Sequence record: NC_052659.1
Reading direction: 5' to 3' (one strand)
Length of the DNA stretch: 64,000 bases
Origin: Escherichia phage nieznany
The notes beneath the pieces are model-generated. The model was not told where the DNA came from. It saw nothing but the letters and a program-made list of their open reading frames with translations, and did not search any database. Within the stretch, counting starts at the first letter, position 1. Each line of letters begins with the position of its first letter. Of the stretch, positions 1 through 64,000 are shown piece by piece. Both the position numbers and the translations under genes were made by a program.

Positions 1-99
1 CCATTTGCACGGATTCTCACTAATCATTGCACACCTCCATTCTTGTTAAGATATTTCGTACTGTACTTCATACTAATCTATAGATCAAGTATTATTTGT

Positions 100-200
100 A
101 CCTGTTTGTTAGATCTAATAATTATTTATTATTAATATTTAATAATTATTAATCTAGTACGGAGTACAGTACTTGAGTACAGAGTACTACATCAACGACC
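100..200. promoter_or_regulatory. AT-rich repeat-containing region upstream of first plus-strand gene (palindromic AATAATTATT x2, GAGTACAG/AGTACT repeats)
   Basis: Seen in sequence: 10-bp palindrome AATAATTATT at about 122 and 149; GAGTACAG twice at 166-195; no ORF. Confidence 0.3.
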
Positions 201-441
201 TAAAACCTTAACTCGCTGCGCTCGTTAATAGATTTCTAGGGTAACATACTTCGAACACAAAAGTCAAGAGTTTTATTAAAAATTATTTTCTGTGTGCAAA
301 AACCTTGCTTAAACAGGTAGCAATAGTATAGCCTATAACATAAGCTTCATAAGAGGCTGTAGAGCAAGTTTACTTACTAGGTAAGGTGATTTATCATCTT
401 ATATATAAAAAGTGCGTCAGAGACGCGTTTAGGAGGCTAGA

Positions 442-765
442 ATGAGATTTACAAGACAAGAGGTAGTTGTACTTGACGAAGCAATGACAATGATCGTCTT
501 TTACTATGAGGATATCTTCTGTGCAGCATATCATTTAAATGATATTCAGATTGAATGGAAGCAGATAGCATTCCTGTTGGACAAGAGTAATCATTTGGAT
601 GGCTTTGAGTATTTGGAGTGGGATGGTGCAAAGGAAGTTAAAATTGTAGGGTTAAATCACGATCAGATTGTTGACATGCAATGTAAGTTGTGTCATTATC
701 AGTTCTCAAACAGAGTCAAACTCGAAAGGCAATTGGAGGTGGTTAAAGATGATAGCACTAATTAG
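442..765 (+). CDS. hypothetical protein
   Basis: ATG at 442 preceded by AGGAGG; 107 aa ORF. Confidence 0.5.
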   Translation: MRFTRQEVVVLDEAMTMIVFYYEDIFCAAYHLNDIQIEWKQIAFLLDKSNHLDGFEYLEWDGAKEVKIVGLNHDQIVDMQCKLCHYQFSNRVKLERQLEVVKDDSTN

Positions 766-861
766 TGAGAACCCAATCCTGGCAACAATTGTTCTGATTT
801 TTGCCATGTGTGTGGTTCACGATGTTCTGGTAAGCTACTTTGACAACAAAGGAGGTAAGAA

Positions 862-1056
862 ATGAAAGACGTTATTCAAATGGTATTCCGTGTAACGCTA
901 GATGGTATACACGTTGTTAAAGGCACACAGAACTACACAGAAGCTAAAGAACACTTCTTAGAGTGGATTGATACATTGAAGACACAAGATGTGTCCTACA
1001 GCCGTGTTACGCTTACTGGCGACCATACCCCAATCATGGAGTACGTAAAGAAATGA
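862..1056 (+). CDS. hypothetical protein
   Basis: GGAGG RBS then ATG; 64 aa. Confidence 0.4.
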   Translation: MKDVIQMVFRVTLDGIHVVKGTQNYTEAKEHFLEWIDTLKTQDVSYSRVTLTGDHTPIMEYVKK

Positions 1057-1292
1057 GCAACTATCCAATTACAGGCGTAACCTATTCTTGTGTAGCAAAA
1101 GGTGGTTTATATACAGTAGTGGAATTTCCAAAACCTGCCGGAATATCTAAAGTGTTTGATCCTGTGGTTATCTATGAAGATCTTAGAACAGGTCAACGTT
1201 ACTGGAGATTTGTGAATGACTTTTTAGATCGTATGGAGGTAGTAAGTGGCGAAAACACCGAAGAAGTTATCAAAGCCAAAGGACGTTACTAA
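1053..1292 (+). CDS. hypothetical protein
   Basis: ATGA overlap with upstream gene; 79 aa. Confidence 0.4.
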   Translation: MSNYPITGVTYSCVAKGGLYTVVEFPKPAGISKVFDPVVIYEDLRTGQRYWRFVNDFLDRMEVVSGENTEEVIKAKGRY

Positions 1293-1593
1293 GAAACCGA
1301 AAAACGAGGTTCTCAAAGTAGCCAAATCAGTTCCTAAGAAAGATAAATTTGATACGGAGGCATTCGTCTTTGACACACCAATCGAGAAGATTGAAGAAGC
1401 GTTGCAACGTCTTGAGGAGCAGGAGGCAGATCCAATGGCTGAACCACTCACGCAGGATCAACTCTACTGGTGGGGATGGTGGGAATTGCACATGCCAGAT
1501 GCAAAAAGACGTGGCATGACTACAGTTCCAATCTGTGCGAAAGAGTCTGCGGTATTGGGACTTTATGAGAAACCGAGAGGCAGGAAGAAATGA
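1246..1593 (+). CDS. hypothetical lysine-rich protein (GTG start)
   Basis: GGAGG at 1236-1240 then GTG 1246; basic N-terminus. Confidence 0.4.
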   Translation: MAKTPKKLSKPKDVTKKPKNEVLKVAKSVPKKDKFDTEAFVFDTPIEKIEEALQRLEEQEADPMAEPLTQDQLYWWGWWELHMPDAKRRGMTTVPICAKESAVLGLYEKPRGRKK

Positions 1594-2261
1594 GGCTAGT
1601 TCATGGCATAGGTATAAATGATGCAGATCATAGAATAACCGTAAATGAGACGATAGGTGGCAAATTAAAACAAACTTGGATTTGTCCTTACTACTCAACT
1701 TGGAAAGGTATTTTAATGCGCACAAAAGAATCATTTTGGTTAAAGAATCCTACCTATCATGGGTGTAAAATAAATAAAGACTGGTTAAGATTTTCTAACT
1801 TCGAAACCTGGCTAAAGGAACAACCTAGCCATGCCGAGTGGTTAGCCAATCCTAAAGATTGGGCTGTGGATAAAGATTTTGTATTTCCTGGAAATAAGAC
1901 TTATTCCGCAGAAACTTGTTGCCTTTTGCCGCGCTATGTGAATAATGCACTCTTAGATAGTTCCTCTATTCGTGGAGAGTATCCGCTTGGTGTTTCTTAT
2001 CACAAGCAACATAAAAAATTATACAGCTCTATAAAGATAGAGGGTAAACAACATTTCCTTGGCTTACATTCTGATACTAAAGAAGCTCATAAGGCTTGGC
2101 AAGTAGCTAAGATAGACGCGCTGAAAGGTATCCTTACAAGATACAGAAAGGAGAATCATTATGATAATCGTATTTGTCTAAGATTGTTGGATGAAATTTA
2201 CTTAATTGAAGAGGATGTTAAGAATGCAAGAGAAACAAAAAGGTTTGGTCGTATGGCTTGA
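1590..2261 (+). CDS. putative homing endonuclease (AP2-like DNA-binding domain), paralog of 16883..17539
   Basis: Shares WLRFSNFETW / AWFTFSNFDNW and KQHFLGLHSDTKEAHKAW / GKHLGYFATEEEAHFAW motifs with the nrdA-nrdB intergenic ORF. Confidence 0.5.
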   Translation: MRLVHGIGINDADHRITVNETIGGKLKQTWICPYYSTWKGILMRTKESFWLKNPTYHGCKINKDWLRFSNFETWLKEQPSHAEWLANPKDWAVDKDFVFPGNKTYSAETCCLLPRYVNNALLDSSSIRGEYPLGVSYHKQHKKLYSSIKIEGKQHFLGLHSDTKEAHKAWQVAKIDALKGILTRYRKENHYDNRICLRLLDEIYLIEEDVKNARETKRFGRMA

Positions 2262-2586
2262 CGATTTACGTGATCCTAAAGACTACGGCTACCCAGAGGC
2301 TATCTGGGTTAAATCAGCACAAGAGATCTGGAGTTTGTATATGACGCTTCAGGTGAAGAGCATGACGAATGAAGTGACTGAAATTCACTTTGACAATGAC
2401 CTCGGCCCTGGGTACGATGGATATTATGTATTCACCAGACTGGAGAGCATGATTGCTGCTGGAGGTTTTAAAGGTTTGCAGAGTATCTATGTGCATACAT
2501 CCAATCCGGCGGCTGCACAGAAATTCATGCTGGCAAAAGAGCATCTTGCTCGTTACGGTATTGAACTGATTCGTAAACACTATTAA
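2224..2586 (+). CDS. hypothetical protein
   Basis: ATG 2224 with GAGGA upstream; 120 aa. Confidence 0.4.
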   Translation: MQEKQKGLVVWLDDLRDPKDYGYPEAIWVKSAQEIWSLYMTLQVKSMTNEVTEIHFDNDLGPGYDGYYVFTRLESMIAAGGFKGLQSIYVHTSNPAAAQKFMLAKEHLARYGIELIRKHY

Positions 2587-2597
2587 GGAGAGAAAAC

Positions 2598-2813
2598 ATG
2601 AAAATCAAAGATCTGCCAGTAGGCACTAAGTACAAACTAGCTCAAGCCCCACGTATGGATACGACCAGTACGTTTATCGTCGTGGATATTAAGTACATGC
2701 AGGATACTTTCGGCATCCTTGAAGATGAAGTTGGTATGAGCTATTGTATTGACAAGAACGAAATCGTTCCGTGGCGAGGTCACGAACTTTGTGAATGCAT
2801 CATTGTAGAGTAA
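2598..2813 (+). CDS. hypothetical protein
   Basis: AGGAGAG RBS; 71 aa. Confidence 0.4.
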   Translation: MKIKDLPVGTKYKLAQAPRMDTTSTFIVVDIKYMQDTFGILEDEVGMSYCIDKNEIVPWRGHELCECIIVE

Positions 2814-2829
2814 AACAGAAGGGGGGGCT

Positions 2830-2961
2830 ATGTACGTTATCTGGGTAGATGAAGGTGATGGGTGGTATATCTATAAAGAAACAGGCCATTGGCCTGATGT
2901 GCAGAAAGCCCTTGACAGTTTCGATTATTGTTACTATGATTCACACTTTGAAGACGAATAG
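2830..2961 (+). CDS. small hypothetical protein (43 aa, below ORF-track cutoff)
   Basis: GGGGGG RBS then ATG 2830; in-frame to TAG 2959-2961. Confidence 0.3.
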   Translation: MYVIWVDEGDGWYIYKETGHWPDVQKALDSFDYCYYDSHFEDE

Positions 2962-2975
2962 ACAGGAGAAATAAC

Positions 2976-3143
2976 ATGTGGAATAAACCCGCACAAGGTC
3001 AACTTCCTTACCCACATCAGGTGGTGATTGCCATCACACCAGAAGGAAAAGAAGTAGAGATGTATCGTGTCGGTAATCTTTGGTTCCCTGCTGGGGACAG
3101 ATGTTATGTCTACTGGACACCTGAAATGTGGAGGGCTAAGTGA
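2976..3143 (+). CDS. small hypothetical protein (55 aa)
   Basis: AGGAGAAATAAC then ATG 2976; stop TGA 3141-3143. Confidence 0.3.
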   Translation: MWNKPAQGQLPYPHQVVIAITPEGKEVEMYRVGNLWFPAGDRCYVYWTPEMWRAK

Positions 3144-3490
3144 AGGATAATATTTGCTACCAACATCTCTATTGGATTCATGACGAAGAGACTTACGCTC
3201 AACGTGTTATCGTATGTGCGGCTAATAAATACATCCTGACAACTGGGGAAGAACTGGTCGTACCTTGTGTCAGACACGCAAATCCGGTATTATCCCAGCA
3301 GATAAAACTTCTAATGGACGCTGGTTTGTTGTCTAAGTCCTATTGTCATCCAGATGATCAAGGGTTTATTGACCAATATTATAATTGGTGGAATCGTGTA
3401 GATGCATTTATTATTGCAGATCATGCTAATCAAATTGATTATGACAGAAATGGTCATTATCGTGAGTTATTTAGTGAGGGGCTATATTAA
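3140..3490 (+). CDS. hypothetical protein
   Basis: 116 aa ORF, GTGA overlap with upstream. Confidence 0.4.
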   Translation: MKDNICYQHLYWIHDEETYAQRVIVCAANKYILTTGEELVVPCVRHANPVLSQQIKLLMDAGLLSKSYCHPDDQGFIDQYYNWWNRVDAFIIADHANQIDYDRNGHYRELFSEGLY

Positions 3491-3984
3491 TGAGAGATAT
3501 TCTTACAGAACTTGGAGTAAACCACTGTAGTCATAAGCTTGAAGATGACTGGTTAGATTTTTATGCTATTAATTACGCTCAAGCACGTAAGAGCTTTAGT
3601 GAAGCTTTATCTCATGTTCAAGAGTTATTTAATGTAAAAGAAGATAAGGTATTGGCTAAAACATACACAATCAGTTCTTATGATTACACTAACCCTGAGT
3701 TTATGTTAAAATTTTGGAGAGATGTTAATCAGTTCATTAAAGAAAATACATCAAAGGACTGGAGTTTTTCCTATATTACTATTGAAGATACTGAAAAATT
3801 CCTAGACCAATATGATGATTTTGGTGAAGATTGTAAAGAAATTAGCGTTTATGCTTATGTTAAAAGCTTTGACCAGTTTACATCACAAGAGCAAAAAGAT
3901 GCAATCAATACAATGAGGTATTATGAGATGAAGCTGAAAGAAGCAAAAGAAGATTTAGATCGCTATAAAAGGGTGGCATATTAA
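3490..3984 (+). CDS. hypothetical protein
   Basis: 164 aa ORF; TAATG overlap. Confidence 0.45.
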   Translation: MRDILTELGVNHCSHKLEDDWLDFYAINYAQARKSFSEALSHVQELFNVKEDKVLAKTYTISSYDYTNPEFMLKFWRDVNQFIKENTSKDWSFSYITIEDTEKFLDQYDDFGEDCKEISVYAYVKSFDQFTSQEQKDAINTMRYYEMKLKEAKEDLDRYKRVAY

Positions 3985-4538
3985 TGTTTGTGACGAGTGA
4001 CCGCCATTTCTGGCACGATAAAGTTCTTGATTTTCAGGCGCATACCCGCCCATTTTCTAGCTTGGAAGAAATGCACGAGGCGTATATTAAAGAGTGGAAC
4101 GCCTGTGCAACTAAACCTGGTGTTAAAATGTATCACTTGGGAGATTTCAGTTTTGGTCTTGAAGAACAGACAGAAGAGATCTGCAAGCGTTTGCAAGGTG
4201 ATATCACCTTCATCGTGGGGAACCATGACCGCAGCTATACCCGTTCCGTAATGGAGAAGTACGGGCGTGTTGTTTGGTACGACGAAGTGAAATACCAGAA
4301 ACATTTCTTTGTATTGAGTCATTATCCTATGCTTACTTGGAACAAATCTCATAAAGGAAGTATTATGCTTCATGGTCATGAACATGGGAATCTTGTTCAT
4401 TTAGAGCACGAACGTGGAAAAACTATGGATGTTGGTGTAGATGTTCATGGTCGTTTCTTACATTTTGATGAAATCATTGAAGTGATGAAAGACCGTCCTA
4501 TGCGTATGGATCATCGTAAATTTAGATCGGAGGAATAA
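3984..4538 (+). CDS. calcineurin-like metallophosphoesterase
   Basis: Motifs DRHFWHD, GNHD, GHEH typical of metallophosphatase fold. Confidence 0.6.
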   Translation: MFVTSDRHFWHDKVLDFQAHTRPFSSLEEMHEAYIKEWNACATKPGVKMYHLGDFSFGLEEQTEEICKRLQGDITFIVGNHDRSYTRSVMEKYGRVVWYDEVKYQKHFFVLSHYPMLTWNKSHKGSIMLHGHEHGNLVHLEHERGKTMDVGVDVHGRFLHFDEIIEVMKDRPMRMDHRKFRSEE

Positions 4539-4680
4539 TAATGGTAACAATGTATGTACTGTTTGCAATTTTTTATTCTGGTAATGGTAATTCAACTTAT
4601 CAGGCAGAGTTTAACTCGCAAGGGGCTTGCATTATGGCGTTAGAGGAAGGTAAGCGTGTGAAGATTTTTGACCGTGGCAT

Positions 4681-4944
4681 GTGTGTGCCGAAGGGGTGAA
4701 AATGAATATTCCAGATGATTTTTATACCCACGAGAACTCGTGGAGAAAGGCTCTTGAACGTCTTATCGAACTGGAGCCTGTAACTGGTGAACCTGACGAA
4801 GATAACCGTGGGTTTTGGGAACATGAATTACGTGCATTCAATCACGCTTATGAGCAACTTCATAAGGGTTGTCCCCATGATGGTGCTACCTACTATGATA
4901 TGAGTGGGCGTGAACGCTGTGGAATGTGTGGAGGTGATATTTGA
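4681..4944 (+). CDS. hypothetical protein (C-terminal CxxC)
   Basis: 87 aa ORF. Confidence 0.35.
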   Translation: MCAEGVKMNIPDDFYTHENSWRKALERLIELEPVTGEPDEDNRGFWEHELRAFNHAYEQLHKGCPHDGATYYDMSGRERCGMCGGDI

Positions 4945-5126
4945 GAAAACTTATTGTACCATGGCTCTATTGCCCTTGTGGGAGCAGTAAGATTGAAGTA
5001 GAGACTGAAAAAGGTGATGAGTTATACCTCTATTATGGCGACAAAGTGAAATGCCTTGTTTGCGGAAATGAAGGTGAAATCGAAACAGATGATTGCTGCG
5101 CGTATGCAGTGTGGGAGGATGAATGA
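4941..5126 (+). CDS. small zinc-ribbon-like protein
   Basis: CPCG...CLVCG cysteine pairs; 61 aa. Confidence 0.35.
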   Translation: MRKLIVPWLYCPCGSSKIEVETEKGDELYLYYGDKVKCLVCGNEGEIETDDCCAYAVWEDE

Positions 5127-5347
5127 GTACAGCTATTTATGTAAGAGGCGTGAGTGAACACGAGCAATGTCTTTTCTCTTTTGGGGAAGGTGTAGAGATT
5201 GAGGATATGTATCAAGAGATTTGCGAAGTCTTGGATAATGAAGGATTCACTATTGTAAACTCTTTTCTTGTTACATCATCTGAATATTTAGAGGTTGATT
5301 TAACACAGATGATGTTTAGTGTCCAAGAAACAGTTTTTGATTGGTAA
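5123..5347 (+). CDS. hypothetical protein
   Basis: 74 aa ORF with ATGA overlap. Confidence 0.35.
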   Translation: MSTAIYVRGVSEHEQCLFSFGEGVEIEDMYQEICEVLDNEGFTIVNSFLVTSSEYLEVDLTQMMFSVQETVFDW

Positions 5348-5356
5348 GGAGAAATA

Positions 5357-6472
5357 ATGCTGCAATTAAATCCTACATTGTATGGTAAAGACACCAAAGG
5401 TAATATTAAAGAATGGTCTGTCTATACGGATGGTGCAACTGTTACAGTTGGTCATGGTCGTCTTGGTGGGAAGATTACTACGAAATCCTATGAAGCTGAA
5501 GCAAAAAACATTGGTCGTTCCAATGAAACAACACCGGAAGAACAAGCTGAACTTGAAGCTTTTGCCAAATGGACAAAACAGTTAAAGAATGGCTATTATA
5601 AAACAAAAGAAGAAGCTGAAAACCATGTTCCTTCCACACCAATGAAATGCCAGGATTATAAAGATTATCCTGAAAGGGTTGTGTTCCCTGGTTATGCACA
5701 ATACAAACTGAACGGGTTACGTTCTATGATTAACATGAAAGGGGAGTGTTTATCAAAAGCTGGGGAAGTGTACAACCTGCCACCTCATTGGAAAGGTATT
5801 CCAAACTTTATTAGTGAAGTTGTTGGTCATCCTCTTGATGGTGAAGTGTTTGCTGGGTTAGGTGTCCTTAGTCTGCAACAAATTAACAGTGCTTGGAAGA
5901 AGCATAATGCAAATACACCTTTGCTGAATTATTACGTATACGATATTCCAGTTCCAGGTCTACCGTTTGAAAAACGTGTTGATGCTCTTGCTGCTCTTAA
6001 GGCAGTAGTTGAAGATTATGGTCTTGACGAGCTTATTTGTGTAGTTCATACAGAGTATATTGAAAACCAAGAACAGTTTGATGCTTTCTATGAAAAAGCT
6101 TTACTTGAGAAAGCTGAAGGTGTAGTATATCGTAATGCTCACGGAGTTTACGAATTTGATAAACGTTCTTATGACGTTATTAAACGTAAGCCTCGCCACA
6201 CCCTTGAAGTTAAAGTAATAAATTCAAAAAGTGATAAAAATGGTGATGGAGTGTTGACAGGTGAGATGGAAAATGGTAAAGTAGTCGAATTCTTAATGCG
6301 TAAAGATGCTCATGAGACTATCAATTATCGTAAAGCAGAGAATGCTTCTACCTTGATTAATCAGTTCGTTGAAATAGAGTATGAAGAATTTTCAGATGAA
6401 GGTATTCCAACAAAACCTGTTGGTGTTCGTATTCGAGAAATGATCCCAGGCACTTGGGAACCAGCAGAATAA
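5357..6472 (+). CDS. ATP-dependent DNA ligase-like nucleotidyltransferase
   Basis: Motif I variant KLNGLR (KxDGxR with D->N), motif III LDGEVF, motif V EGVVYR, KRK near motif VI; 371 aa like small phage ligases. Confidence 0.6.
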   Translation: MLQLNPTLYGKDTKGNIKEWSVYTDGATVTVGHGRLGGKITTKSYEAEAKNIGRSNETTPEEQAELEAFAKWTKQLKNGYYKTKEEAENHVPSTPMKCQDYKDYPERVVFPGYAQYKLNGLRSMINMKGECLSKAGEVYNLPPHWKGIPNFISEVVGHPLDGEVFAGLGVLSLQQINSAWKKHNANTPLLNYYVYDIPVPGLPFEKRVDALAALKAVVEDYGLDELICVVHTEYIENQEQFDAFYEKALLEKAEGVVYRNAHGVYEFDKRSYDVIKRKPRHTLEVKVINSKSDKNGDGVLTGEMENGKVVEFLMRKDAHETINYRKAENASTLINQFVEIEYEEFSDEGIPTKPVGVRIREMIPGTWEPAE

Positions 6473-6525
6473 GGAGGAAAAATGTTCTTAGCTTATCATT
6501 GTGCAAAATACCTGGAGGCATTTTT

Positions 6526-6708
6526 ATGATAATTTTAGCAACAATTATTATGATGTTGATAGCAATTGCTATTATAATTCTGGCATCTTTTCCGGCGGAT
6601 AAATGGTATTTCAATATTCCACGTATGCTTGTTTTCGGTTTCGCAGGGATTTACATGGGTGAGTCTGTAGTAAATATTAGCAACTTTCTAGAAAGCTATT
6701 TTAAATAA
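6526..6708 (+). CDS. small membrane protein
   Basis: GGAGG then ATG 6526; strongly hydrophobic MIILATIIMMLIAIAIIILA. Confidence 0.4.
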   Translation: MIILATIIMMLIAIAIIILASFPADKWYFNIPRMLVFGFAGIYMGESVVNISNFLESYFK

Positions 6709-6717
6709 GGAGTTATA

Positions 6718-7443
6718 ATGATCGAGAATTTTTTTAAAGATATTAAATTCGATACTGAATTTTTCAAAAATGCAGCAAAGCACGTAATTGATTGGAATGC
6801 CAAAGCACGAGGTGGTGAACAACCTGAATTCACTCAAGAGCTATTTATGTCCCAAATCGGGTTCGTTCGTGAAGAGCTTAAAGAGTATGAAACAGCCGCG
6901 AAAGTAAACGATCATGTAGAACTCTTGGATGCAGCAGCGGATATTTTTGTAGTATCCAGTTATCTTACTTACATGTTCTTTGGTGAAGAACATACGATGA
7001 ATTTCTTGGACTATGCTGTAGGCGATGTTTTTACTCCAACTGTGTATACTGATTTTGATGCTTTGGAACAAACATTTACAGAGCCAGTTCAAATGGCACT
7101 AATGGCTGCTGGTATTATGCGTATGTCTCGTGACACTCTAATCCGTTCAAAATATCCAGAAAAGAAAGTTATTAAAGAGGTATTGAAAAGTAATGATTCC
7201 AAGTATCCAACTAAACAACAGTTGCTGAAAACTTGGAAAACTTCGGATATCGATTCAGCCATTGCACAAGAATGCGCTGCAATTGAAGAACGAAATGCCA
7301 ATCGTCCAGAAGGGGCATACACTGGTGTTCATGCTGTTTATAATGAAAAACAGAAAGTGTATGTGTTCTTTGATGATAAAGGTAAGATCATGAAACCATC
7401 GACCTTTGTCAAACCTAATATTGCAGGTATTATTAATAAGTAA
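6718..7443 (+). CDS. MazG-like nucleoside triphosphate pyrophosphohydrolase
   Basis: EE-x-E...ELLDAAADIFVV helical motif typical of MazG/dUTPase-like all-alpha NTP-PPase. Confidence 0.5.
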   Translation: MIENFFKDIKFDTEFFKNAAKHVIDWNAKARGGEQPEFTQELFMSQIGFVREELKEYETAAKVNDHVELLDAAADIFVVSSYLTYMFFGEEHTMNFLDYAVGDVFTPTVYTDFDALEQTFTEPVQMALMAAGIMRMSRDTLIRSKYPEKKVIKEVLKSNDSKYPTKQQLLKTWKTSDIDSAIAQECAAIEERNANRPEGAYTGVHAVYNEKQKVYVFFDDKGKIMKPSTFVKPNIAGIINK

Positions 7444-7499
7444 TGTTGTAAGCCGCCCTTTATGGGCGGTAATGTGAGATGTATTAAATAGGAGGAAAC

Positions 7500-8378
7500 A
7501 TGTTTGTAAAATCTTTTAAATCCGCTCTGCCTATGGTTGTTGGTGACAATGCTTCTGTAGCATCCCTTAACAGCATTACAGATATTCCTCTGGAATTTGT
7601 AACAGCAGAAGGCTCCCAGTCACACACTATCGGTCTTGTTCGTTTCGAAGATGACTCTAAATTTGTAAAAGAGTTTTCAGATCTTGAACTGCTTAATGTA
7701 GGTCAATCTGTGAAGAAGGTAGATAAAAAGAAAGTTAAACGTATTCTGAATGAACGGCTAGAAGAAATGCGTCAGGACATGGAGAGCGAAGGTAAAGAGT
7801 TTTATGTCGATAAAGAAGTAGTCAAAGCAATGAAGGAAGATATTGAATTTGCACTATTGCCTGAAACAGAACCTGAAGATTTCTTTAACTATGTTGTCTT
7901 GGATAAAACTACGAATCTTCTTTATGTTCTTAATGGAAGTAAAAAGGTTGCAGAAGAGATTACTTCTTTCCTCCGTTCCGTTCTGGGGACTTTCCCTTCG
8001 GTAGGTTTTAGTGTGCATGAAGAAGCTATTGTAAAAGGTTTTGGTGAATTGCTGGAGAATCACGAAGCAGATCGTATTACTCTCGGAAATTATATCAAAA
8101 TGGAGGATAGCGAGGGCGTTGTTGTTTGGAGTAAAGAATCCCTATACGAGTCTAAAGCTGTCGAACTAAAAGAAGATGGTAAAGATGTTGTTGCAATCGG
8201 TCTTGAATATGACGGTGTTGTAGATTTCGTAGTGGATAAAGAGTTTAAACTTTCTAAACTACGTTTTCCGAAATATTTTGCAGACGAAGAAGGCAGTATT
8301 GAAGCTTCAGTCCTTCTGTGCTTCAATGAGATTCGAGGTCTGATGGAAGATTTAACCAAAGCAACAATCCTTAAATAA
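7500..8378 (+). CDS. hypothetical acidic protein
   Basis: 292 aa ORF, GGAGGA RBS. Confidence 0.5.
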   Translation: MFVKSFKSALPMVVGDNASVASLNSITDIPLEFVTAEGSQSHTIGLVRFEDDSKFVKEFSDLELLNVGQSVKKVDKKKVKRILNERLEEMRQDMESEGKEFYVDKEVVKAMKEDIEFALLPETEPEDFFNYVVLDKTTNLLYVLNGSKKVAEEITSFLRSVLGTFPSVGFSVHEEAIVKGFGELLENHEADRITLGNYIKMEDSEGVVVWSKESLYESKAVELKEDGKDVVAIGLEYDGVVDFVVDKEFKLSKLRFPKYFADEEGSIEASVLLCFNEIRGLMEDLTKATILK

Positions 8379-8380
8379 GT

Positions 8381-8440
8381 TCTTGACTTGCGGGATTAGT
8401 TATGATATTATGCCTACCTACTTAATGAGGTAGGCTTTTT
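8381..8440 (+). promoter_or_regulatory. sigma70-like promoter (TTGACT-17-TATTAT) followed by stem-loop GCCTACCT..AGGTAGGC + T-tract
   Basis: Seen in sequence; same promoter plus stem-loop architecture as the minus-strand cassettes at 50-57 kb. Confidence 0.45.
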
Positions 8441-8450
8441 AGGAGGCGTT

Positions 8451-8660
8451 ATGAAAAAGATTCTGACAGTCGTTCTTTTAGCTTTTAGTTTCACAGTAGC
8501 AGCAGGTCAAATTACTTTAATCTTGTCTGATTCTGAAGTTAATGGCAATACAAAATATTGCTACTATTCTAACGCTAACCAAGATGAAGTTATAGCAATC
8601 CCGAAAAGTCGTCAATGTCCGTATACTAAAACATTCTCAACAGAGGATGACGATGAATAA
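8451..8660 (+). CDS. small secreted protein (signal peptide)
   Basis: N-terminal MKKILTVVLLAFSFTVAAG hydrophobic signal; 69 aa. Confidence 0.45.
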   Translation: MKKILTVVLLAFSFTVAAGQITLILSDSEVNGNTKYCYYSNANQDEVIAIPKSRQCPYTKTFSTEDDDE

Positions 8661-8672
8661 TTAGGGGGAAAT

Positions 8673-9791
8673 ATTAGCGGTTATATTTTAATTAAACCTG
8701 AAGATCTTCATTTATATGTCAACGAAGAAACAATAGCTGCAATTGATTATGATCAGATCGCTTTCCAAGCAGCGTCTGCATTAGAGAAAAGAACAATCAT
8801 TGCGAAGCACATCCCTTCAGGTGCTCAAAAGGAATTTAAAAATAAGACAGAGTTTTGGGGTAAAAGCAAGACTAAAATTGGAGGTTGGCTAGGAGATACA
8901 AATGCAGAAAGAGCCTCCAAAAACAAACGTCCCTTCACAAAGGAAGAGTTCGAAATCATTGATAAGCAATACCCGCCAGAAGATATCGGACACACCTTCC
9001 AAGCAGCTAAAACAAAAGTCTTAGGTATTCTAAAACATCTACGTTTAGAAAAATATTGCGGAGTTATTGGCGTAGGAAAAACTTTCAGACACGCCTTCAA
9101 AATGCCTGTAGAATATAAATCTGAACGATTAGATATCAAACCACTTCAGCTTTCAGAAACCAAAGATTATCTTGTGGAGTTCCACAATGGTGATGTTGTT
9201 ACTGTAATAGAAGCTGATGATGAGTTAGAGAAGTATGGTTTCCAAGGTTATAAAGATTATAAAAGGACGGGTAAATTTTCTTATATCGTAGTATCTATAG
9301 ATAAAGATAGTTTACATACTCCTAGTATCCTTTTTAATTTCTACAAAGAGGATGGAGTATTTAAAAATCCAGATATAATTCTTATTGACGAGTCTATTGG
9401 CGATATATGGATCGTAGATAAAGGTAAAAAGAAAGAAGTTAAAGGTTGGGGCAGTTACTGGTTAGCATATCAGATGCTAATGGGAGATAAAACAGATAGT
9501 ATCCGACCTTATCAAGATTTTGATATTAAGTTCGGAGATATTACTTGTTTTAATCTTCTTTCAGCTTGTAAAACTCAAGCAGAACTTTTCCAAACAGTTA
9601 AAGATACTTACTACTCATGGTTCCCAGAGGGTGTTAATTTTACTTCTTGGGATGGAGAAGAAGTCCATATGACAACAGATGAATGGATAGAAACAATTTT
9701 CCAGTTGGTATACATGAAACGCTGGGATAATGACGATACAACATTTGAGAGTATGCTTCAGTCATACATCTCACAACAGGAGGCAGAGTGA
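8673..9791 (+). CDS. rnh: RNase H / 5'-3' exonuclease (FEN family, T4 rnh-like); start codon uncertain (no in-frame ATG/GTG/TTG between 8661 and 9101)
   Basis: IAAIDYDQIAF, IEADDEL, VVSIDKD, LMGDKTDSI match the FEN/T4 RNase H motifs recalled from memory; N-terminal catalytic region lies upstream of the first ATG (9102); ATT at 8673 after GGGGG is a candidate start. Confidence 0.55.
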   Translation: MSGYILIKPEDLHLYVNEETIAAIDYDQIAFQAASALEKRTIIAKHIPSGAQKEFKNKTEFWGKSKTKIGGWLGDTNAERASKNKRPFTKEEFEIIDKQYPPEDIGHTFQAAKTKVLGILKHLRLEKYCGVIGVGKTFRHAFKMPVEYKSERLDIKPLQLSETKDYLVEFHNGDVVTVIEADDELEKYGFQGYKDYKRTGKFSYIVVSIDKDSLHTPSILFNFYKEDGVFKNPDIILIDESIGDIWIVDKGKKKEVKGWGSYWLAYQMLMGDKTDSIRPYQDFDIKFGDITCFNLLSACKTQAELFQTVKDTYYSWFPEGVNFTSWDGEEVHMTTDEWIETIFQLVYMKRWDNDDTTFESMLQSYISQQEAE

Positions 9792-10747
9792 GCAGATTAA
9801 CAGAAGAGCAGAAAGCAGATATCCTTAGTATGAGTGCAGAGGGTATGTCTTCTCGTAATATTGCAGCAATTGTTTTAGGTAGTCCAACAAGAAAAAGCAC
9901 AGTGAACGATTTCCTTGCACGATTTGGAGCAAGTAAACAAGAGCCAGTTAAAAAGAAACAACCCGTTATTAAAATTATTGATGTTGAAACTGCACCAGAG
10001 ATTGCATATACTTTCCGTCGATTCAAAGCCTTCATTTCTCCAGATCAAGTAATTCGTAGGGGTTATTTGTTATCTTACTCTTCTGCTGACCTATATACTG
10101 GTGAAGTGGAAGGTAAGAACTTGTCTTCTTATCCTCTTTTTGATATTGATCATACAGATGATTGGGAGCTTTGCCAAGATCTTTGGAACCTTCTGAATGA
10201 GGCAGATGTAGTTGTGGCACACAACGGGTATAAGTTTGACCGTGCATACATTAACCAACGATTTGCATATCACGATATGGCTCCTCCTTCTAATTATGTA
10301 GTTGTTGATACATTGAAGGCAGCTAAGAAACAATTTGCACTTCCTTCCAACTCCCTTAAAGAAATGGGAGCATATTTCGAAACAGAAAGTGAAAAACTGG
10401 ATAACGAGGGGTTCCCTTTATGGAAAGCATGTTGTGAAGGTGATCGTGATGCTTTTGAACGTATGCAGATTTACAATGATGGTGATGTTGTTTCACTCCG
10501 TGATTTGTATATGAAAATCCTTCCGTGGATTCCACAGCATCCTAACTTATCCGCTTATTACCCAGATGAGAAGGTCCGTTGTTCTCGTTGTGGCAGTGAT
10601 CACGTTCACGTTGTTACTGGTAAACAATACCACACTGCGGTAAGTTCTTTCGATATCATTCGTTGTGAATCTTGCGGAGGTTTGTCACGTAGTAGAGCAA
10701 ACACCAGATCCAAGGATAAACGAGCAGCAACTATCATTGGAATCTAA
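9788..10747 (+). CDS. DnaQ-like (DEDD) 3'-5' exonuclease with N-terminal HTH-like region and C-terminal Cys4 cluster
   Basis: Exo motifs IIDVETA, VAHNGYKFD, YNDGD; CSRCG...CESCGG; GTG start overlapping rnh stop. Confidence 0.5.
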   Translation: MSRLTEEQKADILSMSAEGMSSRNIAAIVLGSPTRKSTVNDFLARFGASKQEPVKKKQPVIKIIDVETAPEIAYTFRRFKAFISPDQVIRRGYLLSYSSADLYTGEVEGKNLSSYPLFDIDHTDDWELCQDLWNLLNEADVVVAHNGYKFDRAYINQRFAYHDMAPPSNYVVVDTLKAAKKQFALPSNSLKEMGAYFETESEKLDNEGFPLWKACCEGDRDAFERMQIYNDGDVVSLRDLYMKILPWIPQHPNLSAYYPDEKVRCSRCGSDHVHVVTGKQYHTAVSSFDIIRCESCGGLSRSRANTRSKDKRAATIIGI

Positions 10748-10753
10748 TAATCA

Positions 10754-10806
10754 GGGAGCTTATTGCTCCCTTTTTTATTGACAAAAATTTGATATTAGTG
10801 TATACT
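10754..10806 (+). promoter_or_regulatory. terminator hairpin (GGGAGCTTATTGCTCCC + T6) immediately followed by promoter TTGACA-17-TATACT
   Basis: Seen in sequence. Confidence 0.5.
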
Positions 10807-10833
10807 CTGCTAACCACAATAAAAGGAGGAAAT

Positions 10834-11061
10834 ATGAGCATTACATTAACAGGTAACGAAATTTTCGAACTGTTTGAAATGTTAGGTTTGAACTATACCA
10901 TCAATAAAGATCCAGATCTTCTTGACGTTGAAATAACAATCCAAGAAGATACAGCAATTTATAATGACGATGGTGATATTATCTATCAAGGTAGGGTAGC
11001 TTATTATGCAGACTACCCAGAAGAAGGTGCAGTAGGAATTCAGGAGGAAAATTATGTCTAA
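10834..11061 (+). CDS. hypothetical protein
   Basis: AAAGGAGG then ATG 10834. Confidence 0.4.
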   Translation: MSITLTGNEIFELFEMLGLNYTINKDPDLLDVEITIQEDTAIYNDDGDIIYQGRVAYYADYPEEGAVGIQEENYV

Positions 11062-11455
11062 TGCTTTTGATAATCAGGTTGACGGTGATCACTACACAAA
11101 AATGGCAATGCAACCTATTGAACTAGCTTATTTGGTTGGTGGCACACCTTGTTTTTGCAAATTGGCAAAATATGCAACACGTATTAAAGGTGAACGTCAG
11201 ATTAACCTAGATAAAGCTATTCATTGTATTGAACTAGAAAGAACCCTTATGCAAAATAACACGTATATGGTTCGTGAAAATTATCCATCTATGACAAATG
11301 CAGCTAAACATGATCAAGCTATGCTTCTTATTGATTTCTTCACAAAAGATCCTTTAATACGAGTAGCACTGAAACACATGTATAACTCTTCTTATGTAGA
11401 TGCAATCGAAGCTATTAAACAACTTAAGGAACGTATTAGTGGCGAGCAATACTAA
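11054..11455 (+). CDS. hypothetical protein (DUF3310-like, tentative)
   Basis: GDHY...MQPIE motif resembles phage DUF3310 family from memory. Confidence 0.3.
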   Translation: MSNAFDNQVDGDHYTKMAMQPIELAYLVGGTPCFCKLAKYATRIKGERQINLDKAIHCIELERTLMQNNTYMVRENYPSMTNAAKHDQAMLLIDFFTKDPLIRVALKHMYNSSYVDAIEAIKQLKERISGEQY

Positions 11456-11543
11456 ACAATATGGAGCAGGAGAAGTTTATAAAATATTCAACCGAAAAGG
11501 TGATAAACTTTTACTAACTTTGACTATTCCAGAAACAATGTGC

Positions 11544-11572
11544 AAGGCGGGGTTAGACCGCCTTTTGTTTTT
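11544..11572 (+). terminator. intrinsic terminator-like hairpin AAGGCGGGGTTAGACCGCCTT + T-tract
   Basis: Seen in sequence. Confidence 0.5.
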
Positions 11573-11622
11573 TAAACATAATATCCCACCAGGGGAATAT
11601 ACAGCTAAAAAGGTGAGCAATA

Positions 11623-12198
11623 TTGGCAGGTGAACCAAAAATAATGTGGGGTGAAGGAACACCCTGGAAAACACAAGCTGAATTTTATACTTATCTTAGG
11701 GGATGTTTTAGAAAAGCATGGATGAGACACCCTAATAAAATTAAGGTTATCAATGCAAGGCGTTTTAAAGTTGATCGCGTAGATAAAGACGGCAATGTAA
11801 TGATAGACAAGAAAACTGGAAAACCAAAACAAGTTTGGAATTGTGAGTGCGAAATATGTGGACATAGAGGAGGAATGAAAGACTTCCAAGTGGATCATAT
11901 TCACGCAGCAAAACAACTTCAATGTTTTGAGGATATTCCCCTTTTTGTTTTCCGTTTAATCTATGTGAAAGAAGAAGATTTGCGCATGGTTTGTAAATTG
12001 TGCAACTCTATTCTTGCTTATGCAGATAAACAAGGTATATCTTTTGAAGAAGCGAAAGCTGAAAAAGAAGCAATAGCTTTGTGTAGAGCTAAGAAAGATA
12101 AAGCTTGGTTGAAGAAGCGTAAAATAGAACCTGAAAGCACAGTAGCGAAACGCCGCAAACAAATAGTCAAAATCCTATTGCAGGAAATTGAAAGTTAG
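11623..12198 (+). CDS. HNH-like nuclease domain protein
   Basis: CECEICGH...QVDHIH...KLCN pattern compatible with HNH/EndoVII zinc-binding nuclease. Confidence 0.35.
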   Translation: MAGEPKIMWGEGTPWKTQAEFYTYLRGCFRKAWMRHPNKIKVINARRFKVDRVDKDGNVMIDKKTGKPKQVWNCECEICGHRGGMKDFQVDHIHAAKQLQCFEDIPLFVFRLIYVKEEDLRMVCKLCNSILAYADKQGISFEEAKAEKEAIALCRAKKDKAWLKKRKIEPESTVAKRRKQIVKILLQEIES

Positions 12199-12234
12199 TA
12201 TAAGATAACTATACTAAAAGAGAGAGGAGGTTTT

Positions 12235-12843
12235 ATGCAGATAGTATGTGATTGGGATTTAGTTGTGGCTCCATTAGATGTTGCTTGGTTAGAATGGTTG
12301 AATAAGATTAGTGGACTTGGTGTTAAGATAGACACATTCACAAAAAATGCAGACTATGATCTTACCAACTACTTTCCTGGTTTCAGGGAGGAGTTCAATA
12401 TAGATCCTTACGGATTTCTGGATAATCCTCATCTCTATGATACAATGGGTTTTGTTCCAGGTATGCCAGATTTCTTAAAGTATGTTTCAAGGAAAGGTAG
12501 CAATCTTTTGATCGCAAGTGTGACAAAAGGTGGTCACTTAAGTTCTAAACATAAGCATGTTTTAAGAACATTAGATACGATTGATTTTAGCAAAGGATCT
12601 GGTAACGGCTTTTTTGCTACGAAAGAAAAATACTTATTGCCTTGTGATATAGCAATAGATGACAGGGCTGATAACCTACTATATTTTCCAGATGAAGTGG
12701 TTAAAATATATTTTAATACGCCTTATAAAGATAACCATCTAGAAGAACTAAAGAAAAAACCAAATGTTGTGATCACAGGTTTAGAAGATCAGTGGCTAAC
12801 ATGTTTGGATGTTTTTAACACTTTGAACAATTTTAAAAACTAA
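12235..12843 (+). CDS. HAD-family 5'(3')-deoxyribonucleotidase-like protein
   Basis: N-terminal CDWDLVV (DxD) and IAIDDRADN resembling NT5C-type nucleotidases. Confidence 0.4.
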   Translation: MQIVCDWDLVVAPLDVAWLEWLNKISGLGVKIDTFTKNADYDLTNYFPGFREEFNIDPYGFLDNPHLYDTMGFVPGMPDFLKYVSRKGSNLLIASVTKGGHLSSKHKHVLRTLDTIDFSKGSGNGFFATKEKYLLPCDIAIDDRADNLLYFPDEVVKIYFNTPYKDNHLEELKKKPNVVITGLEDQWLTCLDVFNTLNNFKN

Positions 12844-12852
12844 GGAGAAAAA

Positions 12853-13851
12853 ATGACAAAACAGATTTCGGCTAGTATTATTGCGCATTCCATCACTGAA
12901 GACGGAAAAGAGATTGTAACTTTTGAACTAGAATATCCACGTATTATTCATTCAGAATTGATGACTCACCGCCTGTTCAGTCGTAATGCTGCTTCTAGCC
13001 GTGCTATACCTGTTAAAACACTGATTGAAATGGTGCGAAATCAACCTGCTCGTCCTTATCGTTTTGGGGCTAACCAACCTGGTATGCAGGATAAAGGTGT
13101 TGATCATGACGCTCTTATTGATGCAGGTTATACTGCTCAAGAGTGGTGGGATCTTGCCGCGCTTAGTGCAGCACGTTTTGCAGAAGAATTCTCTTTGGCA
13201 GGGTACCACAAACAAGTTGCAAACCGTCTTCTGGAACCTTTCCAACGAATTAAAACAGTTCTGACAGCAACAGAATATGAAAATTTCTGGTGGCTACGTG
13301 ATGACAAAGAAGCCGATCCTACTATCGAAGCTTTGGCTAAAGAGATGCACAAAGAGTATGAAGGATCTACACCAGAAGTGCTGAAACCAGGGCAATGGCA
13401 CACACCTTATGTAGACCATTTCTATGATACTATTGGCACAGAAGGTGACGATCATTTTGTTTTTGGTGGATACTACGTTCAAGATGAATCTGGAGAAGTC
13501 GTTGTGCTTACTTTGGAAGAAGCCAAAGCTATTTCAGCTTCGTGTTGTGCACAGGTTAGCTATCGTCGTTTAAATGCAACTAAAGATAAAGCTTTAGATA
13601 TCTATGGTCGCTTGCTGACTGGGCGCAAGGTTCATGCTTCTCCGTTTGAACATCAAGCCACTCCAATGCAAGAAACATGCGAACAATATGGAGAGAACTG
13701 TTTTGAAGATTTGTTTATCAATGCTCCTTGGGATTTTAACTCTTGGGAACCAGGTATTACCCATGTAGATCGTAATGGTAAGTTTTGGTCTGGCAATTTC
13801 AAAGGCTGGATTCAACATCGTCAACTTTTAACAAATCATACTAAATGGTGA
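12853..13851 (+). CDS. thyX: flavin-dependent thymidylate synthase ThyX
   Basis: ThyX-type signature HRLFSRNAASSRA (RHR-x7-S-like); 332 aa. Confidence 0.7.
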   Translation: MTKQISASIIAHSITEDGKEIVTFELEYPRIIHSELMTHRLFSRNAASSRAIPVKTLIEMVRNQPARPYRFGANQPGMQDKGVDHDALIDAGYTAQEWWDLAALSAARFAEEFSLAGYHKQVANRLLEPFQRIKTVLTATEYENFWWLRDDKEADPTIEALAKEMHKEYEGSTPEVLKPGQWHTPYVDHFYDTIGTEGDDHFVFGGYYVQDESGEVVVLTLEEAKAISASCCAQVSYRRLNATKDKALDIYGRLLTGRKVHASPFEHQATPMQETCEQYGENCFEDLFINAPWDFNSWEPGITHVDRNGKFWSGNFKGWIQHRQLLTNHTKW

Positions 13852-13865
13852 TCTGTTTAAATAGT

Positions 13866-13940
13866 TATTGACTTTAGTATTAGTTTTAGTATAATATAGC
13901 ACAATACTGGGAGGAGGTGAGTCCTCCCATTCAAAATGAA
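13866..13940 (+). promoter_or_regulatory. promoter TTGACT..TAATAT followed by 5' stem-loop GGGAGGA..TCCTCCC
   Basis: Seen in sequence. Confidence 0.4.
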
Positions 13941-13949
13941 GGAGAAAAT

Positions 13950-14360
13950 ATGTCATTAGTAAATACTACAACTTGGGCTACCGTAAGCATGTCTACTGTA
14001 ATGTCTACCCCTATCTGGAAACTAGAATCAAATAAACACAATGGCAATATCCCACACGAGAAACAAAATGCTGTTATTAGAGCGTCGCTTGTAATGCTGG
14101 GTATGGCTGAAGATTCACACTATTCTGTTGAGCGTAATGTGAATATCAGAAGCAATAACGATAAGCGAGTAGTGTTTGCAAATACAACGCTTTTCACTTT
14201 CCCTGTTTCACCTAATTGTGGTTTTAAACGAATCTATCAAGAAAATGATATTTTTCATTTTGGTGATGAAGAATTTACAGGTTGGGGTGCGTCACATATT
14301 AAGATGGATGATTTCGGTAACTCTTATGATCCTGCGAAAGCAGATGATACTAATCAATGA
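13950..14360 (+). CDS. hypothetical protein
   Basis: AAGGAG then ATG 13950. Confidence 0.45.
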   Translation: MSLVNTTTWATVSMSTVMSTPIWKLESNKHNGNIPHEKQNAVIRASLVMLGMAEDSHYSVERNVNIRSNNDKRVVFANTTLFTFPVSPNCGFKRIYQENDIFHFGDEEFTGWGASHIKMDDFGNSYDPAKADDTNQ

Positions 14361-14611
14361 GAGGGACAATGACTGATAATAAATATGAAGGCTGTGAAAT
14401 CGAAGTCTATTTTGATGAAACTGTTGGTTGTAATGTAACTGTAATTCTAGACACTTCAAAACGTTTATCTCCTAAAAGACAAGAAGCAGACCGTCGAGCA
14501 AAAGCAAAAGGGTTTGATGACATAACTCATTTTGAAGGTTTTCTATATGCTAATGGACTTTTTAATGAAATGAAGTTCGGTTATGATGTAGATGTTTTGA
14601 ATATGCATTAA
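14357..14611 (+). CDS. hypothetical protein
   Basis: 84 aa ORF, ATGA overlap. Confidence 0.4.
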   Translation: MRGTMTDNKYEGCEIEVYFDETVGCNVTVILDTSKRLSPKRQEADRRAKAKGFDDITHFEGFLYANGLFNEMKFGYDVDVLNMH

Positions 14612-14627
14612 TAATAGGGAGGAGAAG

Positions 14628-16871
14628 TTGATTCGTTTTGTAACTAAATCTAATGGTAAGACAGAGGAGTTTAATCCAGAAAAACTTCGCAAGTGGTCTG
14701 AATTTGCAGCAGGTAAACTAAACTGGTCTGAAATTGAATTAGAAGCTGTGAAGCGGTGTTATGACGGTGTGTCTACACGTGATCTGCATAAAGCAATGAT
14801 TGCAGCGTGTATTGACAAGAAAACACAAGCTTATAGTGATATGGCAGGAAGACTTCTTCTGGGTATGATTTACAAACAGGCTCATGGGGGATACCACAGT
14901 ATCCCTTCACTGAATACCTTTTATCATGATATGGTAGAACGTGGACATTGGGCTAAAATGGATTATACTGATGAAGAGATCAAAGAAATCGGTAAGATTG
15001 TAAAGCATAATAAAAATCTAACTTATGGTTATTCTGTTTTACGTCAGATGGTAGATAAATATCTTATTCGAGATGCAGTAAACGATGTGGTGCATGAGTC
15101 TCCACAATTTCTTTTCATTGGTATCGCAATGAAGGTTATGGAGATCCAACCAAAAGAACGCCGTATAGAAGATATTAAAAAACTTTATACTTATGTTAGC
15201 GATCTTAAGATTAATCTGCCATCGCCGTATCTGACAACTCTACGAACTCCAATCAAAGGAAGTGCGTCTTGTTGTTTATTCCGTGCAGACGATACGGCAG
15301 AGTCTTTAGCCATTGCTAATTACTTAGCTCATGAGTATACGTTGAATAACGCAGGTATTGGTGTTAATCTTCAAACTCGTGCCACAGGTCAAGGTGTTAA
15401 GAATAATCGTATTATTCATGGTGGTCTTCTTCCGTATCTGAAATGGATGGAAGATAGTGTTGGAGCTTCGAAGCAAGCAAGCCGTGGAGGTAGTGCTACA
15501 GTTACCTTCACCATACTTGAACCAGACTTCGACGATCTGATTCGACTGAAGAATCCAACAACACCTATAGATAAACGAGTAGACAAACTGGATTATTCTA
15601 TTGTTGTTAACCGTTCGTTCTTGCGTCGAGCAGCAAAAAACGAAGATTGGATGTTAGTTAGTTGTGATGATGCTCCTGAACTTTATGAAGCTTTGTATAA
15701 AAGTGAAGAAGAGTTTGATGCAGTTTATGACAAAGTAAGCCGTCGTCGCATTAAGAAAAAATTTGTTAAGGCTCGTGATCTTCTGACAGAGATTATTGTT
15801 CAACGTGCAGAAACAGGACGTATTTACATGTTCTTTGCTGACAACGTTAACAACCATACACCTTTCTTGGATACGGTGTATCAATCAAACCTGTGTCAAG
15901 AGATCTTCTTACCAACTAAAGCTTTCCACAGTATGCCGGATCTCTTTACTGGTGAGAATACAGAAGATCAAGAATTGGCTTTATGCTTCTTATCTTCTAT
16001 TGTTGCTGGTCGTGTCTTACCTGAAGAATATGAGGATGTTGCATACTACACTGTATTGACAATTGACAACGTTATTGAAACAATGGATTATCCATTTAAA
16101 CATAACGAAATAACTGCTAAAGCACGTAGATCTATTGGTGTAGGTATTACAAACTTAGCGCATTATTTGGCAAGTAATTTTGTAAATTATTCAGATGCTT
16201 ATGCTAAAAAATTAATGCATGAACTTGCAGAACGTCATTACTTTTGGTTGGCAAAAGCCTCTCTGCGTCTGGCTAAGGAAAAAGGTAATGCGGAATGGAT
16301 CGATAAGACCAAATGGCCTCAAGGTTGGCTACCAATTGACACTTATGCTAAAACAGTAGATAGTATCGGTAATTTTGATCTTAAAATGGACTGGGAAGGC
16401 TTACGTGCTGAAATCATTGAACAAGGTGGTATCCGTAACAGTGTCTTGGCTGCTATTGCACCTAATGAGTCCAGCAGTTTGGTAAGCAATACTACTAACT
16501 CTCTGTACCCTGTTCGTGATACTATTATGTATAAACAAAGTCAGAAAGGTAGCGTATTATTTATTGTTCCAGACTACGAAAAACTGAAAATGTTTTACCA
16601 GTCTGCCTGGGATACTCCGGCTAAAGATCTTGCAGAAATGTATGGTATCTTTACCAAATTCACGGACCAAGGAATTTCTTGTGATTCTTGGCTAGATTAT
16701 TCTAAATTGGTAGGTGGACGTTTATCAGTGAAAGCTGAGATGCAGTTTATTCTGAATTTTGCTAGATTGGGTGGCAAGTCGTTGTATTACCTTAATAGTA
16801 GAACAAAATCAGCAGATTCTTTAGCACAAGAAGATTCTGAAGACGAAGGGTGTAGTGCCTGTAAAATGTAG
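14628..16871 (+). CDS. nrdA: ribonucleoside-diphosphate reductase large subunit (class Ia NrdA), TTG start
   Basis: 747 aa; N-terminal ATP-cone-like region and overall NrdA architecture; GGGAGGAG RBS. Confidence 0.9.
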   Translation: MIRFVTKSNGKTEEFNPEKLRKWSEFAAGKLNWSEIELEAVKRCYDGVSTRDLHKAMIAACIDKKTQAYSDMAGRLLLGMIYKQAHGGYHSIPSLNTFYHDMVERGHWAKMDYTDEEIKEIGKIVKHNKNLTYGYSVLRQMVDKYLIRDAVNDVVHESPQFLFIGIAMKVMEIQPKERRIEDIKKLYTYVSDLKINLPSPYLTTLRTPIKGSASCCLFRADDTAESLAIANYLAHEYTLNNAGIGVNLQTRATGQGVKNNRIIHGGLLPYLKWMEDSVGASKQASRGGSATVTFTILEPDFDDLIRLKNPTTPIDKRVDKLDYSIVVNRSFLRRAAKNEDWMLVSCDDAPELYEALYKSEEEFDAVYDKVSRRRIKKKFVKARDLLTEIIVQRAETGRIYMFFADNVNNHTPFLDTVYQSNLCQEIFLPTKAFHSMPDLFTGENTEDQELALCFLSSIVAGRVLPEEYEDVAYYTVLTIDNVIETMDYPFKHNEITAKARRSIGVGITNLAHYLASNFVNYSDAYAKKLMHELAERHYFWLAKASLRLAKEKGNAEWIDKTKWPQGWLPIDTYAKTVDSIGNFDLKMDWEGLRAEIIEQGGIRNSVLAAIAPNESSSLVSNTTNSLYPVRDTIMYKQSQKGSVLFIVPDYEKLKMFYQSAWDTPAKDLAEMYGIFTKFTDQGISCDSWLDYSKLVGGRLSVKAEMQFILNFARLGGKSLYYLNSRTKSADSLAQEDSEDEGCSACKM

Positions 16872-16882
16872 TAGGAGAACAG

Positions 16883-17539
16883 ATGAAGAAGGGTAAACGT
16901 AAAGTTACCGTTCTCACAGAGAGGGGAGAAATCCCCTTGATTGTGGATGTTGAACGTAGATTGTGGGAAGGTGGTGTTATCAATGGAAAAAGGGTTAATA
17001 CATTCATAGATCCTTCCTATGCAGCTTGGAAAGGCATGTTTAATCGTGCATATCGTATGGAAAACATTAGACCAGGTTATAAAGATGTTACCGTGTGTGA
17101 TGCTTGGTTCACCTTTTCAAACTTTGATAACTGGTATCAAGAACATAACGTGGAAGGCTTTGTTTTAGATAAAGATCTTGTTCTTGAAGGAAATACTGTT
17201 TACTGTCCTGAATATTGTAGGTTTGTTCCTCCTTACATAAATACACTTTTAAGTTATGCTAAGAGGTATGAAAGAAAATACTTACTAGGAGCACATGTTA
17301 GGAAAGATGGTAAGATTTATGCCAAAGCTTCTGGGAGCAAAGGTAAGCATTTAGGTTACTTCGCTACAGAGGAAGAGGCACACTTCGCTTGGCTAAAGGA
17401 TAAAGCTAAGTCAATCAGGGAAACAGCGGATCGTTACAAAGAGGAAGAACATTTTTATCAAGAGGTGTACAACACTCTTGTAAACAAGGCGGATTTCTAT
17501 TGGCATCTGGCTGAAACAAAAACAGTGTTTCGAGGCTAA
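16883..17539 (+). CDS. homing endonuclease-like protein inserted between nrdA and nrdB (AP2-like domain)
   Basis: Paralog of 1590..2261; position equals that of mobE in T4 (established knowledge). Confidence 0.55.
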   Translation: MKKGKRKVTVLTERGEIPLIVDVERRLWEGGVINGKRVNTFIDPSYAAWKGMFNRAYRMENIRPGYKDVTVCDAWFTFSNFDNWYQEHNVEGFVLDKDLVLEGNTVYCPEYCRFVPPYINTLLSYAKRYERKYLLGAHVRKDGKIYAKASGSKGKHLGYFATEEEAHFAWLKDKAKSIRETADRYKEEEHFYQEVYNTLVNKADFYWHLAETKTVFRG

Positions 17540-17545
17540 ATATAA

Positions 17546-17567
17546 AGGGGCTTCGGCCCCCTTTTTT
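17546..17567 (+). terminator. UUCG-tetraloop hairpin GGGGCTTCGGCCCC + T6
   Basis: Seen in sequence. Confidence 0.55.
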
Positions 17568-17584
17568 ATCGAGGAGAATTTTAA

Positions 17585-18673
17585 ATGGCAGCAATTAATT
17601 TACACAATGAAGTTTACAAAACAGGAAAATATCCAGTATTTTTAGGGGAACAATTAGGGATCTTTGATTCTGTTAACGTAACTTATCCAGAAATGCACAA
17701 ACTCTACAAACTTCAAAAAGCACAAGATTGGGATGAGAATGAAGTCAATCTGGATCAGACACGTAAAGATTTCGTAGCTTGTTCTAAAAACAACTATGAT
17801 GTTATGATTAAAAACTTATCTTTCCAATGGGAAAATGATTCTCTTGCAAAATCAATCATCACTTTGTTCTCTCCATTCTTGAGTAACAATGAAGCCTGTG
17901 CTATGATGATGAAGCAGAGTGAAATGGAAGTTCTCCATGCGTTAACGTATTCTGAAATAATCCGTCAATGTACTCCAGATCCAATCGAAGTCATCAATCA
18001 GATTATGATTAATGATAAAATTTTCAATCGTATGGGTATCATTGCTGATATCATGGGTCAGTTGGAAGAAGCTGGTCATAAGTATGCTCTAGGATTGATT
18101 GAAGCTAACGATGAACTTCGACTGCTGATTCTTAAAGGGATGGTAGCCCTGATTGGGTTAGAAGGTATTCAGTTTATATCTTCCTTCTCTGCTACTTTTG
18201 CTATGGCAGAACAACAACTGTTTGTTGGAGCTTGTAAACTGATCCAGAAAATTATGCTAGATGAAATCTTGCATGTTAAGATGGATTATGCTGTAATTGA
18301 TGCATTGATGCATGACCCAATTTGGCGTAAAATTTACGAAGACAACATTGAAGAGTTGACTTTGATTCTTGACACTGTTGTTGAACAAGAGGAACAGTGG
18401 TGTGACTACCTGTTTAGTGAAGGGCGTTTTATTGTAGGTCTTAACGCCGAATTGTCTAAACAATGGGTTTATTTCAATGCTGCTCCTATTTATCGTCGAT
18501 TGAAAATGAAAGCCAAGTTTAAAGCACCTAAACATAGTCCTTTAGCTTGGATGGAAAAATGGTTGAATCCTGATTTGATTCAGTCAGCAGCCCAAGAGAT
18601 TCAGTTAACTAACTACAAATTAAATTCAGCTAACAAAGATCTCTCTGATGATGAGGAGCTTGACTTCGAATGA
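17585..18673 (+). CDS. nrdB: ribonucleoside-diphosphate reductase small subunit NrdB
   Basis: 362 aa, ferritin-like di-iron protein immediately downstream of nrdA. Confidence 0.85.
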   Translation: MAAINLHNEVYKTGKYPVFLGEQLGIFDSVNVTYPEMHKLYKLQKAQDWDENEVNLDQTRKDFVACSKNNYDVMIKNLSFQWENDSLAKSIITLFSPFLSNNEACAMMMKQSEMEVLHALTYSEIIRQCTPDPIEVINQIMINDKIFNRMGIIADIMGQLEEAGHKYALGLIEANDELRLLILKGMVALIGLEGIQFISSFSATFAMAEQQLFVGACKLIQKIMLDEILHVKMDYAVIDALMHDPIWRKIYEDNIEELTLILDTVVEQEEQWCDYLFSEGRFIVGLNAELSKQWVYFNAAPIYRRLKMKAKFKAPKHSPLAWMEKWLNPDLIQSAAQEIQLTNYKLNSANKDLSDDEELDFE

Positions 18674-18879
18674 TTTTGAAATGTGTTGGTATAATCGACA
18701 CATTCAAAGACGTTTTTGATAAAGGGGCTTCTTATGAAGCCTCTGAAATGAAGAATGGTTTTTGTGATGTATTCGGTAAACGCCTGAAGAAAAACGGCGA
18801 TCCTTGGCTAGGAGTTATGTCTTGTGGTCATATTATTGTAAATGGTGTTGCCAAGTTTGAAATAATTAAGGAGGAATAG
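18670..18879 (+). CDS. hypothetical protein
   Basis: 69 aa ORF, ATGA overlap with nrdB. Confidence 0.4.
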   Translation: MILKCVGIIDTFKDVFDKGASYEASEMKNGFCDVFGKRLKKNGDPWLGVMSCGHIIVNGVAKFEIIKEE

Positions 18880-19031
18880 TGGCTGAAAAACTTATTTTTT
18901 GTCCTGTGTGCGGTGGGACGGGACAGATGGAAGTGGAAATTATGGTAACATTTCCTTGCCTGAATTGTCATGGTGAGGGACGAGTAGTAGTCTTTGAAAA
19001 AGGAGGGTTGGAGGTAGAAGATGGAGAGTGA
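18879..19031 (+). CDS. small zinc-ribbon protein (50 aa, GTG start)
   Basis: AGGAGG then GTG; CPVCGG...CLNCHG. Confidence 0.4.
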   Translation: MAEKLIFCPVCGGTGQMEVEIMVTFPCLNCHGEGRVVVFEKGGLEVEDGE

Positions 19032-19185
19032 AAAAGAGTATGTCCGCATTCCACGAGAATTAACAGATCACATTGCAGAAGCAATAGCTTTCGAAGCTAG
19101 ATGTTGTGGAGGTATTGCTTACGATATTTATGAAGCAATTATTAAAGCTGCTCAAGAAGAGGAGGAGATGAATAATGGGTATTGA
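19021..19185 (+). CDS. small hypothetical protein (54 aa)
   Basis: Manual translation MESEKEYVRIP...; below ORF-track cutoff. Confidence 0.3.
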   Translation: MESEKEYVRIPRELTDHIAEAIAFEARCCGGIAYDIYEAIIKAAQEEEEMNNGY

Positions 19186-19501
19186 TATCGAATGGCGTAT
19201 GTTACAGGGTGCACCATATGATAAATGGAAAGAAATATTTGGAGACGACCCACAAGTTGAAGACCAGTTCGATGGGGACTTTAATTGGTTTCTCTGTGAA
19301 GGTTTGGGCTTGGAAAACATTTCCCCGTGGTACGATGCAGATCCTGAAGATTGTGTCTTCGGTGTCAAGCTGTGTAGCGGCTGTGGTGCTTGTGCCATAG
19401 ACCTCACAAGCTTAAATAAAAAAGCAAATGAGATCTATTTTGAACTACTTAATAAGTATAATATTGAAACTGAAACATTAGTGTCACAAAACGTCTGGTA
19501 A
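19175..19501 (+). CDS. hypothetical protein
   Basis: 108 aa ORF. Confidence 0.4.
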   Translation: MGIDIEWRMLQGAPYDKWKEIFGDDPQVEDQFDGDFNWFLCEGLGLENISPWYDADPEDCVFGVKLCSGCGACAIDLTSLNKKANEIYFELLNKYNIETETLVSQNVW

Positions 19502-19510
19502 GGAGAACTG

Positions 19511-20503
19511 ATGCGCTATCTGGTAACAGGTGGTCTTGGTTTTATTGGGAGCGCCGTGGTGCGCTCTCTTTGTCAAGATCCTAATAACGAAGTTTTTGTC
19601 GTTGATAAGATGGGCTATGCAGCAGATATTGAGAATGTAGGCGATATCACTCACGTTAAACTAAGCATGACAGATTTGGCAAACGAAACCCAGGTCAAAA
19701 GTTTAGTAGTAGAGTGCAATCCTGACTTCATCATTCACTTAGCGGCAGAAAGTCATGTGGATAATTCTATCAAGAATCCACGAGTTTTCATCGACTCCAA
19801 TATTATCGGTACATACAATTTATTGGAAGCTGCAAGGCTCCTCCCAAAAAATAAACTGAAGATGTTCGTACACGTCTCCACAGACGAAGTGTACGGCGAT
19901 ATGGCAGACTCTGGCGTTCCCTTTACCGAAGAGACAGCTTATGCCCCTTCAAGCCCGTACAGTGCGTCTAAGGCAGCATCTGACCATCTTGTGAAAGCTT
20001 GGCACCGCACCTACGATTTGCCTGTTGTGATAACCAACTGCTCCAATAACTTTGGGCCTTATCAACATCCAGAAAAGCTGATCCCAAAAATCATCACAAG
20101 TATCTTGACGAATAAAGAGATTCCGGTGTATGGTAAAGGCGACCAGGTGCGAGACTGGCTTTTTGTTGAGGATCATGCGCGAGCTATTCTTCAAGTGGCA
20201 ACAGGTGGAGAACCAGGTCAAACGTATAATGTTGGAACACGTAATCCCAAAACCAATATGGAGATCATCTATATGGTTTGTGACTATATGGATACTGTAC
20301 ATCCAGAAGCAGTAACCTACCCTTCTTCCAACTTGATAACTTTTGTTGAAGATCGTAAAGGACATGACTTGCGTTATGAAATCAATCCTTCTAAGATAGA
20401 GTCTGAACTGGGCTGGAGTGCAAACTCTACATTTGAACAAGATCTCTACTCAACGATTGAATGGTACTTAAACAACCCTCAATGGTGGAGTGAGAAAATT
20501 TAA
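19511..20503 (+). CDS. rmlB: dTDP-glucose 4,6-dehydratase (RmlB)
   Basis: N-terminal [11 protein letters not shown] Rossmann motif; SDR-type dehydratase; first gene of rml cluster. Confidence 0.85.
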
Positions 20504-20511
20504 GGAGGGTT

Positions 20512-21390
20512 ATGAAAGGTATTATTTTGGCGGGAGGAAGTGGAACCCGCCTTCATCCGGTAACACGCAGTGTGAGCAAGCAATTGCTCCCTGTGTATGA
20601 CAAACCCATGATCTACTACCCTTTATCGGTATTGATGTTGGCTGACATTAAGGATATTTTAATCATCACCACACCAGGTGATCAGGAAGACTTTGAGTAT
20701 CTTCTCGGAGATGGGTCTATGTTTGGGATAAAACTCACTTACGCAATCCAATCCGAGCCACGAGGTCTTGCGGAAGCTTTCATCATAGGTAAAGATTTTA
20801 TCGGAGAAGACTCTGTTGCTCTTATTTTAGGTGACAACCTATTCTTCGGACAAAGCTTTGGTAAACTACTGATTAACGCCAGTGAGATGGTAGATGTTTG
20901 GGGAGGAGCTTGTATTTTCGGGTATTTGGTGAAAGATCCTGAACGATTCGGTGTGGTTGAATTTGGGAGTAATCGTCAAGCTATTTCTATTGAAGAGAAA
21001 CCTGAAAATCCTAAATCAGATTATGCTGTCACAGGTTTGTATTTCTATGATAACTCTGTTATTCAACGTGCATTAGAAGTAACCCCTTCCGCGCGTGGAG
21101 AACTGGAGATCACTGATATCAATCGCAGCTACCTAGAAGACAGGAAGTTACAAGTGGAAGTTCTCGGACGAGGATTTACTTGGCTTGACACAGGAACACA
21201 CGCCAGTCTGATGGAAGCTGGTCAATTCGTGCAGACTATTGAGAACTGTCAAGGATTGAAGATTGCGTGCCTGGAAGAAATTGCTTTCAAAAAAGGGTGG
21301 ATTTCTTTAGAGACTTTGGTGTATCATGGAAACTCACTGAAGAAAACAGAGTACGGGCAATACCTACTCAAATTAGCGGAGAGAAAATGA
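20512..21390 (+). CDS. rmlA: glucose-1-phosphate thymidylyltransferase (RmlA)
   Basis: N-terminal [18 protein letters not shown], near-identical to the RmlA signature. Confidence 0.9.
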
Positions 21391-21953
21391 AAGTAGAAAA
21401 AACAAAAATTGAAGGTGCGGTAATTATCAAACCAGACGTTTATAAAGATGATCGTGGTTTCTTTCTAGAAACATATAATGAACAAAAATACGAAGATATT
21501 ATTGGTAGACAAACTTTCGTTCAAGATAACATGTCTAAATCAAACTTCGGTGTTTTGCGAGGAATGCACTTTCAAACAAATAACCCGCAAGGTAAGCTAG
21601 TTCGTTGTGTAAGTGGGGAAGTATTGGATTTCGCTGTAGATTTACGTAAAGATAGTCCAACTTACGGTGCTTGGGACGGTGTTGTTCTTCGTGCACGACA
21701 CCATACGCAGTTTTGGCTTCCGCCTGGTTTGGCTCATGGTTTTATAGTTTTGAGTATGGATGCTATCTTTGAATACAAATGCACAACTCCATACGACCCT
21801 TCTAGTGAACAAAGTTTACGTTGGGATGATCCTGATATAGGGATCGATTGGGGCTTCGATATGATTTTTGACGAAGGTTTTAAACCTATTCTATCAACAA
21901 AAGATGCAATGGCTAAATCTTTTCAACAGTTACGTAGCGAGGGTGTATGCTAA
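21387..21953 (+). CDS. rmlC: dTDP-4-dehydrorhamnose 3,5-epimerase (RmlC)
   Basis: ATGA overlap with rmlA; cupin-type epimerase motifs [14 protein letters not shown]. Confidence 0.8.
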
Positions 21954-22789
21954 CATATCTGGTATTGGGCGGTAATGGACAACTGGGACAAGCTTTACGT
22001 AAAGTGGCTCCTTCAAATGTATCTTTAATTTATCCTAAAGAACGTGTAGATATTACAAATTTTGAAGCTGTGCGAAACGCTATTATTGAAGATTATGTAG
22101 ATGGTGTTATTAATTGCGCCGCTTATACGGCTGTAGATAAAGCAGAACATGATTTTGCTACTGCTTTGGCTGTTAATGCGTATGGACCTGCAAATATTGC
22201 GGCAGTGTGCAGCAAACTTAAAATTGATTTTGTGCATATTTCTACAGACTATATTTTTAATTATTCTCATCCTATTTTTGAAGATACTACACCTAACCCA
22301 ATAAACAATTATGGGTATACGAAAGAACTTGGTGAAAAAATGGTGCGAGGAGTTAACCCAAATGCATATATTATTCGAACAGCCTCGGTATATAGCGAAT
22401 TTGGAAATAACTTTCTAAAAACCATGTTGTCTCGCTATAATGATGGACAACGTGATTTTATTATTGTTGCTGATCAGTTCTCTTGTCCAACATATGCTCC
22501 AGATTTAGCAGAAGCTATTTTTGAAGTATTAAAAACAGGTTGGTCAAGGTCTATTAAGACTTACCATTTTGCAGGAAGCCATCTTATTTCTTGGGCGGAG
22601 TTTGCGGAAAAGATCTTGACACAGATGCCAGAACCTGTTAAGATATCGGCGGTATCAGCTTCAACCTATAATGCTCCAGCAGCACGTCCGGTGAAGTCAC
22701 AACTAGTAACCAGTCACTATCTTACAAAATCAGATTTAAATAAAGGTATTGAACAGTCTTTAGCAGTATTACTTAATAAGGAGAGGTAA
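21947..22789 (+). CDS. rmlD: dTDP-4-dehydrorhamnose reductase (RmlD)
   Basis: N-terminal LVLGGNGQLG; completes the four-gene rml cluster. Confidence 0.8.
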   Translation: MLTYLVLGGNGQLGQALRKVAPSNVSLIYPKERVDITNFEAVRNAIIEDYVDGVINCAAYTAVDKAEHDFATALAVNAYGPANIAAVCSKLKIDFVHISTDYIFNYSHPIFEDTTPNPINNYGYTKELGEKMVRGVNPNAYIIRTASVYSEFGNNFLKTMLSRYNDGQRDFIIVADQFSCPTYAPDLAEAIFEVLKTGWSRSIKTYHFAGSHLISWAEFAEKILTQMPEPVKISAVSASTYNAPAARPVKSQLVTSHYLTKSDLNKGIEQSLAVLLNKER

Positions 22790-23049
22790 TGGAATTTGTA
22801 ATTTTTGGTAAACCTAACTGTCAATTTTGTGAAATGTCAAAACAACTATTAACCATGCGCAATAAACAGTTTGAATATTTAAGTCTTGATCAAGACTATG
22901 ATTTAGAATCAATGACTAAAACAGTTGTTGATCTTACCGGAGTTCCTCCACGCACATTTCCACAAATTCTGTCCGAAGTGAACGGGGAGGTAACATACGT
23001 AGGCGGTTTTACCGAACTGCGTGATCTCATGGCTCAAATTGCGGAGTAA
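22789..23049 (+). CDS. glutaredoxin/NrdH-like thioredoxin-fold protein
   Basis: GKPNCQFC active-site CxxC; 86 aa. Confidence 0.6.
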   Translation: MEFVIFGKPNCQFCEMSKQLLTMRNKQFEYLSLDQDYDLESMTKTVVDLTGVPPRTFPQILSEVNGEVTYVGGFTELRDLMAQIAE

Positions 23050-23054
23050 CAATT

Positions 23055-23204
23055 ATGAAAAGTAAACAGAAACGTAAGATCTTTTCTCGTGCTTTGGCAA
23101 ATGAGCTGAAGTCCAACATAAAGAAAACGAAACCAAAACGTGAAACTTCTCCAGAACATCTGTTGTTTAACGAGTTGGATCACGGAGTAGGAGACGACGA
23201 ATAG
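23055..23204 (+). CDS. small basic protein (49 aa)
   Basis: Manual translation MKSKQKRKIF... Confidence 0.3.
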   Translation: MKSKQKRKIFSRALANELKSNIKKTKPKRETSPEHLLFNELDHGVGDDE

Positions 23205-23211
23205 GAAGTAA

Positions 23212-23712
23212 ATGGCTAAAGTAGTAGATGAGTTTGATATGCTACGAGTCGATGAAGGACTGAAGCTTACTGTTTATCAAGACCATCTTGGTTATTGGAC
23301 AGTCGGCATAGGACACCTTCTGACTAAAATAAAAGATAAAGCAAAGGCTATTCAAATCTTAGATAATCTTCTTGGTCGTAAGACTAATGGAGTTATCACA
23401 GAAAAAGAAGCCCGTCAAATCTTTGCTGATGATGTTGCAAAAGTGAAGAGAGACATAAAAAACAGTGCTATCTTATCACCAATCTATGATAAGGTTAGTG
23501 ATACTCGTAAATTGGGAATAATCAACATGGTTTTCCAGTTGGGGTTAAAAGGTGCTGAAGGGTTTCAAAATAGCTTGACTTTAATCAGCAATGCATATTA
23601 TACTCAAGCAGGTAAAAACATGCGTAAAAGCCGATGGTATAGCCAGACGCCAAACCGTGCTGAACGAGTAATTAAAGTTCTGACTTCTGGAACTTTAGAT
23701 GCTTACAACTAA
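23212..23712 (+). CDS. e: T4-type lysozyme (endolysin e)
   Basis: MLRVDEGLKLTVYQDHLGYWTVGIGHLLTK and SRWYSQTPNRAERVI closely match T4 lysozyme as recalled. Confidence 0.85.
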   Translation: MAKVVDEFDMLRVDEGLKLTVYQDHLGYWTVGIGHLLTKIKDKAKAIQILDNLLGRKTNGVITEKEARQIFADDVAKVKRDIKNSAILSPIYDKVSDTRKLGIINMVFQLGLKGAEGFQNSLTLISNAYYTQAGKNMRKSRWYSQTPNRAERVIKVLTSGTLDAYN

Positions 23713-23713
23713 T

Positions 23714-23731
23714 AAAGGGGCTTCGGCCCCT
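23714..23731 (+). terminator. UUCG-tetraloop hairpin AAGGGGCTTCGGCCCCTT
   Basis: Seen in sequence; no long T-tract. Confidence 0.4.
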
Positions 23732-23749
23732 TCTAAAAGGAGTGCTACT

Positions 23750-24508
23750 ATGGGAAATAAAACCGCAGCTAAAACACAACGGCAGAAACTGGCTAATTCA
23801 GCAAAGATTGAAAGCCGTTATGCAGCAAAAGCGGTAGGTAATGACGATTACCGTTTAGATGAATTTATGCCTGAAGGGGACCAAAATAAGATTGTTCAAA
23901 GCATGATTTGGAATGATCTGACTGTTGTAAATGCTCCGGCAGGGACTGGTAAAACCTCTGTTGCTTTATGGAAAGCTTTGCAGATGCTTCGTTCAGGAGA
24001 CTTCCGTAAACTACTTTTTATCAAGAACCCTACTGAAGTCGGAGATGACCAGATTGGTTTCTTGTCTGGAGATAAAACAGATAAACTAGCAGCACACTAT
24101 GAATCTACAAAACGTATTTTCCAGCAATTCATGACAGCCAACAAATTGGAAAACGACATTGGATCAGGTAAGATCGAATTGAATATTCCTAACTATTTGT
24201 TGGGGGCCACCCTGGATAATACAATCGTCATTATTGACGAAGCACAACTTATGTCAACAGAAACACTTAAACTTCTTATTGAACGTGCAGGTATTAATAC
24301 GCATGTTATTGTATTAGGCGATGTTCGCCAGACATATGCAATTAAAAAACGTAGCAATGGTCTGCATCAAATTTTGGAACTTTTATATCCAGAAAATGAA
24401 GAAGGTGTTCGTGAGCCAATTGTAGATTTTATTGGATACGTTGAACTGACAACGGACGATAATAAACGTGGACGTTTGTCTAAACTGATTACTGAAGTGT
24501 TTATTTAA
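23750..24508 (+). CDS. phoH: PhoH-like ATPase
   Basis: Walker A GTGKTSVAL, PhoH-like architecture; start placed at ATG 23750 after hairpin and AAGGAG RBS. Confidence 0.75.
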   Translation: MGNKTAAKTQRQKLANSAKIESRYAAKAVGNDDYRLDEFMPEGDQNKIVQSMIWNDLTVVNAPAGTGKTSVALWKALQMLRSGDFRKLLFIKNPTEVGDDQIGFLSGDKTDKLAAHYESTKRIFQQFMTANKLENDIGSGKIELNIPNYLLGATLDNTIVIIDEAQLMSTETLKLLIERAGINTHVIVLGDVRQTYAIKKRSNGLHQILELLYPENEEGVREPIVDFIGYVELTTDDNKRGRLSKLITEVFI

Positions 24509-24540
24509 TAACATGGCAGGGAAGCCATTTATAAGGAGGA

Positions 24541-25044
24541 TTGATGGGTGTAGCAACAATAGCTATCGGAAGAAGCGGTATAGATGAGTGCTATCAAACG
24601 GGACTCGTAAAACCTAACGAATTTCGTCAAATTTGTGTAAACCATATTGAAAAAGAGATTGCTCTTACTTTAGAGAATATGACCCTCCGAGATAAACTGG
24701 AAATGTTTAAATGTTGGTGTCTAGGAGAAGATTGGCTTTTAAACCATTTTCAAGAACTTTCTGATAGTAAAGAAAGCTTGTTTGATTGTATAATAGGAAT
24801 AGCTGGCTCCGATCCTAGCCTTCTGCACATAACAGAAGAAGAGGCGAAGTTACTGTTCTTAAGTAATTTGTTTAATAAGAAAGCACTGCTTGTTCGTGAT
24901 TGCAGTGATCTTCTTAATAACCCGCTCGCAACGTCTGATCAAATTTTTGTTGACAAAGAGACACTACGTGCGATAGAATACATCTGCAAATATGTGAATG
25001 GCGGGAAAGCGGTTCTTAAAACATTAACAGAGGAGGAAGAATAG
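24541..25044 (+). CDS. hypothetical protein
   Basis: 167 aa ORF directly upstream of, and overlapping, the HslV-like gene. Confidence 0.45.
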   Translation: MMGVATIAIGRSGIDECYQTGLVKPNEFRQICVNHIEKEIALTLENMTLRDKLEMFKCWCLGEDWLLNHFQELSDSKESLFDCIIGIAGSDPSLLHITEEEAKLLFLSNLFNKKALLVRDCSDLLNNPLATSDQIFVDKETLRAIEYICKYVNGGKAVLKTLTEEEE

Positions 25045-25736
25045 TGACGACAATTATTGCAACCAAAAATAAGATTTTGAGTGACGGTAAGGTAACTTTT
25101 GGTGGACGTGTAGATTCTATTAATTTCAAAAAGGTCCGAAAAATTGGAGATTACCTTGTGGGTGGTGCTGGTCGTCTGACCTCCGTGCTTTCTTTCTTTC
25201 AATGGTTTGAACAAAATCTACAGTGCGAAGCAGCACGTGATGCTGTCCCTGGTTTGATGATTCACTCTGATCCAGATAAAGAAGATGAAGAGTTTATTGC
25301 ACTTGTTGTTCATCCAGACGGACGTATTTTCCTGCACGAAGGTAACAACCCAACACGTGCATATCCGATTGATGAAGAATATTATGCGGTAGGAAGTGGG
25401 TCAGACTTTGCTTTAGCTGCTCTTGATGCAGGGGCAACACCAGAACAGGCTATGGAAGTAGCTAAAAAGCGAGATGCTTTTTCTGGTGGTGAAACATTTA
25501 TTGAAGAACAAGACGAGATTATTGAATTAACAGACGATGATTTAGAAAACTTCTCCAAAGAAGAATTGATCAATCTTTTGAAATTCGGTAATCCCTACGG
25601 TGAAGAAGAACCTCGTAACGTGGCAGGCAACGAGGCGGATACTGAAGAAAAATATGTTGCAGAAAACAACTTGACTTCTAAATCTGAAAATATTAATCTC
25701 GTAAATGTGGCGGATTTCGAAGGAACCGCTATTTAA
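25044..25736 (+). CDS. HslV / proteasome beta-subunit-like Ntn-hydrolase peptidase with acidic C-terminal extension
   Basis: GTG start; M-TTIIA N-terminus (catalytic Thr after Met removal), KKVRK, VGGAG and YAVGSGSDFALAA match HslV TTIV...KKVRR...AGGTADA...GSGG as recalled. Confidence 0.7.
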   Translation: MTTIIATKNKILSDGKVTFGGRVDSINFKKVRKIGDYLVGGAGRLTSVLSFFQWFEQNLQCEAARDAVPGLMIHSDPDKEDEEFIALVVHPDGRIFLHEGNNPTRAYPIDEEYYAVGSGSDFALAALDAGATPEQAMEVAKKRDAFSGGETFIEEQDEIIELTDDDLENFSKEELINLLKFGNPYGEEEPRNVAGNEADTEEKYVAENNLTSKSENINLVNVADFEGTAI

Positions 25737-25742
25737 CAAACT

Positions 25743-25756
25743 GCCCCTTCGGGGGC
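25743..25756 (+). terminator. hairpin GCCCCTTCGGGGGC
   Basis: Seen in sequence. Confidence 0.4.
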
Positions 25757-25781
25757 ATTTCTTAAACATAGGAGATTAATA

Positions 25782-26216
25782 ATGTTACAAGTTCCTGCTA
25801 AGTTTGTTGAAGGCGCTATCCACTCTTACCGTCAAACATGTAAGAGGGCAAGAAACTGTTTAGATGGTCTGGTGGCAAAAACCTATACTGTTGAAAAGAA
25901 AAAACGTTGGTTTGGCAAAGATGTTTACGAAGTTAATATTTTTGGTGAACATAAACTAAACCACGATACTCCTGAAAACATGTTAGAAATATTTCTAAGA
26001 GATGACAAAATATCTCCTATGGATTACCAACTTTTAAAATTTTATGATTCTTCTTTAGCTATTGATAAGTTTGTTGAAGATATTCTGTCTAGAAAAACAG
26101 ATAAAAACACTTATCCTCTAGAGGCTGATCAAATAGGATTATTAAACGAGATTTCATCCTTTAAAGAGTTGGATAATATTACAAAAGAGGAGATTTTAGA
26201 TGGCATTAGATTATGA
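25782..26216 (+). CDS. hypothetical protein
   Basis: 144 aa ORF. Confidence 0.45.
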   Translation: MLQVPAKFVEGAIHSYRQTCKRARNCLDGLVAKTYTVEKKKRWFGKDVYEVNIFGEHKLNHDTPENMLEIFLRDDKISPMDYQLLKFYDSSLAIDKFVEDILSRKTDKNTYPLEADQIGLLNEISSFKELDNITKEEILDGIRL

Positions 26217-26709
26217 TCGCCCAACGAGCGATTATTATCCGACACCGCAAAAAGCAATCAACAGTTTGTTTAGTGTTATAGATTTCAAAAATCTAAAGGA
26301 AGAAGGTTGGGTTTTTGCAGAACCTTGTAGAGGTGAAGCTGAAGCGATTTATCGCCATTTTCCTGAAGGTTCAGAATATTGTGAACTTGAAGAAGGTAAA
26401 GATTATTTTAGTCATGAATGGGAAAATCGTCCCGACATTATAATCACAAATCCTCCATTCAAGTTAGCAATGGAGTTCTTGGAAAAGAGCTTAAAAGAGG
26501 CGGATGTTTGTATTTATCTTCTTCGGTTGGGCTTCTTGGAGTCAAAGAAACGACGAGAGTTCCATCAAAAGAATCCACCAACAAACCTTATAGTCCTTTC
26601 AGAACGGCCTTCGTTTGTTGCAGGTGGAACAGATAAGACAGCATACGCTTGGTATGTATACGACCCAAAGAATCGTTTGGGCCTCTCTCAACCATTTTAT
26701 TTTGTTTAA
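26200..26709 (+). CDS. phage Dam-like N6-adenine DNA methyltransferase (small form)
   Basis: IITNPPF motif IV; size about 170 aa typical of small phage Dam family. Confidence 0.5.
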   Translation: MALDYDRPTSDYYPTPQKAINSLFSVIDFKNLKEEGWVFAEPCRGEAEAIYRHFPEGSEYCELEEGKDYFSHEWENRPDIIITNPPFKLAMEFLEKSLKEADVCIYLLRLGFLESKKRREFHQKNPPTNLIVLSERPSFVAGGTDKTAYAWYVYDPKNRLGLSQPFYFV

Positions 26710-26721
26710 GGAGTGTGAACT

Positions 26722-26958
26722 ATGGGTAAACTAATTATGACAGTGGCTATTGATTTTGATGAAGTAGATGAAAGCCTCAACCTTTCACTTTCTACTGACG
26801 TAGATGGCGAAATGGATAATATTGAAGCAGCTACTGCTCTTTTCTTCAAAAAAGCCATTGAAGTTTATGCCGAACATGCTGCAAATCAGGCAGTAGATTA
26901 CGGTGGTATCGTGCGAGCTTTGGTTCACTCTACCGAGGACAATGACTGGGAAGACTAA
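26722..26958 (+). CDS. hypothetical acidic protein
   Basis: 78 aa ORF. Confidence 0.4.
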   Translation: MGKLIMTVAIDFDEVDESLNLSLSTDVDGEMDNIEAATALFFKKAIEVYAEHAANQAVDYGGIVRALVHSTEDNDWED

Positions 26959-27161
26959 TGGCTTACAATTATTACTGCATTTATGCACATGAAAAGAAGA
27001 AAGGTGACACTGGGACTAACGTTTATGCGGAGTCTGAATCTCATGCAAAAGAGATTGGTGCTATCCTTTTATCACGCTGGACTGGAAATAATTACAGTGC
27101 AGAAGATATGTTTGCAGAAGTGGATTCTAGTATCCAAGAAGGCAACATAACAACTACGTGA
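26958..27161 (+). CDS. hypothetical protein
   Basis: 67 aa ORF. Confidence 0.35.
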   Translation: MAYNYYCIYAHEKKKGDTGTNVYAESESHAKEIGAILLSRWTGNNYSAEDMFAEVDSSIQEGNITTT

Positions 27162-27180
27162 TATACTTATACTCCCTTCT

Positions 27181-27206
27181 CGGAGGGAGTATTTTTAAGG
27201 AGGGAT
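27181..27206 (+). terminator. hairpin ACTCCCTTCTCGGAGGGAGT + T-tract
   Basis: Seen in sequence. Confidence 0.5.
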
Positions 27207-27207
27207 T

Positions 27208-27402
27208 ATGCAGAGCGGAGAAGAACTTTTAGAGAAACAATTCTCAACGCGTCAACAAGCTTTAAGTTATATGGTTTTTCTAAGCAATCTTGATGTGAAT
27301 GAGATACTTTTACGGCGCGAAGGTAATTTCTGGAGCGTTAAATATCATGCAACAAGGTCTGTAATCTACCTGGAAGAGGCGGAATTCTCTTTGGTAGAAT
27401 GA
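27208..27402 (+). CDS. hypothetical protein
   Basis: 64 aa ORF. Confidence 0.35.
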   Translation: MQSGEELLEKQFSTRQQALSYMVFLSNLDVNEILLRREGNFWSVKYHATRSVIYLEEAEFSLVE

Positions 27403-27416
27403 TCCGAGGAGTAGTT

Positions 27417-27830
27417 ATGCGTTCAACTTTCACTGGCAAAATAAATGCTGGTTTGATTTTTACAGCAGTAAGCATTCTTAGCAAAAAGTTTAAAGTTGTT
27501 AACCTACCTGTGTGTGTCGATTTTGATCATGTTTTTGATCCTTCGAACCCCACTCGTTGCATAGTAAGGAGTAATGTTGAAAACCCAACAGAAAATCTTT
27601 TTTATGTAACAAAACCATCTCAAAGCATACTTAACCAGGTTGAGGCGAAATTGATACCTAACGGTAAATATTACTCCTTTTTACCTTGTAAGTCGGTTGA
27701 AGTAGAGAATAGCAGTACTTTCGCTAACAACTTGTCTGTATTCGTTTTCTTTGTTTCGCACGAAGATGAAACAGATGAAATGGTAGCAACAGTGAGATCA
27801 CTTTATGACTCTTTAGGGGGTTGTTTATAG
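27417..27830 (+). CDS. hypothetical protein
   Basis: GAGGAG then ATG 27417. Confidence 0.4.
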   Translation: MRSTFTGKINAGLIFTAVSILSKKFKVVNLPVCVDFDHVFDPSNPTRCIVRSNVENPTENLFYVTKPSQSILNQVEAKLIPNGKYYSFLPCKSVEVENSSTFANNLSVFVFFVSHEDETDEMVATVRSLYDSLGGCL

Positions 27831-28000
27831 TCAACAAGTGTGCGAAAATAATAAAGCCTGTGTAGATTTCATTATCAACGGTATTTGTGTTTGTAGAGTA
27901 GAATCTTTTTGGCTGCACGATACATATGTGACTGTAGCAGAGGTTATATCTGAACCAAAATTTAGTCATGCGGTTTCGTTAATAATTTGAGGAGGAAGGA

Positions 28001-28330
28001 ATGGAAATTACTACAGAACAAGCCCTTATCGACGAGGGTCGTAAAATCTTAGAAAAGCATTTAGGGGAGATTCATAAAACTCCTGGCTATTTGGGTTGGA
28101 GAATTGTTGAAGCTGTAGATTTCCTTCCTCGTAACAGTAAAAGCGTCGAAATGCGATCTCTTTTCTTATTAGTAAAGGTGGATGGGGATACACCTTTTAA
28201 AGATGCCGCAGAGCATATTGAAAAAGTTGAAGAGAAAGCTTATGCAGAATTTGCAGATCTTGTTTTAGAACAAGAGATTGAAGGAAAGGTAAATATTTTT
28301 ATTTTCTTAGATTTTGAGGAGGATAAGTGA
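28001..28330 (+). CDS. hypothetical protein
   Basis: GGAGGAAGGA then ATG. Confidence 0.45.
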   Translation: MEITTEQALIDEGRKILEKHLGEIHKTPGYLGWRIVEAVDFLPRNSKSVEMRSLFLLVKVDGDTPFKDAAEHIEKVEEKAYAEFADLVLEQEIEGKVNIFIFLDFEEDK

Positions 28331-29070
28331 TCATACATAGAGAAATTACTGTTAAAAGCGATCAAGATCTTTTTATAATTGGAGATCTACATGGTTGTTA
28401 TAATTTGTATGAAAAAGGAAAGGCAAAGTTAGGTATCCGAGATACAGATGTGGTTGTATCTTTAGGAGATCTTACTGACCGTGGAAAGCAAAACTTTCGT
28501 TGTGTTTTAGAATTTACTCGTAAACACAATCGCTACGCTATTCGTGGAAATCATGAAGACATGATGATTAAAGGTATGCTGGAAGGAGATCGTAGCTACT
28601 TCGAGTGTTGGTATCAAAATGGAGGATATACAGTCCTTGAAGAATGTGGTGAAGAAGGAGCTACAGCCTTAGCAATGATGACAGAAGATTTACCTGTTGT
28701 TCTCATTGTTAACTACAGAGGCATGAAACTTGCGTTTATTCATGGTGGGTATCCATCTTCTTTGGAATATCTCCCTATAACAGATATTCCAGAATACACT
28801 TTGAAGATGACAAAAACACAAGAAAACCGTTTTGCTGAAGCACTTATGTGGGACAGAGATATGGTGGACTGTGCTAAAGAGGGAATGAAACTTCCTGTTG
28901 TGATGGGTGTGGACTATGTGTTTCATGGACACTCTTATGTAAAAACACCTATTATCAATGCGAATCGTGTTTATATGGATACTGGATCTGTGTTCAATAA
29001 TAACTTAACATTTGCTTATTTCGATATGGACGGTGGTCTTCAATTTTATTCAACTCTTGAGGAGGATTAA
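28327..29070 (+). CDS. Ser/Thr protein phosphatase (PPP-family metallophosphatase, lambda-phosphatase-like)
   Basis: GDLHGC, GDLTDRG, RGNHED motifs. Confidence 0.7.
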   Translation: MIIHREITVKSDQDLFIIGDLHGCYNLYEKGKAKLGIRDTDVVVSLGDLTDRGKQNFRCVLEFTRKHNRYAIRGNHEDMMIKGMLEGDRSYFECWYQNGGYTVLEECGEEGATALAMMTEDLPVVLIVNYRGMKLAFIHGGYPSSLEYLPITDIPEYTLKMTKTQENRFAEALMWDRDMVDCAKEGMKLPVVMGVDYVFHGHSYVKTPIINANRVYMDTGSVFNNNLTFAYFDMDGGLQFYSTLEED

Positions 29071-29378
29071 TGTATAAGATTACAATTATTCAAAGTGTAG
29101 GTAATATCCGTAAAGAAGTTATCTTAGAAACAGAAGATGTTAATCTTGTTCGTGAGATTGTTTTTAAGGAAGATAACCTGCAAGCTGTAGAATCGGATGC
29201 ACCGAATCTTATGGTGGATCAAGAATATTCTGAACTTCGTCGTATTTTTGAAGAGATTCAGAAGAAAGAAACACAACCTACCATAAAACCTTTTGGTCCT
29301 TATGATCCGAGCAATCCTAGCAGTCCTTGGATCATGAGAAATACAGAACCATATACACCTTTTGAAATTACTTGCTGA
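29070..29378 (+). CDS. hypothetical protein
   Basis: 102 aa ORF. Confidence 0.4.
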   Translation: MYKITIIQSVGNIRKEVILETEDVNLVREIVFKEDNLQAVESDAPNLMVDQEYSELRRIFEEIQKKETQPTIKPFGPYDPSNPSSPWIMRNTEPYTPFEITC

Positions 29379-29385
29379 GGTGTTT

Positions 29386-29967
29386 ATGGCAGAATTGTTT
29401 TATACGGGAGTTGGAAGTAGAGACATCTCCGAAGAAGAGTGGGCTTTGATGGTAGGCATAGGGAAATGGCTTTCCAACCTTGGATTTAAATTAAGGTCTG
29501 GGAAGGCAGAGGGTAGTGATTCTGCTTTTGAAACAGGTGTCCAAGAGTCTGAAAATCCTACCAACAAGGAGATTTATGTACCTTGGGAAAATTTCAAAGG
29601 TAATCAGATTCCAGGTGATGTTATTGTTCTTGCAAAACCAGATACAATGAACTATGCTATCTCTGTGCAATGGATCAAAGATGTTCACCCAGCTTATGAA
29701 AAGCTTAAGCAGGGCGCTAGAAAATTGCACCAACGTAATGTGCATCAGGTGTTAGGTAAAGATTTGGAGAATCCTGCTCCATCATGTTTCTTGTTGGCTT
29801 GTGCCGATACTGATAAACACGGAGATGCAAAAGGCGGAACAGCTACGGCTTGGAAGATAGCTAAAGCAAATAATGTTCCTTGTTTAAACATTCGTGGGAA
29901 AACAAAACAAGAGATTTACGATTTTCTACGACCTTTGGTAATGAGGGCAATAACAAGTGATTCCTAA
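29386..29967 (+). CDS. DprA/SLOG-like Rossmann-fold protein (tentative)
   Basis: TGVGSRDIS and SGKAEGSDSAFETG resemble DprA GTR...SGxAxGID motif. Confidence 0.35.
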   Translation: MAELFYTGVGSRDISEEEWALMVGIGKWLSNLGFKLRSGKAEGSDSAFETGVQESENPTNKEIYVPWENFKGNQIPGDVIVLAKPDTMNYAISVQWIKDVHPAYEKLKQGARKLHQRNVHQVLGKDLENPAPSCFLLACADTDKHGDAKGGTATAWKIAKANNVPCLNIRGKTKQEIYDFLRPLVMRAITSDS

Positions 29968-30469
29968 ACGTAAACGTGGTGAACAAAGAACAAACTTGGC
30001 AGAAATCTTAGATTACAACATGGTTAATGATGTGACAAAAGAAATTCTCCCTGTTGTAGAAGATATTCTTCATAGAGGGTTACGATTCTGCTTTGATCGG
30101 GTGCATTTCATGTGGACACATAAAAGTGACTCCGCTTTGAATTTCTATCCTTTGGACTATACTCTGAACAATACAGAGATGAAAGATATCAACAAATACT
30201 TAATGGGATATAAAGATATAACCGAAACTGTTCTTGGAGAATTAGCAGAAATCTTGGCTAACGATATCCTTAGAAATATTAATAAGGCTCTTGACAGAAG
30301 CCCAGCAGGAGTAGTAGTATCTTTTGCTGTGCCAGATATGGTTAAATATGAGTCTACAATACCTAATAAAGCTTATGCCTTTCTTCGGAGAGACGTTCGT
30401 GGAAATGTGTTGGAGATGGAGTCAAACTACAAAATTGAGGAGGTTTTATGGCAGAGTTCGGATCAGTAA
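29957..30469 (+). CDS. hypothetical protein
   Basis: 170 aa ORF. Confidence 0.45.
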   Translation: MIPKRKRGEQRTNLAEILDYNMVNDVTKEILPVVEDILHRGLRFCFDRVHFMWTHKSDSALNFYPLDYTLNNTEMKDINKYLMGYKDITETVLGELAEILANDILRNINKALDRSPAGVVVSFAVPDMVKYESTIPNKAYAFLRRDVRGNVLEMESNYKIEEVLWQSSDQ

Positions 30470-30738
30470 CAAGTTTTGAAAGTAACTTCGTTACCGCTTG
30501 GGAAGCTTGGGATGAAATGGGTGTTGGTGAACTTTATTTTTACAATGTAACACTACGCCCAGAGTATGCTTACCTGGTACCAGAAGGTACAGTTCAAATT
30601 GGTATGTATTTGTCTTCTCAAGACGGTGTTGTTCAATTTGAGTTTTATTCAAACACAACGGACAACGAATTTACATATCGTGCATTTCATGTCACCATGT
30701 CTTTAGGAGAGGAGAAATTTTATGACGACCAAGTTTAA
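30448..30738 (+). CDS. hypothetical protein
   Basis: 96 aa ORF. Confidence 0.4.
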   Translation: MAEFGSVTSFESNFVTAWEAWDEMGVGELYFYNVTLRPEYAYLVPEGTVQIGMYLSSQDGVVQFEFYSNTTDNEFTYRAFHVTMSLGEEKFYDDQV

Positions 30739-30919
30739 AACAGTAGAAGAAGCCGTAAAAGCAGCTTATGATGCTTTAGCGGAAGCAGAGCAGTTAGCAG
30801 ACGAGACTGGAGAAGGTTTCCGTTTCTCCCCTGAATATGGGATGGGTGGTTATTATGATCCAGAAGATGAAAATGAGAATACTGGGACAAATTGGCATCC
30901 ATCTTCTTTAAGTTGTTAA
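30722..30919 (+). CDS. small acidic protein ending in WHPSSLSC (paralog family, C-terminal Cys)
   Basis: Shares C-terminal motif with 31206..31424 and 31434..31706. Confidence 0.4.
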   Translation: MTTKFKTVEEAVKAAYDALAEAEQLADETGEGFRFSPEYGMGGYYDPEDENENTGTNWHPSSLSC

Positions 30920-30930
30920 TAGGAGGTAAA

Positions 30931-31206
30931 GTGGGAATCGAAGATATCAAAGGTTATAAGGCGCATACTGACGATAAGATTGGCAAGGTTAACGCTATTA
31001 AAGATGCAGAAGAGCGTTTAGGTTTAATCTTCAAAGCTTTAGAGGAAGAGTATTGTGAAGCATATCATGGGTCTTTTGACGGCACAGAAAAAGAATTAGA
31101 TGTTGCATACGAGCGTATTGATCAAATCCGTTGTGCTATTAAACATTTAAAAGAAGCTAGTATGTGGGCTTGTCGTTCAGTTTTCCAACCGGAGGAGAAA
31201 TACTAA
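30931..31206 (+). CDS. hypothetical protein (GTG start)
   Basis: AGGAGG then GTG 30931. Confidence 0.35.
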   Translation: MGIEDIKGYKAHTDDKIGKVNAIKDAEERLGLIFKALEEEYCEAYHGSFDGTEKELDVAYERIDQIRCAIKHLKEASMWACRSVFQPEEKY

Positions 31207-31424
31207 TGAGTGATCGTAATGTTGAAGAATTAACTGAAAAAGCCCAAGCTATTATGGCTTTAGTGGACGAACTTACAAAAGAAGCTGAAGATGCTGGTTT
31301 TGGTCTTAGTTTAGAAGATAACGCAATCTGTTTTGAGGATTGGCAATCCTCTTCTTGTTATGGTGAAGGTGATGATGGTTTCGTCGTTAATTCTCAAGGC
31401 GTTTGGCACAGTAGTAGCTGTTAA
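31206..31424 (+). CDS. small acidic protein ending in WHSSSC (paralog family)
   Basis: GGAGGAG then ATG 31206. Confidence 0.4.
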   Translation: MSDRNVEELTEKAQAIMALVDELTKEAEDAGFGLSLEDNAICFEDWQSSSCYGEGDDGFVVNSQGVWHSSSC

Positions 31425-31433
31425 GGAGAGATT

Positions 31434-31706
31434 GTGGAGTCTGAAGGCGAACTGCTGATAAAAAAGAAAGTTAAAGAGATGGAACAAGCACAAAGAAAGT
31501 TTCGTAAGGAAATCGAAGAACTTTGTGAACAGTTTCAGGAACAAGCTTGGATAGGTGACTACGGTAACGGAGAAACTTATTACCCTACAGGAACGCCAGC
31601 CGCAGATCACTATATTGATTTCATTTGTGAAGATTATGGTGTAGAGTTGGATGAAAATGGTTTAACCACAAGAGGTGTTTGGATCTCTTCTTCCTCAATG
31701 TGTTAG
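31434..31706 (+). CDS. small acidic protein ending in WISSSSMC (paralog family)
   Basis: 90 aa ORF. Confidence 0.4.
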   Translation: MESEGELLIKKKVKEMEQAQRKFRKEIEELCEQFQEQAWIGDYGNGETYYPTGTPAADHYIDFICEDYGVELDENGLTTRGVWISSSSMC

Positions 31707-31726
31707 TAAATAATAACCCGCTTCGG

Positions 31727-31776
31727 CGGGTTTTTTATTGACAGAAATCTGGAAGCTTGATAAACTTAACCTATCA
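31727..31776 (+). promoter_or_regulatory. terminator hairpin CCCGCTTCGGCGGG + T6 followed by promoter TTGACA-17-TAAACT
   Basis: Seen in sequence. Confidence 0.5.
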
Positions 31777-31796
31777 ACCAATAGAGGAGAAATATT

Positions 31797-32738
31797 ATGG
31801 TGTTAATTGGTAGCCGTGCATTACAAATTCATGCTATGGATATGGGAAAAGACTTGTATCGCCCTTGTGTAGATTTAGATTACCTCTGTACAGAACAAGA
31901 ATGGGAAGAATTATCAAAAATGTTCTCTCAAGATGAGTTTGTTGAACTTGTAGAGCGTAAAGGGAACAAGGGCCATGTCAAAATGATAGCTGGTGCACAT
32001 TTGGAATACGATATTGCTTCTCAAGGAGATAGCACAGAAGCTTTGATTAGTTATTGTGAAGACTCTGATGATATTCGTCGAACTTACGCTGGACACGTTG
32101 TTGCTCCTTTAGATGTGCTCTACCTTCTTAAAATGAGTCATCGTTTTAAAAAGGATAGTCCTCACTTCTTTAAAACTATGAAAGATATTCATTTCATGCG
32201 ATCACTAGGCGCAAAGATCCCAGAAAATCTTAAGAGTATTTATGAGTTGCGTGAGAAAGAAACATACACTTACTCTCATCCAAACTTAAACGTGAGAAGT
32301 AAAGACTTCTTTAAAGGTGATGAGGTTCCGTATGTTTATGATCATGACTCTATTCATGAAGCAATCGCAGTAATGGATGCTCCAGCATATAAATCTTATA
32401 TGAAAGATGGAAGTGAAGTTATGACCAGCAAAGAAAAGTTTTTTGCTCAACCAAAACATGTGCGCCTGTTAGGTGTTTATGAAGAAGCGTGTGTTTTGGC
32501 TTTGGAACGTTCACAAATTCCTTTCGGTGAAGAGATCGGAGGTCCAACCCCTAAGCAAAGTTTTATGATGGCTTTATCTAAAGTTTGCACATCTATCACT
32601 AGTGGTTGGTTTAGGGAATATGCTTGGGAGAACTTTTATATTGTTACTAAACTATATGAAAACATGGGTGAAAACGACTATGTTGAACGTTTTAAAGCTA
32701 ATCGACATGTAGTTAAGCCTTTTGAAGGAGGTTATTAA
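31797..32738 (+). CDS. hypothetical protein; possible nucleotidyltransferase-fold (GS...DxD) - weak
   Basis: N-terminal LIGSRALQ...CVDLDYL loosely resembles a minimal NTase motif; 313 aa. Confidence 0.4.
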   Translation: MVLIGSRALQIHAMDMGKDLYRPCVDLDYLCTEQEWEELSKMFSQDEFVELVERKGNKGHVKMIAGAHLEYDIASQGDSTEALISYCEDSDDIRRTYAGHVVAPLDVLYLLKMSHRFKKDSPHFFKTMKDIHFMRSLGAKIPENLKSIYELREKETYTYSHPNLNVRSKDFFKGDEVPYVYDHDSIHEAIAVMDAPAYKSYMKDGSEVMTSKEKFFAQPKHVRLLGVYEEACVLALERSQIPFGEEIGGPTPKQSFMMALSKVCTSITSGWFREYAWENFYIVTKLYENMGENDYVERFKANRHVVKPFEGGY

Positions 32739-32739
32739 T

Positions 32740-33135
32740 ATGTGTGGATATCTTTCAGAAAGTTATTTCAAAGTGACGCATGAGGATTTAGAAAAAGCAC
32801 GATTGAAATTGACAGCTATTATTGAATACTCTAATACTGTTGATCACAGATTAAAGACTACTAAAGTATCTGTTCCTTGTTGGTTAGGTTTACGGCATAA
32901 AACAATGTCTCAACATGATCATGTTGTTCGAGAGATGCATGGTTGGTGTTGGTTTCACGATGTGGCTTTGCATTTTGGTTATATTACAGAAGAAGAACAT
33001 AGATTCTGTGAACTAACGTATCGTATTCCAACCCTTCACGATCTAGATTTGTGGAAGAAAGCAAACGAGATTTTTCTTACAGAAAGTGATTGGCGTAAAG
33101 TTATGGCTTGTCTTGAATGGAGGGGTAATGAGTAA
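32740..33135 (+). CDS. hypothetical protein
   Basis: GAAGGAGG then ATG 32740. Confidence 0.4.
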   Translation: MCGYLSESYFKVTHEDLEKARLKLTAIIEYSNTVDHRLKTTKVSVPCWLGLRHKTMSQHDHVVREMHGWCWFHDVALHFGYITEEEHRFCELTYRIPTLHDLDLWKKANEIFLTESDWRKVMACLEWRGNE

Positions 33136-33811
33136 AACAGTTTTGTCTATGTTTGACGGATCTGGGATCATGGTGTTACGTTATGCTGAAGCAGGTCACA
33201 AGTGTTTTTGTGTAAACGCTGATGAAGGGGACCACGGTAAATACGAGGTTAGGATGGAGCACCCAAACATAACCTATGTGAATGCTTGGATAGATTCTAC
33301 ATTCAACCCTGAAGATCATGGAATACCTAAACCCGATATTATTTTTGGATTTCCACCTTGCACTATGTTAGCAGGTAGTGGTAGCAAACACGAACGCAGC
33401 ACAGAGGAATTAGATGAAGCTTTAGCTAATATTCGTGTAGTGGAAGCTTTGGGTAACAAATACAATGTTCCTTGGATGATTGAGAACCCAGTAGGTAAAC
33501 TTTCAACCTTATGGCGTAAACCCGATTTTTACTTTGATCCTTATGAGTATGGTGGGTATTTGTTTGAAGAGGAAGGAAGCTTTCATCCTAAAATGCCTAC
33601 CCGCGATGGGTATACAAAGAAAACTTGTATTTGGCACGGGAATGGTTTTGTTCAACCAGTGAAGAAACCAGTAGATCATATAGGCTGCTTCTGGGGTTGG
33701 AAAAGCTTAGGCGGAGCTAGTGCAAAAACAAAACAACTTAGATCACTAACCGCACGTGGTTTTGCTCGTGCAGTGTTTTTGTCTAACAATCTTCTAGATA
33801 AGGAGAAATAA
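33128..33811 (+). CDS. minimal C5-cytosine methyltransferase-like protein (catalytic core motifs, no obvious target-recognition domain)
   Basis: Motif I FDGSG, motif IV GFPPC, motif VI ENP(V)G in canonical order within about 130 aa; total only about 227 aa. Confidence 0.45.
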   Translation: MSKTVLSMFDGSGIMVLRYAEAGHKCFCVNADEGDHGKYEVRMEHPNITYVNAWIDSTFNPEDHGIPKPDIIFGFPPCTMLAGSGSKHERSTEELDEALANIRVVEALGNKYNVPWMIENPVGKLSTLWRKPDFYFDPYEYGGYLFEEEGSFHPKMPTRDGYTKKTCIWHGNGFVQPVKKPVDHIGCFWGWKSLGGASAKTKQLRSLTARGFARAVFLSNNLLDKEK

Positions 33812-34464
33812 TGTCAAATTCCAAACCAGTAGTTGCTTATCAAGTAGATCGTAATGATGGTGAAGGAAGTGTTGTTATTTTCAGTACACACGGTCTTGAG
33901 GCTCGTCGAAAAGGTGCGTATCGTTTAGAATGTGAGTTTGAAGACTGCACAAGCCACCGTGTCAAACAATTTGATCAATATGCAGATAAAGGTTTTGTCC
34001 CTATCAAAGCCTTGCTGGAAGATGGTTGGTGGGTATATTCCGCTTTTGACTACTCAAAGTTGGAGGAGTCAGCTTCGTGCGCATCCGAGATCGAATATGA
34101 TGATTACTATGACACTCTCTACCTTCCAGAATGGCTTGTCTTTTCCCCTGATGAGAGAAGCGTCTGGAAAACTTGGGAAGAAATGGAGAGACATGCATAT
34201 AGCATCAATGAAGCCTTAGATCGTAAAGCTTGGTTTATTGAGGCAGTAAAGGCGGCATACCCTCAATTTTCATTCTGTGATTTCACTGGTGGCCCAGGGT
34301 ACATTACACATACAGCCTCTTTTGAGTTCCCTGGTTCACGTTATAAAGGTAACGTTTATTGGGATTGGGATGAAAATAAACAACCTTCGGCTCAAGACTT
34401 CCGTTGCTATGTTTGCCAAGGTGATCAAGAAGCCCTTGACAAATACCTACAAAGTCTGGTATAG
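33811..34464 (+). CDS. hypothetical protein
   Basis: 217 aa ORF, TAATG overlap. Confidence 0.45.
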   Translation: MSNSKPVVAYQVDRNDGEGSVVIFSTHGLEARRKGAYRLECEFEDCTSHRVKQFDQYADKGFVPIKALLEDGWWVYSAFDYSKLEESASCASEIEYDDYYDTLYLPEWLVFSPDERSVWKTWEEMERHAYSINEALDRKAWFIEAVKAAYPQFSFCDFTGGPGYITHTASFEFPGSRYKGNVYWDWDENKQPSAQDFRCYVCQGDQEALDKYLQSLV

Positions 34465-34522
34465 TGCCAACATCTGAACAAAGCCTCCTGTTTCAGGGGG
34501 CTTTTCTTTTATAGGAGGGAAT

Positions 34523-34996
34523 ATGTTTCAAGTAAATGTCAATGTGCATAATAGTTACTCTGATTGTGAGACGTGTGGCTATAATTCATCTAATGTTGTT
34601 CGTATTAGTGGCGATTTAGGAGAAGCTTCTTTTGGAGAAGAAGCAAGTTGCTTTAGTGGTATGGATGCAGAATGGAACGATATTGCACATTGGTTGGTGA
34701 GCAAACTAAAAGAAAAAGAGAAACCATTTCCTACTCTGCTTGATCGTTCTCTTGTAGAAGATGCAGGTAAAGCATATGCAGACTATGCGTATGCAGACGG
34801 GAAATATTTGGAAGATGATAAGGCTAACCATTTGCTTTATGTTTACTATGAAGCTGAATCTGCCTACGATAATTATTATAGCATGTCTAACATCCTACGT
34901 CTGTTTGCAGAGTTTGATATTTATTTCGAAGTAGAATTTTCAGAAGATGATACTTACGAATATGATTCTTATGATCCATTTGAGGAGGACGAATAA
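34523..34996 (+). CDS. hypothetical highly acidic protein
   Basis: 157 aa ORF, D/E/Y-rich C-terminus. Confidence 0.45.
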   Translation: MFQVNVNVHNSYSDCETCGYNSSNVVRISGDLGEASFGEEASCFSGMDAEWNDIAHWLVSKLKEKEKPFPTLLDRSLVEDAGKAYADYAYADGKYLEDDKANHLLYVYYEAESAYDNYYSMSNILRLFAEFDIYFEVEFSEDDTYEYDSYDPFEEDE

Positions 34997-35796
34997 TGCC
35001 AAGACGTGTATATTTTATTAGTGGTGCGGGACTAAGTGCTGACAGCGGAATCCAAACATTTCGCACAGAAACAGATTCTGGAAAGGCATTATGGGATGAA
35101 TACGATTTAACAGAAGTCTGTGACATTTTCAACTTCCGTGACGGTTATCAGCAAGAACAGGGTATTCCTGATGCTATGGGTGGCTTAGATGTGGAAGGAT
35201 ATAACCTCTACCGTAAAACTCACGACTTCTACAATAAACGTCGCGTGGAATTAGAGAAAGTTGACCCGAATCCAGCACATCTTCAGATTGGAGAATGGTT
35301 CGAAAAATACGGTGCAGAAAGGATTATTAACATTACTACTAACGTTGACGATCTATTAGAACGCGCTGGAATCGATAGAGAAGAAATATTGCACGTTCAT
35401 GGTTTCTTGCCAGAAGTTGTTGTTGATAACAAAATTATCAAAGATGTGGGTTACGCAGCTATTGATGTAGACGATTACAAATATGTGAAGCCTAATGTGG
35501 TGTTTTTTGGTGAGAATGCACCACTCTACACAGACATGTATCACAAACTGGATCAACTAACATCACAAGATATGGTTATCGTTGTAGGCTGCTCTAACCA
35601 AGTAATCAACTTCAACTGGGAACTCTTCCCTGCCCTGAATATTGGGGTTAAGATGGTTGTAGTTAACCCAGGTTTGAATTTTGTAGAACAAACTCTCTAC
35701 GAAGAACGTGGAGTGCTTGTCTACCGAGAGAAAGCAGGAACAGTCTTCAGTGATGAAGGCTTTATCAAAATGGTTGAAGACCATTTAAACAAATAA
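34996..35796 (+). CDS. Sir2 (sirtuin)-family NAD-dependent protein, lacking the zinc-ribbon cysteines
   Basis: GAGLSADSGIQTFR (GAGIS..GIPxFR), TTNVDDLLERAG (TQNID), catalytic HVHG, VVFFGE, VVGCS. Confidence 0.7.
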   Translation: MPRRVYFISGAGLSADSGIQTFRTETDSGKALWDEYDLTEVCDIFNFRDGYQQEQGIPDAMGGLDVEGYNLYRKTHDFYNKRRVELEKVDPNPAHLQIGEWFEKYGAERIINITTNVDDLLERAGIDREEILHVHGFLPEVVVDNKIIKDVGYAAIDVDDYKYVKPNVVFFGENAPLYTDMYHKLDQLTSQDMVIVVGCSNQVINFNWELFPALNIGVKMVVVNPGLNFVEQTLYEERGVLVYREKAGTVFSDEGFIKMVEDHLNK

Positions 35797-35804
35797 ACCA
35801 CTCA

Positions 35805-35822
35805 AGGGGCTTCGGCCCCTTT
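35805..35822 (+). terminator. UUCG-tetraloop hairpin AAGGGGCTTCGGCCCCTT
   Basis: Seen in sequence. Confidence 0.45.
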
Positions 35823-35839
35823 CTTATTAGGAGAATAAA

Positions 35840-36112
35840 ATGACTGAAGAAATCCGTGATTACTACCTTGCACATTACGTTTACTACTTTGCTAATGCTA
35901 CACAAAAAGGGGAAGGTAATCTTTACTTGGCAACAGGACATGGAACAGGTGTTAGGAAATCAAATATTGATAATGCCTTGGCTCAAGTAGCTGCGGGGCT
36001 AGAAGATAAACTTCAAACACCTGTAGTTGCAGTGATGCAAAATATAAGTTACCTAGCAAGTTGTACTGAAACCGAATTTAACGCATCTGAAACGCAATCT
36101 AACGAAGAATAA
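35840..36112 (+). CDS. hypothetical protein
   Basis: 90 aa ORF. Confidence 0.4.
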   Translation: MTEEIRDYYLAHYVYYFANATQKGEGNLYLATGHGTGVRKSNIDNALAQVAAGLEDKLQTPVVAVMQNISYLASCTETEFNASETQSNEE

Positions 36113-36115
36113 AAC

Positions 36116-36140
36116 AAAGGCACCCAAGTGGGTGCCTTTT
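36116..36140. terminator. bidirectional terminator hairpin AAAGGCACCCAAGTGGGTGCCTTTT at the convergence of plus and minus blocks
   Basis: Seen in sequence; flanked by A/T tracts on both sides. Confidence 0.6.
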
Positions 36141-36181
36141 CTATTTTAGAGCGTCTCTGTTCGATTTAGGTGGGTTCTAGC

Positions 36182-36412
36182 TTACTTGTGCAGTGCTCTC
36201 TCGTATAACTCAACAATCAATTCATCCTCTACTGTAATACGCGCCATTTGATCCGTCTTAAGAATTGTTGGTTGGTAGTGATGCATTTCACTATTAATAC
36301 TACAATCCCATTCATCATTACCTAAATACTCTCCTACATGAATCTTAACCATAAACGGAAACGGGTTATCTACCAAAAATGCCATACAACCTTCTTCGAT
36401 TTTATTTAACAC
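36182..36412 (-). CDS. hypothetical protein
   Basis: 76 aa ORF. Confidence 0.4.
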   Translation of the reverse strand: MLNKIEEGCMAFLVDNPFPFMVKIHVGEYLGNDEWDCSINSEMHHYQPTILKTDQMARITVEDELIVELYERALHK

Positions 36413-36503
36413 ACGACCTCCTATTGCTACAGATATGAAAAAACCCGCCGAAGCGGGTTCTATTGCTACGATAGAATCACTATCCTATAGTATTGTTTCT
36501 GTG

Positions 36504-36785
36504 TCAAGCCTTAGCGTAGAAAAACTTCTCATATTCAGCTTTTGTTACGATTGTGGGGCAACCTTTTGTTCCATCCTCGATAACAGGGGCTTCTACCATT
36601 CTGGTGTTGAATAAGCAATAAGTTCCACGCATATAAATACCCAGTTTTGTTTGTACAATGTGCTCTTTACTTACGCTTGAAAACTTAATCTCACCATCGG
36701 AGTCTCTTATAGCAATAAGCGCATGTTCGGGCCAATCTTTTCCTTTTGCTCCTAAAGCATTATACAGTTCTTGAACGAGTTCCAT
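36504..36785 (-). CDS. hypothetical protein
   Basis: 93 aa ORF. Confidence 0.4.
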   Translation of the reverse strand: MELVQELYNALGAKGKDWPEHALIAIRDSDGEIKFSSVSKEHIVQTKLGIYMRGTYCLFNTRMVEAPVIEDGTKGCPTIVTKAEYEKFFYAKA

Positions 36786-36797
36786 ATTACCTCCTTA

Positions 36798-36971
36798 TTA
36801 AATAACAAATTTTTCTTCTTCTGGTTTATCGTAATCTGGAGAATAAACATGTGCAGGATTAAAACCTTTAAAATTTCCGCGACCTTTACGTGGACAATTG
36901 AATGTGCGAGCTTGATGATCCCCAAAAGATTTCCCACAATGCATACATTTAAAATCAGTGCGTTTAGTCAT
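36798..36971 (-). CDS. small zinc-finger protein
   Basis: AAAGGAG then ATG; CMHCG...CPRKG. Confidence 0.4.
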   Translation of the reverse strand: MTKRTDFKCMHCGKSFGDHQARTFNCPRKGRGNFKGFNPAHVYSPDYDKPEEEKFVI

Positions 36972-37134
36972 GCCGTATCTCCTTTTAAAAGGCTGCACCT
37001 ATTGAAGATGCAGCTTTGATAGATTATTTAGATGAGTCTAAAATGTCTTTTACTTTTGCCGTGATAACGTCTTGATATTTGTTAATAAGATAGCCTACAA
37101 CTACACCTACGATAAATGAAACCATTATTTCTCC

Positions 37135-37743
37135 TTACTTAAGTGGTGAGAGAACAATCTCTCGGTTTTTTAAGAACCAAAGCATGTCATCTTGATCATA
37201 ATCTGATCCCTCTGTAGTAGAATTTTTGATAGAATCAAAAAACCAACGAGGTATACCAAAACAACTTCCAGATGACTGCACGTCTTTCTGTGACATTTTA
37301 AATGTGATTGGAAAATCACAATTATCAATCTCTCGAATATCTGCTGAAGATAAGATTGTAACTTCAACCAGTTCGTCGTTAGATGTAGTATCGTTGTCTT
37401 CCTGAATAATGTCAAATGCTTTTTGCACATCTTTTGCATCTAATGTTAAACCTGTGGCTTTCTGAAAAGCCGAAACAAAAATGAGAGCTTCTTCAGAGCA
37501 AGGGGCTTCCAGCAAATGAGCCATAATAGGTGACAAGCAAATGTTAAGATTTTTGTCATACCAACGAACAATCCACACAGGTGTTGATCCGTTTTGTTTG
37601 TCACGAGCCAAAATTGTAACGTGCTGACCCTCTTCTGGTATATGATACAAACCAGAAAAACCAGGGCCTGTAGTAGATTTTTTGACACGTGCTACATGTC
37701 CCACTTCTAAAGGATCTTTACCATCCCAAATCTTCTCTTCCAT
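37135..37743 (-). CDS. hypothetical protein
   Basis: 202 aa ORF. Confidence 0.5.
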   Translation of the reverse strand: MEEKIWDGKDPLEVGHVARVKKSTTGPGFSGLYHIPEEGQHVTILARDKQNGSTPVWIVRWYDKNLNICLSPIMAHLLEAPCSEEALIFVSAFQKATGLTLDAKDVQKAFDIIQEDNDTTSNDELVEVTILSSADIREIDNCDFPITFKMSQKDVQSSGSCFGIPRWFFDSIKNSTTEGSDYDQDDMLWFLKNREIVLSPLK

Positions 37744-37751
37744 ATAACCTC

Positions 37752-38015
37752 CTAAATAACATCTTTGAAATAGTGAATCACTTCAATATTATGATACAAA
37801 GTGCTTCGCTCTTTTGTGTACTCTGTTTTAGTAACAAACACTTTTGCAATACCGTACTTATGTGCTGGTAGGTTTGGATTAGTTTGCATAATTTCTTTCA
37901 CTACGCTTATAGTTTCGTGCTCGGATTCCCAATAAGTGAAGTAACCCTCACTATCAACGATTAAAGACTCGTTTTCAAGATCTACAAAACAGAAAAATAT
38001 TGACGGATGGCTCAT
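37752..38015 (-). CDS. hypothetical protein
   Basis: 87 aa ORF. Confidence 0.4.
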   Translation of the reverse strand: MSHPSIFFCFVDLENESLIVDSEGYFTYWESEHETISVVKEIMQTNPNLPAHKYGIAKVFVTKTEYTKERSTLYHNIEVIHYFKDVI

Positions 38016-38175
38016 TCTTTTTCTTCAACCTTCCTCAAAGCTTTTTGATCGAATATGGCGTGTTGCAATTCCCCGTTTTCATCGAACCAAGTTACTTTAC
38101 AAGATTCACCATAACTTTCTATTACTGTCATTTGTTTGTTTGCACCTTTAAGGCAAACCACATCACCTACTTGCA

Positions 38176-38625
38176 TCATGATTGAGTTCCTTTTTGTTTT
38201 TCAATAGCTGCACGAATTTCTGCTAAAGGTTCTGCTACCAAGTCTTCAACTTCTTGGATTTGTTCATTCATCACATCACGAACCATTTGAATACGCTCTT
38301 CAAGGGAAACAGCAAGTTCATCTGCATAAGCCATATTAAGAACGTGGTAGAAATTTTCTTGTGCACTTAAAGCACCAGATAACAAATAATCCTGATCTTC
38401 CTCTGGTAAAAGCATGTGTTGCTCATATTCAGCAAAAGTGTTTTTGTTAATCTCAAGCAAAGCACCCATCATAACATCATACTGATAATCTTTATGACCA
38501 GGATTGTTTAAAATAATATCTTCAAAGATATTAAGAAGAATCTTAGTAACAAAAGCATTGTTTTCGGCACCTTCCATCTGACGGATTACCGTGATTACTT
38601 CTTTTTCTTTAGCGTTTTGGCTCAT
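38176..38625 (-). CDS. hypothetical protein
   Basis: 149 aa ORF. Confidence 0.45.
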   Translation of the reverse strand: MSQNAKEKEVITVIRQMEGAENNAFVTKILLNIFEDIILNNPGHKDYQYDVMMGALLEINKNTFAEYEQHMLLPEEDQDYLLSGALSAQENFYHVLNMAYADELAVSLEERIQMVRDVMNEQIQEVEDLVAEPLAEIRAAIEKQKGTQS

Positions 38626-38815
38626 AGTGTTTCTCCTCTGATTCTATTTCGATATAGCCTGTGGTTTTGCACGGGTTACACTCGTAAATTTGACCTACAT
38701 CCGCCATAACATATCCTGCACCACCACAATAGGGGCAAGGCATAGGAGGACAAGGTATGGACGTAGTGATTGTTACGACATTATCAATTTCCAACATTTT
38801 CGCCATTATTACCAT
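38609..38815 (-). CDS. small zinc-ribbon protein
   Basis: CPPMPCPYCGG...CNPCK. Confidence 0.35.
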   Translation of the reverse strand: MVIMAKMLEIDNVVTITTSIPCPPMPCPYCGGAGYVMADVGQIYECNPCKTTGYIEIESEEKHYEPKR

Positions 38816-39057
38816 TCCGCTATTAACGTCAAACCAAGTGCATCGTTAAAACGCTCAACATTTGAGTATAGGTATGGAGGGGTTATTTGCTCTAAAATTT
38901 GTGCTGCTTCCACTTGGTGTTCTATGTTTTGAGAAGTTCGGGCATAAACTAAGACACCCATTTTATTCAAAATAAAAACAGAATCAGACCCATCCAGCTT
39001 ATCAACGGCTGCATACATTTTAGTCATATTTTCTCCTGGATTACCATTCAGCAACAA
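38809..39057 (-). CDS. hypothetical protein
   Basis: 82 aa ORF. Confidence 0.4.
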   Translation of the reverse strand: MLLNGNPGENMTKMYAAVDKLDGSDSVFILNKMGVLVYARTSQNIEHQVEAAQILEQITPPYLYSNVERFNDALGLTLIAEW

Positions 39058-39256
39058 GACTAGGATTCATAGCAAAAGCTTTGAAAGTTGTTATGTCATG
39101 ACTAACATTAAAACTAACACCTTTTACTTTCTCTAATATTTGAACTTTCGTCTCTCCGTCCCACGGTAGGATGATAACACCATCTTCTGTGATCAACCAC
39201 CAATGGTTCTCTCCATCTCGTGAATCTTTTGCTTTGTATAGAAAATTGGAACTCAT
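39041..39256 (-). CDS. hypothetical protein
   Basis: 71 aa ORF. Confidence 0.4.
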   Translation of the reverse strand: MSSNFLYKAKDSRDGENHWWLITEDGVIILPWDGETKVQILEKVKGVSFNVSHDITTFKAFAMNPSLVAEW

Positions 39257-39616
39257 TCTTCCTCCTGTTCGGTATTATTCACCTGTGAGACACAATGTAA
39301 CACAAGTTTTGTGAGTTTGTCAAGGATCTAATTACATTCTACAGAAGAAGAGGGTTAATAACTATAGGAATAGTCTTACTATAGGTGCAATACTAGTTAA
39401 GAGTTAGATTGATAGGTAAGACTTATCTTAAACAGATAATTGATAGGTGAGTCACCATTGACTTTTTCAAAAAAGTATGGTACCCTAAACATATGTTTAC
39501 GAGCGATAGCGAGTAGTAGATTTCTATATAATAATGTTTCATGTTACTCACGATAGTGAGGTATGAAACGTAAGTGAAGGTAGATAAACTATGATCATCT
39601 ATCTACCATCTATTAA

Positions 39617-39826
39617 TCAATATAGATCTAATGTTAGACTAACAGTTATCCAACAAACAATAGCAGTCCATATAACAAGTAATGATCTACAAACTACATC
39701 CCATTCGAATACATTGTATGTTAACCATTCTCCCATCACAACACAAGAACCTAACCAACATCCGACAATAACTATAATCCAATAAAAGAATCCTACAGTA
39801 GAGTATACAGCAAAAGCTTTTAACAT
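39617..39826 (-). CDS. small membrane protein
   Basis: GGAGGAAAG then ATG; hydrophobic with Trp-rich TM segments. Confidence 0.4.
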   Translation of the reverse strand: MLKAFAVYSTVGFFYWIIVIVGCWLGSCVVMGEWLTYNVFEWDVVCRSLLVIWTAIVCWITVSLTLDLY

Positions 39827-40053
39827 CTTTCCTCCAGAAGTTGTTCAACAGTTTGACGAGTATGATTGTCCCAGTAAACCTTAGTGAAGTCAAGAGTTCC
39901 TTGTTCGTTTCTCTTAGTTTCGAAGAAGTATCCGCCTTCTCTTTCTACTCTGTCTCTAATGTGCTCTATGAGGTGCTTTTTACAAGATGCTGATAAACAA
40001 TAGTCATACTCCCCACGAAGTAACGCTATAGCTGCAAGTCTGTTATCACCAAC

Positions 40054-40239
40054 TTAAGATATTGTCCAAGAAAGCATACTACCTTCTATACCTAAAGGTG
40101 TTTGTCGAATGGAATATCCACCATGCCGACTGATAGAAATTATGGCAAGTGGTTCTCCTGTTAGAGATCTTCCTAATGCACCTTCTGTTGGACTTCCTTC
40201 AACAATACGTTTGAAAAAAGCTTTGATCTTACCTAACAT
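40054..40239 (-). CDS. hypothetical protein (followed in-frame, after one TAA, by a 77-codon start-less open frame 39823..40053)
   Basis: AGGGGGA then ATG 40239. Confidence 0.4.
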   Translation of the reverse strand: MLGKIKAFFKRIVEGSPTEGALGRSLTGEPLAIISISRHGGYSIRQTPLGIEGSMLSWTIS

Positions 40240-40256
40240 AAGTCCCCCTTAAAAAC

Positions 40257-40391
40257 TTACTTGTTTAAAGTATCTCTTACTTGTTCTGCTTGACGTTTAG
40301 TAATAAAAGTCCCAACCGAAACGTTAAACTCATTGACTACAGAGAACGATCCATCACGGTTCTCACGAATATTAAACAATTTCTTACTCAT
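40257..40391 (-). CDS. small hypothetical protein (44 aa)
   Basis: GGAGGAGG then ATG; manual translation MSKKLFNIREN... Confidence 0.35.
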   Translation of the reverse strand: MSKKLFNIRENRDGSFSVVNEFNVSVGTFITKRQAEQVRDTLNK

Positions 40392-40587
40392 TTCTACCTC
40401 CTCCGATGCTTTGTGCCGTACCATCCCAAGCCATTAGAATATTTGCCAATAGTTCACGAGGCTCTTTAAACCAAACTTCCATTTCATCAAGAATCTCGTC
40501 CGTGTCGTAAGTATAACCTGGAACACCAAGTTCACATTTCTTAAGATAGCTTTCTAACCAGCGGTGATAATTCTTAACCCCATTCAT
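40384..40587 (-). CDS. hypothetical protein
   Basis: 67 aa ORF. Confidence 0.4.
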   Translation of the reverse strand: MNGVKNYHRWLESYLKKCELGVPGYTYDTDEILDEMEVWFKEPRELLANILMAWDGTAQSIGGGRNE

Positions 40588-40912
40588 ACTGTGCTACCTT
40601 TTCTTTTACCCAATCTACACGATCTTTATCATAATGTTGAGTGCCAAGGAAAAGACCATTGTGGAAACTTTCCTCACCGAAAGGATAAATCGGATCTAAA
40701 CCATCTTCTTCAAATAACATTTTTAGTCTCTGTGATGTAGATTTCTTAGTTTCTGAGTTGTAGCTTGTGGTTATAAGCCAATCTTCCAAACAACGACACA
40801 AACCTTGACGAGAATCCCAAGGAAAAACACAATCTCCGACAGGAGCTTGTTCAGCCCATTTCAACCAGCCTTTAAAAAAGTTATACAGTATGTAGTCTTC
40901 AGTGTAATACAT
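40574..40912 (-). CDS. hypothetical protein, member of 3-copy paralog family (GLC..PF..RVxWVKxRV)
   Basis: AAGGAGGAG then ATG 40912; motif RVDWVKEKV. Confidence 0.45.
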   Translation of the reverse strand: MYYTEDYILYNFFKGWLKWAEQAPVGDCVFPWDSRQGLCRCLEDWLITTSYNSETKKSTSQRLKMLFEEDGLDPIYPFGEESFHNGLFLGTQHYDKDRVDWVKEKVAQYEWG

Positions 40913-40963
40913 TATCTCCTCCTTTACGTATACAATAACACCCCGAAGAACGGGGTGCAACTG

Positions 40964-41575
40964 TTATTTAATCTGTTTGAAAATTTCGTTTGGAACGGTA
41001 CCGTTTAAAATACCTTCTACGATCTCCTGTGCAGATGTGTAAGAGAGTCCAAAAGAAGCTACGCCTAAAATTGCCTCCTTCAAAGGATCTGGCAGGGGTT
41101 CAAAATTACCTGCAACAAAGCCACCTGCACAAGCAGCGCCTTCATCATCCCAGAAAACAACTGCTACATCGTTACCATGCGAAGTTGTGCGATGTGCAAT
41201 AACTTCAACTTCGGTGCCTTCTTTAGGAACAGAATAAGAACTGTCCCAAGAATATCTTTCCAAATCAGGAACAAAGATAACCTTTTCACCTACTGGCGGC
41301 AGTTCACAACGATAATACCAAGAATTTTTTTCGTTCATTGTTTTATTTTCCTCCACGTCTTCAAAAGTAACGATCCAATCGTAGCCGTAAGAAAACGGAT
41401 ATTTTAGATCTAAAGAATAAGTTTGACCTAGATCGTCCTCAACAAGAACCATCCTGTCAAAGTTTGCGATGTTAGGATTATGTTTAATGATAGGGTATGT
41501 TTCCCCTACAGTAAATTGTCCCAAATGGTAAAGTTCATCTCTCCAAGTAATTTGGATATGAGTGCATTGAATCAT
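40964..41575 (-). CDS. hypothetical protein
   Basis: 203 aa ORF. Confidence 0.5.
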   Translation of the reverse strand: MIQCTHIQITWRDELYHLGQFTVGETYPIIKHNPNIANFDRMVLVEDDLGQTYSLDLKYPFSYGYDWIVTFEDVEENKTMNEKNSWYYRCELPPVGEKVIFVPDLERYSWDSSYSVPKEGTEVEVIAHRTTSHGNDVAVVFWDDEGAACAGGFVAGNFEPLPDPLKEAILGVASFGLSYTSAQEIVEGILNGTVPNEIFKQIK

Positions 41576-41579
41576 AAAA

Positions 41580-41852
41580 TCACCCCCAAGAAATATTTAT
41601 ATATCTTACAATGTTTGCACTGTCTAAAGCCATGTTTGCACCACACCCACGCTCGCGCCAGTAACTAACAATACCTTCACAGATACTTTCTTGTATCTTC
41701 TTATCACTTGGCATTTCTAGTATAAGACTTGGGTTGTGGATGTTTATGTTATAATATCCTTCCTCTGCGGCTTGAGCTACCAATTTACTTACTTTTTCAA
41801 AGTACGGGGAATTAGTGGCATCTGCCATTGTTTTTAAGGTTTGTCTATCCAT
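41580..41852 (-). CDS. hypothetical protein
   Basis: 90 aa ORF. Confidence 0.4.
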   Translation of the reverse strand: MDRQTLKTMADATNSPYFEKVSKLVAQAAEEGYYNINIHNPSLILEMPSDKKIQESICEGIVSYWRERGCGANMALDSANIVRYINISWG

Positions 41853-42217
41853 TATTCTGCCTCATCATAGAAGAAATCCAACTCTTGTTCCAGTTGTTTA
41901 ACTCGATCCTTAACCCACTGTACACGTTTTTCATTAAACATGCAACGTTTTTCCTTACACTCTTGCTCAAAAGATTTTGCTGTGTTAAATGGGAAAGTTG
42001 TATCTAAGCCAGCGTTTTCAAAACTGGCTAATTGCATACCATAAACAGAATATGCTAAAGAATGATCGGCTCGAAATTCATCACTTATATACATACGTAG
42101 ACCTCGGCATAAGCCAACATCAGCGTAACCACTTTCTCGTGGAAAGAGACGGAGGTGTTCTAACCAATTATTATAGAAATCTAAAAGAATCCTTTTACAC
42201 TTCAAATCAATTGTCAT
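41852..42217 (-). CDS. hypothetical protein, paralog family member (RVQWVKDRV)
   Basis: AAGGAG then ATG 42217. Confidence 0.45.
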   Translation of the reverse strand: MTIDLKCKRILLDFYNNWLEHLRLFPRESGYADVGLCRGLRMYISDEFRADHSLAYSVYGMQLASFENAGLDTTFPFNTAKSFEQECKEKRCMFNEKRVQWVKDRVKQLEQELDFFYDEAE

Positions 42218-42617
42218 AAAAAGTTTCTCCTTCGTCGAACAAGTTGGCAAGATTGTTCACGGCAATCTGCGTGGAAAGAAGACAACTGTTTGCAGACACA
42301 TAAGCACGAGCTATTTTGTAAACATAGGCTTTCGTATTACAATTGTCCAGGATCGGAAGACTTTCGTCGATAGCATCTATAACACTAAACATCACATCTA
42401 AAACTTTAATGGTGAGTGTTGTATTTGTATCTTCGTAACCTTTTTCAATCCGACCTGAATAGAAAGCATAGTCCTCAACAGTTCGTCGTTTAAACTGCCG
42501 CATAAAATCGGAACCATCTGTAGCAGAATTGAACAAATTTTCAAAAAATACGTCCCATCCGGCAAAAAGGGCTGACAGCATGATTAAGTGATCTACAGAT
42601 TCATTTTCTTGTTTCAT
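42207..42617 (-). CDS. hypothetical protein
   Basis: 136 aa ORF. Confidence 0.45.
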   Translation of the reverse strand: MKQENESVDHLIMLSALFAGWDVFFENLFNSATDGSDFMRQFKRRTVEDYAFYSGRIEKGYEDTNTTLTIKVLDVMFSVIDAIDESLPILDNCNTKAYVYKIARAYVSANSCLLSTQIAVNNLANLFDEGETFYDN

Positions 42618-42625
42618 ATCCTCTC

Positions 42626-43303
42626 CTATTTAATGTTAAGTCTGGCACACAAACGAGAAACAGTTTTAGCATCCCATTTACCACCACGTGCTGTTGCTAT
42701 TTTCTTACTATTGAATTTTTCAGCAATAGTTTTGTAAGGTGTATTTAAATCTCTAAGGATCTCCAAGCGTTCACGGAATGTCTCTGCAAAAGCGTCTGCT
42801 TTAACAGAGTTGTATTCCATTTTTCCTTTTCTACGTGCAGCGGCAGTTTTAGGATTAGCACTACCTAATAAAACACCTTTACTTTTTGCTACAGCAAGAC
42901 CCTTTTTAATGCGATCAGCAATGCCTCTAACTTCTTGTTCAGCCAGAACAGATAGAAGTTGTATAACCATTTTATCTGCGTCTGGCATGATGGCTATCTT
43001 AACATCGATCATTTCTAGAAGAGTTGCTACGGAGGCGTTGTTACGACCCAAGCGGTCAACTTTAGCTACCAATAAAGTTGCTCCGGTAGCTTTACACATT
43101 TCAACCGCTTTAACCAGTTCCTTACGTTGCTTCCAATCGCCCTTACCCGAATAGTATTCAGAAAATTGACCAATAACTTCAGCATCAGGCACAGAGTCTA
43201 AGAAGTAACGGATATCGTTCTCTTGGCTCTCCATACCATATTGTGCCTCACCTTTTTTCTGTTTAGAAAGACGACTGTAAACAACAAACTTTTTCATAAC
43301 CAC
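42626..43303 (-). CDS. serine recombinase (resolvase/invertase family) with C-terminal HTH
   Basis: VYSRLSKQKK (catalytic Ser region), VAKVDRLGRN, C-terminal HTH-like KTIAEKFNSKKIATARGG; own TTGACA-17-TAAAGT promoter. Confidence 0.75.
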   Translation of the reverse strand: MVMKKFVVYSRLSKQKKGEAQYGMESQENDIRYFLDSVPDAEVIGQFSEYYSGKGDWKQRKELVKAVEMCKATGATLLVAKVDRLGRNNASVATLLEMIDVKIAIMPDADKMVIQLLSVLAEQEVRGIADRIKKGLAVAKSKGVLLGSANPKTAAARRKGKMEYNSVKADAFAETFRERLEILRDLNTPYKTIAEKFNSKKIATARGGKWDAKTVSRLCARLNIK

Positions 43304-43367
43304 TCCTAAACCATTGCTGTATTCTCACTTTACAAAACGAATAAACACTTGTCAAGGTATTTATTAT

Positions 43368-43580
43368 TTACAGCCATTCTACTCTTAAGCAGTATTCCTC
43401 GACATGTTGTTTACGCTTGTTTTTATCTATGTAAGTGTATTCAACAAATGTTCCAAGATAGTCCTTGTCTACATTGTGTGGGCTATTGATTGGACATTTA
43501 GTACGACAAACCCGTTGCCACTGACGAAGAATTACGGCTTTGTTTTTAGGATCAAAGGGATGAGGGTAATGTACCTTCAT
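43368..43580 (-). CDS. hypothetical protein
   Basis: 70 aa ORF. Confidence 0.4.
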   Translation of the reverse strand: MKVHYPHPFDPKNKAVILRQWQRVCRTKCPINSPHNVDKDYLGTFVEYTYIDKNKRKQHVEEYCLRVEWL

Positions 43581-43904
43581 TCACGCCTCCTGTTTTAGTC
43601 GAAAAATATTTTGAATAACTAGAGATGTATAGTTATCACTTAGTCCCATAAGTTCTACTTCCAAGTTTCGAATATCTTCTACTGTAGGAGGATATGTTGG
43701 TAAAAATGCTTGAGCATTACCAGATCCAACCTCATTGCTGTAAGCAGTTGTAAAATTGTAAGATACAAAACATGAAACACCTTTTTGTCGGTACCCGATT
43801 AATCGACGAATACACCAGATAAGAGCCAAACCTATGAGAACACCTCCTAAACCAGCTAACAAGAAGGATAAGTTCATAATAGCTTCGTTAACAACTGCTT
43901 GCAT
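43581..43904 (-). CDS. membrane protein (one N-terminal TM helix)
   Basis: LSFLLAGLGGVLIGLALIWCI hydrophobic segment. Confidence 0.4.
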   Translation of the reverse strand: MQAVVNEAIMNLSFLLAGLGGVLIGLALIWCIRRLIGYRQKGVSCFVSYNFTTAYSNEVGSGNAQAFLPTYPPTVEDIRNLEVELMGLSDNYTSLVIQNIFRLKQEA

Positions 43905-43914
43905 TCTTTTCTCC

Positions 43915-44214
43915 TTAGTTATGTAAACCCAAATGTGCTACAACTTCTCTACGATAAGATAACTGCATAGCAATTTTATAGCCAGGATGAAAACCATTTA
44001 CATCAATGTCATCAAACCAAACCTCAAACGAACCGTGCTTAAGAGTCATTAAGTTGATATACCATTCGATAATATAATGATCGTCAGCAATACCTTCGAT
44101 GTAAAATTCTCGGCAACAGTGAGATAGGTCTTCACTTGTTTCACGTTTCCAGTCCTTGATAGCACCTTTCTCTTTGGCTTCATTCAAAATTTTGATCAGG
44201 TCTTCAACTTGCAT
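43915..44214 (-). CDS. hypothetical protein
   Basis: 99 aa ORF. Confidence 0.4.
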   Translation of the reverse strand: MQVEDLIKILNEAKEKGAIKDWKRETSEDLSHCCREFYIEGIADDHYIIEWYINLMTLKHGSFEVWFDDIDVNGFHPGYKIAMQLSYRREVVAHLGLHN

Positions 44215-44267
44215 ATCTATCTCCTTTGTGGTTAATCTTTATATTTTAAATATTGTACCGTCTTCTA

Positions 44268-44681
44268 TCAAATAGCCTCTTTCTCTAAAACAACTCTTTG
44301 GATCACAACATCTTCAATGTTTGCCAAACAATGACCCAAAGTCAATCCTGCCTTGAAAGGTGCTTGTAGTTTGGACTCGGCTTCTACGCGAATAGAATGT
44401 TCCGCTCCACACATCGTGTAATCTACACGGTAAACGTTTAAACCTAAGAACATAGATTCTTCTTCCTCACAACAAGGATTGAGTTCAGCCCATTCCCAAG
44501 CATCTCCTTCTAAAGCAAATGGAGTGTTGTAATTGAAGAAAGTGCAGCGCGGATACTCCCCGTTGAAAGAATCTTTCAACAAGATATATTTCTTACCGTT
44601 TGCGTGGAAGAGTTCTCCTTTGATAACCTTGCCTACAAGGATATCACTGTTAGTAGAACGGGTGCAGATAAACTTTTTCAT
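44268..44681 (-). CDS. hypothetical protein
   Basis: 137 aa ORF. Confidence 0.45.
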   Translation of the reverse strand: MKKFICTRSTNSDILVGKVIKGELFHANGKKYILLKDSFNGEYPRCTFFNYNTPFALEGDAWEWAELNPCCEEEESMFLGLNVYRVDYTMCGAEHSIRVEAESKLQAPFKAGLTLGHCLANIEDVVIQRVVLEKEAI

Positions 44682-44743
44682 GATTTTCTCCTCTTTGTTT
44701 TGATGAGATGATTATGACAAAGACAGATCCTTCTGTCAACGAT

Positions 44744-44965
44744 TTATTTCCACTCGCCTTGATGTTCTTTGATCTCGTAAGAGTAGTATTCGAACATGCT
44801 CATACAAACCACACCTGCCATTTCTAAACAAAGAGGTTTGTCATTATAGAAGGCACTTACTGCTCTTCCTGCTTTATGTGCTGCTTCTTCGGAATCACAA
44901 CCGCAAACGTTATGCACCCAAGGATCAGGGCCATCATATTTAAGACGTACAATCCACATGATCAT
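44744..44965 (-). CDS. hypothetical protein
   Basis: ATGA overlap with upstream gene. Confidence 0.35.
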   Translation of the reverse strand: MIMWIVRLKYDGPDPWVHNVCGCDSEEAAHKAGRAVSAFYNDKPLCLEMAGVVCMSMFEYYSYEIKEHQGEWK

Positions 44966-45189
44966 TCTTCCATCTCGAACCATTCAGGGAACACTTTGTG
45001 GAAGACACGTGTTGTTTCTAAGAGAAATTCCAACTCTTTTTCCAAATCTGCGTTCCAACCGTTTATTTTAACACGGATTGCCAATGCACTTGCACGGCGA
45101 CTCAATTCTTGACAGATTGGATCACGCAGAACTATTGAGTCATAAAACTGACAAACAGCCTCAAGTTCATACCAGTTATAATCCGACAT
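44962..45189 (-). CDS. hypothetical protein
   Basis: 75 aa ORF. Confidence 0.4.
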   Translation of the reverse strand: MSDYNWYELEAVCQFYDSIVLRDPICQELSRRASALAIRVKINGWNADLEKELEFLLETTRVFHKVFPEWFEMEE

Positions 45190-45515
45190 TATTCATCCTC
45201 CTCTGCAATACGATCTCTTACCCAATTAATCCTGTCCACGTTCAGGTGACATACCTTTGCATCTGATTCTAAGACATATGCATCGTAGTTCTCATTGAAA
45301 GGGAGTTCTTGACTCAACCCTTTGTGGTAAAACTGTGCGTGCATTTCATCTGACAAGGTTGTTATAATGGGGTTGTAATTACCTCTGTGCACATAATCGA
45401 ACAAGTTGGCACACAAACCACAATCCCGCCGAAAAGGTTTACCATCAGGAGCACCAACATCAATCCATGCTAGATAAATTTTATAAAACTCCATCAAATC
45501 TTTACTTGTTTTCAT
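45189..45515 (-). CDS. hypothetical protein, paralog family member (RINWVRDRI)
   Basis: 108 aa ORF. Confidence 0.45.
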   Translation of the reverse strand: MKTSKDLMEFYKIYLAWIDVGAPDGKPFRRDCGLCANLFDYVHRGNYNPIITTLSDEMHAQFYHKGLSQELPFNENYDAYVLESDAKVCHLNVDRINWVRDRIAEEDE

Positions 45516-45859
45516 TATTTTACCTCGATCACGTTGATAAATACATCTTCACGACAATCTTTATCGTCCCCGTAGATTTGACCTAATCGTACACATGCGT
45601 TAAAGGCGGATTTTGCGGGAATTTGATATTTACGGACAGGACCATTGTCTTTTGTGTAGGAAACCTCAAAGAGACGAATAGTGTCATCCTCAATTACATG
45701 AAACCGACCACAATCCATAATCAAAGAGATACACAGGGTATCCCCTTCTTCGTCTGTAATATAAAACAAACCTGGATTATCTATAACTTGGGAAGCTAGA
45801 TACTGCTTACCCTCTTTAAGGAACTCGACAGAAGACTCTGCACATAAAAGTTTAATCAT
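45515..45859 (-). CDS. hypothetical protein
   Basis: 114 aa ORF. Confidence 0.45.
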   Translation of the reverse strand: MIKLLCAESSVEFLKEGKQYLASQVIDNPGLFYITDEEGDTLCISLIMDCGRFHVIEDDTIRLFEVSYTKDNGPVRKYQIPAKSAFNACVRLGQIYGDDKDCREDVFINVIEVK

Positions 45860-45920
45860 TTTTCTCTCCTTATCTGTGTTGATAATGTATGTATACCATA
45901 CATAAAAGAAATGTCAAAGT

Positions 45921-46121
45921 TTATCGACACAGATAGTTGTAACGATCCGCTTTATCCTCTGCTTCAGCAAAGTCAGCAATCAAGGAAGTTTTGAGTTCTT
46001 CCAACTCTTTCACCCAAGAGTCGTAATCGTTCTGTGTTTCTCCAATAGTTTGGAGAAAACAATCGTCGTAGCCAATAGACATGGCTAACTCGATAATACG
46101 TTCCAGTTTTTCTTCCATCAC
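45921..46121 (-). CDS. hypothetical protein
   Basis: 66 aa ORF. Confidence 0.35.
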   Translation of the reverse strand: MMEEKLERIIELAMSIGYDDCFLQTIGETQNDYDSWVKELEELKTSLIADFAEAEDKADRYNYLCR

Positions 46122-46480
46122 TTCTCTCCTTCTACAGACTTCTGTTTAACATAAAAGTAAGCACCACGAGCAAGATACAAATCATGTTCAATATCGCTCA
46201 CAGGAAAACCATCTGGATTTTTAAAACCGTCTTCTACAGCCAAAATGAGAGATCGTAAACTGATAGCTAACAACTCCATTTGATCTTGTAGTTTTCTATT
46301 TTCTGCATAAAGGTTTTTGCATTTTTGTTCTGCATTTTTCCATTGTTCTAATGCATGATCATAGTTTCGCATAAGGATAGCTTTTTCTTGTTCACGTTTA
46401 AAAGTTTCTTCACAAATGAAACCTGTGCCTAAACCAGTTTCTTCATCTTTGACAAACACTTCAACAAAATCTTTAGACAT
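46118..46480 (-). CDS. hypothetical protein (coiled-coil-like)
   Basis: AGGAG then ATG 46480. Confidence 0.4.
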   Translation of the reverse strand: MSKDFVEVFVKDEETGLGTGFICEETFKREQEKAILMRNYDHALEQWKNAEQKCKNLYAENRKLQDQMELLAISLRSLILAVEDGFKNPDGFPVSDIEHDLYLARGAYFYVKQKSVEGEK

Positions 46481-46481
46481 A

Positions 46482-46745
46482 TTATCTCCTATTTGCTTTT
46501 GGATACTCCCAACCTTCTGGGAGATCTTCTTTACACATCCACTCAAAAGGCCAGCGACAATAACTATGCCACTTTCCATCGAGATATAAGCAATCTTCAT
46601 CCACTGGTCCACAAGGATTGATAACTACAACACACCCTTTTGCTCGCCAATATTGAACTATTTCGGGGTAAAAACAAGAAACGTCGGTCCACTCCCAGAT
46701 ACGTTCATCATTCAAACGATATGCTGCTGGCAATGTTTCTTCCAT
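46482..46745 (-). CDS. hypothetical protein
   Basis: 87 aa ORF. Confidence 0.4.
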   Translation of the reverse strand: MEETLPAAYRLNDERIWEWTDVSCFYPEIVQYWRAKGCVVVINPCGPVDEDCLYLDGKWHSYCRWPFEWMCKEDLPEGWEYPKANRR

Positions 46746-46749
46746 ATTA

Positions 46750-47196
46750 TTAAACCTCTGTCAAAGAGAAACGCCAATCCTTACTACTACCTACACCAAG
46801 GAAGATATAGTCTCCGGTACTAACGGAATATCCCCCAGCGGGAATCCAATCAGGAATCTCTGGCTTATGGCTGTAGCCATAACGCTCGCCACTCGAATCT
46901 GTTGCAATATAATTAACAAATTCAGGAACCTCTAAAGTTTCACCTTGATACTCTACACGCTTGAAGCCATCTTCCACTTCTTTCTCACCTTCTACCAGAG
47001 AAGCAAGAAGTTTGATGTGAGGGCAAGTGAAATCTTGTCCTGGATAACGTGAACGGATATCAGTTAACAATGCGATCACAGCATCAGATAACTCTTTATA
47101 ATCCTCATATCTTACAAATGTGCCTTCTGTCGGATCATCAGGACACAAACGCCAAACATCATTGCAGTTTACAGCATAATGTCGCACTTTAGTCAT
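46750..47196 (-). CDS. hypothetical protein
   Basis: 148 aa ORF. Confidence 0.45.
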   Translation of the reverse strand: MTKVRHYAVNCNDVWRLCPDDPTEGTFVRYEDYKELSDAVIALLTDIRSRYPGQDFTCPHIKLLASLVEGEKEVEDGFKRVEYQGETLEVPEFVNYIATDSSGERYGYSHKPEIPDWIPAGGYSVSTGDYIFLGVGSSKDWRFSLTEV

Positions 47197-47206
47197 AAAT
47201 ACCCCC

Positions 47207-47605
47207 TTATCGTTGCGTACAATCAGCTTCTAGAGTAAGAACATTCGTTATTGTTTTATCATTTTTTAGAAATGCAAACCAAGCTAAAGTGTCCCGATAT
47301 TCTGTGCGTAGCATAACCACTTCAGTAGTGCCAATAAATTGTTGTGAACCGTACATAGCACTACCATCTTTACTTTTTTCTCCTGTGTATTGCAGAATGC
47401 CACTCATCAAAGCACCACCTGAATTTTTAAGGATAAAGGAGTTATCTTTATTAATGACAACAGAAGCCATTTTCTTAGGACCAGAAATCACTTCACCTTT
47501 CAGATTTTTAACAACCACATCTGACACACACTCATAAACTTGAGACGCATTTGCTGTTCCAAGTGATGCAATGAGTAACAAGAAACCTACGATGATCTTT
47601 TTCAT
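47207..47605 (-). CDS. secreted/periplasmic protein (signal peptide)
   Basis: MKKIIVGFLLLIASLGTANA signal. Confidence 0.45.
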   Translation of the reverse strand: MKKIIVGFLLLIASLGTANASQVYECVSDVVVKNLKGEVISGPKKMASVVINKDNSFILKNSGGALMSGILQYTGEKSKDGSAMYGSQQFIGTTEVVMLRTEYRDTLAWFAFLKNDKTITNVLTLEADCTQR

Positions 47606-47701
47606 ATAAACTCTCCTCTTTGTTTACCCGATGCGCCCCCTGTTGGGCAGAAAGGGTTGTACGCAAAATTTTTAGCTCCAATCGTCGGGTGTCCCGACTC
47701 C

Positions 47702-47908
47702 TTACGCTTTTAATGTTTTAACAGAATGACAAGCTTTGCAAACAATAACCGGAACAAGTTCATCTCCATTATCCGCATAAATCACTGTTTTCTTCATTCT
47801 GCCACCGCATGAACAATACTCTGTATGATCCGCAGGAATATTAAATATTCCGTAATCACTTTCATACTGTTTCTTACATATGGACACTGCTTTCGTAAAA
47901 CAAGACAT
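47702..47908 (-). CDS. small zinc-ribbon protein
   Basis: CSCGG...CKACH. Confidence 0.35.
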   Translation of the reverse strand: MSCFTKAVSICKKQYESDYGIFNIPADHTEYCSCGGRMKKTVIYADNGDELVPVIVCKACHSVKTLKA

Positions 47909-47910
47909 GC

Positions 47911-48132
47911 CTACTCCGCAAGAACCTTCACTTCGTCAGAGAAGAATACGTAATCACAACCTTCCCAAACATCTTCTTCAAACCACTCCCATCCCTCGAC
48001 TTTGGACATTTCTTCTATCGTAACAAAGAATGTTGTCATATCCTCACTAACAAGATGTGCTTCAACAACAAAAGGAATCTGAACATTCTCAAAACCAACA
48101 TAACCCAATACATCACAAACTCTAATTTTCAT
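47911..48132 (-). CDS. hypothetical protein
   Basis: 73 aa ORF. Confidence 0.4.
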   Translation of the reverse strand: MKIRVCDVLGYVGFENVQIPFVVEAHLVSEDMTTFFVTIEEMSKVEGWEWFEEDVWEGCDYVFFSDEVKVLAE

Positions 48133-49780
48133 ATTATGCTCCTTTGTAGATTATGTTGGTGCGTTCACACTCTGCCACCAGCAAGCCAAGCTTTGTAAAA
48201 CTTCATTAGACGTAAGCTACTCAACGGAACATTTTTACTCTCTTGCATGATAATCTCCTCTCATCGTTAGCCATCTTTCATGGCAATCATCAATCACCAA
48301 CATCATACGATCAATCTTAGGGAATTACAATCGAATTATCATAGGGGATTCCTATCAATTATCCCCTATATACCGATTATTTTTGACACCCCACTCTTGT
48401 ATAAAAAGTAACCCAAAATATCTACGGGGAGAGATTATTTCGGGACACCCTGTTTCATGGCAATCATGGCAAGAATATCTAATAGAATCAATATCATATG
48501 GCAAAAATCATGGCGCATACGTAAGAAGTGCTTAACGCGAATTTTCGGGCCGTCAGGTCCACGCAGCGACAATTCCCAAATATCATGCGAATGAGAATAA
48601 TTATCATTCGTATTCAATGACTTATGCAAAGCTCATGCCAACGTAGCGACAAGGTGGGCCACTTGATTATAAATCACACAAACACTTATTTATCAATGGT
48701 TTGGCAACCTCATCATATGACGGAACAATGTCAACTAATCCCGCTCATGACAAGCAGACTATTATTTATATGAGAATGATTATTATTTAAACGTTTATTA
48801 ATATAAAAACTAGAATAAATCAAGATTATTCTGATTTTATTTACGTTTAAGAGAAGGTGCTCAACATATCGCGTAGCGATAGTATTCGCCCCCCAAAAGA
48901 TTAGCCTTTATTTTCTTGTATGTTTATACACTATGTGCACACTATGCAACCTGTCGCTATTCGCTCATGTTGCTACGTGCAATTATTCATCTTGCTAATG
49001 ATGATCACACTGAACGATAGTGATAACTCTTGTAATTACCACAATGATTATTGTTATTGCGCTAATGTTATGATCTTGGTAATTACATATAATGCTAATA
49101 ATAAGCCAGCGCAATAAGTGTAAGCGTCATTACGCTTGCAATTATTGCAAGCTACGCAGTAACAAGAAATAACCGTCACCGATGGTTATGATTGTTGGGG
49201 TGTAGTTGGCTTATTATTAGCTCGCTATGTGTCCGGCATAGCGTGCTAATGATGACTCTGTGAATGATTAGTTTTGTAATGATTTCATTCAGGCACTATT
49301 TTGCTAATAGTTATTATTTTAATGGTTTCGTTTGTTATTGTTCGTTAGTTGGTTGTTTTGTCATGTTATCGTTATTTTGCTTAGTATTCATCATGGTTTG
49401 ATTGTTTGTCGTTATCAATCATCTTGCTATTATTCCTTTGATTATGATTAGTTTGCTTATTGTTTTATGTTGTTTGTTGGTTAGTTGTTGCGAACTATTA
49501 TCAACATTATAGTTATGCACTTATATTGCATAGATAAACATGGATAGATGATAATGGTTATCATTGCACCAGAAAGGAGGTAAAAGGGTGTTTTTGATGG
49601 TTTGTTGTTGGTTGTTGATCGATTTTAACCGCTTTAAATGGCTCTCTAACAGCCTGTAACCCTGGGATGTATGGTTATTCGTTTGCTGGTTGATTAGCTC
49701 GATACCACGATTTATTCAGTTTTGTTCTGTGTCGGTTTTTCATAGGCGAAAGCTATCAACATTGTTCGGGCAAAAAGAAA
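48133..49780. other. 1.65 kb noncoding, repeat-rich, strand-compositionally skewed region (G/T-rich tract 49300-49520; repeated GCTAAT(G/A)(A/T)T and CGTAGCGAC motifs)
   Basis: No convincing ORF; low-complexity GT-skew; at least five GCTAATGATGA-like copies (about 48991, 49058, 49092, 49243, 49303) and CGTAGCGAC-like copies in both orientations. Confidence 0.5.
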
Positions 49781-49797
49781 GGGCGCTTGGTGCGCCC
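49781..49797 (-). terminator. terminator hairpin GGGCGCACCAAGCGCCC followed by U-tract on minus strand (same element repeated at 52132)
   Basis: Identical 17-nt hairpin with AAAGAAA/TTTCTTT flanks at 49781 and 52132. Confidence 0.55.
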
Positions 49798-49813
49798 CTT
49801 GTTTTGTTGTCGA

Positions 49814-50047
49814 TTATAACGCTTCATAGATTGAGTAGATCCGGTTTGCCAGGTCATTACGAAAGCGGAATTTTTCATCACGTTTGATCATCAGATCCTT
49901 AAAACCATATTCTTTCAATGCTTCATTAACTTTATGGCGGCAAACGTTCATATTATCCTGCGCGTCACCAATAAACTTATTACTGTGATGCATTGCTTTG
50001 ATCTCTTCCTCTAATACCAGGGCAACTACTGCGATCATCTTTTTCAT
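49814..50047 (-). CDS. hypothetical small protein (PeSL-array gene)
   Basis: ORF preceded by stem-loop and promoter cassette. Confidence 0.4.
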   Translation of the reverse strand: MKKMIAVVALVLEEEIKAMHHSNKFIGDAQDNMNVCRHKVNEALKEYGFKDLMIKRDEKFRFRNDLANRIYSIYEAL

Positions 50048-50101
50048 GCGTCTATCCTCTTCCTATTGCGTTTAATGGGGCGTTACCGCCCCGCTTATGG
50101 T

Positions 50102-50338
50102 TTATTGATTGATGTTATGATGAAAGTTATTTTCTTCAATAGCTTTTAAAATAAAAGCCGTGATCGCTTTCGTGTCTACTTGTTCGAACGTATCAGAATA
50201 AGCCCAATAATAATCATCCCCTACTTTCGGCGGGTAAACCTGGACAAGGAGATCGCCACCTGGTTGATCTATAAGCTCAACATGCAAGCCGGATGATTCA
50301 GCGGTTTTAACGGCGTTTAATACTGTTGCAATACTCAT
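50102..50338 (-). CDS. hypothetical small protein
   Basis: 78 aa ORF. Confidence 0.4.
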   Translation of the reverse strand: MSIATVLNAVKTAESSGLHVELIDQPGGDLLVQVYPPKVGDDYYWAYSDTFEQVDTKAITAFILKAIEENNFHHNINQ

Positions 50339-50382
50339 AATCTTTTCCTTTCTGATGTGGGGCGTTGCCGCCCCTTTGTTGA

Positions 50383-50682
50383 TTAGATCGCTGTTTCCAG
50401 TAGTTCGGCTAACGTCTTACCGCCTGATAGTTGGTCTAACGTTTGCTCTTCTGGCAAGAAATTAGCTGATATTAAACCGACTTGATTCCCTTTGTGCCAG
50501 TTAGCCTGGCGGATGATTCCATCCTTTAAGGATTTTACCGCCATTGTGCAACCGTCGCCAAATGATTCATTTTTATGGTCCATCACTTCATAAGCGCCCA
50601 GTTTGCTGCTGTTAGGCACCATTAACGCGAACACATCACCAACAACCAGTTTTTCTACGGTAACAATAGCGATAGTTTCCAT
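50383..50682 (-). CDS. hypothetical small protein
   Basis: 99 aa ORF. Confidence 0.4.
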   Translation of the reverse strand: METIAIVTVEKLVVGDVFALMVPNSSKLGAYEVMDHKNESFGDGCTMAVKSLKDGIIRQANWHKGNQVGLISANFLPEEQTLDQLSGGKTLAELLETAI

Positions 50683-50758
50683 TTTATTTTCCTCATTATC
50701 GGCGGCACCATTGCCGCCCTACAAGATACATATTACCAGACTAAGCCGACTTGTCAAA

Positions 50759-50869
50759 CTATTTTTTCTTTTTCTTTGCTTCCAACCGTCTAAGGTTACG
50801 GCTGGACTTATTACGCAAGGCGCTCAGATCGTCGTACCCTTTCCATGCTTGCATATCTTTCGGATTCAT
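50759..50869 (-). CDS. small basic peptide (36 aa)
   Basis: AGGGGGTAAC then ATG; manual translation. Confidence 0.25.
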   Translation of the reverse strand: MNPKDMQAWKGYDDLSALRNKSSRNLRRLEAKKKKK

Positions 50870-50878
50870 GTTACCCCC

Positions 50879-51079
50879 TTACTTGTTAGCCGGATCATAT
50901 ACCAGGACCGCGCCACTTGCTTTCACGCTTTCCGCTTCATAGTTGCGCAAATCGTTTTCTGTAAGATTGAGCGCGATCACTTCCTCGATCTCGATACCAG
51001 TGGCAAGGGCGATCTCTTTGATAATGTCTGCTATTTTCATGGTGTGTACCTTATAAGATGATTGATAAGATAGTGACAA
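50879..51079 (-). CDS. hypothetical small protein
   Basis: 66 aa ORF. Confidence 0.4.
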   Translation of the reverse strand: MSLSYQSSYKVHTMKIADIIKEIALATGIEIEEVIALNLTENDLRNYEAESVKASGAVLVYDPANK

Positions 51080-51267
51080 CGAAAGCGATTATACTGATGG
51101 CAAATGTCATCTTTTTACCTTCGGATACTGCCGGATTCTCTACCGTGTATTCTACTGTGTACTTGCTCATCGTGTAATCCTCTCGTTTGCTTTGGGGACT
51201 ATTCCCGCCGCCCTATGAATTAAATATACACTATCTCAAAATGATTGCAAGCCTTTTTCTAAATTAT

Positions 51268-51582
51268 TTATGCAGTAAACAAACCATCATTTACAACGGC
51301 GGCGATGATCTCCCGTGCCATTGATTCAGGGAAAGGGGCGCTATAGTCCTGGCTTGTCTCGTCGGTGTCAGTGATACAATGATAAGCTAACGAGTAAAAG
51401 CCTTTACTAACTGTTTTCAGTGAGACGATGATCACTCGGTCAAGCTTATTGGTGAATGTTGCCGTTAATGTGTTACCCTCCTGCGTCATGTTGGACAAGT
51501 AAGCGAGATCATTAATCAGGGAAAACATTAGCACGGTGTTAGCTTTACTCATGATTGCATCCTCAAAGGGGCGCGGCACCAT
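51268..51582 (-). CDS. hypothetical protein
   Basis: 104 aa ORF. Confidence 0.4.
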   Translation of the reverse strand: MVPRPFEDAIMSKANTVLMFSLINDLAYLSNMTQEGNTLTATFTNKLDRVIIVSLKTVSKGFYSLAYHCITDTDETSQDYSAPFPESMAREIIAAVVNDGLFTA

Positions 51583-51623
51583 TGCCGCCCTACACGATAA
51601 CTATAACACAATGTAAAACAGGA

Positions 51624-51830
51624 TCAACCTTTATTTTTCCACGGTGTCAGCTTGTTAATCATTGGTGATAAATAGCGTTTACCAACGTAAAACAGTACGC
51701 CAACTGATGCAACGGCGGCGACCTCATGCATAGCCGACGGGAAACGGGTATCATAATAAGATCCAATAATAGCGATAGCGGCAACGGCTGCAACGTCGAT
51801 AATGATTTTTTCTTGTTTTGCGGTGATCAT
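51624..51830 (-). CDS. small membrane protein
   Basis: hydrophobic segments VAAVAAIAIIGSY. Confidence 0.4.
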   Translation of the reverse strand: MITAKQEKIIIDVAAVAAIAIIGSYYDTRFPSAMHEVAAVASVGVLFYVGKRYLSPMINKLTPWKNKG

Positions 51831-51915
51831 AATATTTACCTTTTTGTATGGTGGGGAACTATTCCCCGCCTGATGTAATACAGTTTAACAGGTCCGGTTA
51901 TGGTGTCAACCGTTT

Positions 51916-52101
51916 TTAAAGATATTTTATGCTAATAACGTTTTCCGGTTTAACCTTGTTATAATGTGCATCAACATAGATCAAACCATCGTCAGAAAAG
52001 CCCAGGATCACGCCCTGCGCAATAAAACCGTATTCGTCACGGTAACGCACGGCTATTTTTAATGTTGCGCTGTACGCTGTTTTAAGCTCGTTTAAAATCA
52101 T
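51916..52101 (-). CDS. hypothetical small protein
   Basis: 61 aa ORF. Confidence 0.35.
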   Translation of the reverse strand: MILNELKTAYSATLKIAVRYRDEYGFIAQGVILGFSDDGLIYVDAHYNKVKPENVISIKYL

Positions 52102-52156
52102 TTTTGTTTATCCTCTACATGTAAAAAGAAAGGGCGCTTGGTGCGCCCTTGTTATG

Positions 52157-52303
52157 TTAATCCTCTAAATCCATCCAATTATATTTGTCACTCTTCCCGC
52201 GCTTTGTTTTATTACGCTTGTCGCCTTTGCGGATCACTTCCTCGTTCCAGGCCTTGCGGATCTTGGAAGATTGAATTTTTTCTGCGCGATTAGATGTATT
52301 CAT
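52157..52303 (-). CDS. small basic protein (48 aa)
   Basis: Manual translation MNTSNRAEKIQSSK...; terminator hairpin immediately downstream. Confidence 0.3.
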   Translation of the reverse strand: MNTSNRAEKIQSSKIRKAWNEEVIRKGDKRNKTKRGKSDKYNWMDLED

Positions 52304-52382
52304 TTTGTTTCCTCTTCATATGAGCGGCACCATTGCCGCTATATTGTTAATTTAAACTGTTTTGTAAAATTGTCAAGGTTTA

Positions 52383-52736
52383 TCATTCATAAGAGCAAGC
52401 AAGGATCACGCCTGCAATATAAAGCCAATAATTTTCCCTTTCTCGTTGGATTTTATCATCGCGGCTATTCTCTTTAATGTATCCCCAGGATGTTAACAGG
52501 CGATCAATTTCCCAATATTCGAAAGCGATATTGATATCTGATGGCAAACCTTGTAACCATGATGCAAGTGCTTTAACAATACTATAATTAAAACGTGATT
52601 GGTTATCAGGGTACCAGTACTCGGAATTAAAACGGCGCATCAATTCCGCGATCTTCTCTTTTTCGGTTGTAATACCGTAATCATTAAAATCGATAGCGGC
52701 AAGGATGTACTCTTTAATTGCATTTTGTGCTTTCAT
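52383..52736 (-). CDS. hypothetical protein
   Basis: 117 aa ORF. Confidence 0.4.
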   Translation of the reverse strand: MKAQNAIKEYILAAIDFNDYGITTEKEKIAELMRRFNSEYWYPDNQSRFNYSIVKALASWLQGLPSDINIAFEYWEIDRLLTSWGYIKENSRDDKIQRERENYWLYIAGVILACSYE

Positions 52737-52815
52737 GGTCTTTCTCTCTTTTTGAGCGGGAGCTATTCCCGCCCTACGTGTAACAGTTTACTGAAAATTA
52801 AATCCGTGTCAAGCT

Positions 52816-53037
52816 TTATTTTGTTACTACCATTTGGTACCCTGTTTCAATGTTAGTAAATACTGTTATCCCGTCCTGGCGTTCACTCATTAGCATACAA
52901 GGCGCTAACATCCTTTCTACTGCCTTGCACTCGTTGTAAACGGCGGTTATATCTCCTGCGGCCTTGTCTTCTGTAGTAAATGTCTCGTTTACGTAAACCT
53001 GACCAGCAACAACGGCGACAATAGCAAAAGTGATCAT
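52816..53037 (-). CDS. small secreted/membrane protein
   Basis: MITFAIVAVVAGQVYV hydrophobic N-terminus. Confidence 0.35.
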   Translation of the reverse strand: MITFAIVAVVAGQVYVNETFTTEDKAAGDITAVYNECKAVERMLAPCMLMSERQDGITVFTNIETGYQMVVTK

Positions 53038-53116
53038 AATGTTTTTTCTCTTTATGTGTTTCGTTTCAATTAGTTGATAATACAGCAATTTGCAGATTAG
53101 TCTTTAGCAATTCATG

Positions 53117-53335
53117 CTATTTACTCACAACAATATCGAAAACAAATTTTTCTTTGTTGTCTAAGCTCACGTATCCGATTCGACCACGCAATCCGAGAGT
53201 AGTGCCGTATTCGTAACCATCAAGACCTTTAACCTTCCAATCCATGCCCATTAAAACCGCATTATATTTCTGACCAACTACAAAAGCGCCACCAGTTGAT
53301 TCAATGCAAACAACTTTAATTTTACGGATTGCCAT
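53117..53335 (-). CDS. hypothetical small protein
   Basis: 72 aa ORF. Confidence 0.4.
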   Translation of the reverse strand: MAIRKIKVVCIESTGGAFVVGQKYNAVLMGMDWKVKGLDGYEYGTTLGLRGRIGYVSLDNKEKFVFDIVVSK

Positions 53336-53413
53336 TTTCTTTCTCTCTTTCTGGTGATTGGTTTCTCTTCTCTATAGCGCCCATTATAAGGCGCTATAAC
53401 GAAAAGTCAACGA

Positions 53414-53581
53414 TTATTTTTTAAGGCTTAAAGTACCTAACTTGTCAGCATGACGTAGACCAGGGAAGATCCATTTTCCTGATTCATCTTTTACAGGGGC
53501 TTTAAGCGTAGCGCCCAGGTTGGCGGCGTTAACTTTACGTGCAACGTTGCGAGCGGCTTCACGGGTAGCGAAAGTGATCAT
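53414..53581 (-). CDS. small hypothetical protein (55 aa)
   Basis: GAGGAAA then ATG; manual translation MITFATREAARN... Confidence 0.3.
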   Translation of the reverse strand: MITFATREAARNVARKVNAANLGATLKAPVKDESGKWIFPGLRHADKLGTLSLKK

Positions 53582-53676
53582 GATATTTTCCTCTTCTCTT
53601 TGTTAGGCGGTGGACCATTCCGCCGCCTTGATGTAATACAGTTTACTCTTTTTCTTTCCCGTGTCAACAATCTTTT

Positions 53677-53904
53677 TCAGATTAATTCATCCAGGCATAA
53701 CAGGCGATCAACGTTGAGATCGGTCAGGCTGATGGTTGGCACCTGGTAGGATTCGATGTACTCGACGCTTGCATATTCCCCAAAATTAGCAATAGCCCAC
53801 TTATTCAAGATCTCACATACATCATTAATCTTTTTGTTTGTTACAACTGCAATAACCTGGGAAGTGCCAACGGTGCCGGATACGCGAACAATATTGATAG
53901 CCAT
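53677..53904 (-). CDS. hypothetical small protein
   Basis: 75 aa ORF. Confidence 0.4.
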   Translation of the reverse strand: MAINIVRVSGTVGTSQVIAVVTNKKINDVCEILNKWAIANFGEYASVEYIESYQVPTISLTDLNVDRLLCLDELI

Positions 53905-53995
53905 AATCTTTAATCTCTCTGTTGTTGGCGGGAAACCACTTCCCGCCCTATGTGATACATCTTACACTAATTTTAAACGTTGTCAACTGTTTTTA

Positions 53996-54235
53996 TTACA
54001 TTCCAACCATCGCGGCGCGGATCGCTGTAGTGCTATACTTGAAACCGTCTGGAGTTTTATCTTGTCCAGTTTGTTCCAGGAATAACATCATATCACGGGC
54101 AGCATCATTACGATTAGTATTAGCGGCGATAAATTCTTTCGCCAACCGATATAATGATTCATCGTTATTAATCCAAAGGCTTACATTCCAGTGAGTTTTA
54201 TTTTTGTGACCTAAGAACATTTTTGATTTAGCCAT
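53996..54235 (-). CDS. hypothetical small protein
   Basis: 79 aa ORF. Confidence 0.4.
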   Translation of the reverse strand: MAKSKMFLGHKNKTHWNVSLWINNDESLYRLAKEFIAANTNRNDAARDMMLFLEQTGQDKTPDGFKYSTTAIRAAMVGM

Positions 54236-54324
54236 GATATTAATCTCTTTTTCAGTGAGGCGGGAAGTATTCCCGCTCTCTATGTAATACAGTTTACTCT
54301 TTTTATTCGTGCTGTCAATGCTTT

Positions 54325-54690
54325 TTATAAATCTTTTTTACGTTTAACATCGCTCGCATGACTGTATACAGTGATCCCATTGTCACGGCAAAAACGGGAA
54401 AGATACGCGCCGCGTGAAAACTCTTTACCTTCCATATTAATAACCTTGCTAAATTCTTCCAGGGCGACGGTATCAAAATGATCACCATAGCCATATTGAA
54501 ACGGAACGTTAACCACCTCGATCAGTTTACCGCCGATCTCAACGTCAACCATTAAAGAAAAATATGTGTTACCGTAAGACTGTTGAAACCAGCGACGGGC
54601 GCTAATGTGCACCGCTTCAATGCTGGATAATTCAATTTTAGCCGTGTTAGCCAGGGTAGCATAAGCGGAAACATTGATATTAATAGCCAT
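54325..54690 (-). CDS. hypothetical protein
   Basis: 121 aa ORF. Confidence 0.4.
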   Translation of the reverse strand: MAININVSAYATLANTAKIELSSIEAVHISARRWFQQSYGNTYFSLMVDVEIGGKLIEVVNVPFQYGYGDHFDTVALEEFSKVINMEGKEFSRGAYLSRFCRDNGITVYSHASDVKRKKDL

Positions 54691-54787
54691 GATGATAATC
54701 TCTCTTTTTGGTTAGTGGGAAGTATTCCCGATAAAAGTTATTATGCTTATACTATCACTCATTGTCAATAGTATAAGACTAAAACTT

Positions 54788-54967
54788 TTAACGATAATCG
54801 TTATAGGCTTTATTGACCTGGCGAATGTAACATTCGAAAGCAAGATCAATGTATTCGTATTCACGCACATAATCACCATAGGTCACTACATACATTTTTA
54901 AAGTTTCCTCATAAGCCAGGAGGATCGAATCTAAACCTATAATCTCAGTTTTTGCAATGATAGCCAT
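54788..54967 (-). CDS. small hypothetical protein (59 aa)
   Basis: Manual translation MAIIAKTEIIGLDS... Confidence 0.3.
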   Translation of the reverse strand: MAIIAKTEIIGLDSILLAYEETLKMYVVTYGDYVREYEYIDLAFECYIRQVNKAYNDYR

Positions 54968-54987
54968 GATGTTAACCTTTTATTGTT

Positions 54988-55044
54988 GGCGGCACCATTG
55001 CCGCCCTACGTGATAAACTATACCAGAAGTTTAAACAGTGTCAA
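54988..55044 (-). promoter_or_regulatory. exemplar PeSL cassette: -35 TTGACA (55044-55039), -10 TATAGT (55023-55018), hairpin GGCGGCAATGGTGCCGCC (55005-54988)
   Basis: Seen in sequence. Confidence 0.6.
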
Positions 55045-55050
55045 CCGTTT

Positions 55051-55413
55051 TTATTCGTAAATTTTACCGCTTTCGGCCCATACCATAACGCGGCGCATAC
55101 TATCCCAAGTGTTTTGATCCAAGTTTAAGCCGTGCAACTCTTCGGTACTTCCCAGACCAGGTACCGCTTTGTTGTAAGTCGCATATAAGCGCCCTTGATA
55201 CTCATACGCCAGAGTAAGATCCGTTTGAATCATCTTTTTAAGCATAGCATTAAGCATCATATTAGCGGCATGTTGATCACGTTTTAGCGGTAACATGTCA
55301 ATAAGGGCGCGATAAGCTGAAACATGAATATCAACCGTTTCACGTGGTAAATTTTTCATATCATCGCGGAAAGATACCAGATTAAACATGATAGTATTGA
55401 TTTGCTTGCTCAT
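55051..55413 (-). CDS. hypothetical protein
   Basis: 120 aa ORF. Confidence 0.4.
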   Translation of the reverse strand: MSKQINTIMFNLVSFRDDMKNLPRETVDIHVSAYRALIDMLPLKRDQHAANMMLNAMLKKMIQTDLTLAYEYQGRLYATYNKAVPGLGSTEELHGLNLDQNTWDSMRRVMVWAESGKIYE

Positions 55414-55681
55414 TGTGTTACCCTTTTTTGTTTTGGCGGGGAAGTATTCCGCCGCCCTATGTGATACATCTTATCAGATTAAAAAACGTTGTCAAGAATA
55501 TTTTTAGAAAATAATAGCCGCTACTACAACCCAAAATGGAACGGCTAGAATGATAGCGTTAATCGTTCCAACCGTCAAGCTATTTTCTTTATTAATCATT
55601 GTAAGCCTCTTGCATAATTTCACTATGAGCGGCACCATTGCCGCCCTACGTGGTAAATATTATGCCAGTGGCGGCGATATG

Positions 55682-56248
55682 TCAAAGACTATTTTCAAAG
55701 TTTTCTAGTGCGATCCTTTTTTCTTCCTCTGTCGGCTGATAATCAGGAAAAGCATCAACACACAACAACGGCGGGATCTCTTCGTACTCTTCCTCTTCCG
55801 TTGTCTCCTCGTCTTCCTCCTGGGCTATGGCTGCAATTTTGGCTAATTTTCTTTCAGCTTGAATCAATTTACCATCAAGTACGTTTTTTGCCATGTTGTA
55901 AGCGGTCCAGGTGATGCGCTTACTTTCCAGGGCCTGATCGAGCGCCGCTATCTTGCTGGGGTATTCATCCAGGACACGAAAAGCTGGATCAACTTTGTAC
56001 AAAGGATTATCTTTCGCGCCGTCGCTCGCATCTTCCGCACTGGATAAATCAGCGTTACCATTTGCCAGCCAGCCAGGGCGCACATAACGCGCTTTTACGT
56101 TGCCGTTACTACGTGCTAATCTGTTACCTATTTGCTCACCACTATATCCCGTGGATTCATCGATAAGATGATCGGGAATGATGCGCGGATCATCTGCTTC
56201 ATGTTTTACCCAAGACTGGATCACATATTCGCGGCCCATATTAACCAC
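55682..56248 (-). CDS. hypothetical protein with acidic C-terminal region
   Basis: 188 aa ORF. Confidence 0.45.
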   Translation of the reverse strand: MVNMGREYVIQSWVKHEADDPRIIPDHLIDESTGYSGEQIGNRLARSNGNVKARYVRPGWLANGNADLSSAEDASDGAKDNPLYKVDPAFRVLDEYPSKIAALDQALESKRITWTAYNMAKNVLDGKLIQAERKLAKIAAIAQEEDEETTEEEEYEEIPPLLCVDAFPDYQPTEEEKRIALENFENSL

Positions 56249-56498
56249 CTTTTTTCAACAATTGGCATACTTTAAAAAGACTTGCTGAATCCTTGCAAGG
56301 GTAGAAAGATGTACGATAATCACGTACGCCAACCTTGAGGATCTCGATGTTCTCGCATGTTGTTTGATCAAAGATATTTATTTCATCACGCCCCCTTATA
56401 TAAACATAGTGGGGATGTATTAACGCATATTTTGCTAATCTGTAAAAAGCGTTATCTTTGAACGCGATCACGTGACCTTTTAATTTGATGTAAAACAT
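56241..56498 (-). CDS. hypothetical small protein
   Basis: 85 aa ORF. Confidence 0.4.
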   Translation of the reverse strand: MFYIKLKGHVIAFKDNAFYRLAKYALIHPHYVYIRGRDEINIFDQTTCENIEILKVGVRDYRTSFYPCKDSASLFKVCQLLKKGG

Positions 56499-56574
56499 TC
56501 TACCACCTTACAAATAGCGGGAACTATTCCCGCTTTATGTAACATATTAACAAATTATTCGTTAATGTCAAGCC

Positions 56575-56847
56575 TTAAAGCAAAAACGCTACATCTTGCG
56601 CTTTTAATGTAGTGTCAACCATTTTCGGGCTTTTATAATCAACAAAGCGCGCGGTTTTTTCAATAGCAAAACCGAGATAATCTTGTTTATTGAATTTACA
56701 TTCTTTCTTAAATGTTTCCCGCGCCACGGTGATCGCTGCGTCCAGGGATAAACGCCCGTCAATATTGATATTAGCGAAAGATCCGCCACCGCTCATAGGT
56801 TTACCAGTTGTGCCAGCTACGATCATTGTTGCGCTATATGATGCCAT
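56575..56847 (-). CDS. hypothetical small protein
   Basis: 90 aa ORF. Confidence 0.4.
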   Translation of the reverse strand: MASYSATMIVAGTTGKPMSGGGSFANINIDGRLSLDAAITVARETFKKECKFNKQDYLGFAIEKTARFVDYKSPKMVDTTLKAQDVAFLL

Positions 56848-56937
56848 GATGATAATCTCTCTTCTGTTACGAGCGGGAAACCACTTCCCGCCCTATGTGA
56901 TACATCTTATCAGGTTGTTGTTTGTTGTCAATAGTTT

Positions 56938-57135
56938 TTATTCTATTCCTGCAATTTGATTAACGCGCTTGCATTTTGTAGCGTGCTGGTCTTCTGTAAT
57001 GACTCCCATTTCTAACAGGGAATCAATGAAAGATAAAACCGTTTCATGATCATCCTGGGGGTGACTGAACTCAGTAAAACCGTTTACCACTACGTTGATT
57101 TGTCCAGCTTTCGCCACAATGTGCAATGTTGCCAT
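56938..57135 (-). CDS. hypothetical small protein
   Basis: GGAG then ATG 57135. Confidence 0.35.
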   Translation of the reverse strand: MATLHIVAKAGQINVVVNGFTEFSHPQDDHETVLSFIDSLLEMGVITEDQHATKCKRVNQIAGIE

Positions 57136-57321
57136 GATCTTAACTCCAAATAGTGAGCGGCACCATTGCCGCCCTACAAGATGAATACTACGCCGCCGTC
57201 TGGTTAACGTCAACCATTTTTCAATCTTTTTTATTTTCTTTTTGCTTGCTATATATAAAGAAAAGGGCTATTATCTTTCTACCGCGCCAACCAGGGCGCA
57301 CAACAAAGAAAGGGCGATACC

Positions 57322-57585
57322 ATGACAACTACATTACACCTTATGCACTCATTGGGCTGGCAAGGCGGCACGGTGCACCAGGTAGCAAGCGCAACGGGCT
57401 TAAAGGTTGAAACAGTTCTCAACCTGGGCGATCATAGGGTGGAAGAAATAGATCATTTTGATACGTTCGCAAATGGTTATCTATGGGCTTGCAGTGGCGG
57501 CGGGGAAAGCAAGATACCACCAGGGGCGCGGGGCGATATGTATTTTTGGTTAGGTGTCCTATCCTGGCAAGAAAACAAAAAATAA
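57322..57585 (+). CDS. hypothetical protein in GC-rich island (plus strand, opposite to neighbours); coding status uncertain
   Basis: 87 aa ORF with AAGGG upstream; local GC content visibly higher than surrounding phage DNA. Confidence 0.3.
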   Translation: MTTTLHLMHSLGWQGGTVHQVASATGLKVETVLNLGDHRVEEIDHFDTFANGYLWACSGGGESKIPPGARGDMYFWLGVLSWQENKK

Positions 57586-57587
57586 TC

Positions 57588-57616
57588 TTGACAAGCCCAG
57601 GGATCGGGCTTATACT
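57588..57616 (+). promoter_or_regulatory. near-consensus sigma70 promoter TTGACA-17-TATACT on plus strand
   Basis: Seen in sequence; spacer AGCCCAGGGATCGGGCT is itself an inverted repeat. Confidence 0.5.
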
Positions 57617-57845
57617 GTTTTACATACAGAAGAGGAAGCGCCACCCCCACGGCGTAAAGGCGGGGCTAACATACCAGGGGGCACTGGTTGGAAGGTTGAT
57701 CGCCGGTAGGCTGGGCGCTATATATTTGTAAAGAAATGTAAAGATAAAATAATCGCTTGCTTTCCTAGCTGGATCTGTTATTCTTATTACATGGCGAGGG
57801 GACACGGGAGCGCGAGACAAACACCGCCCCTGCGCGTCATTCTCT

Positions 57846-57953
57846 AAATGAGATTGATTCTTATTTAATAAGGTAAATGACAATCATTCTCATTTATAAA
57901 CTTAAATGCGAATCATTATCATTTGCATTTCCATATGAGAACTCTTCTCATTT
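57846..57953. repeat. four 21-bp palindromic sites (AAATGAGA-N5-TCTCATTT type) at exact 29-bp periodicity: iteron/operator-like array
   Basis: Sites begin at 57846, 57875, 57904, 57933. Confidence 0.6.
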
Positions 57954-57975
57954 TCACCTGCATAAAAATTTTTGT

Positions 57976-58152
57976 AAACTTTAAATTTTGCTTTTGTACT
58001 TTCATTTTTGTAAAAGCAAAAAAACTTTAAATACTGTGGGCGCGCAAAATTTTTAAAATTTTCCTTGACTTTTGAGTTTTGTTTTGTATCTAACATTTTA
58101 AGATAATTTTCCTAAACTTTAAATTTTGGTTTTCAACTTTCACTTTTGTAAA
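57976..58152. repeat. two copies of a 39-bp direct repeat AAACTTTAAATTTTG(C/G)TTTT..ACTTTCA(T/C)TTTTGTAAA (57976-58014 and 58114-58152) in an AT-rich noncoding region
   Basis: Seen in sequence. Confidence 0.55.
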
Positions 58153-58394
58153 TTCTTAAAAAGTTTAAATAATTTGAGGGATTTTTGAGATAAAAGATAG
58201 TGGGAATTTGATATAACCTTTAATCTTATTGGTAAACCTTCAGGAACCCACTCAGATCGAATCCTAGTGATGCAAACTGAAAAAGACAAGGGTTTGTATA
58301 GGACAAAATAACAGGCTCTCTACGGTGCTGTAGGAGCCTTATTTCTGGGCTACAAAGTGACACCTTTGTTCTAAAAATGAAAAAAGTTAAAATA

Positions 58395-58937
58395 TCACAA
58401 ATATCGTCTTTGCGGTATTTTGTCTGGGAAAAGTATTTCGATCAGTTTATTATGATATTTGCCTAAAAGATTCTGCCCTTTCCAGGTAGCAGGGTTTAGC
58501 ACCCCTGGTTCATACATTCCCATTCCAATACCGTAAACCTTATCGTAAGGACTTGCTTCAACAAACGTTTTGTATTGGTAAAGGTGTAAGTCTGCATACA
58601 AATCTGGATTCTGTACATATTTCAAGCATAAGCCTCGCATAACAATACGCTCACGGTTCTCTTCCCACATATCATTATTAAAACCAGATACCGCTCGACC
58701 CATACGTTTGTAGTATGCTTGTTTCCTCTCGTTGTCACGTATAGTTGAGTGATCAAGGATAGCTGCTGCAATCGCATGATCCTTGAACAGCAAAGCCTTA
58801 CGCCACATCATATATTGCTCAACACAACAGAAAGTCTCATTGTAACCTGGTTCAGTTTCTGTAAAGGGTGCAATATACCAATTACTAAACACATCTTTAT
58901 GTGAAAAGAAGAATACATATTCATCAGTTATTCTCAT
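58395..58937 (-). CDS. NADAR / YbiA-like (DUF1768) domain protein
   Basis: N-terminal YVFFFSHKDVFSNWYIAPF and EQYMMWRKALLFKD resemble the NADAR family signature. Confidence 0.5.
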   Translation of the reverse strand: MRITDEYVFFFSHKDVFSNWYIAPFTETEPGYNETFCCVEQYMMWRKALLFKDHAIAAAILDHSTIRDNERKQAYYKRMGRAVSGFNNDMWEENRERIVMRGLCLKYVQNPDLYADLHLYQYKTFVEASPYDKVYGIGMGMYEPGVLNPATWKGQNLLGKYHNKLIEILFPDKIPQRRYL

Positions 58938-59149
58938 TTTTTCATGCCTTCTAAAACTTTAGCTTGCCCGTCTTGAAAAGCTTTCATCAGAACTATCTTA
59001 AGATTGACTTCCAAACGTTCTTCATCCTCTCTATAACAATCCAACACTGCTTTAAGTTCATCATAGTGGTTCAGAATAGGTTTAAAGATTTCATGATCTG
59101 CTAAACGTGCCATAGTTTCTCCTTTGTTAGTCCATCCACCAGTAGCCAT
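58934..59149 (-). CDS. hypothetical protein
   Basis: 71 aa ORF. Confidence 0.4.
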   Translation of the reverse strand: MATGGWTNKGETMARLADHEIFKPILNHYDELKAVLDCYREDEERLEVNLKIVLMKAFQDGQAKVLEGMKK

Positions 59150-59492
59150 AAACTGCGTCTGCGTCGATGAGTTTGTGTTTGTTGTTCCGCATGTAGTCTA
59201 AGATAAGTAGACGTTTATTGTATCTGGAGAGATTATGACCCTCTTTTCCGCCATAGTCAAAATATTTTGCAAGATCTTTACACTCAAACAAAATCAGTTC
59301 GGGAGTTTCTTCACACTGGTCTGTCTGGTACACTTGACGAATGATCATGTATACATCGTCGTCTTCCGCTAAATGCTCTACTGGTCCACATCCAGCAGGA
59401 ACAAATTCATAGTCCCATCTGATCAGATGTTTCTCTACTGCTTCAAAGAAATCCATCCTTTCATTGCGCATAATTTGAACGTCAACTAACAT
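59127..59492 (-). CDS. hypothetical protein
   Basis: 121 aa ORF. Confidence 0.4.
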   Translation of the reverse strand: MLVDVQIMRNERMDFFEAVEKHLIRWDYEFVPAGCGPVEHLAEDDDVYMIIRQVYQTDQCEETPELILFECKDLAKYFDYGGKEGHNLSRYNKRLLILDYMRNNKHKLIDADAVYGYWWMD

Positions 59493-60946
59493 GTTTCCTC
59501 CTCTCTCATTATTCCACCTGCTTGGTTGATAGCACTTAAGACGATAGCCAAATCCTCGCGCAGGAAGGTTTCACTATGACCATCTTTCATGTGCAAGCGT
59601 TCTACACAGCCAATAGACGGTAGAATCTGATCAGTCTTAGACTTTAGCTTACTCTCTAACGCCCTGCAAGCTTGGTAGGACGGCAGATCGAACAATGCTA
59701 TACGGCGCATAGAGTAATTGTTGTTTGCATTCTGCCCTTTGATCCTGATATCACTGTCCTTTGCAATCCCCAACTTGTAAGCTCCCGTGTCTTCTCCGTA
59801 CTCATCAAGAATAATATTGATGTAAAATTCTTGCATATTTCTGTTCTTACAGCCTGGACAACCTTTCCCATTGAGATAATCGGTAGGTGTGATCGTTTGC
59901 TCTCCATGCTCCCTACATAGATATTTAAACTTGCTGTTATTGCTTACCTTATCAATGAATCCTATAAATTGATCCCCTCGTTCCTGGCAAGCTTTGGTCA
60001 TACGGTAGGCCCATTGTTCAGGAGTGTAATGATAATATTTAGAACAACGGCAAGGAAGGCCACCCCTTTTCAAATGACTCATCTTCATCTCAAATTTATT
60101 ATCGCATAAGCCTTCTTTACAATAATCATCCTCTGCACATATAGGACATTCTACAATCCAGTAAACCTGACGACCTAATCTATCTACTCTATCGCTACGA
60201 TAATATTTACGCTCTACATTATCAGGACAAGCTTTTATAAAATCTTCAACATGTTGTTTATCCTCCATAGTATTCCTTTGTTTCGTCATTTCTCTTTGAC
60301 AACTGTAGCATCCAGTCCCTTGTTTAGCACTGTTTACAGTGGTAGTGCACCATTGACCATGAACCTTACACTCACAAATCAACTTAGTGCGGGAACCGTT
60401 CCACGGTTCCACATAGCCTCTAACAATCCAGGGTTTTTCTTTATAAGCTTCTTCTACTTCTTCTTTATGTTTCTCCCATGCAATCGATGTTCTTTCTCTG
60501 TTTGCTTCTCCCATACACTTCCTGCATCCACTCCCGTTTTTCGCAGAAGATATAGAAGTAGACCTCCACTCCCCATGTAAAGCACAACAACAAACCAGTT
60601 TAGTATTCCATCCTTTCCATTCTCCGTGCCATCCTGTAACAGTCCAAAACTTACCTGCCTGATTGTAAGTGGTTTGCACTTCTTCTTTATATTGCTCCCA
60701 GGTTTTTGATTTGTTTATAGATACTGCTTTACTTATAATCTCCCTACCGCATTCTGGACAACCCCTCCCTAGTTTAGCGGTATTTATGCTTGTTGTTTTC
60801 CATTCTCCATGCAGAGCACAGATGCATCTAAGTTTAGTTTTATTGCCGTTCCACGGCTCAATATAATCTACAACAGTCCAAGACTTACCTTGATAAGCTT
60901 GTTTTATATCTGTTTTATATTGTTCCCAAGTGACTATTTTTGGCAC
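59486..60946 (-). CDS. zinc-finger repeat protein (three or four about 65-aa Cys/His modules) with possible C-terminal GIY-YIG-like nuclease domain
   Basis: Repeated W..Y.EPWNG..TKL.C.C..HGEW.T....AK.G.GC..C modules; C-terminal FYINIIL-x9-YKLGIA-x6-R resembles GIY-(10)-YIG-R. Confidence 0.35.
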   Translation of the reverse strand: MPKIVTWEQYKTDIKQAYQGKSWTVVDYIEPWNGNKTKLRCICALHGEWKTTSINTAKLGRGCPECGREIISKAVSINKSKTWEQYKEEVQTTYNQAGKFWTVTGWHGEWKGWNTKLVCCCALHGEWRSTSISSAKNGSGCRKCMGEANRERTSIAWEKHKEEVEEAYKEKPWIVRGYVEPWNGSRTKLICECKVHGQWCTTTVNSAKQGTGCYSCQREMTKQRNTMEDKQHVEDFIKACPDNVERKYYRSDRVDRLGRQVYWIVECPICAEDDYCKEGLCDNKFEMKMSHLKRGGLPCRCSKYYHYTPEQWAYRMTKACQERGDQFIGFIDKVSNNSKFKYLCREHGEQTITPTDYLNGKGCPGCKNRNMQEFYINIILDEYGEDTGAYKLGIAKDSDIRIKGQNANNNYSMRRIALFDLPSYQACRALESKLKSKTDQILPSIGCVERLHMKDGHSETFLREDLAIVLSAINQAGGIMREEETC

Positions 60947-61034
60947 ACCTCCCCCTTTAGCTATTAGTGCGAGCCTACAACAAAAGAATAACTAAAATCC
61001 CTCCATAACAAATGCCCCTTGCGGGGCATCTTTA

Positions 61035-62174
61035 TTAGAACACGCTACCAAGTGTAGTGGAACGTTGTGTTACAGGCTCCAGCACCACTCGCAAAGTGTT
61101 TCCTGGTGTAGTGCTCATAACCAGAATCTTACCACCTTCAATCAGATCACAAGTTAGACCATCAGCCGTTGCACATAGATCAATATGTGGATCACCATCT
61201 TCATCCAGGATAACATAACTGTTGGTTTCCATTGCTTCCACTTCATCATCTTTCAAACTTTGTAGATAGATGTTCAGGGAACAAGCACCCGACAAAAACT
61301 TAGTAGGGGTGAAGTCGTGCCAGTTATTGATCCAATTCACCTTCAAGGTTTTGCCATTAGCTACGATAGAAGCCACATTCCATTTAGCATCGTTCCCTAA
61401 AGAAATACCCATCATTTCAAGACATTCTTTAAAAGTCATTTTTGGATAGAAATTCAATTCTTCTACAATGCCTTGAATAACATCGAAAGACAACTCTGTG
61501 CTAACATCCCATAAACGTTGGAAGTTATCTACGTGCTTTTTATTTACCAAGTTCTTATCCAAGTAATCTAACATAGTTTCACTAGACAGTTTATCGTAAT
61601 TGAAACTGTAGTAGATACGACTAGGACGGTTTACAAAATATTCCGAGATATAACCACTATTTTTAGTGAGGATGTAAAGTTTATTCCCACTTCCTGTTCC
61701 ATCCAACAAGGTCAACAGTGCTTCCTGATCTTCTTTCTTAGCGTACACTTTATCAAATTCGTCAAATAAAACAACAGCACGATCTGTAATTTTACTCATA
61801 AATTCTAAGAAGCCAGCATCTGTGTAAGGCTGTGTAACCAAAATGGTTGGAATACCTAAACCTTCTGTGGACATTAGAGACATGCTAATCAGTTTAGCTA
61901 ACATCGTCTTACCACTGCCTTTTGTCCCTGTCAGTAACACCCCAGTATTTTTACCTTCTTTACTACGACGAGCAAATGTTTTAATAACATGTGCGGCGCG
62001 ATTTTTAGTTTCCCCATAAAGAGTGTTCGGAAGAGAGAAACTTTCACCACGCACTAAAGAGTAGTTACCGTGCGGATCGCAGTTGACAACCCAAACTCCA
62101 GCAGGAAGTTTATTAGCTTCAACGCCATATTCCTTATTTACAACAGCTACATCTCCAAAAATAGTGTATTTCAT
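61035..62174 (-). CDS. AAA-family ATPase
   Basis: Walker A GTKGSGKT, Walker B VVLFDEFDK, sensor-1-like ILTKN and RPSRI. Confidence 0.6.
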   Translation of the reverse strand: MKYTIFGDVAVVNKEYGVEANKLPAGVWVVNCDPHGNYSLVRGESFSLPNTLYGETKNRAAHVIKTFARRSKEGKNTGVLLTGTKGSGKTMLAKLISMSLMSTEGLGIPTILVTQPYTDAGFLEFMSKITDRAVVLFDEFDKVYAKKEDQEALLTLLDGTGSGNKLYILTKNSGYISEYFVNRPSRIYYSFNYDKLSSETMLDYLDKNLVNKKHVDNFQRLWDVSTELSFDVIQGIVEELNFYPKMTFKECLEMMGISLGNDAKWNVASIVANGKTLKVNWINNWHDFTPTKFLSGACSLNIYLQSLKDDEVEAMETNSYVILDEDGDPHIDLCATADGLTCDLIEGGKILVMSTTPGNTLRVVLEPVTQRSTTLGSVF

Positions 62175-62530
62175 TAGAACGTTTCTCCTTTTAAAATAAT
62201 TACTGTAAACTTTGCAGTTTTTTCACTCTTAATATTCTTGACTAATAAGTATTCTCCTCCAGGGGCATCTTTGTATTGTTTAATAGCTACTATTTCATTT
62301 TTGCAAGTAGCTATAATCGAATAAAAAGGACGTTCCGTGTTATCTTCTTTTCCCGTATATGCCTCAACATCTTTACACTCTTCTAGAACACCATTCCCAG
62401 GTGTATAGTAAAACTTGTTGCCTGTGATCACAACATCTTTACCAATATCTGTTTTAACTGCTACAAATTTTTGAGCGTAAGTGGTGAAGCTTACGGTAGC
62501 CAGCAATGTGGCTAAGATTAGTTTTTTCAT
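62174..62530 (-). CDS. secreted protein (signal peptide)
   Basis: GGAGGGAAG then ATG 62530; MKKLILATLLATVSFTTYA signal. Confidence 0.45.
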   Translation of the reverse strand: MKKLILATLLATVSFTTYAQKFVAVKTDIGKDVVITGNKFYYTPGNGVLEECKDVEAYTGKEDNTERPFYSIIATCKNEIVAIKQYKDAPGGEYLLVKNIKSEKTAKFTVIILKGETF

Positions 62531-62541
62531 AAACTTCCCTC

Positions 62542-62706
62542 CTATTCCCACAACATACAAATCGCAGCGACAAACATATTAGCAATAGCCGCACCAAGAA
62601 CTATAAACATCGCCAGTTCAGAACAATATTCACCAACCAAAGGGGATACTATTGCACAGAGTAACCCCAATGTCAAACACAAGTTGATGATGAAGTTTAA
62701 AATCAT
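62542..62706 (-). CDS. small membrane protein (54 aa)
   Basis: AAGGAGAGAAT then ATG; hydrophobic manual translation MILNFIINLCLTLGLLCA... Confidence 0.3.
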   Translation of the reverse strand: MILNFIINLCLTLGLLCAIVSPLVGEYCSELAMFIVLGAAIANMFVAAICMLWE

Positions 62707-62715
62707 ATTCTCTCC

Positions 62716-62907
62716 TTACAACCAACCTTTTGCCTGATAGCCTTTAGAAAATCCATCTTCCCATTCTTCGAATTCCTTTTTGTGTGTCATTGGACAATAT
62801 GGATTTACTTTATTAAACATACCAAACTTGAACCCTGCGGTATACCCCTTCTTAAAAGCTATTGATTCTAAAGAGATCATATTCTTTCTCCTCTTAGAAC
62901 TCGACAA
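62716..62907 (-). CDS. hypothetical small protein
   Basis: 63 aa ORF. Confidence 0.35.
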   Translation of the reverse strand: MSSSKRRKNMISLESIAFKKGYTAGFKFGMFNKVNPYCPMTHKKEFEEWEDGFSKGYQAKGWL

Positions 62908-63145
62908 TGATTTTGTCTAAGTGTTCTGCTTCAACTTGGGATAATGTTAACACCTGCACCAAACCTCTGTCAATACCAATTTTAATGACTTGCAAATAAT
63001 CACCAAAAAGATCTGATAAAGAAATAGCATGTTCCGTAACTACAATAACTTCATTACCTTTAGTGTATTCTTTCCACACCCGACCACATTTATAAATGTA
63101 ATCTTTTTGATCTTCAGTAATCATTTTAGGTTTGATACTTAGCAT
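62894..63145 (-). CDS. hypothetical protein
   Basis: 83 aa ORF. Confidence 0.4.
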   Translation of the reverse strand: MLSIKPKMITEDQKDYIYKCGRVWKEYTKGNEVIVVTEHAISLSDLFGDYLQVIKIGIDRGLVQVLTLSQVEAEHLDKIIVEF

Positions 63146-63483
63146 TAAAGACTCCCGTATTCTGGTTCAATATTATGTTTACGACAAATAGTATCCCAAC
63201 GTTCATTACCAAAACTTCTTCCATGTAGAGCGTTAAATGCGAAATGCTCTGCCAACCACAATACTACATCATCAGGATCTGTGTCAAGAGGAATTCTAAA
63301 CTCTCGATCATAACGCATACGCAGAATAAAATCCTTATCATCTTCAAGGAGATACATGTGACTTTTAGCCCGTGATGCCAAATCAAAGAAAGGAGGCTCG
63401 TCTTTCCAAACGTGACGCTCAACTTCAACACCATGATCAACTACCAGAGTAGCGATCACCTCTCTCATTTCTTTACTAAACAT
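63145..63483 (-). CDS. hypothetical protein
   Basis: GGAGG then ATG 63483. Confidence 0.4.
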   Translation of the reverse strand: MFSKEMREVIATLVVDHGVEVERHVWKDEPPFFDLASRAKSHMYLLEDDKDFILRMRYDREFRIPLDTDPDDVVLWLAEHFAFNALHGRSFGNERWDTICRKHNIEPEYGSL

Positions 63484-63493
63484 ATTACCTCCA

Positions 63494-63682
63494 TTAACCA
63501 ATTAGTTCAACCGATTTGCAAATGTAGATCCAAACTGGAGTGAGCATAAGAGCTATACCGAATGCACAATTCCACTTAATTCCCATTTCCTCTATTAGAG
63601 ACATGATTAAGCCAACAGCACTAATAATCAGATAGATCCCTAAGAAAGCCATTGTGAAGAATTCAGACATATTTAGCTCCAA
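63494..63682 (-). CDS. small membrane protein
   Basis: hydrophobic MAFLGIYLIISAVGLIMSLI. Confidence 0.35.
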   Translation of the reverse strand: MELNMSEFFTMAFLGIYLIISAVGLIMSLIEEMGIKWNCAFGIALMLTPVWIYICKSVELIG

Positions 63683-63984
63683 AGATTATCAAAATAATTA
63701 GCGAATAAAAGACGGCCTTCTAATCGTGCCTTCCTTTGATCTTCAGCATACACGATTTCTGGATTACCACTATCAATAAAAGCATTCTCCATCTTTTCTA
63801 AAATATTTAACCACTCTCTTCTACCTGTCTCCTCTTCTTCATCTGTATACGGCGCACTTCTATTTGGATACAAAACACGCATCAGTTTAGTTGGGATCAT
63901 GACAAACGTGCTATTGTTTGCCTTCTCACGGAAGGCTTTAATTCCTGCATAGATTACCTTCCCCAAAGCTGCATCCAAATCCAT
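63673..63984 (-). CDS. hypothetical protein
   Basis: 103 aa ORF. Confidence 0.4.
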   Translation of the reverse strand: MDLDAALGKVIYAGIKAFREKANNSTFVMIPTKLMRVLYPNRSAPYTDEEEETGRREWLNILEKMENAFIDSGNPEIVYAEDQRKARLEGRLLFANYFDNLWS

Positions 63985-64000
63985 CAGGTCACTTTCTTCT

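Follow-up and report, generated by a model that had tools for sequence, protein, structure and literature searches.

The FEN-family nuclease encoded at positions 8661–9791 of the 64,000-nucleotide stretch of Escherichia phage nieznany DNA analysed here (sequence record NC_052659.1; this whole stretch is referred to as the window) is very probably translated as a full-length, 372-residue protein from a near-cognate ATT codon at 8673, behind the Shine-Dalgarno element GGGGG at 8664–8668. We place the start there on the combined strength of the codons aligned with 8673 in relatives, the starts used by outgroups, relatives in which a TAA bounds the frame, the onset of codon periodicity and the Shine-Dalgarno scores. 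The features of the locus are listed in Table 1.

Table 1. Features of the nuclease locus, in window coordinates.
Feature	Position	Strand	Basis
Upstream 69-aa ORF	8451–8660	+	ORF list; phrog_4641 match, E 7e-27
Shine-Dalgarno element GGGGG	8664–8668	+	−9.3 kcal/mol predicted duplex with 16S rRNA 3′ end
Proposed initiation codon ATT (AUU)	8673–8675	+	4 nt after last G of Shine-Dalgarno; aligned codons; ESCO13 CDS start
Probable full CDS, FEN / 5′-3′ exonuclease family nuclease, 372 aa + TGA	8673–9791	+	
Asp25 codon, motif IAAIDYDQ; first invariant acidic residue, end of β1	8745–8747	+	Alignments A1, A2; model
Family-specific insert, ~residues 39–100 (H..SG..F.N.TEFWG...GGWL...F.I)	8787–8972	+	Alignment A1; model
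First ATG (Met144); start in tuntematon, phAPEC8 and iGC_PHA_EC001 records	9102–9104	+	No Shine-Dalgarno; Leu in distant relatives
EADD motif (E180, A181, D182, D183), central active-site acidic cluster	9210–9221	+	Alignments A1, A2
Downstream gene, DNA polymerase exonuclease subunit	9788–10747	+	ORF list; phrog_403 match, E 7e-107

Translated on the plus strand, the frame 8661–9791 comprises 376 sense codons and a stop. The in-frame TAA directly 5′ of it (8658–8660) ends the 69-residue upstream ORF, and its earliest canonical start is the ATG at 9102 (codon 148). A first-pass annotation had described this frame as opening right after the TAA and running for 147 codons without a canonical start, and a codon-by-codon check confirmed the description, with no ATG, GTG or TTG at any of the 147 codons of 8661–9101. 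The local layout is GGGGG (8664–8668), AAAT (8669–8672) and ATT (8673–8675). Of the window's 130 stop-to-stop frames that reach 90 codons or more, the nuclease frame has by far the longest start-less lead; the runners-up, with 109 and 69 codons, both lie in minus-strand frames of 93–109 codons that we judge unlikely to be genes. The remaining long start-less leads, considered as candidates for other start-less genes in the window, look like non-coding shadows, and of the window's genes that follow a gap none besides the nuclease has more than 13 open codons 5′ of its first canonical start. Elsewhere in the window, a segment of ~1.7 kb (48133–49813) carries only short ORFs (64–77 amino acids) separated by gaps of 290–696 nt, which is unusual for a dense genome, and this segment may be a regulatory or non-coding region.

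The nuclease belongs to a widespread phage family. A tblastn search with the whole frame returned 1,207 phage records, 899 of them covering at least 80% of the frame, with identity falling to about 25% in phages of Pseudomonas, Vibrio and Rheinheimera. We aligned family members in two sets (A1, 26 sequences; A2, 38 sequences), in which D25, R139, Y148, K149, E180, D182, D210, K211, D212, Q267, D272 and D275 do not vary, and D183 varies little if at all. The conserved carboxylates of the FEN superfamily are present among these (D25, E180, D182, D183, D210, D212, D272 and D275), including the first aspartate at the end of β1, and they would correspond residue by residue to the metal ligands of the T5 and T4 enzymes.

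An AlphaFold2 model of the 372-residue protein shows a single domain, with a mean pLDDT of 95.6 and a pTM of 0.89. In the model, residues 16–25 form the first core strand, with D25 at its end, followed by a helix (residues 26–37), and the whole has a PIN-like α/β nuclease core with FEN topology. Foldseek matched the model with a probability of 1.0 to a plastid 5′-3′ exonuclease, E. coli ExoIX and the T5 D15 flap endonuclease. By sequence, the nuclease falls in phrog_107 (‘exonuclease’), and 11 of the 38 aligned relatives match PF02739, the 5′-3′ exonuclease N-terminal domain, with a best E of 1.7e-6. The window protein had no Pfam match at E ≤ 1, its full, N-terminal and C-terminal pieces giving nothing meaningful, and against PDB sequences both phmmer with the protein and hmmsearch with the 26-sequence profile returned chance matches only. 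Because sequence searches with the window protein failed, family membership rests on the fold and on the relatives' PF02739 matches; the model supports assignment to the FEN family, and structure-specific 5′ nuclease activity is predicted.

The protein had at first been named a ‘FEN-family RNase H’. Its place in the FEN family stands, on the Foldseek and PF02739 matches, but T4-type RNase H does not: T4 RNase H (rnh, PDB 1tfr) is no nearer to the protein than other enzymes of the FEN family are, and no sequence-level match between the two was detected. ‘RNase H’ is a borrowed and loose name. Unlike T5 D15, E. coli ExoIX (Xni), mycobacterial FenA and the plastid 5′-3′ exonuclease, all of the PF02739 family, the window protein carries a ~60-residue insert after the first strand-helix unit and extra β-hairpins at about residues 235–259, giving it about 372 residues compared with about 250–300 in those enzymes. 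The insert (~residues 39–100) follows β1/α1, ahead of the next core strand; most family members conserve it, some Pseudomonas-phage relatives have a shortened version, and it is modelled as a β-hairpin and helices with pLDDT mostly >88. From Asp25 to EADD (E180–D183) the protein spans about 155 residues, while the corresponding span in T4 RNase H is about 111 residues; an insertion of ~50 residues relative to T4 RNase H, as proposed in the first-pass annotation, is therefore roughly right and coincides with this conserved block.

The same annotation had placed the conserved N-terminal catalytic region ahead of 9102, and indeed the invariant Asp25 lies 119 codons 5′ of that ATG. According to the model, a form beginning at 9102 would be without Asp25, strand 16–25 and two further core strands. 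As far as sequence comparison can tell, the 143 start-less codons are real coding sequence, and the N-terminal region that they encode is essential to the nuclease.

To place the start, we gathered the orthologous locus from GenBank relatives and from contigs of IMG/VR, metagenomes and Logan, and tabulated 33 distinct sequences. Across the 27 distinct sequences of the clade that includes this phage, in which protein identity drops to about 46–50%, the codon aligned with 8673 is ATT (12 sequences), ATC (9), ATA (5) or CTG (1). A GGAGG-type site stands 3–5 nt before the non-canonical start in 26/26 distinct relatives, with predicted energies of −9.3 to −12.9 kcal/mol; at this position the present phage has GGGGG, and most relatives have GGAGG. 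In the outgroups, exactly the same aligned codon is ATG (L005, which is Raoultella phage Ro1, L018 and L059) or TTG (L006, which is the rV5-like phage pangalan, L058 and L068), and the outgroup N-termini MGYP(VV)... and LSREYP(LI)... align with ISGYILI... of this phage. An alignment of orthologues, the check that had been suggested for locating the N-terminus, thus sets the outgroup starts on 8673 and the beginning of the conserved domain 5′ of 9102.

In four relatives (L030, L044, L045 and L046) an in-frame TAA abuts the aligned ATC on its 5′ side, and the next canonical codon comes 35–142 codons further on, past D25. Because the TAA directly precedes the ATC, initiation in these sequences is not further upstream. 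The onset of coding constraint was read from 14 closer relatives. In the first 24 codons past the start, the first, second and third codon positions have entropies of 0.35, 0.14 and 1.02 bits, and third positions are variable in 24/24 codons; 5′ of the start there is no codon periodicity, and the GGAGG core alone is conserved. The Shine-Dalgarno scores point to the same codon: a site as strong as that before 8673 (−9.3 kcal/mol) is reached at only 1.7% of window positions, and the site upstream of ATG 9102 scores +0.4 kcal/mol, that is, no Shine-Dalgarno element. The ATG at 9102 is not credible as an initiation site.

The gene therefore shows what is looked for in genes with near-cognate starts: no canonical start 5′ of the needed residues, a Shine-Dalgarno element at working distance that is conserved among relatives, and a coding signature that sets in at the codon right after 8673. 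The first-pass annotation had offered the ATT four nucleotides after GGGGG as a candidate, and the aligned codons, the conserved Shine-Dalgarno element and the periodicity all support it. Isoleucine or leucine at the aligned position would also be expected of a conserved hydrophobic coding residue, and therefore the argument for the start rests on the closed upstream frame and the Shine-Dalgarno element. Only 4 nt separate the last G from the ATT, which places this spacer among the shorter of those usually seen, and in three relatives (L026, L049 and L067) the exact start is ambiguous by one position because two ATH codons stand side by side.

In the best-surviving alternative, translation would start at another non-canonical codon slightly downstream, ATT 8685 or 8691 in the Y-I-L-I stretch, with Asp25 still included. 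Both codons are in frame, and ATH codons recur at their positions in relatives, but we consider initiation there improbable. Their Shine-Dalgarno scores, −5.5 and −2.4 kcal/mol, are weak next to the −9.3 of 8673, GGGGG lies 16–22 nt away from them, the ATG and TTG starts of the outgroups align with 8673 and not with either of them, and coding periodicity is already present between 8673 and 8691.

It is very unlikely that the 229-residue ORF from ATG 9102 is the real and sole product, with the upstream 441 nt a decayed remnant, although this is the form that public annotation favours. In the records of tuntematon, phAPEC8 and iGC_PHA_EC001, 9102–9791 alone is annotated, as a 229-residue ‘putative exonuclease’ or ‘RNaseH’, leaving a 441-nt gap, and this form is far commoner in protein databases, with its variant P0077 found on 385 contigs. 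Against it, the 143 lead codons stay open under strong purifying selection down to 26–30% protein identity, they encode the invariant Asp25 along with three of the core strands in what is confidently modelled as one domain, and the ATG at 9102 has no ribosome-binding site and is replaced by a leucine codon in more distant relatives. The earlier suggestion of an N-terminally truncated, inactive protein falls to the same open, selected lead with its invariant Asp25.

Records go astray over this region in further ways. In phAPEC8, a 40-residue ‘hypothetical protein’ (phAPEC8_00121; window 8902–9024, +) is called within the nuclease coding region in a different frame; it is almost certainly spurious and fills the apparent gap. 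In phi92 (L004, 697–1731), the GTG from which gp085 is annotated falls within the catalytic DYDQ motif, and the record notes ‘No RBS identified; weak Prodigal statistics’. The vB_Eco_PATM record (L065) has an antisense ORF (1322–1546, −) labelled ‘putative exonuclease’ over the N-terminal part, together with a shortened ORF (1579–2439, +). Only the curated ESCO13 record (KX552041.2; AQM50955.1 / RefSeq YP_009786567.1) among these opens a 372-residue CDS at the ATT that corresponds to window 8673, and it also carries a ribosome-binding-site feature; its protein differs from that of this phage at one residue, and the 372-residue form is UniRef100_A0A1Q1N971, with 12 Phapecoctavirus members. The ATT start of the nuclease gene is itself not new, being already in the ESCO13 GenBank and RefSeq records, where it is unexplained; the ESCO13 genome announcement makes no comment on the start (PMC5374246). 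In the library that we searched, we found no paper on the ATT start of this gene or on a clade-wide weak start, and no proteomic or ribosome-profiling data set from these phages. In practical terms, the inspected records and the commonest database form carry the nuclease without its catalytic N-terminus or misplaced, and gene callers limited to ATG, GTG and TTG will go on repeating the truncation.

A fusion of the nuclease with the upstream 69-residue ORF, through readthrough of the TAA at 8658 or a programmed frameshift, is highly improbable. The two share a frame in this phage with one TAA between them, and a protein database holds a 444-residue ‘fusion’ protein, P0005. As a natural fusion, P0005 (L023, 1501–2835) is an artefact: the DNA has TAG where the protein shows Q, which reflects recoded-stop gene calling. 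Across relatives the nuclease start is offset from the frame of the upstream stop by 0, 1 or 2, which is at odds with a fusion, as are the two successive in-frame stops of L030-type sequences and the different upstream gene in L066 and L067 (a methyltransferase in L066). The upstream protein, of unknown function (phrog_4641), ends in an acidic tail (...EDDDE), and its phi92 homologue, gp086, has a SignalP-annotated signal peptide, which makes joining it to a replication nuclease implausible.

The preferred reading, separate translation from 8673, leaves 12 nt between the upstream TAA and the nuclease start. In relatives the upstream ORF ends 8–18 nt before the near-cognate start; the small ORF adjoins the nuclease gene in most of them, and its stop is often a TAG within a TAGGAGG ribosome-binding site. 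At the other end of the gene, the downstream GTG start (9788) overlaps the nuclease TGA (9789–9791) by 4 nt as GTGA, a junction typical of coupled genes, which makes this run of three genes tightly linked in translation. In the Vequintavirinae relatives Ro1 (L005, 1–604) and pangalan (L006, 309–617), an HNH homing endonuclease or ‘transposase-like’ gene takes the place of the small ORF directly 5′ of the nuclease, and the junction is therefore a mobile-gene insertion site.

That a sequencing or assembly error erased a canonical start, as had also been considered at first, has next to no probability, with 63 near-identical GenBank records over the start region and independent metagenome, IMG/VR and Logan contigs that have ATT, ATC, ATA or CTG at the aligned codon. 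Over 8640–8720 (81 nt), 52 phage records are at least 99% identical and 11 more are 95–99% identical. The region as a whole is 100% identical to Escherichia phage tuntematon (MN850618; Phapecoctavirus, Stephanstirmvirinae) and 95–100% identical to 62 other phAPEC8-like records, and metagenome and IMG/VR contigs have the same start-less arrangement. Sequencing error, pseudogene and readthrough are all rejected. As to the tuntematon record, window position 8400 equals MN850618 position 110849, so the window would pass the end of that 150,473-bp linear record by about 16 kb; it either wraps the record's ends or represents a differently permuted copy.

For translation from 8673, we propose that the AUU is read by initiator tRNA as fMet and that GGGGG, four bases 5′ of it, positions the ribosome. 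Initiation may also be fed, by translational coupling, from ribosomes that finish the upstream ORF, which here ends 12 nt away. A phage tRNA was considered as an explanation for the unusual initiation and set aside; there are no tRNA genes in the window, and the idea also sits badly with the range of start codons found in relatives. The predicted fold of 8630–8730 was not significant (z = −1.0), with no structural regulator evident at the start.

In E. coli, AUU, AUC, AUA and CUG initiate at 1–2% of the level of AUG, with AUG, GUG and UUG giving 10–100% and all other codons falling below the near-cognates (bioRxiv 10.1101/063800). The four start codons of the clade are exactly those four near-cognates. 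In a different reporter system, AUU was 6–8 times weaker than AUG (PMC3592434). The confirmed AUU-initiated genes of E. coli are infC and pcnB only (bioRxiv 10.1101/063800); the weak start limits translation of pcnB and makes infC sensitive to IF3 (cited in PMC3592434 and bioRxiv 10.1101/063800), and the infC start lies 3 nt after the upstream cistron's stop, with re-initiation and de novo initiation contributing about equally (PMC3592434). Like both of these genes, the nuclease gene has a near-cognate AUU behind a Shine-Dalgarno element, and like infC it starts just after the stop of an upstream cistron. Unlike them, it encodes a phage replication and repair nuclease, not a host regulator, with no autoregulatory logic evident, and its start codon, known here from sequences, drifts among AUU, AUC, AUA and CUG across the clade in place of a fixed AUU.

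Selection could keep the weak codon because it holds translation of the nuclease low or IF3-sensitive, as in infC and pcnB. Fitch parsimony on a neighbour-joining tree counted 11 start-codon changes over all 33 sequences; by our reading of the tree, about 7–8 of these fall inside the clade and 0 lead to ATG, GTG or TTG, an outcome with a chance probability of roughly 0.1, which is not decisive. Selection is supported in that the near-cognate start persisted through deep divergence, though one mutation would make it ATG. On these grounds, translation of the nuclease may deliberately be kept low, perhaps with sensitivity to IF3 and with partial coupling to the upstream ORF.

The clade in question comprises Phapecoctavirus, Justusliebigvirus and uncultured relatives down to about 46–50% protein identity. 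We suggest tentatively that, across this deep clade of large virulent enterobacterial phages, selection actively keeps a near-cognate start that is never AUG, GUG or UUG, always accompanied by a Shine-Dalgarno element close to perfect and by an upstream cistron whose end lies 8–18 nt away, and that the arrangement might serve as a conserved translational throttle, or a switch sensitive to IF3, for a nuclease that is potentially toxic and possibly sensed by host defences. That it avoids the toxicity or the host sensing of the nuclease is speculation. No new mechanism is involved, as AUU initiation is a known kind of exception; the value lies in what the sequences indicate to be a solid annotation correction, for the inspected records and the commonest database form, and in a near-cognate start whose conservation in nature is well documented. 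If the tentative reading is true, infC/pcnB-type control would have its first counterpart in phages. The persistence of the weak codon behind a strong ribosome-binding site offers a natural, easily testable case for asking whether phages choose start codons to limit or time the expression of a nuclease.

Follow-up and report, generated by a model that had tools for sequence, protein, structure and literature searches.

A free-standing IPA-HNH homing endonuclease-type gene, very probably mobile, at the nrdA-nrdB junction of a Phapecoctavirus genome

The gene found between nrdA and nrdB in the window, i.e., the whole 64,000-nucleotide stretch of Escherichia phage nieznany (NC_052659.1) analyzed here, is very probably a free-standing homing endonuclease gene (HEG) of the IPA-HNH type that homes into this junction, as judged from its family, its distribution and its alleles. 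It is a further member of a family already described, and the GenBank records of some relatives already call it 'HNH endonuclease'. For the phage itself the HEG would be an ordinary selfish element; its value is that of a clean natural example, in which a single junction shows the HEG at every stage of its life cycle (from an empty site through an occupied one to internal and near-complete deletion), the end of an essential gene travels with the HEG in recoded form, and transfer between genera is documented.

Results and discussion

Layout of the nrd locus

The window is a segment of a Phapecoctavirus genome (a phAPEC8-like E. coli myophage of the Stephanstirmvirinae), and its nrd region is 98.7% identical to that of Phapecoctavirus DIJ07P2 and at least 98% identical to several other records. 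A free-standing open reading frame indeed exists between nrdA and nrdB exactly as the original prediction had placed it, and the two nrd genes, which it had described as intact, both gave full-length Pfam matches (Table 1); the ATP-cone match of NrdA (E 1e-4, 23 bits) falls under its 25.8-bit Pfam cut-off. The HEG ORF starts 11 nt past the nrdA stop codon and ends 7 nt ahead of the terminator hairpin, which was the sole terminator-like site in 14300..18800. In phages with an empty junction, the alignment placed the same terminator directly behind nrdA, which indicates that the cassette was inserted between the nrdA stop codon and the hairpin. A search for a promoter of the HEG's own returned 15 promoter-like sites against 15.0 expected from shuffled sequences, i.e., none above chance, and the HEG is therefore probably read from the nrdA transcript.

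Table 1. Features of the nrd locus and of the distant paralog, in window coordinates
Feature	Position	Strand	Basis
nrdA, class Ia ribonucleotide reductase large subunit, 747 aa, intact	14628..16871	+	Pfam Ribonuc_red_lgC E 3e-97, Ribonuc_red_lgN E 3e-11
Recoded final nrdA codons (left end of cassette)	16839..16871	+	Seven-allele alignment, allele-specific searches
Shine-Dalgarno AGGAG, 5 nt before HEG ATG	16873..16877	+	Sequence
Free-standing IPA-HNH homing-endonuclease-type gene, ATG start, 218 aa	16883..17539	+	ORF, phrog_953, ICP1 Gp59 homology
N-terminal beta-hairpin segment, residues 1-41	16883..17005	+	Predicted strands 6-12, 15-21, 28-33, 36-41 (model)
Nuclease-like core, residues 40-130: helices, then beta-beta-alpha unit	17000..17272	+	
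AP2-like DNA-binding domain, residues ~133-175, three strands and helix	17279..17407	+	Family Pfam matches, profile, model
Intrinsic terminator GGGGC-TTCG-GCCCC followed by T-run	17547..17570	+	Terminator search
nrdB, ribonucleotide reductase small subunit, 362 aa, intact	17585..18673	+	Pfam Ribonuc_red_sm E 6e-33
Distant HEG paralog, 223 aa	1590..2261	+	BLASTP, phrog_953

Membership in the IPA-HNH family

In PHROGs, the HEG protein matched phrog_953 ('HNH endonuclease') with an E value of 2e-56 and the paralog did so with 6e-73, in both cases through the C-terminal half only of this 420-column profile. Pfam and NCBIfam, HNH-type models included, returned no match for either protein. When a family profile of 16 sequences was searched against 1.84 billion cluster representatives (clustered at 50% identity), 39,915 were retrieved at E<=1e-3, and 6,031 at E<=1e-30. 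The phrog_953 scores and the number of representatives at E<=1e-3 place both window ORFs, far beyond chance, among the real genes of this family. Its members are mostly 190-260 aa long, some of them with additional N-terminal DUF723 or DUF4379 zinc-finger modules; in these longer relatives, by Pfam search of family members, the modules precede the region that matches the N-terminal beta-hairpin segment of the window protein.

A tblastn search against phage genomes matched 1,525 records, of which 815 were Vibrio phage; Rheinheimera barbaviruses, Pseudomonas phages and Dickeya Limestoneviruses were also among the matches, and in Vibrio phage ICP1 the match was GP59. By BLASTP, the window HEG and ICP1 Gp59 are 33% identical over 148 aa (E 9e-22) and have the motif LDKD..GN.VYCPEYCR.VP..IN in common. 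Gp59, Gp115-116 and Gp209 of ICP1 are the founders of the IPA-HNH family of HEGs, defined by an atypical HNH domain that is invisible to Pfam HNH_3 and by a C-terminal AP2 domain; 18% of the members adjoin ribonucleotide reductase genes, and the genes are found at boundaries of genetic exchange (Barth et al. 2023, PMC10448857). On the strength of these similarities, the window HEG and its paralog are both clear IPA-HNH members. Like the ICP1 proteins, the window HEG has the LDKD..Y.PE.C..P..IN core and, by family-level evidence, a C-terminal AP2-like domain, is free-standing and adjoins essential genes, and its core goes unseen by Pfam HNH_3. It differs from them in its host lineage (Stephanstirmvirinae coliphages) and in its short N-terminal beta-hairpin segment, and also in that one site can be read directly here in its empty, occupied and decayed forms, as can the linked recoded nrdA end. 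Our literature search found no published biochemistry for any IPA-HNH member.

As a separate observation, ORF014 of Dickeya phage LIMEstone1 (L014 2221..2793) was also identified as an IPA-HNH member (31% identity, E 2e-22). It is located between two DNA topoisomerase II subunit genes, and is missing from the 11 free-standing HEGs in the LIMEstone1 paper.

The AP2-like domain

The original prediction had read an AP2-like DNA-binding segment in the protein and had named HNH_3, AP2 and NUMOD as the domain models relevant to it. Neither HNH_3 nor a NUMOD module was detected in the window HEG, and Pfam AP2 (PF00847) did not match the window HEG protein either, but it did match 15 of 40 family members, with a best E value of 1e-9. 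In four family members that were scanned singly, the AP2 scores lay under the Pfam cut-off, and by the family profile these matches coincide with residues 133-175 of the window protein. Searched against the PDB, the family profile found plant AP2/ERF domains (WRI1, TEM1, ERF096, AtERF1) as five of its six best matches, at the same positions and with E values of 0.03-0.3. Lastly, the AlphaFold model (pLDDT 87.8) has three strands followed by a long helix at the AP2-like location. Since the Pfam matches in the family, the profile matches in the PDB and the topology of the model all agree, the AP2-like segment predicted for the window HEG is taken as real, though it is below threshold in the window protein itself.

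A divergent nuclease-like core without the canonical histidine

An alignment of 57 family members revealed 11 invariant positions in the core, namely R55, Y66, W75, F81, W84, D96, K97, D98, Y107, C112 and N120, and two more, G158 and A166, in the AP2 part. The position of the canonical HNH histidine is occupied by Lys97 in 57 of the 57. For comparison, the I-HmuI sequence was checked against PDB 1u3e and a 51-sequence NUMOD4/HNH_3 alignment was built, in which H75 of the I-HmuI family is invariant; D74-H75 of I-HmuI thus stands against D96-K97 of the present family.

This substitution bears on the reading of the protein as a canonical HNH_3 plus AP2 endonuclease of the I-HmuI/MobE-like kind that has simply diverged too far for Pfam, which we consider highly unlikely. 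I-HmuI and the other HNH_3-AP2 enzymes (His-Me finger group 2; Magnani et al. 2004) have a layout in common with the IPA-HNH proteins, in that both join a nuclease core to DNA-binding modules of the AP2 type and belong to phage-borne homing elements. HEGs that pair HNH with AP2 have been described before (PMC10448857, PMC5714182), and by eye the stretch FVLDKDLVLEGNTVYCPEYCRFVPPYIN resembles VVDHKDGNKDNNLSTNLRWVTQKIN of I-HmuI in the D, the GN and the last N. However, the window HEG has no detectable NUMOD module, the histidine is replaced in all aligned members, MobE has no similarity to the protein, and a ~35-residue insert with the invariant W, F and W, missing from I-HmuI when compared by eye, precedes the motif. 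When the 57-sequence family was aligned by hhalign with the 51-sequence I-HmuI/HNH_3 profile, either in full or trimmed, the probability of a relationship was 0.2-1%, i.e., at most 1%. Given this result, homology to HNH_3 is undetectable, and the nuclease-like core is best described, from its alignment, as a divergent His-less 'IPA-HNH' type.

No nuclease came up in the PDB when it was searched by sequence with the protein alone, with the whole profile or with a profile of the core; the last of these gave nothing but chance matches, to deoxycytidine kinase and ferritin. The predicted fold of the core, on the other hand, appears to come closest to that of PacI, an HNH enzyme that lacks the histidine (His-Me finger group 20; PDB 3m7k/3ldy). 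The His-Me finger group without histidine has PacI as its prototype; in PacI, Asp and Asn hold a single metal ion and a tyrosine in the interstrand loop serves as base or nucleophile (PMC5714182, PMC4081073). In the family, D96/D98, Y107 (in the loop between two strands) and N120 (in the helix) are invariant, a pattern that fits the Asp, Tyr and Asn of PacI. As PacI appears to be the closest match to the predicted fold, an Asp/Tyr/Asn active site is suggested in the HEG core. The two Cys4 zinc sites of PacI are not kept in the HEG family, where C112 alone is invariant, C72 is nearly so, and there is no Cys4 pattern; moreover, the core-profile search of the PDB detected no sequence similarity to PacI. 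PacI further differs from the HEG in being a homodimeric 8-bp cutter that has no AP2 domain and is not encoded by a mobile gene. Because the Cys4 sites are absent and similarity is not seen at the sequence level, we advance only tentatively, and at somewhat less than even chances, the proposal that the core is perhaps a His-less nuclease of beta-beta-alpha-metal fold, akin to PacI, with Y107, possibly aided by Lys97, in place of the histidine.

If this were true, His-Me catalysis by tyrosine, for which a single rare restriction enzyme is the only precedent to date, would define a major class of homing endonucleases that has gone unrecognised; the IPA-HNH core has no Pfam or NCBIfam model despite ~40,000 matching cluster representatives. 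The PacI-like fold hint names D96, K97, D98, Y107 and N120 as targets for mutation.

The missing histidine, with Lys97 in its place, and the lack of any matching nuclease model would also suit a different reading, namely that the protein is HEG-derived and domesticated, a catalytically dead DNA-binding protein (such as an nrd regulator of the AP2 type or a factor that excludes competitors) that spreads only by ordinary recombination. Some His-Me fingers without the histidine, SMAD MH1 for one, do no more than bind DNA (PMC5714182), and Barth et al. warn that homing is not to be inferred from sequence alone (PMC10448857). We nonetheless judge this alternative to be improbable. Even among very divergent members, D96, K97, D98, Y107 and N120 do not vary, which speaks for catalysis and not for binding alone; the phages can do without the gene, as most relatives lack the HEG and two have deleted it; and the HEG has crossed genera together with a recoded end of its target gene, which is a signature of active homing.

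States of the junction and the recoded end of nrdA

Among close relatives, the nrdA-nrdB junction exists in four states. It is empty in tuntematon, with a 44-nt spacer, and occupied in the window, in G1 and in VEcB, the last of which belongs to another genus (Justusliebigvirus). In ZCKP1 the HEG is internally deleted, and in DE16 approximately the first 21 nt of the HEG ORF are left, with the start codon changed from ATG to GTG. A comparison with relatives that lack the insertion, which the original prediction had pointed to, was made by allele-specific searches: 49 records covered at least 80% of the empty-junction query (35 full matches among the matches listed), 15 records fully matched the occupied junction, and three contained remnants.

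The match of each allele type to the other type stopped at window position 16840. Both the searches and a seven-allele alignment showed that all occupied and remnant alleles, and no empty one, have a recoded stretch of 31 nt at the end of nrdA, which differs from the empty alleles by 11-12 substitutions and a 3-nt indel. The C-terminus of NrdA reads ..EDS-DGGCEACKM in the empty and ..EDSEDEGCSACKM in the occupied alleles, each directly before the stop, and the C-x2-C motif is kept. The cassette is thus ~705 nt long (~16841..17545) and comprises the recoded last 10 nrdA codons and stop, the Shine-Dalgarno sequence and the HEG ORF. The earlier description of the case as intergenic homing rather than an intron agrees with the presence or absence of the gene at this site and with the intact nrd genes, but the cassette is not purely intergenic, since it includes the end of nrdA.

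The designation of the gene as homing-endonuclease-type was borne out by the recoded nrdA end, by the decayed copies in DE16 and ZCKP1, and by the near-identity of the cassette across genera. Between the window and VEcB, nrdA and nrdB are ~78% identical in nucleotides, yet the region 16828..17527 is 94-100% identical; in amino acids, the HEG is 98.2% identical, NrdA 86.5% and NrdB 84%. Two metagenomic relatives with 89% identical NrdA have HEGs at the same junction that are 62% and 48% identical, and the similarities of HEG and flanks are therefore incongruent in both directions. The intact HEG copies have a dN/dS of 0.06-0.18, which indicates purifying selection. Mobility of the HEG is well supported by these sequence comparisons.

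The same data bear on the alternative that the gene is not mobile at all and is an accessory gene inherited from the ancestor of the subfamily and since deleted in most lineages. Deletion derivatives do exist, and homologs of 48-62% identity are present at the same junction in more distant relatives, as such a history would have it. However, the empty sites have a different nrdA 3' end and hold no remnants, unlike the true deletions of DE16 and ZCKP1; the similarity of the HEG is at odds with that of its flanks both ways; and the nearest relative of the window over 16.5 kb is without the HEG. We regard an ancestral, immobile gene as very improbable, and a mobile HEG as the far better reading of the junction.

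The nearest relative in question, the HEG-less tuntematon, has one mismatch to the window over 97..16657 (16.5 kb). From 16658 rightwards, the window is 1-5% diverged from tuntematon, and no database record comes nearer than ~98.5%. The window genome is a recombinant with a breakpoint ~180-210 bp upstream of the HEG cassette; since the near-identity to tuntematon ends at 16657, the HEG is located at a boundary of recombination, in line with the description of IPA-HNH genes by Barth et al. (PMC10448857). In 16658..16865, the window and tuntematon differ by 26 substitutions, which were considered as one HEG-linked co-conversion tract; this was dropped once phAPEC8 was added: the patch 16694..16781, with 14 substitutions, is specific to tuntematon, and 16839..16871 alone is strictly HEG-linked. 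As an almost isogenic HEG-less partner, tuntematon makes a homing cross and the mapping of the target feasible for the IPA-HNH family.

Proposed mechanism of homing

[quoted passage not shown] In a mixed infection with an empty-junction relative, the enzyme would nick or cut in or close to the intergenic site and the 3' end of nrdA in its unrecoded form, and repair by recombination with the HEG-carrying genome would then transfer the cassette, along with markers close to it, to the genome that was cut. The carrier itself would be protected, as the insertion and the silent or conservative recoding would destroy the target site. In the putative active site, Asp96/Asp98 and Asn120 would hold the metal, and Tyr107 in the interstrand loop and/or Lys97 would stand in for the histidine.

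Comparison with T4 MobE and Hef

The original prediction had likened the gene to mobE of T4. The parallel is sound with respect to position, as both are free-standing genes in the nrdA-nrdB intergenic niche, packed tightly behind the nrdA stop and both presumably expressed from nrdA transcripts. It does not extend to the sequence: BLASTP between the two proteins gave spurious 22-residue matches only, and MobE is an unrelated 141-aa canonical H-N-H protein (..ETHHIIPR..N..H..). The two also differ in that MobE cleaves in nrdB, whereas the target of the window HEG would lie at the nrdA 3' end.

In phage U5, the mobE position at the nrdA-nrdB junction is occupied by Hef (PMC2988022). A Hef-like identity of the window HEG was considered through the Hef-like F-LimIII of LIMEstone1, and was rejected, as the two proteins are unrelated (BLASTP E 0.28). 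F-LimIII has a DUF7487 match and weak sub-threshold matches to the Vsr-type MTES_1575, DUF559 and Vsr, i.e., it is of the Vsr/DUF559 type, with no similarity to the window HEG protein.

Other polymorphic positions in the phage group

Within the HEG, the last ~35 codons (17431..17545) contain ~20 substitutions in 115 nt that separate a window/VEcB type from a G1/ZCKP1 type (L002, L003). This clustering of differences suggests mosaic exchange within the HEG itself.

Between the terminator and nrdB, the same junction has another cassette, which is present or absent independently of the HEG. It consists of an ORF of 109-112 aa that belongs to phrog_17458 (function unknown) and has no Pfam match; it was found in G1 (L002 3254..3592), ZCKP1 (L003 2753..3091), phAPEC8 (L016 ~1003..1341) and another relative (L011 4696..5025), and the corresponding position in the window, ~17571..17584, is empty. 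All four combinations of presence and absence of the HEG and of this ORF occur among the relatives. Elsewhere, a metagenomic relative (Logan SRR33371454, L013 570..989) has a LAGLIDADG-type ORF adjoining thyX, a gene that the window lacks at that place; from this comparison, the thyX-adjacent position appears to be another polymorphic HEG site in the phage group.

The distant paralog and a third nuclease-type gene

The second copy predicted at 1590..2261 was confirmed as a family member by BLASTP against the window HEG (30% identity over 196 aa, E 9e-27), and a search of all six-frame ORFs found no family copies in the window beyond these two. The copy had been taken as a sign of spread within the genome; a second member is indeed present, but recent spread does not fit an identity of 30%. 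At this identity alone, the two copies are to be seen as old paralogs, i.e., independent family members that represent separate acquisitions, with no recent duplication in this genome.

Among 74 records that matched the paralog region, only tuntematon (2 records) matched it in full length. The paralog is also present in Klebsiella phage FKP3 (Justusliebigvirus), with ~96% nucleotide identity over most of the region. In other phages the homology stops at 1572, which is 18 nt ahead of the paralog ATG. The 3' ~100 nt of the ORF at 1246..1593 (window 1480..1593) is ~74% identical, by a count from the alignment, to AV126, which has no paralog, versus 96.8% for the left flank as a whole. To the right of the paralog, genes in other phages are replaced or just 70-80% identical. 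By these comparisons, the paralog is sporadically distributed and lies at the edge of a replaced gene block, and its flanks appear to have the same architecture as the nrdA 3' end, with a diverged flank of the upstream gene.

Two neighbors of the paralog may be mentioned here. The upstream ORF 1246..1593 is called 'transposase-like' in GenBank, yet only phrog_6208 (unknown function) lends it support. On the forward strand, the gene at 2206..2586 overlaps the 3' end of the paralog, and its product has a cREC_REC domain (PF20274, a cyclic-phosphate processing receiver domain; E 4e-14); this gene is part of the block that is replaced in most relatives.

A third nuclease-type gene is located at 11623..12198 on the forward strand. 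Its product of 191 aa has a CxxC..DH..CxxC pattern, matches phrog_1985 ('HNH endonuclease') and has a weak match to endonuclease VII. Since close relatives conserve the surrounding region at 99% or more, and several of them have an HNH endonuclease annotated at this place, this is probably a core gene, such as a resolvase, and not a homing element.

Follow-up and report, generated by a model that had tools for sequence, protein, structure and literature searches.

Why should a virulent myovirus of E. coli encode its own route to dTDP-L-rhamnose, and on what is the sugar placed? This is the question raised by the rml cluster of Escherichia phage nieznany (NC_052659.1), of which we analyzed a stretch of 64,000 nucleotides (hereafter, the window) that belongs to Phapecoctavirus and shares 99.6% identity with Escherichia phage tuntematon. 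The rml pathway of this phage group is already known, being annotated in some 130 phage genomes of the public databases and described by Olsen et al. (2020), who also proposed DNA glycosylation (PMC7552041). What is new here is the core and accessory structure of the cluster, its insertion site, a distant cluster of four glycosyltransferase (GT) genes and the occurrence of a sub-module of that cluster in temperate enterobacterial phages. We place slightly better than even confidence in a working dTDP-L-rhamnose pathway that feeds the four phage GTs, which would build a rhamnose glycan on an acceptor other than DNA.

A sequence-only reading of this DNA had recognized contiguous genes for RmlB, RmlA, RmlC and RmlD at 19511-22789, and our homology searches, in which identity was accepted for scores above the curated NCBIfam equivalog HMM cut-offs, returned all four enzymes at the same coordinates (Table 1).

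Table 1. Positions of the four rml genes in the window and the families and structures used to assign them.
Gene	Product	Length (aa)	Position	Strand	Assignment
rmlB	dTDP-glucose 4,6-dehydratase	330	19511..20503	+	TIGR01181, 1g1a alignment
rmlA	glucose-1-phosphate thymidylyltransferase	292	20512..21390	+	TIGR01207, 4ho0/1mc3 alignment
rmlC	dTDP-4-dehydrorhamnose 3,5-epimerase	188	21387..21953	+	TIGR01221, 1dzr alignment
rmlD	dTDP-4-dehydrorhamnose reductase	280	21947..22789	+	TIGR01214, PF04321, 3sc6 alignment

RmlB scored 431.2 bits (cut-off 365.1); its residues 1-326 align with Salmonella RmlB (E = 1.5e-110), and the motifs GGxGFIG, TDE and YxxxK are kept, the last as a YSASK aligned with 1g1a. 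For RmlA the score was 464.5 bits (cut-off 360.65) over residues 2-289, with matches to 4ho0 (5e-125) and to E. coli RffH (1mc3, 2e-118), and the nucleotide-binding signature GGxGTRL is retained as GGSGTRL. RmlC, whose start is an ATG within a longer listed GTG ORF beginning at 21267, scored 225 bits (cut-off 155.75) and aligns with 1dzr (4e-56), with RGMHFQ, GKLVRC, EYK and STKD all kept; we take these to be the positions of the catalytic His, Lys, Tyr and Asp in the Salmonella enzyme. RmlD exceeded its TIGR01214 cut-off of 224.05 by a narrow margin, at 237.4 bits, and matched PF04321 at 2.6e-73. STDY and YxxxK are kept in this protein, HISTDYIF and YGYTK aligning with 3sc6, and among solved structures it is closest to two RmlDs of Firmicutes, 3sc6 (7e-44) and 1vl0 (about 1e-44), with Salmonella RmlD (1kbz) matching at only 6e-29. 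Because RmlD barely passes the equivalog cut-off, its product may conceivably be the C4 epimer dTDP-6-deoxy-L-talose instead of L-rhamnose. The end-to-end alignments of all four proteins with solved Rml enzymes are far beyond chance and, by homology, the cluster is a real, intact dTDP-L-rhamnose pathway in a phAPEC8-like E. coli phage. Ratios of dN/dS between 0.01 and 0.17 (rmlB, 0.09-0.10 against ESCO5 and 3A1; rmlA, 0.11-0.17; rmlC, 0.01) indicate that the rml genes are under purifying selection, and the ORFs are also intact in divergent genera.

The four genes are closely packed. An 8-nt spacer separates rmlB from rmlA, ahead of which stands an AAGGAGG site, and there are overlaps of 4 nt between rmlA and rmlC, 7 nt between rmlC and rmlD and 1 nt between rmlD and the glutaredoxin gene grx; translational coupling of the rml genes is plausible. 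A scan for promoters and terminators returned nothing specific to the cluster. The cluster had been described as lying directly between nrdAB and grx, which holds on the grx side but not on the other, where four small ORFs (69, 50, 54 and 108 aa; 18670-19501) intervene between nrdB and rmlB. In a sister lineage of PVP-SE1-like genomes, grx directly follows nrdB and rml is absent between them. Judged by this gene order, rml is a lineage-specific insertion into an nrdB-grx operon that already existed and with which it did not co-evolve, and the position of rml therefore says little about its function. The order nrdA-nrdB-rmlBACD-grx-lysozyme-phoH is kept on IMG/VR contigs down to 42% RmlD identity, and the cluster is, on this synteny, a long-standing resident of the Stephanstirmvirinae (phAPEC8-like, phi92-like and related phages). 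GC3 is 0.39-0.41 in rmlB and rmlA, compared with 0.25-0.33 in the phage background, while rmlC and rmlD are phage-like.

Comparison among relatives divides the cluster into an invariant core, rmlC-rmlD, and a dispensable, accessory pair, rmlB-rmlA. We found rmlC in every relative examined, always with rmlD alongside, and at 95% identity or more RmlA is present in 46 phage records and RmlC in 63. In Mt1B1_P17 and Klebsiella phage KP13-26 the same site contains rmlC-rmlD alone, ESCO37 is without rmlA and rmlB (PMC10269720), and from one IMG/VR contig rmlB alone is missing. The Mt1B1 junction lies on a shared GGAGA microhomology, a configuration that would fit a deletion of rmlB-rmlA.

In enterobacterial hosts, RffH and RffG make the 4-keto intermediate for enterobacterial common antigen (ECA), and dTDP-4-keto-6-deoxyglucose is the ECA branch point (rffGH, wecE). 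Nearly every complete E. coli genome (5423 of 5426) matches the phage genes, typically through rffG and the adjacent thymidylyltransferase gene; the median genome has one such locus, at an identity of only 60-80% and with partial coverage, and roughly half of the E. coli genomes seem to be without an rml copy of their own. The host ECA enzymes RffH and RffG can replace the supply from rmlA and rmlB. In the scheme that we propose, RmlA and RmlB would turn glucose-1-phosphate and dTTP into dTDP-4-keto-6-deoxy-D-glucose, which RmlC and RmlD would convert to dTDP-L-rhamnose; rmlC-rmlD would be the only part that the phage cannot do without, with rmlB-rmlA merely boosting flux. Since the hosts all make the 4-keto intermediate and about half of E. 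coli seem to lack rml, the phage could in this way secure its own rhamnose whatever the serotype of its host.

The sequence-only reading had noticed no glycosyltransferase in the window, and our searches bear this out: tblastn of the four phage GTs against the window gave a best E of 1.2, Pfam scans of 30 window ORFs returned no glycosyltransferase apart from the Rml families, and none is listed in the tuntematon annotation matching the window. Beyond it, about 70 kb from rml, relatives, phi92-like Bas61 and IMG/VR contigs among them, carry four consecutive GT genes (gp113-gp116; 48463-51607 in tuntematon), which in close relatives adjoin primase/helicase, Dam and DNA polymerase genes; we assign this cluster to the window's own genome from relatives that are at least 95% identical. 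Confident predicted models divide the four into two small GT-A proteins with an invariant DDD motif and two GT-B/GT4-like proteins, and none has a membrane segment, i.e., all are soluble; three of the four are acidic (pI 4.9-6.0), which speaks for an acceptor other than DNA. Fold searches bore out the GT-A and GT-B/GT4 assignments through generic matches (TM 0.4-0.64) that do not discriminate between donors or acceptors, and matches to BshA, MshA and TarP are likewise reported for genuine DNA glycosyltransferases (preprint 10.1101/2023.12.21.572611). A PDB sequence search with the four GTs gave nothing usable.

The two clusters largely travel together. Among 134 phage records matching the region, 128 have the RmlC gene (at least 60% identity) and 125 have gp114; both clusters occur in phi92-like Bas61 and on a distant 141-kb contig, Vequintavirus-type genomes have neither, and one related contig holds an RmlB-like SDR enzyme within the GT module. 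This co-distribution is confounded by phylogeny, because it is largely limited to one clade. Temperate phages of the lambdoid, P22-like and HK97-like types also have a gp113/114/115 module, placed after Q/lysis or before terminase/portal genes in the interval that separates the two, and as the GT module is present in phages without rml, at least some of the four GTs probably use other donors. Some large phages have a three-gene GT module with one GT-B only, and a lack of rml in them would point to gp116 as the rhamnosyltransferase; the 153-kb contig of this kind was absent from the RmlC, RmlD and NrdB pattern scans, which were scans for exact peptide words only. In the rml-bearing phages, both clusters lie among early, replication-type genes and not among late genes, a placement that counts against the reading we favor. 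We propose that dTDP-rhamnose is consumed by the four soluble GTs, which would build a glycan containing rhamnose on an acceptor other than DNA. Our leading guess for the acceptor is a phage (virion) protein, with a host envelope glycolipid, such as the LPS core or an undecaprenyl-linked intermediate, a close second. Ser/Thr-rich tails were sought in the capsid, decoration, tube, sheath and portal proteins and none was seen, a weak negative.

The position beside dNTP-synthesis genes had earlier been taken to favor a DNA or nucleotide role, in which phage GTs would move rhamnose from dTDP-rhamnose onto a modified base of the phage DNA and so evade nucleases, as glucose and arabinose do in T-even phages. 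We now consider this quite improbable, given the later insertion of rml, a search for base chemistry that found none and the restriction sensitivity of the DNA, and the virion protein or host surface, which had been named as other options, are more likely than DNA. The genomic setting does suit a DNA role, with rml among nrdAB, thyX and grx, the GTs next to replication genes, and a MazG-like pyrophosphohydrolase, an NT5C-like nucleotidase and an atypical ThyX-like protein encoded in the genome; however, the site of rml is that of an insertion between nrdB and grx, and relatives that lack rml have the divergent ThyX-like gene just the same. The GTs themselves give faint signals in the same direction: gp114 is weakly similar to PHROG 842, a beta-glucosyl-HMC-alpha-glucosyltransferase (E = 8e-6), and to the TET-associated GT family PF20691 (E = 1e-3), its R...DDD...ED pattern resembles that of the DNA GT-A enzymes of the preprint cited above, and gp116 matches BshA and MshA, as do the DNA GT-B enzymes of that work (10.1101/2023.12.21.572611). 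Yet the PF20691 score of gp114, 19.5 bits, lies below the cut-off of 27.5 and covers only residues 32-68, around the DxD motif; in a viral fold search (BFVD) TAGT proteins come no higher than places 44-48, and the 50 best PDB matches for the model of gp116 include no T4 alpha- or beta-GT. Neither a ThyA-type dCMP/dUMP hydroxymethylase nor a TET/JBP dioxygenase is annotated in the whole tuntematon genome, and none emerged when its larger proteins of unknown function were scanned against Pfam, a search that very divergent enzymes could escape. The window labels 'Dcm' and 'DNA methyltransferase' were checked and set aside, being PHROG matches only, with no Pfam domain and no neighboring dioxygenase. 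Bas60-62 are phi92-like and have both clusters; their sensitivity to restriction-modification systems is described as exceptional (PMC8594841), and they are also hit by Druantia III and ARMADA II, defences thought to recognize unmodified DNA (PMC13463889), and ESCO Phapecoctavirus and Justusliebigvirus DNAs are cut by HincII (PMC10269720). The GT module is, moreover, shared by temperate phages whose replication uses ordinary bases, and no base-hydroxylating genes were seen on the temperate-phage contigs that carry gp113/114/115. A narrower version, in which rhamnose or a rhamnose oligosaccharide is placed on a minority of the phage's own DNA sites without a known hydroxymethylase or TET enzyme and has escaped the restriction tests so far, seems to us a long shot, slightly less probable than the general one.

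Alternatively, the pathway could act on host metabolism with no phage acceptor at all, RmlC and RmlD either draining the ECA intermediate or topping up host rhamnosyltransferases of the O-antigen or LPS core and thereby changing the cell surface. The conserved core, rmlC-rmlD alone, acts exactly at the ECA branch point, rffG and rffH are present in nearly all E. coli, and relatives of the phage need wecB-derived surface glycans and the LPS core for infection (PMC8594841, PMC11990801). Most members of the group, however, also have rmlA and rmlB, which would enlarge the pool and not drain it; the tight co-distribution with four phage GTs is left unexplained, and many hosts have no functional O-antigen rhamnosyltransferase, E. 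coli K-12 with its disrupted wbbL among them. We regard host manipulation as unlikely, if the least so of the alternatives considered here. A phage that altered the host surface in this manner might gain through less superinfection and less loss of progeny on debris. That the cluster is a neutral or decaying passenger, captured from a host O-antigen cluster and without a role for the phage, we find hardly credible. The loss of rmlB-rmlA in a fraction of natural isolates with no obvious harm (including those of PMC10269720) and the GC3 of these two genes above the phage background would suit a passenger, but the four ORFs are intact with low dN/dS, synteny is kept down to 42-57% protein identity, the gene order is B-A-C-D and not the rfbB-D-A-C of E. 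coli, and rmlC and rmlD have a phage-like composition. The low identity and partial coverage of the matches to E. coli genes also argue that rml is not a recent capture.

Several known systems share features with the arrangement that we favor, rhamnose supply coupled to phage GTs. The phage enzymes belong to the same four families as the bacterial RmlABCD of Salmonella, E. coli and Pseudomonas, at equivalog level and with the same catalytic motifs, but they are carried by a virulent phage in the order B-A-C-D, at 60-80% nucleotide identity to E. coli; phage RmlD is nearer to Firmicute than to enterobacterial RmlD and, in contrast to bacterial rfb loci, no O-antigen flippase, polymerase or rhamnosyltransferase is adjacent. 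As in T-even and TET DNA hypermodification, phage-encoded GTs stand near replication genes and gp114 bears a weak GT-A resemblance; unlike those systems, no hydroxymethylase, TET or dCTPase-type pathway was found here and the DNA of relatives is restriction-sensitive (PMC8594841, PMC10269720). T-even phages, furthermore, draw on host UDP-glucose, whereas the rml phage would make its own dTDP-sugar. A cluster of several soluble GTs in a non-structural region is also a feature of mycobacteriophage Che8 (Cluster F), whose capsid is reportedly glycosylated (Freeman et al., 2023, as cited in PMC11256854). By tblastn, gp114 matches Cluster F phage GTs at E of about 1e-8 (25-27% identity), over residues 26-155, the nucleotide-sugar-binding half only, and hhalign of the gp114 family with Che8 gp108 was not significant (E = 0.076; gp109 and gp110 worse). 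No Ser/Thr-rich tails like those glycosylated in Che8 were seen in the coliphage capsid and tube proteins, and to our knowledge no sugar-nucleotide pathway has been reported for Che8. Giant viruses make their own nucleotide sugars (GDP-fucose and GDP-rhamnose in chloroviruses, UDP-L-rhamnose in mimivirus) and use their own GTs for capsid and fibril glycans (PMC9614988, PMC7019647). The likeness lies in a virus-encoded supply of activated 6-deoxyhexose with dedicated GTs for host-independent glycosylation, but the phage pathway has the carrier typical of bacteria, dTDP, its enzymes are unrelated to those of the giant viruses and the host is bacterial. Finally, prophage modifiers of envelope glycans, such as S. 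aureus TarP and enterobacterial Gtr, are likewise phage-borne GTs; TarP is among the weak structural matches of gp114, and a GT-A and GT-B pair occupies moron-like positions in temperate phages, as with such modifiers. The four GTs, in contrast to these systems, have no membrane segment and no flippase or GtrA/B partner, and the phage here is virulent.

The natural rmlC-rmlD-only variants and the dispensable rmlB-rmlA pair provide ready genetic handles for testing function. Were minority-site DNA rhamnosylation to prove true, DNA modification would gain a new type, one for which the virus itself encodes a dedicated supply of dTDP-sugar, and if LPS or ECA is the acceptor, the system would represent a new receptor-masking strategy of a lytic phage. 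Should the sugar go instead to a virion protein, the phAPEC8- and phi92-like phages, which are widely used therapeutic candidates, would become the first phages of Gram-negative bacteria with glycosylated virions, and such glycans would matter for recognition by antibodies and for binding to mucus.

The four rml genes form a phage-owned dTDP-L-rhamnose supply, a conclusion about their enzymology in which we have high confidence. The RmlB, RmlA, RmlC and RmlD identities and order proposed in the sequence-only reading were confirmed by NCBIfam equivalog scores and concurring Pfam assignments, and all four proteins aligned over their full length to solved enzymes with the active-site-defining motifs retained; compared with solved structures, RmlD is nearer to Firmicute RmlD than to Salmonella RmlD. 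The feature is not new: phAPEC8, tuntematon, phi92 and several dozen other records already carry the annotation. Olsen et al. found it 'peculiar' that the genes lie in the DNA-metabolism region and suggested a T4-like rhamnosylation of hydroxymethylated nucleotides (PMC7552041), and Maffei et al. (2021) noted that these phages are unprotected from restriction 'despite a putative dTDP glycosylation machinery' (PMC8594841). Both the observation and the favoured interpretation of the earlier reading are contained in these publications.

Over its 3279 bases the cluster is 100% identical to Escherichia phage tuntematon (MN850618), a Phapecoctavirus of the Stephanstirmvirinae, and shares 99.8% identity with phAPEC8; 97% of the window's first 25 kb aligns to tuntematon, at 99.6% identity. 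The source of the window is thus a phage very closely related to tuntematon, and genome content beyond the window was read from tuntematon and other relatives. The sign of the GC skew flips near 36 kb, as coding passes from the + to the - strand, and a second composition shift near 48.7 kb coincides with the end of the tuntematon record; the window apparently spans the ends of a linear record, and the following region is about 8 kb shorter than in tuntematon. A 218-aa ORF between nrdA and nrdB, missing in the tuntematon record and without a match in a Pfam search, is probably a homing-endonuclease insertion, because an HNH endonuclease occupies the equivalent site in phi92. The NADAR, Sir2-like and CapR-repeat proteins, and a Macro-domain protein encoded beyond the window, suggest NAD/ADP-ribose-related counter-defence. 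A serine recombinase is encoded in this virulent myovirus, and a DNA invertase is annotated in the counterpart region of phi92. Two window genes carry 'Dcm' or 'DNA methyltransferase' as putative labels in public records; their proteins match only PHROGs 757 and 799, and Pfam recognises no methyltransferase domain in them.

Features of the window and of related records (positions are those of the window unless another record is named)
Feature	Position	Strand	Length (aa)	Assignment
NT5C-like deoxynucleotidase	12235-12843	+		
Atypical 'ThyX'	12853-13851	+	332	33 bits to PF02511
ORF between nrdA and nrdB	16883-17539	+	218	
Terminator-like hairpin	17547-17560			After the 218-aa ORF
PHROG 15453 protein	19175-19501	+	108	Contains CSGCGAC; function unassigned
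rmlB	19511-20503	+		Equivalog RmlB, 431 bits, above curated cut-off
rmlA	20512-21390	+		Equivalog RmlA, 464 bits, above curated cut-off
rmlC	21387-21953	+		Equivalog RmlC, 225 bits, above curated cut-off
rmlD	21947-22789	+		Equivalog RmlD, 237 bits, cut-off passed only narrowly
'Dcm'/'DNA methyltransferase' labels	33086-33811; 26200-26709	+; +		PHROG 757, 799
Sir2-like protein	34996-35796	+		
Serine recombinase	42626-43303	-		Resolvase N-terminal domain, 5e-18
NADAR-domain protein	58395-58937	-		
CapR-repeat protein	59486-60946	-	486	Five CapR-homology repeats
Ter-like set	tuntematon (L002/L004) 37066-47140			HAD hydrolase, ComF-like PRTase, Macro domain, TerC, SprT-like, TelA, vWA-TerF, TerD
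gp113-gp116	tuntematon 48463-51607			Four consecutive glycosyltransferase genes
gp113			187	Small GT-A-like, DTD motif; PHROG 14179
gp114			227	GT-A, invariant DDD; model of 99% identical homologue, pLDDT 89.6
gp115			315	GT-B/GT4-like, gp116 paralogue; PHROG 7162
gp116			314	GT-B/GT4-like; model pLDDT 92.6; top matches BshA, PglA, MshA, GtfC/Gtf3, SdgB
RmlB-like SDR enzyme	L025 7952-9016			32% identity

Spacers and overlaps in the rml cluster are 8, -4, -7 and -1 nt, with a purine-rich site before each start. A promoter/terminator scan found no strong sigma-70-like promoter on the + strand at about 16.4-22.6 kb, and terminator-like matches no more often than in shuffles; the genes are probably transcribed within a long + strand unit. 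Against two relatives of about 98% nucleotide identity, dN/dS was 0.09-0.10 for rmlB, 0.11-0.17 for rmlA, 0.01 for rmlC and, based on few differences, 0.05-0.49 for rmlD, values that indicate purifying selection. The composition of rmlC/rmlD (GC3 0.22-0.26) is phage-like (background 0.25-0.33), and rmlB/rmlA are richer in GC3 (0.39-0.41). In Phapecoctavirus, phi92 and KP13-26 the PHROG 15453 protein is always encoded directly before the rml cluster, and it was not detected in a more distant IMG/VR lineage that keeps rmlBACD.

Among relatives, phi92 (Justusliebigvirus) carries rmlB-A-C-D at the equivalent site (protein identities to the window 62, 71, 62 and 54%), and IMG/VR contigs keep the order nrdA-nrdB-rmlBACD-grx-lysozyme-phoH down to 42% RmlD and 54% RmlB identity, rmlB alone being missing from one 149-kb contig. 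Only rmlC-rmlD occupy the site in Phapecoctavirus Mt1B1_P17 and Klebsiella phage KP13-26, and ESCO37 is without rmlA and rmlB (PMC10269720). In the phage collection RmlC genes of at least 95% identity occur in 63 records versus only 46 for RmlA, and just 44 of 69 megablast matches cover the whole cluster. On this distribution rmlC-rmlD is the invariant core, and rmlB-rmlA is ancestral yet dispensable. The Mt1B1_P17 junction lies on a GGAGA common to the rmlB and rmlC ribosome-binding sites, as would be expected of a microhomology deletion, and in some genomes a divergent rmlC (65%) accompanies an rmlA of the window type (97%), so the two halves recombine independently.

In all Enterobacterales RffH and RffG produce dTDP-4-keto-6-deoxy-D-glucose for enterobacterial common antigen synthesis, and only RmlC and RmlD are rhamnose-specific, which would explain why these two are the core. 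By blastn the cluster was matched in 5423 of 5426 complete E. coli genomes, typically at rffG and the adjacent thymidylyltransferase gene. There were 8043 matching places in total and the median genome had one, so a second, O-antigen-linked rml locus seems to be missing from about half of these genomes, although some matches in the 60-80% identity range may escape blastn. Identity between phage and E. coli genes never exceeds that 60-80% band and gene order differs, which rules out recent capture from the host.

The sequence-only reading took the placement beside dNTP-synthesis genes to favour a DNA or nucleotide role. However, in PVP-SE1-like phages, a sister lineage whose genomes measure about 146 kb (identities of 62-66% for ThyX, 52-55% for NrdA and 50-51% for NrdB), grx follows nrdB after 36-400 bases with no rml gene between, and the phi92 annotation makes NrdB and glutaredoxin counterparts of PVP-SE1 gp139 and gp141. 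The rml genes were therefore inserted into a pre-existing thyX-nrdAB-grx block, and their surroundings say little in favour of a nucleotide role. The 'ThyX' itself, just downstream of the deoxynucleotidase, has THR in place of the motif's RHR and, being kept in phages without rml, has no specific link to the sugar pathway.

Searches of the window, as the earlier reading had it, recovered no glycosyltransferase; elsewhere in the genome, where it had proposed looking, tuntematon carries gp113-gp116, shortly before its primase/helicase, Dam and DNA polymerase genes. The Ter-like set lies directly upstream of gp113-gp116, a synteny kept in distant IMG/VR relatives (L014, L025). None of the four proteins has a membrane segment, and three are acidic (pI 4.9-6.0). 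Of the 134 phage records that match the region, 125 have a gp114-like gene and 128 an RmlC gene at 60% identity or more, and the many Vequintavirus genomes have neither. Mt1B1_P17 has an identical gp114, and both clusters are present in Bas61 and in a distant 141-kb IMG/VR contig. On balance, the phage's own glycosyltransferases probably draw their sugar donor from the rml cluster.

Homologues of gp113, gp114 and gp115 (35-51% identity, the GT-B closer to gp115 than to gp116) are also grouped in other phages: a Serratia prophage has them between lysis cassette and terminase, lambdoid contigs between the Q antiterminator and lysis or terminase genes, and a P22-like contig between terminase and portal. 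These loci show no rml genes and no base-hydroxylating enzymes. More distant large phages have the module with a single GT-B, and more than 560 IMG/VR contigs have more distant GT-B relatives. In one such distant large phage, L025 (IMGVR_UViG_3300031372_000212), the RmlB-like enzyme sits between gp113-like and gp114-like genes, physically joining a sugar-nucleotide enzyme to the module.

Transfer of rhamnose to phage DNA is the less likely reading; a sparse or site-specific modification is conceivable. Both cluster neighbourhoods suit such a role, and gp114 weakly matches PHROG 842 and, over residues 32-68 only, the TET-associated DNA glycosyltransferase (TAGT) family PF20691 (E = 1e-3, with 19.5 bits falling short of the 27.5 cut-off); it also shares an R...DDD...ED pattern with DNA GT-A enzymes (preprint 10.1101/2023.12.21.572611). 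Known DNA-glycosylation pathways, however, rest on a ThyA-type hydroxymethylase or on TET plus a C5-methyltransferase (same preprint), and neither was found in the tuntematon annotation or in Pfam scans of the larger proteins of unassigned function; the search for base hydroxymethylases that the sequence-only reading proposed thus came back negative. TAGT proteins reached only ranks 44-48 in a viral fold search, and the glycosyltransferase module is present in temperate phages as well.

Published phenotypes also count against DNA, as the phi92-like phages Bas60-62 have been described as 'exceptionally susceptible' to restriction-modification systems of types I-III (PMC8594841). ARMADA II, thought by its authors to recognise unmodified DNA, hits Bas61 and Bas62 100- to 100,000-fold (PMC13463889). 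HincII cut all ESCO phages but ESCO10, ESCO47 and ESCO58, which are not among the named Phapecoctavirus/Justusliebigvirus isolates, and the ESCO libraries were Nextera (PMC10269720). We therefore consider it likely that the acceptor of the sugar is something other than DNA; among such acceptors, a protein of the phage or virion ranks slightly above a glycolipid of the host envelope.

Follow-up and report, generated by a model that had tools for sequence, protein, structure and literature searches.

A proteasome/HslV-fold peptidase of probable PPH/RPC type in a Stephanstirmvirinae coliphage

An open reading frame at 25044..25736 (+) of a 64,000-nucleotide stretch of Escherichia phage nieznany (NC_052659.1; hereafter the window) raises the question of what a relative of the bacterial HslV and proteasome peptidases does in a phage, and with which partner, if any, it works. 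The original prediction placed this gene in a T4-like phage and proposed that its product could recruit host HslU or could form a two-component unit with the ORF immediately upstream. The window instead derives from a Phapecoctavirus within the Stephanstirmvirinae and shares 99.9% identity with phage tuntematon.

The gene call was borne out, with a GTG start, a 230-residue product beginning M-TTIIA, and the KKVRK, VGGAG and YAVGSGSDFALAA segments all present. The start codon is supported because M-T-T-I is invariant in 42 homologs, and ATG is found in relatives where this GTG stands. A strong Shine-Dalgarno sequence, GAGGAGG, can be read directly at 25028..25034 (+), within the 3' end of the upstream ORF and 9 nt 5' of the GTG, and relatives have GGAG-type sites at an equal distance from the peptidase start. 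The GTG shares one base with the TAG stop codon of the upstream ORF.

Sequence comparison and structure prediction together confirmed the product as an N-terminal-nucleophile peptidase of the proteasome-beta/HslV fold. It passed the Pfam Proteasome model (PF00227, 25.6 bits versus a gathering threshold of 22.4) and matched PHROG 1040, "peptidase HslV family", with an E-value of 2.7e-63. As a single sequence it matched Thermotoga maritima HslV (1m4y; E 4.9e-9), a family profile matched HslV in the PDB (E 1.9e-15), and a sequence match to proteasome beta5 was found with an E-value of 2.4e-11. The AlphaFold model (pLDDT 83.8) is a beta-sandwich with helices H1, H3, and H4 and without H2, and its alpha-beta-beta-alpha sandwich superimposes on HslV and 20S beta. 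Foldseek matched this model to HslV, BPH, and 20S beta with E-values of about 1e-10, and the target-normalized TM scores to HslV and archaeal beta were 0.65-0.69. Judged from these sequence and model comparisons the similarity to the proteasome and HslV is far above chance, and the fold first proposed from the letters of the DNA was upheld by the Pfam, PHROG, PDB, and Foldseek matches alike.

The residues expected of a proteasome-type active site are in place. T2, D14, and K30 of the peptidase (numbered from Met) map to T1, D17, and K33 of HslV, and their codons lie at 25047-25049, 25083-25085, and 25131-25133 (+), respectively. M1, T2, T3, I4, D14, K30, and G117-S118-G119 are invariant in the 42 homologs, which show little or no variation at D144, S147, G148, and G149 either; of 29 viral-contig lineages, 28 retain the Asp, 28 the Lys, and all 29 have G117. 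Thr1 stands directly after an invariant Met and the Asp and Lys equivalents are intact, which supports the putative N-terminal catalytic Thr of the original prediction. Host methionine aminopeptidase removes Met before a small second residue, and by this rule, together with the invariant M-T-T, it would be expected to expose Thr1. Thr1 would act as the nucleophile with the equivalents of Asp17 and Lys33, the GGAG oxyanion segment, the GSG serine, and the RDAFSGG motif, all of which are conserved.

Homologs of the peptidase occur in 213 phage records, 46 viral structure models, and at least 29 viral-contig lineages; proteasome-fold peptidases are widespread in phage genomes. The original prediction treated such a protein as uncharacterized in T4-like phages, but the gene is already annotated in many records, under the names "peptidase HslV family" (RefSeq), "ATP-dependent protease subunit", or "putative proteasome component", and phage homologs are among the proteasome homologs described as PPH, RPC, and AAH by Fuchs, Alva, and Lupas (2021, Bioinformatics 37:4694; PMC8665760). 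The family is thus known, being both annotated and surveyed in 2021, and as a discovery the gene offers nothing beyond that annotation and survey. A literature search found no biochemical or genetic study of any member of the phage peptidase family.

In the survey, PPH are proteins of about 140 aa from phages and prophages that lack H2, while RPC are PPH relatives that also lack H2 and carry a C-terminal extension, listed in Table 1 from proteobacterial genomes and from no phages (PMC8665760). The missing H2, a loop at residues 68-83 in our model, is a hallmark of both groups (PMC8665760). The peptidase further resembles PPH in being encoded by a Caudoviricetes phage, with a compact core, no propeptide, Thr1 right after Met, and the Asp/Lys triad. 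It differs in size: PPH without extra domains have about 140 residues, most related lineages have 135-150 aa, and the significant relatives include homologs of 139-146 aa, whereas the phage peptidase has a core of about 157 aa followed by an extension of about 73 aa. A PPH-like core without H2 plus an extension without a Pfam match fits the RPC architecture, here in a phage-borne copy. We consider it probable, jointly with the autonomous mode of action discussed below, that the peptidase is a PPH/RPC-type homolog, an assignment made from the published descriptions of the two groups.

Two other relatives help to place the enzyme. It shares its fold and catalytic residues with the 20S proteasome beta subunit of the beta5 type, and residues 113-166 match beta5 residues 125-191 locally, in the region containing Ser129, Asp166, and Ser169; unlike 20S beta, it is much shorter and lacks a propeptide, an alpha partner, H2, and the C-terminal S12/H5. 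BPH of Thiobacillus denitrificans (5ovs, 5ovt), one of the top Foldseek matches, is a stand-alone homolog, with no known unfoldase and with an acidic loop in the pore region. The sequence similarity between the two is marginal, however (phmmer E about 1), and BPH, which assembles into heptameric double rings, has retained the H2 that is missing from the single-chain model of the phage peptidase.

The best-scoring solved relative is HslV (ClpQ). Both proteins have a nucleophilic Thr at the N-terminus, residues equivalent to Asp17 and Lys33, and GxxGG and GSG segments, and they agree in fold and are similar in size. The phage peptidase is nevertheless not an HslV ortholog. Its identity to E. coli HslV is approximately 26%, it scores 32.2 bits against the NCBIfam HslV equivalog NF003964 (cut-off 137) and 31.4 bits against TIGR03692 (cut-off 157.75), and its RDAFSGG motif stands in the place of IAGDICIY in E. 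coli HslV. It also differs from HslV in lacking an adjacent hslU and H2 and in its added acidic C-terminal extension.

These differences bear directly on the proposal that the peptidase docks on host HslU (ClpY), so that a hybrid ATP-dependent protease arises and proteolysis in the host is redirected. E. coli does contain hslVU, HslV is the best-scoring solved relative, and the equivalents of the HslU-facing residues Arg35, Phe57, and Glu61 of HslV are kept in the phage peptidase. In HslUV structures Lys28 of HslV binds the C-terminal carboxylate of HslU, but the aligned residue in the phage peptidase is Ser. Where HslV has helix H2 and its pore segment, the phage peptidase has an acidic loop at residues 68-84 (VPGLMIHSDPDKEDEEF; 25245..25295, +) with a net charge of -5. 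The AlphaFold model shows no helix here between H1 (45-67) and a strand at 84-89, and the loop residues D81, E82, and F84 hardly vary among close family members. Ala79 and Lys80, which contribute to the pocket for the HslU C-terminal tail, lie on H2 in HslV (PMC6429459), and this carrier is missing from the model. Table 1 of Fuchs et al. (PMC8665760) moreover places PPH in Actinobacteria, a group for which it has no HslV entry. As originally noted, no HslU-like gene is adjacent: tblastn at E<=1 found no HslU-like sequence in the 64-kb window, and no HslU-like match was found in 83 related loci (with flanks of about 6 kb where the contig allows). The lack of an ATPase gene nearby may still be compatible with use of a host ATPase, and the failure to find a phage ATPase partner in the neighborhoods of the 29 lineages and in the 83 loci speaks for a host partner. 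Given the Ser aligned with Lys28, the loss of H2, and the low equivalog scores, we regard recruitment of host HslU as distinctly unlikely.

The C-terminal extension comprises residues 158-230 (73 aa) beyond the core of about 157 aa and contains 19 Asp/Glu versus 5 Lys/Arg. E. coli HslV, with 176 aa, ends at the end of the core, and an acidic extension was correctly foreseen, although its length is approximately 70 residues and not 60. Its first part is a conserved helical hairpin at residues 164-181 (25533..25586, +) with the motif LT..D....F-S-K-E-E-L-I..L, predicted as helices at 164-169 and 172-181 with pLDDT values of about 85-88 and kept down to approximately 43% identity. The remainder (residues 183-230; 25590..25733, +) is a variable acidic tail with 11 Asp/Glu versus 3 Lys/Arg, predicted to be disordered, with pLDDT below 50 for residues 193-219, and its sequence and length differ among close homologs. 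A reading of the hairpin as a known domain, of the SAP/HeH type or otherwise, was rejected after four extension sequences scanned against Pfam at E<=10 gave only noise and the C-terminal half of the peptidase found no match by sequence in the PDB. The C-terminus was also considered as a mimic of the activating tail of HslU, and this was rejected: the phage protein ends in ...DFEGTAI versus ...DLSRFIL in E. coli HslU, and the last residues vary in every close homolog. Hairpin and tail are confined to a few lineages, the extension-bearing PPH coming from large gammaproteobacterial myoviruses, namely the Stephanstirmvirinae, the Aeromonas Plateaulakevirus, and a Vibrio phage group. From the model, the hairpin and disordered acidic tail appear to be a lineage-specific add-on outside the core that probably mediates an interaction or regulates access.

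A rival reading is that the enzyme is not a protease. It would then be a transpeptidase or ligase of the Ntn class, or an amidohydrolase acting on small molecules, a change of the kind seen in the divergent homolog connectase. The family is about equally far from HslV and 20S beta, the missing H2 and the added extension might prevent a closed chamber from forming, and divergent homologs can have other chemistries and quaternary structures (Fuchs et al., PMC8665760). The full set of proteasome-type residues is kept, however, including Thr1, Asp, Lys, the GSG serine, and RD..SGG, and the predicted structure has no connectase-defining insertion over the active site. Such a function therefore seems very unlikely to us, and we retain the reading of the product as a peptidase.

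One candidate partner is the product of the upstream gene at 24544..25044 (+), a 166-aa member of PHROG 14834 whose start we place at ATG 24544, correcting TTG 24541. This all-helical protein, a possible but unproven partner, has a confidently predicted helical-bundle fold (pLDDT 91), and its model gave no informative structural match. In a dedicated two-component unit it would act on the peptidase as an adaptor or gate, inhibit it, or assist its assembly. Throughout this lineage, down to relatives with approximately 47% peptidase identity, the stop codon of the first gene overlaps or adjoins the start codon of the second, the genes co-occur in about 130 phage records, and in phage VEcB both were lost together. 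Judging from these codon arrangements, translational coupling of the two genes is real within their own lineage. The upstream family is limited, however, to 1 of the 29 PPH lineages, the ORFs 5' of the extension-bearing Aeromonas and Vibrio homologs and of the phiCbK homolog are dissimilar to it even by profile comparison, and synteny within one phage subfamily would be expected even without a functional link. This distribution makes the two-component unit of the original prediction an unlikely one.

The VEcB record is informative about the peptidase itself. Here a deletion has fused PhoH to the peptidase from residue 63 onward, with loss of Thr1, the Asp, and the Lys. Since the catalytic N-terminus is removed, the peptidase gene is dispensable for propagation, under laboratory conditions only and as judged from this single record.

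Among the genes around the peptidase are those for PhoH, lysozyme, glutaredoxin, and a methyltransferase, a setting that speaks for an accessory gene, and the PhoH-like ATPase gene (23750..24508, +) is a recurrent neighbor of extension-bearing peptidases in the same gene block. No neighboring family is common to more than 3 of the 29 lineages, and there is no ATPase among the conserved neighbors. A relation to defense systems was set aside, as PADLOC gave no defense-system match for the peptidase or its two neighbors.

An ATPase encoded elsewhere in the phage could in principle be the partner. The ORF at 61035..62174 (-) was confirmed as a classical AAA-family ATPase (Pfam AAA, 29.9 bits) and weakly resembles ATPases of the Cdc48/Rix7 type, a clade that partners with archaeal proteasomes; the Stephanstirmvirinae carry both genes. 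Against a partnership, the two genes are separated by 35 kb and lie on opposite strands, and their phage distributions differ. PHROG 2376, to which the ATPase belongs, comes mostly from Enterococcus, Bacillus, Staphylococcus, Lactobacillus, and Lactococcus phages, none of them present among the peptidase matches, while the ten organism names that recur most often in the ATPase listing include no Caulobacter, Vibrio, or Rhizobium phages, which do carry the peptidase, and the Aeromonas phages among the listed matches differ between the two genes. With this mismatch in distribution we rejected the ATPase as a partner and consider such a pairing extremely improbable.

The explanation that we favor, and hold to be probable, is that the gene encodes a PPH/RPC-type Ntn hydrolase without H2, an accessory gene of Stephanstirmvirinae coliphages whose product is probably autonomous; on the evidence of sequence, an autonomous accessory peptidase is its most likely function. 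Translation begins at GTG 25044, coupled to termination of the upstream ORF as the overlapping codons indicate, and by homology the subunits probably form ring-shaped homo-oligomers. Most likely the enzyme needs no unfoldase of its own and acts on peptides, on unfolded chains, or on a single specific target, because neither an ATPase nor any other conserved neighbor travels with the family and the elements for HslU docking are missing. An autonomous phage enzyme would have to differ in its activation state from HslV, which shows almost no activity in the absence of HslU. More speculatively, the extension-bearing PPH could be self-sufficient, ATPase-independent mini-proteasomes in which the hairpin and tail recruit a specific host protein for cleavage during infection, for example a defense or stress regulator, with the co-translated helical upstream protein of the coliphages as an adaptor or inhibitor; we consider this reading unlikely.

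What this analysis adds is evidence against an HslU partnership, the finding that no partner gene is conserved across the family, a description of how the extension is built, and a natural deletion showing dispensability. Since E. coli phages that are simple to grow carry the gene (phAPEC8, phi92, and relatives in the BASEL collection) and the HslUV system of the host is well understood, it provides a convenient experimental entry point.

Expression signals other than the Shine-Dalgarno sequence were also sought. A candidate sigma-70 promoter of the peptidase's own at 24950..24979, with 11 of 12 consensus matches, was rejected, its hexamers lying in coding sequence (VDKET / IEY) and being lost in relatives; the promoter scan as a whole showed no excess over the shuffled expectation, and the candidate is unproven. 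Repeats inside 24400-26300 are short two-copy matches without evident meaning. Directly 3' of the peptidase stop codon, at 25742..25764 (+), the terminator scan found an intrinsic-terminator-like hairpin, UGCCCC-UUCG-GGGGCA followed by UUUCUU, with a folding energy of -14.8 kcal/mol (z -3.2), and relatives keep a hairpin 3' of the peptidase gene with compensatory changes.

The ORF at 25044..25736 (+) begins with GTG and encodes 230 residues, with an M-TTIIA N-terminus and the motifs KKVRK, VGGAG, and YAVGSGSDFALAA, all as the original prediction described. A Shine-Dalgarno sequence, GAGGAGG, lies 9 nt 5' of the GTG, and the TAG that ends the upstream ORF overlaps this GTG by a single base. M-T-T-I is without variation in an alignment of 42 homologs and relatives have ATG at the position of the GTG, which corroborates this start. 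In some records the gene is instead annotated from the internal Met72 as a 159-aa protein (e.g., MH051333.1/NC_052654.1, protein P0024) because the GTG was overlooked, and this annotation would delete the catalytic Thr1, the residue after Met.

Every sequence and structure search points to a proteasome/HslV fold, and the assignment is sound. The protein reaches 25.6 bits with the Pfam Proteasome model (PF00227; threshold 22.4), PHROG 1040 ("peptidase HslV family") matches over the full length (E 2.7e-63), and the closest solved relative is T. maritima HslV (E 4.9e-9); no solved structure of any phage homolog was found. An AlphaFold model built from the 42-homolog alignment (mean pLDDT 83.8, above 90 across most of the core) is a proteasome beta-sandwich with H1 at 45-67, H3 at 120-128, H4 at 133-143, and a final strand at 151-155, and Foldseek aligns it at E ~1e-10 with HslV, the bacterial proteasome homolog BPH, and beta subunits from archaea and eukaryotes. 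The catalytic set is conserved: Thr comes directly after Met, the Asp and Lys align with HslV Asp17 and Lys33, and GGAG, GSG, and RDAFSGG vary little or not at all in the 42 homologs. Across a wider set of 80 viral-contig homologs representing 29 lineages, the Asp is retained in 28, as is the Lys, and G117 in all 29. The original observation of a proteasome-like peptidase was correct.

The peptidase is not an HslV ortholog. The NCBIfam HslV equivalog models give 31-32 bits, below their cut-offs of 137 and 158, and the 42-homolog profile scores HslV at E 1.9e-15 and proteasome beta5 at E 2.4e-11, so the family is about equidistant from the two. The model lacks helix H2; an acidic loop, SDPDKEDEEF, spans residues 68-83, and Asp81, Glu82, and Phe84 are conserved in this region. 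Loss of H2 is a trait given for both the PPH and RPC families of phage and bacterial proteasome homologs by Fuchs, Alva and Lupas 2021 (PMC8665760), and the significant relatives of the window peptidase include homologs of 139-146 aa that match what is described for PPH. Because of these two features we file it as a PPH/RPC-type phage proteasome homolog, placed by the published family descriptions.

It is a previously annotated member of a previously described family and not a new finding. RefSeq already names the gene "peptidase HslV family" (JR325_gp231), and elsewhere it is "ATP-dependent protease subunit," "HslV family peptidase," "putative proteasome component," or, in many GenBank records, merely "hypothetical protein." Phages carrying it infect Escherichia, Caulobacter, Vibrio, Aeromonas, Klebsiella, and Rhizobium. 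The source had been taken for a T4-like phage, but the region shares 99.9% identity with Escherichia phage tuntematon and >99% with ~50 further phAPEC8-like phages (genus Phapecoctavirus, subfamily Stephanstirmvirinae). Our literature search found no experimental work on phage-encoded HslV/proteasome homologs, just the bioinformatic survey of 2021 and some genome reports mentioning the annotation.

The absence of an adjacent HslU-like gene extends to the whole window and to 83 related loci (~6 kb of flanking sequence wherever the contig is long enough; tblastn E<=1), the sole match being a spurious one of 19 residues. Recruitment of host HslU, as first proposed, is disfavored. HslV Lys28 binds the HslU C-terminal carboxylate, and the aligned position in the peptidase is Ser. 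The HslV pocket for the HslU C-terminal tail comprises Phe54, Phe57, Gln114, Ala79, and Lys80 (PMC6429459), of which residues 79 and 80 fall in the helix absent from the peptidase. Although equivalents of Arg35, Phe57, and Glu61 are retained, canonical HslU docking therefore looks unlikely. The ORF at 61035..62174 (-) is a genuine AAA protein (Pfam AAA 29.9 bits; PHROG 2376), but its relatives occur chiefly in Enterococcus, Bacillus, Staphylococcus, Lactobacillus, and Lactococcus phages, and we rejected it as a partner since the two genes are not co-distributed. Its neighbors within 59486..62560 (-) are a gene for a 486-aa protein that has five CapR-homology-domain stretches (PHROG "endonuclease") and a 128-aa ORF, the stop of which overlaps the start of the ATPase. 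An accessory Thr1 peptidase working without a dedicated unfoldase is the most likely mechanism.

ORFs of all these loci were clustered and the families recurring beside the peptidase counted per lineage; none was common to more than 3 of the 29. The most recurrent were PhoH, glutaredoxin, and lysozyme, in Stephanstirmvirinae and in Aeromonas and Vibrio myovirus lineages. The order lysozyme/glutaredoxin/PhoH, followed by the proteasome homolog (window 23212..24508; related loci L003 and L005), is found in Stephanstirmvirinae, Aeromonas Plateaulakevirus, and a Vibrio phage, the same lineages that have long C-terminal extensions, and probably reflects an old common gene block. Just 5' of the glutaredoxin gene, at ~18500..22789 (+), the tuntematon annotation places four consecutive dTDP-rhamnose pathway genes (glucose-1-phosphate thymidylyltransferase, dTDP-glucose 4,6-dehydratase, 3,5-epimerase, and reductase).

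The upstream ORF encodes a 166-aa helical protein for which we found no family annotation; its true start is ATG 24544, correcting 24541, and it ends at 25044 (+). It is confined to this lineage, with 132 phage records and 41 protein clusters, and none of these falls below 46% identity. In all relatives of the lineage, down to ~47% peptidase identity, its stop codon either overlaps the start of the peptidase gene or directly adjoins it. A physical partnership of the two proteins as a two-component unit, also proposed originally, is possible but unsupported beyond synteny inside one phage subfamily. Six nt after the peptidase stop lies a GC-rich hairpin (25742-25764; -14.8 kcal/mol, z -3.2) that has a UUCG loop and a U-rich tail, and compensatory changes maintain a hairpin at this place in relatives. 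This conserved terminator-like element suggests that the peptidase probably closes a transcription unit containing PhoH (23750..24508, +) and the upstream ORF. A promoter-like site at 24950-24979 lies within coding sequence and is unconserved in relatives. Beyond the hairpin, a 144-aa ORF (25782..26216, +; PHROG 15078) runs 17 nt into the 5' end of a gene for a small DNA methyltransferase (26200..26709, +; PHROG 799).

A natural deletion bears on the need for this block. Escherichia phage VEcB (NC_052663.1; locus L086, 2165-2968) has one ORF in which PhoH residues 18-132, the N-terminal half (79% identity to the window PhoH), are joined in frame at a shared Ala-Ala microhomology to the peptidase from residue 63 onward (74% identity). 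Relative to window 23750..25736, half of PhoH, the entire upstream ORF, and the Thr1/Asp/Lys part of the peptidase are lost; another record of VEcB's species has an intact peptidase gene. Since VEcB is an isolated lytic phage, the PhoH-upstream ORF-peptidase block is, on the basis of this single phage, not required for laboratory growth. The fusion protein is still annotated "peptidase HslV family."

The acidic C-terminal extension was confirmed, with 19 acidic and 5 basic residues in 158-230. It contains a helical hairpin (164-181, pLDDT ~85) without a Pfam match, whose motif LT..D....FSKEELI..L is kept to ~43% identity, and a predicted disordered tail (pLDDT <50 for 193-219) that differs in sequence and length among relatives. 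Extensions of at least 29 residues occur in just ~5 of the 29 lineages; most lineages have bare proteins of 135-150 aa, and longer relatives have further, unrelated, sometimes Cys-rich domains appended. The C-terminus is probably a lineage-specific interaction module. In the metagenomic homologs P0061, P0062, and P0068 (280-379 aa; 50-59% identity), a further region beyond the acidic linker has CxxC-type cysteine pairs and a conserved ...KWRLHNA end. The coliphage copy is a handy model for asking what phage proteasome homologs do. Proteasome-fold proteins were also seen, as BFVD matches, in the jumbo phages Erwinia vB_EamM_Special G and RisingSun, Pseudomonas Noxifer and Psa21, and Serratia Moabite, and in a Gordonia phage.
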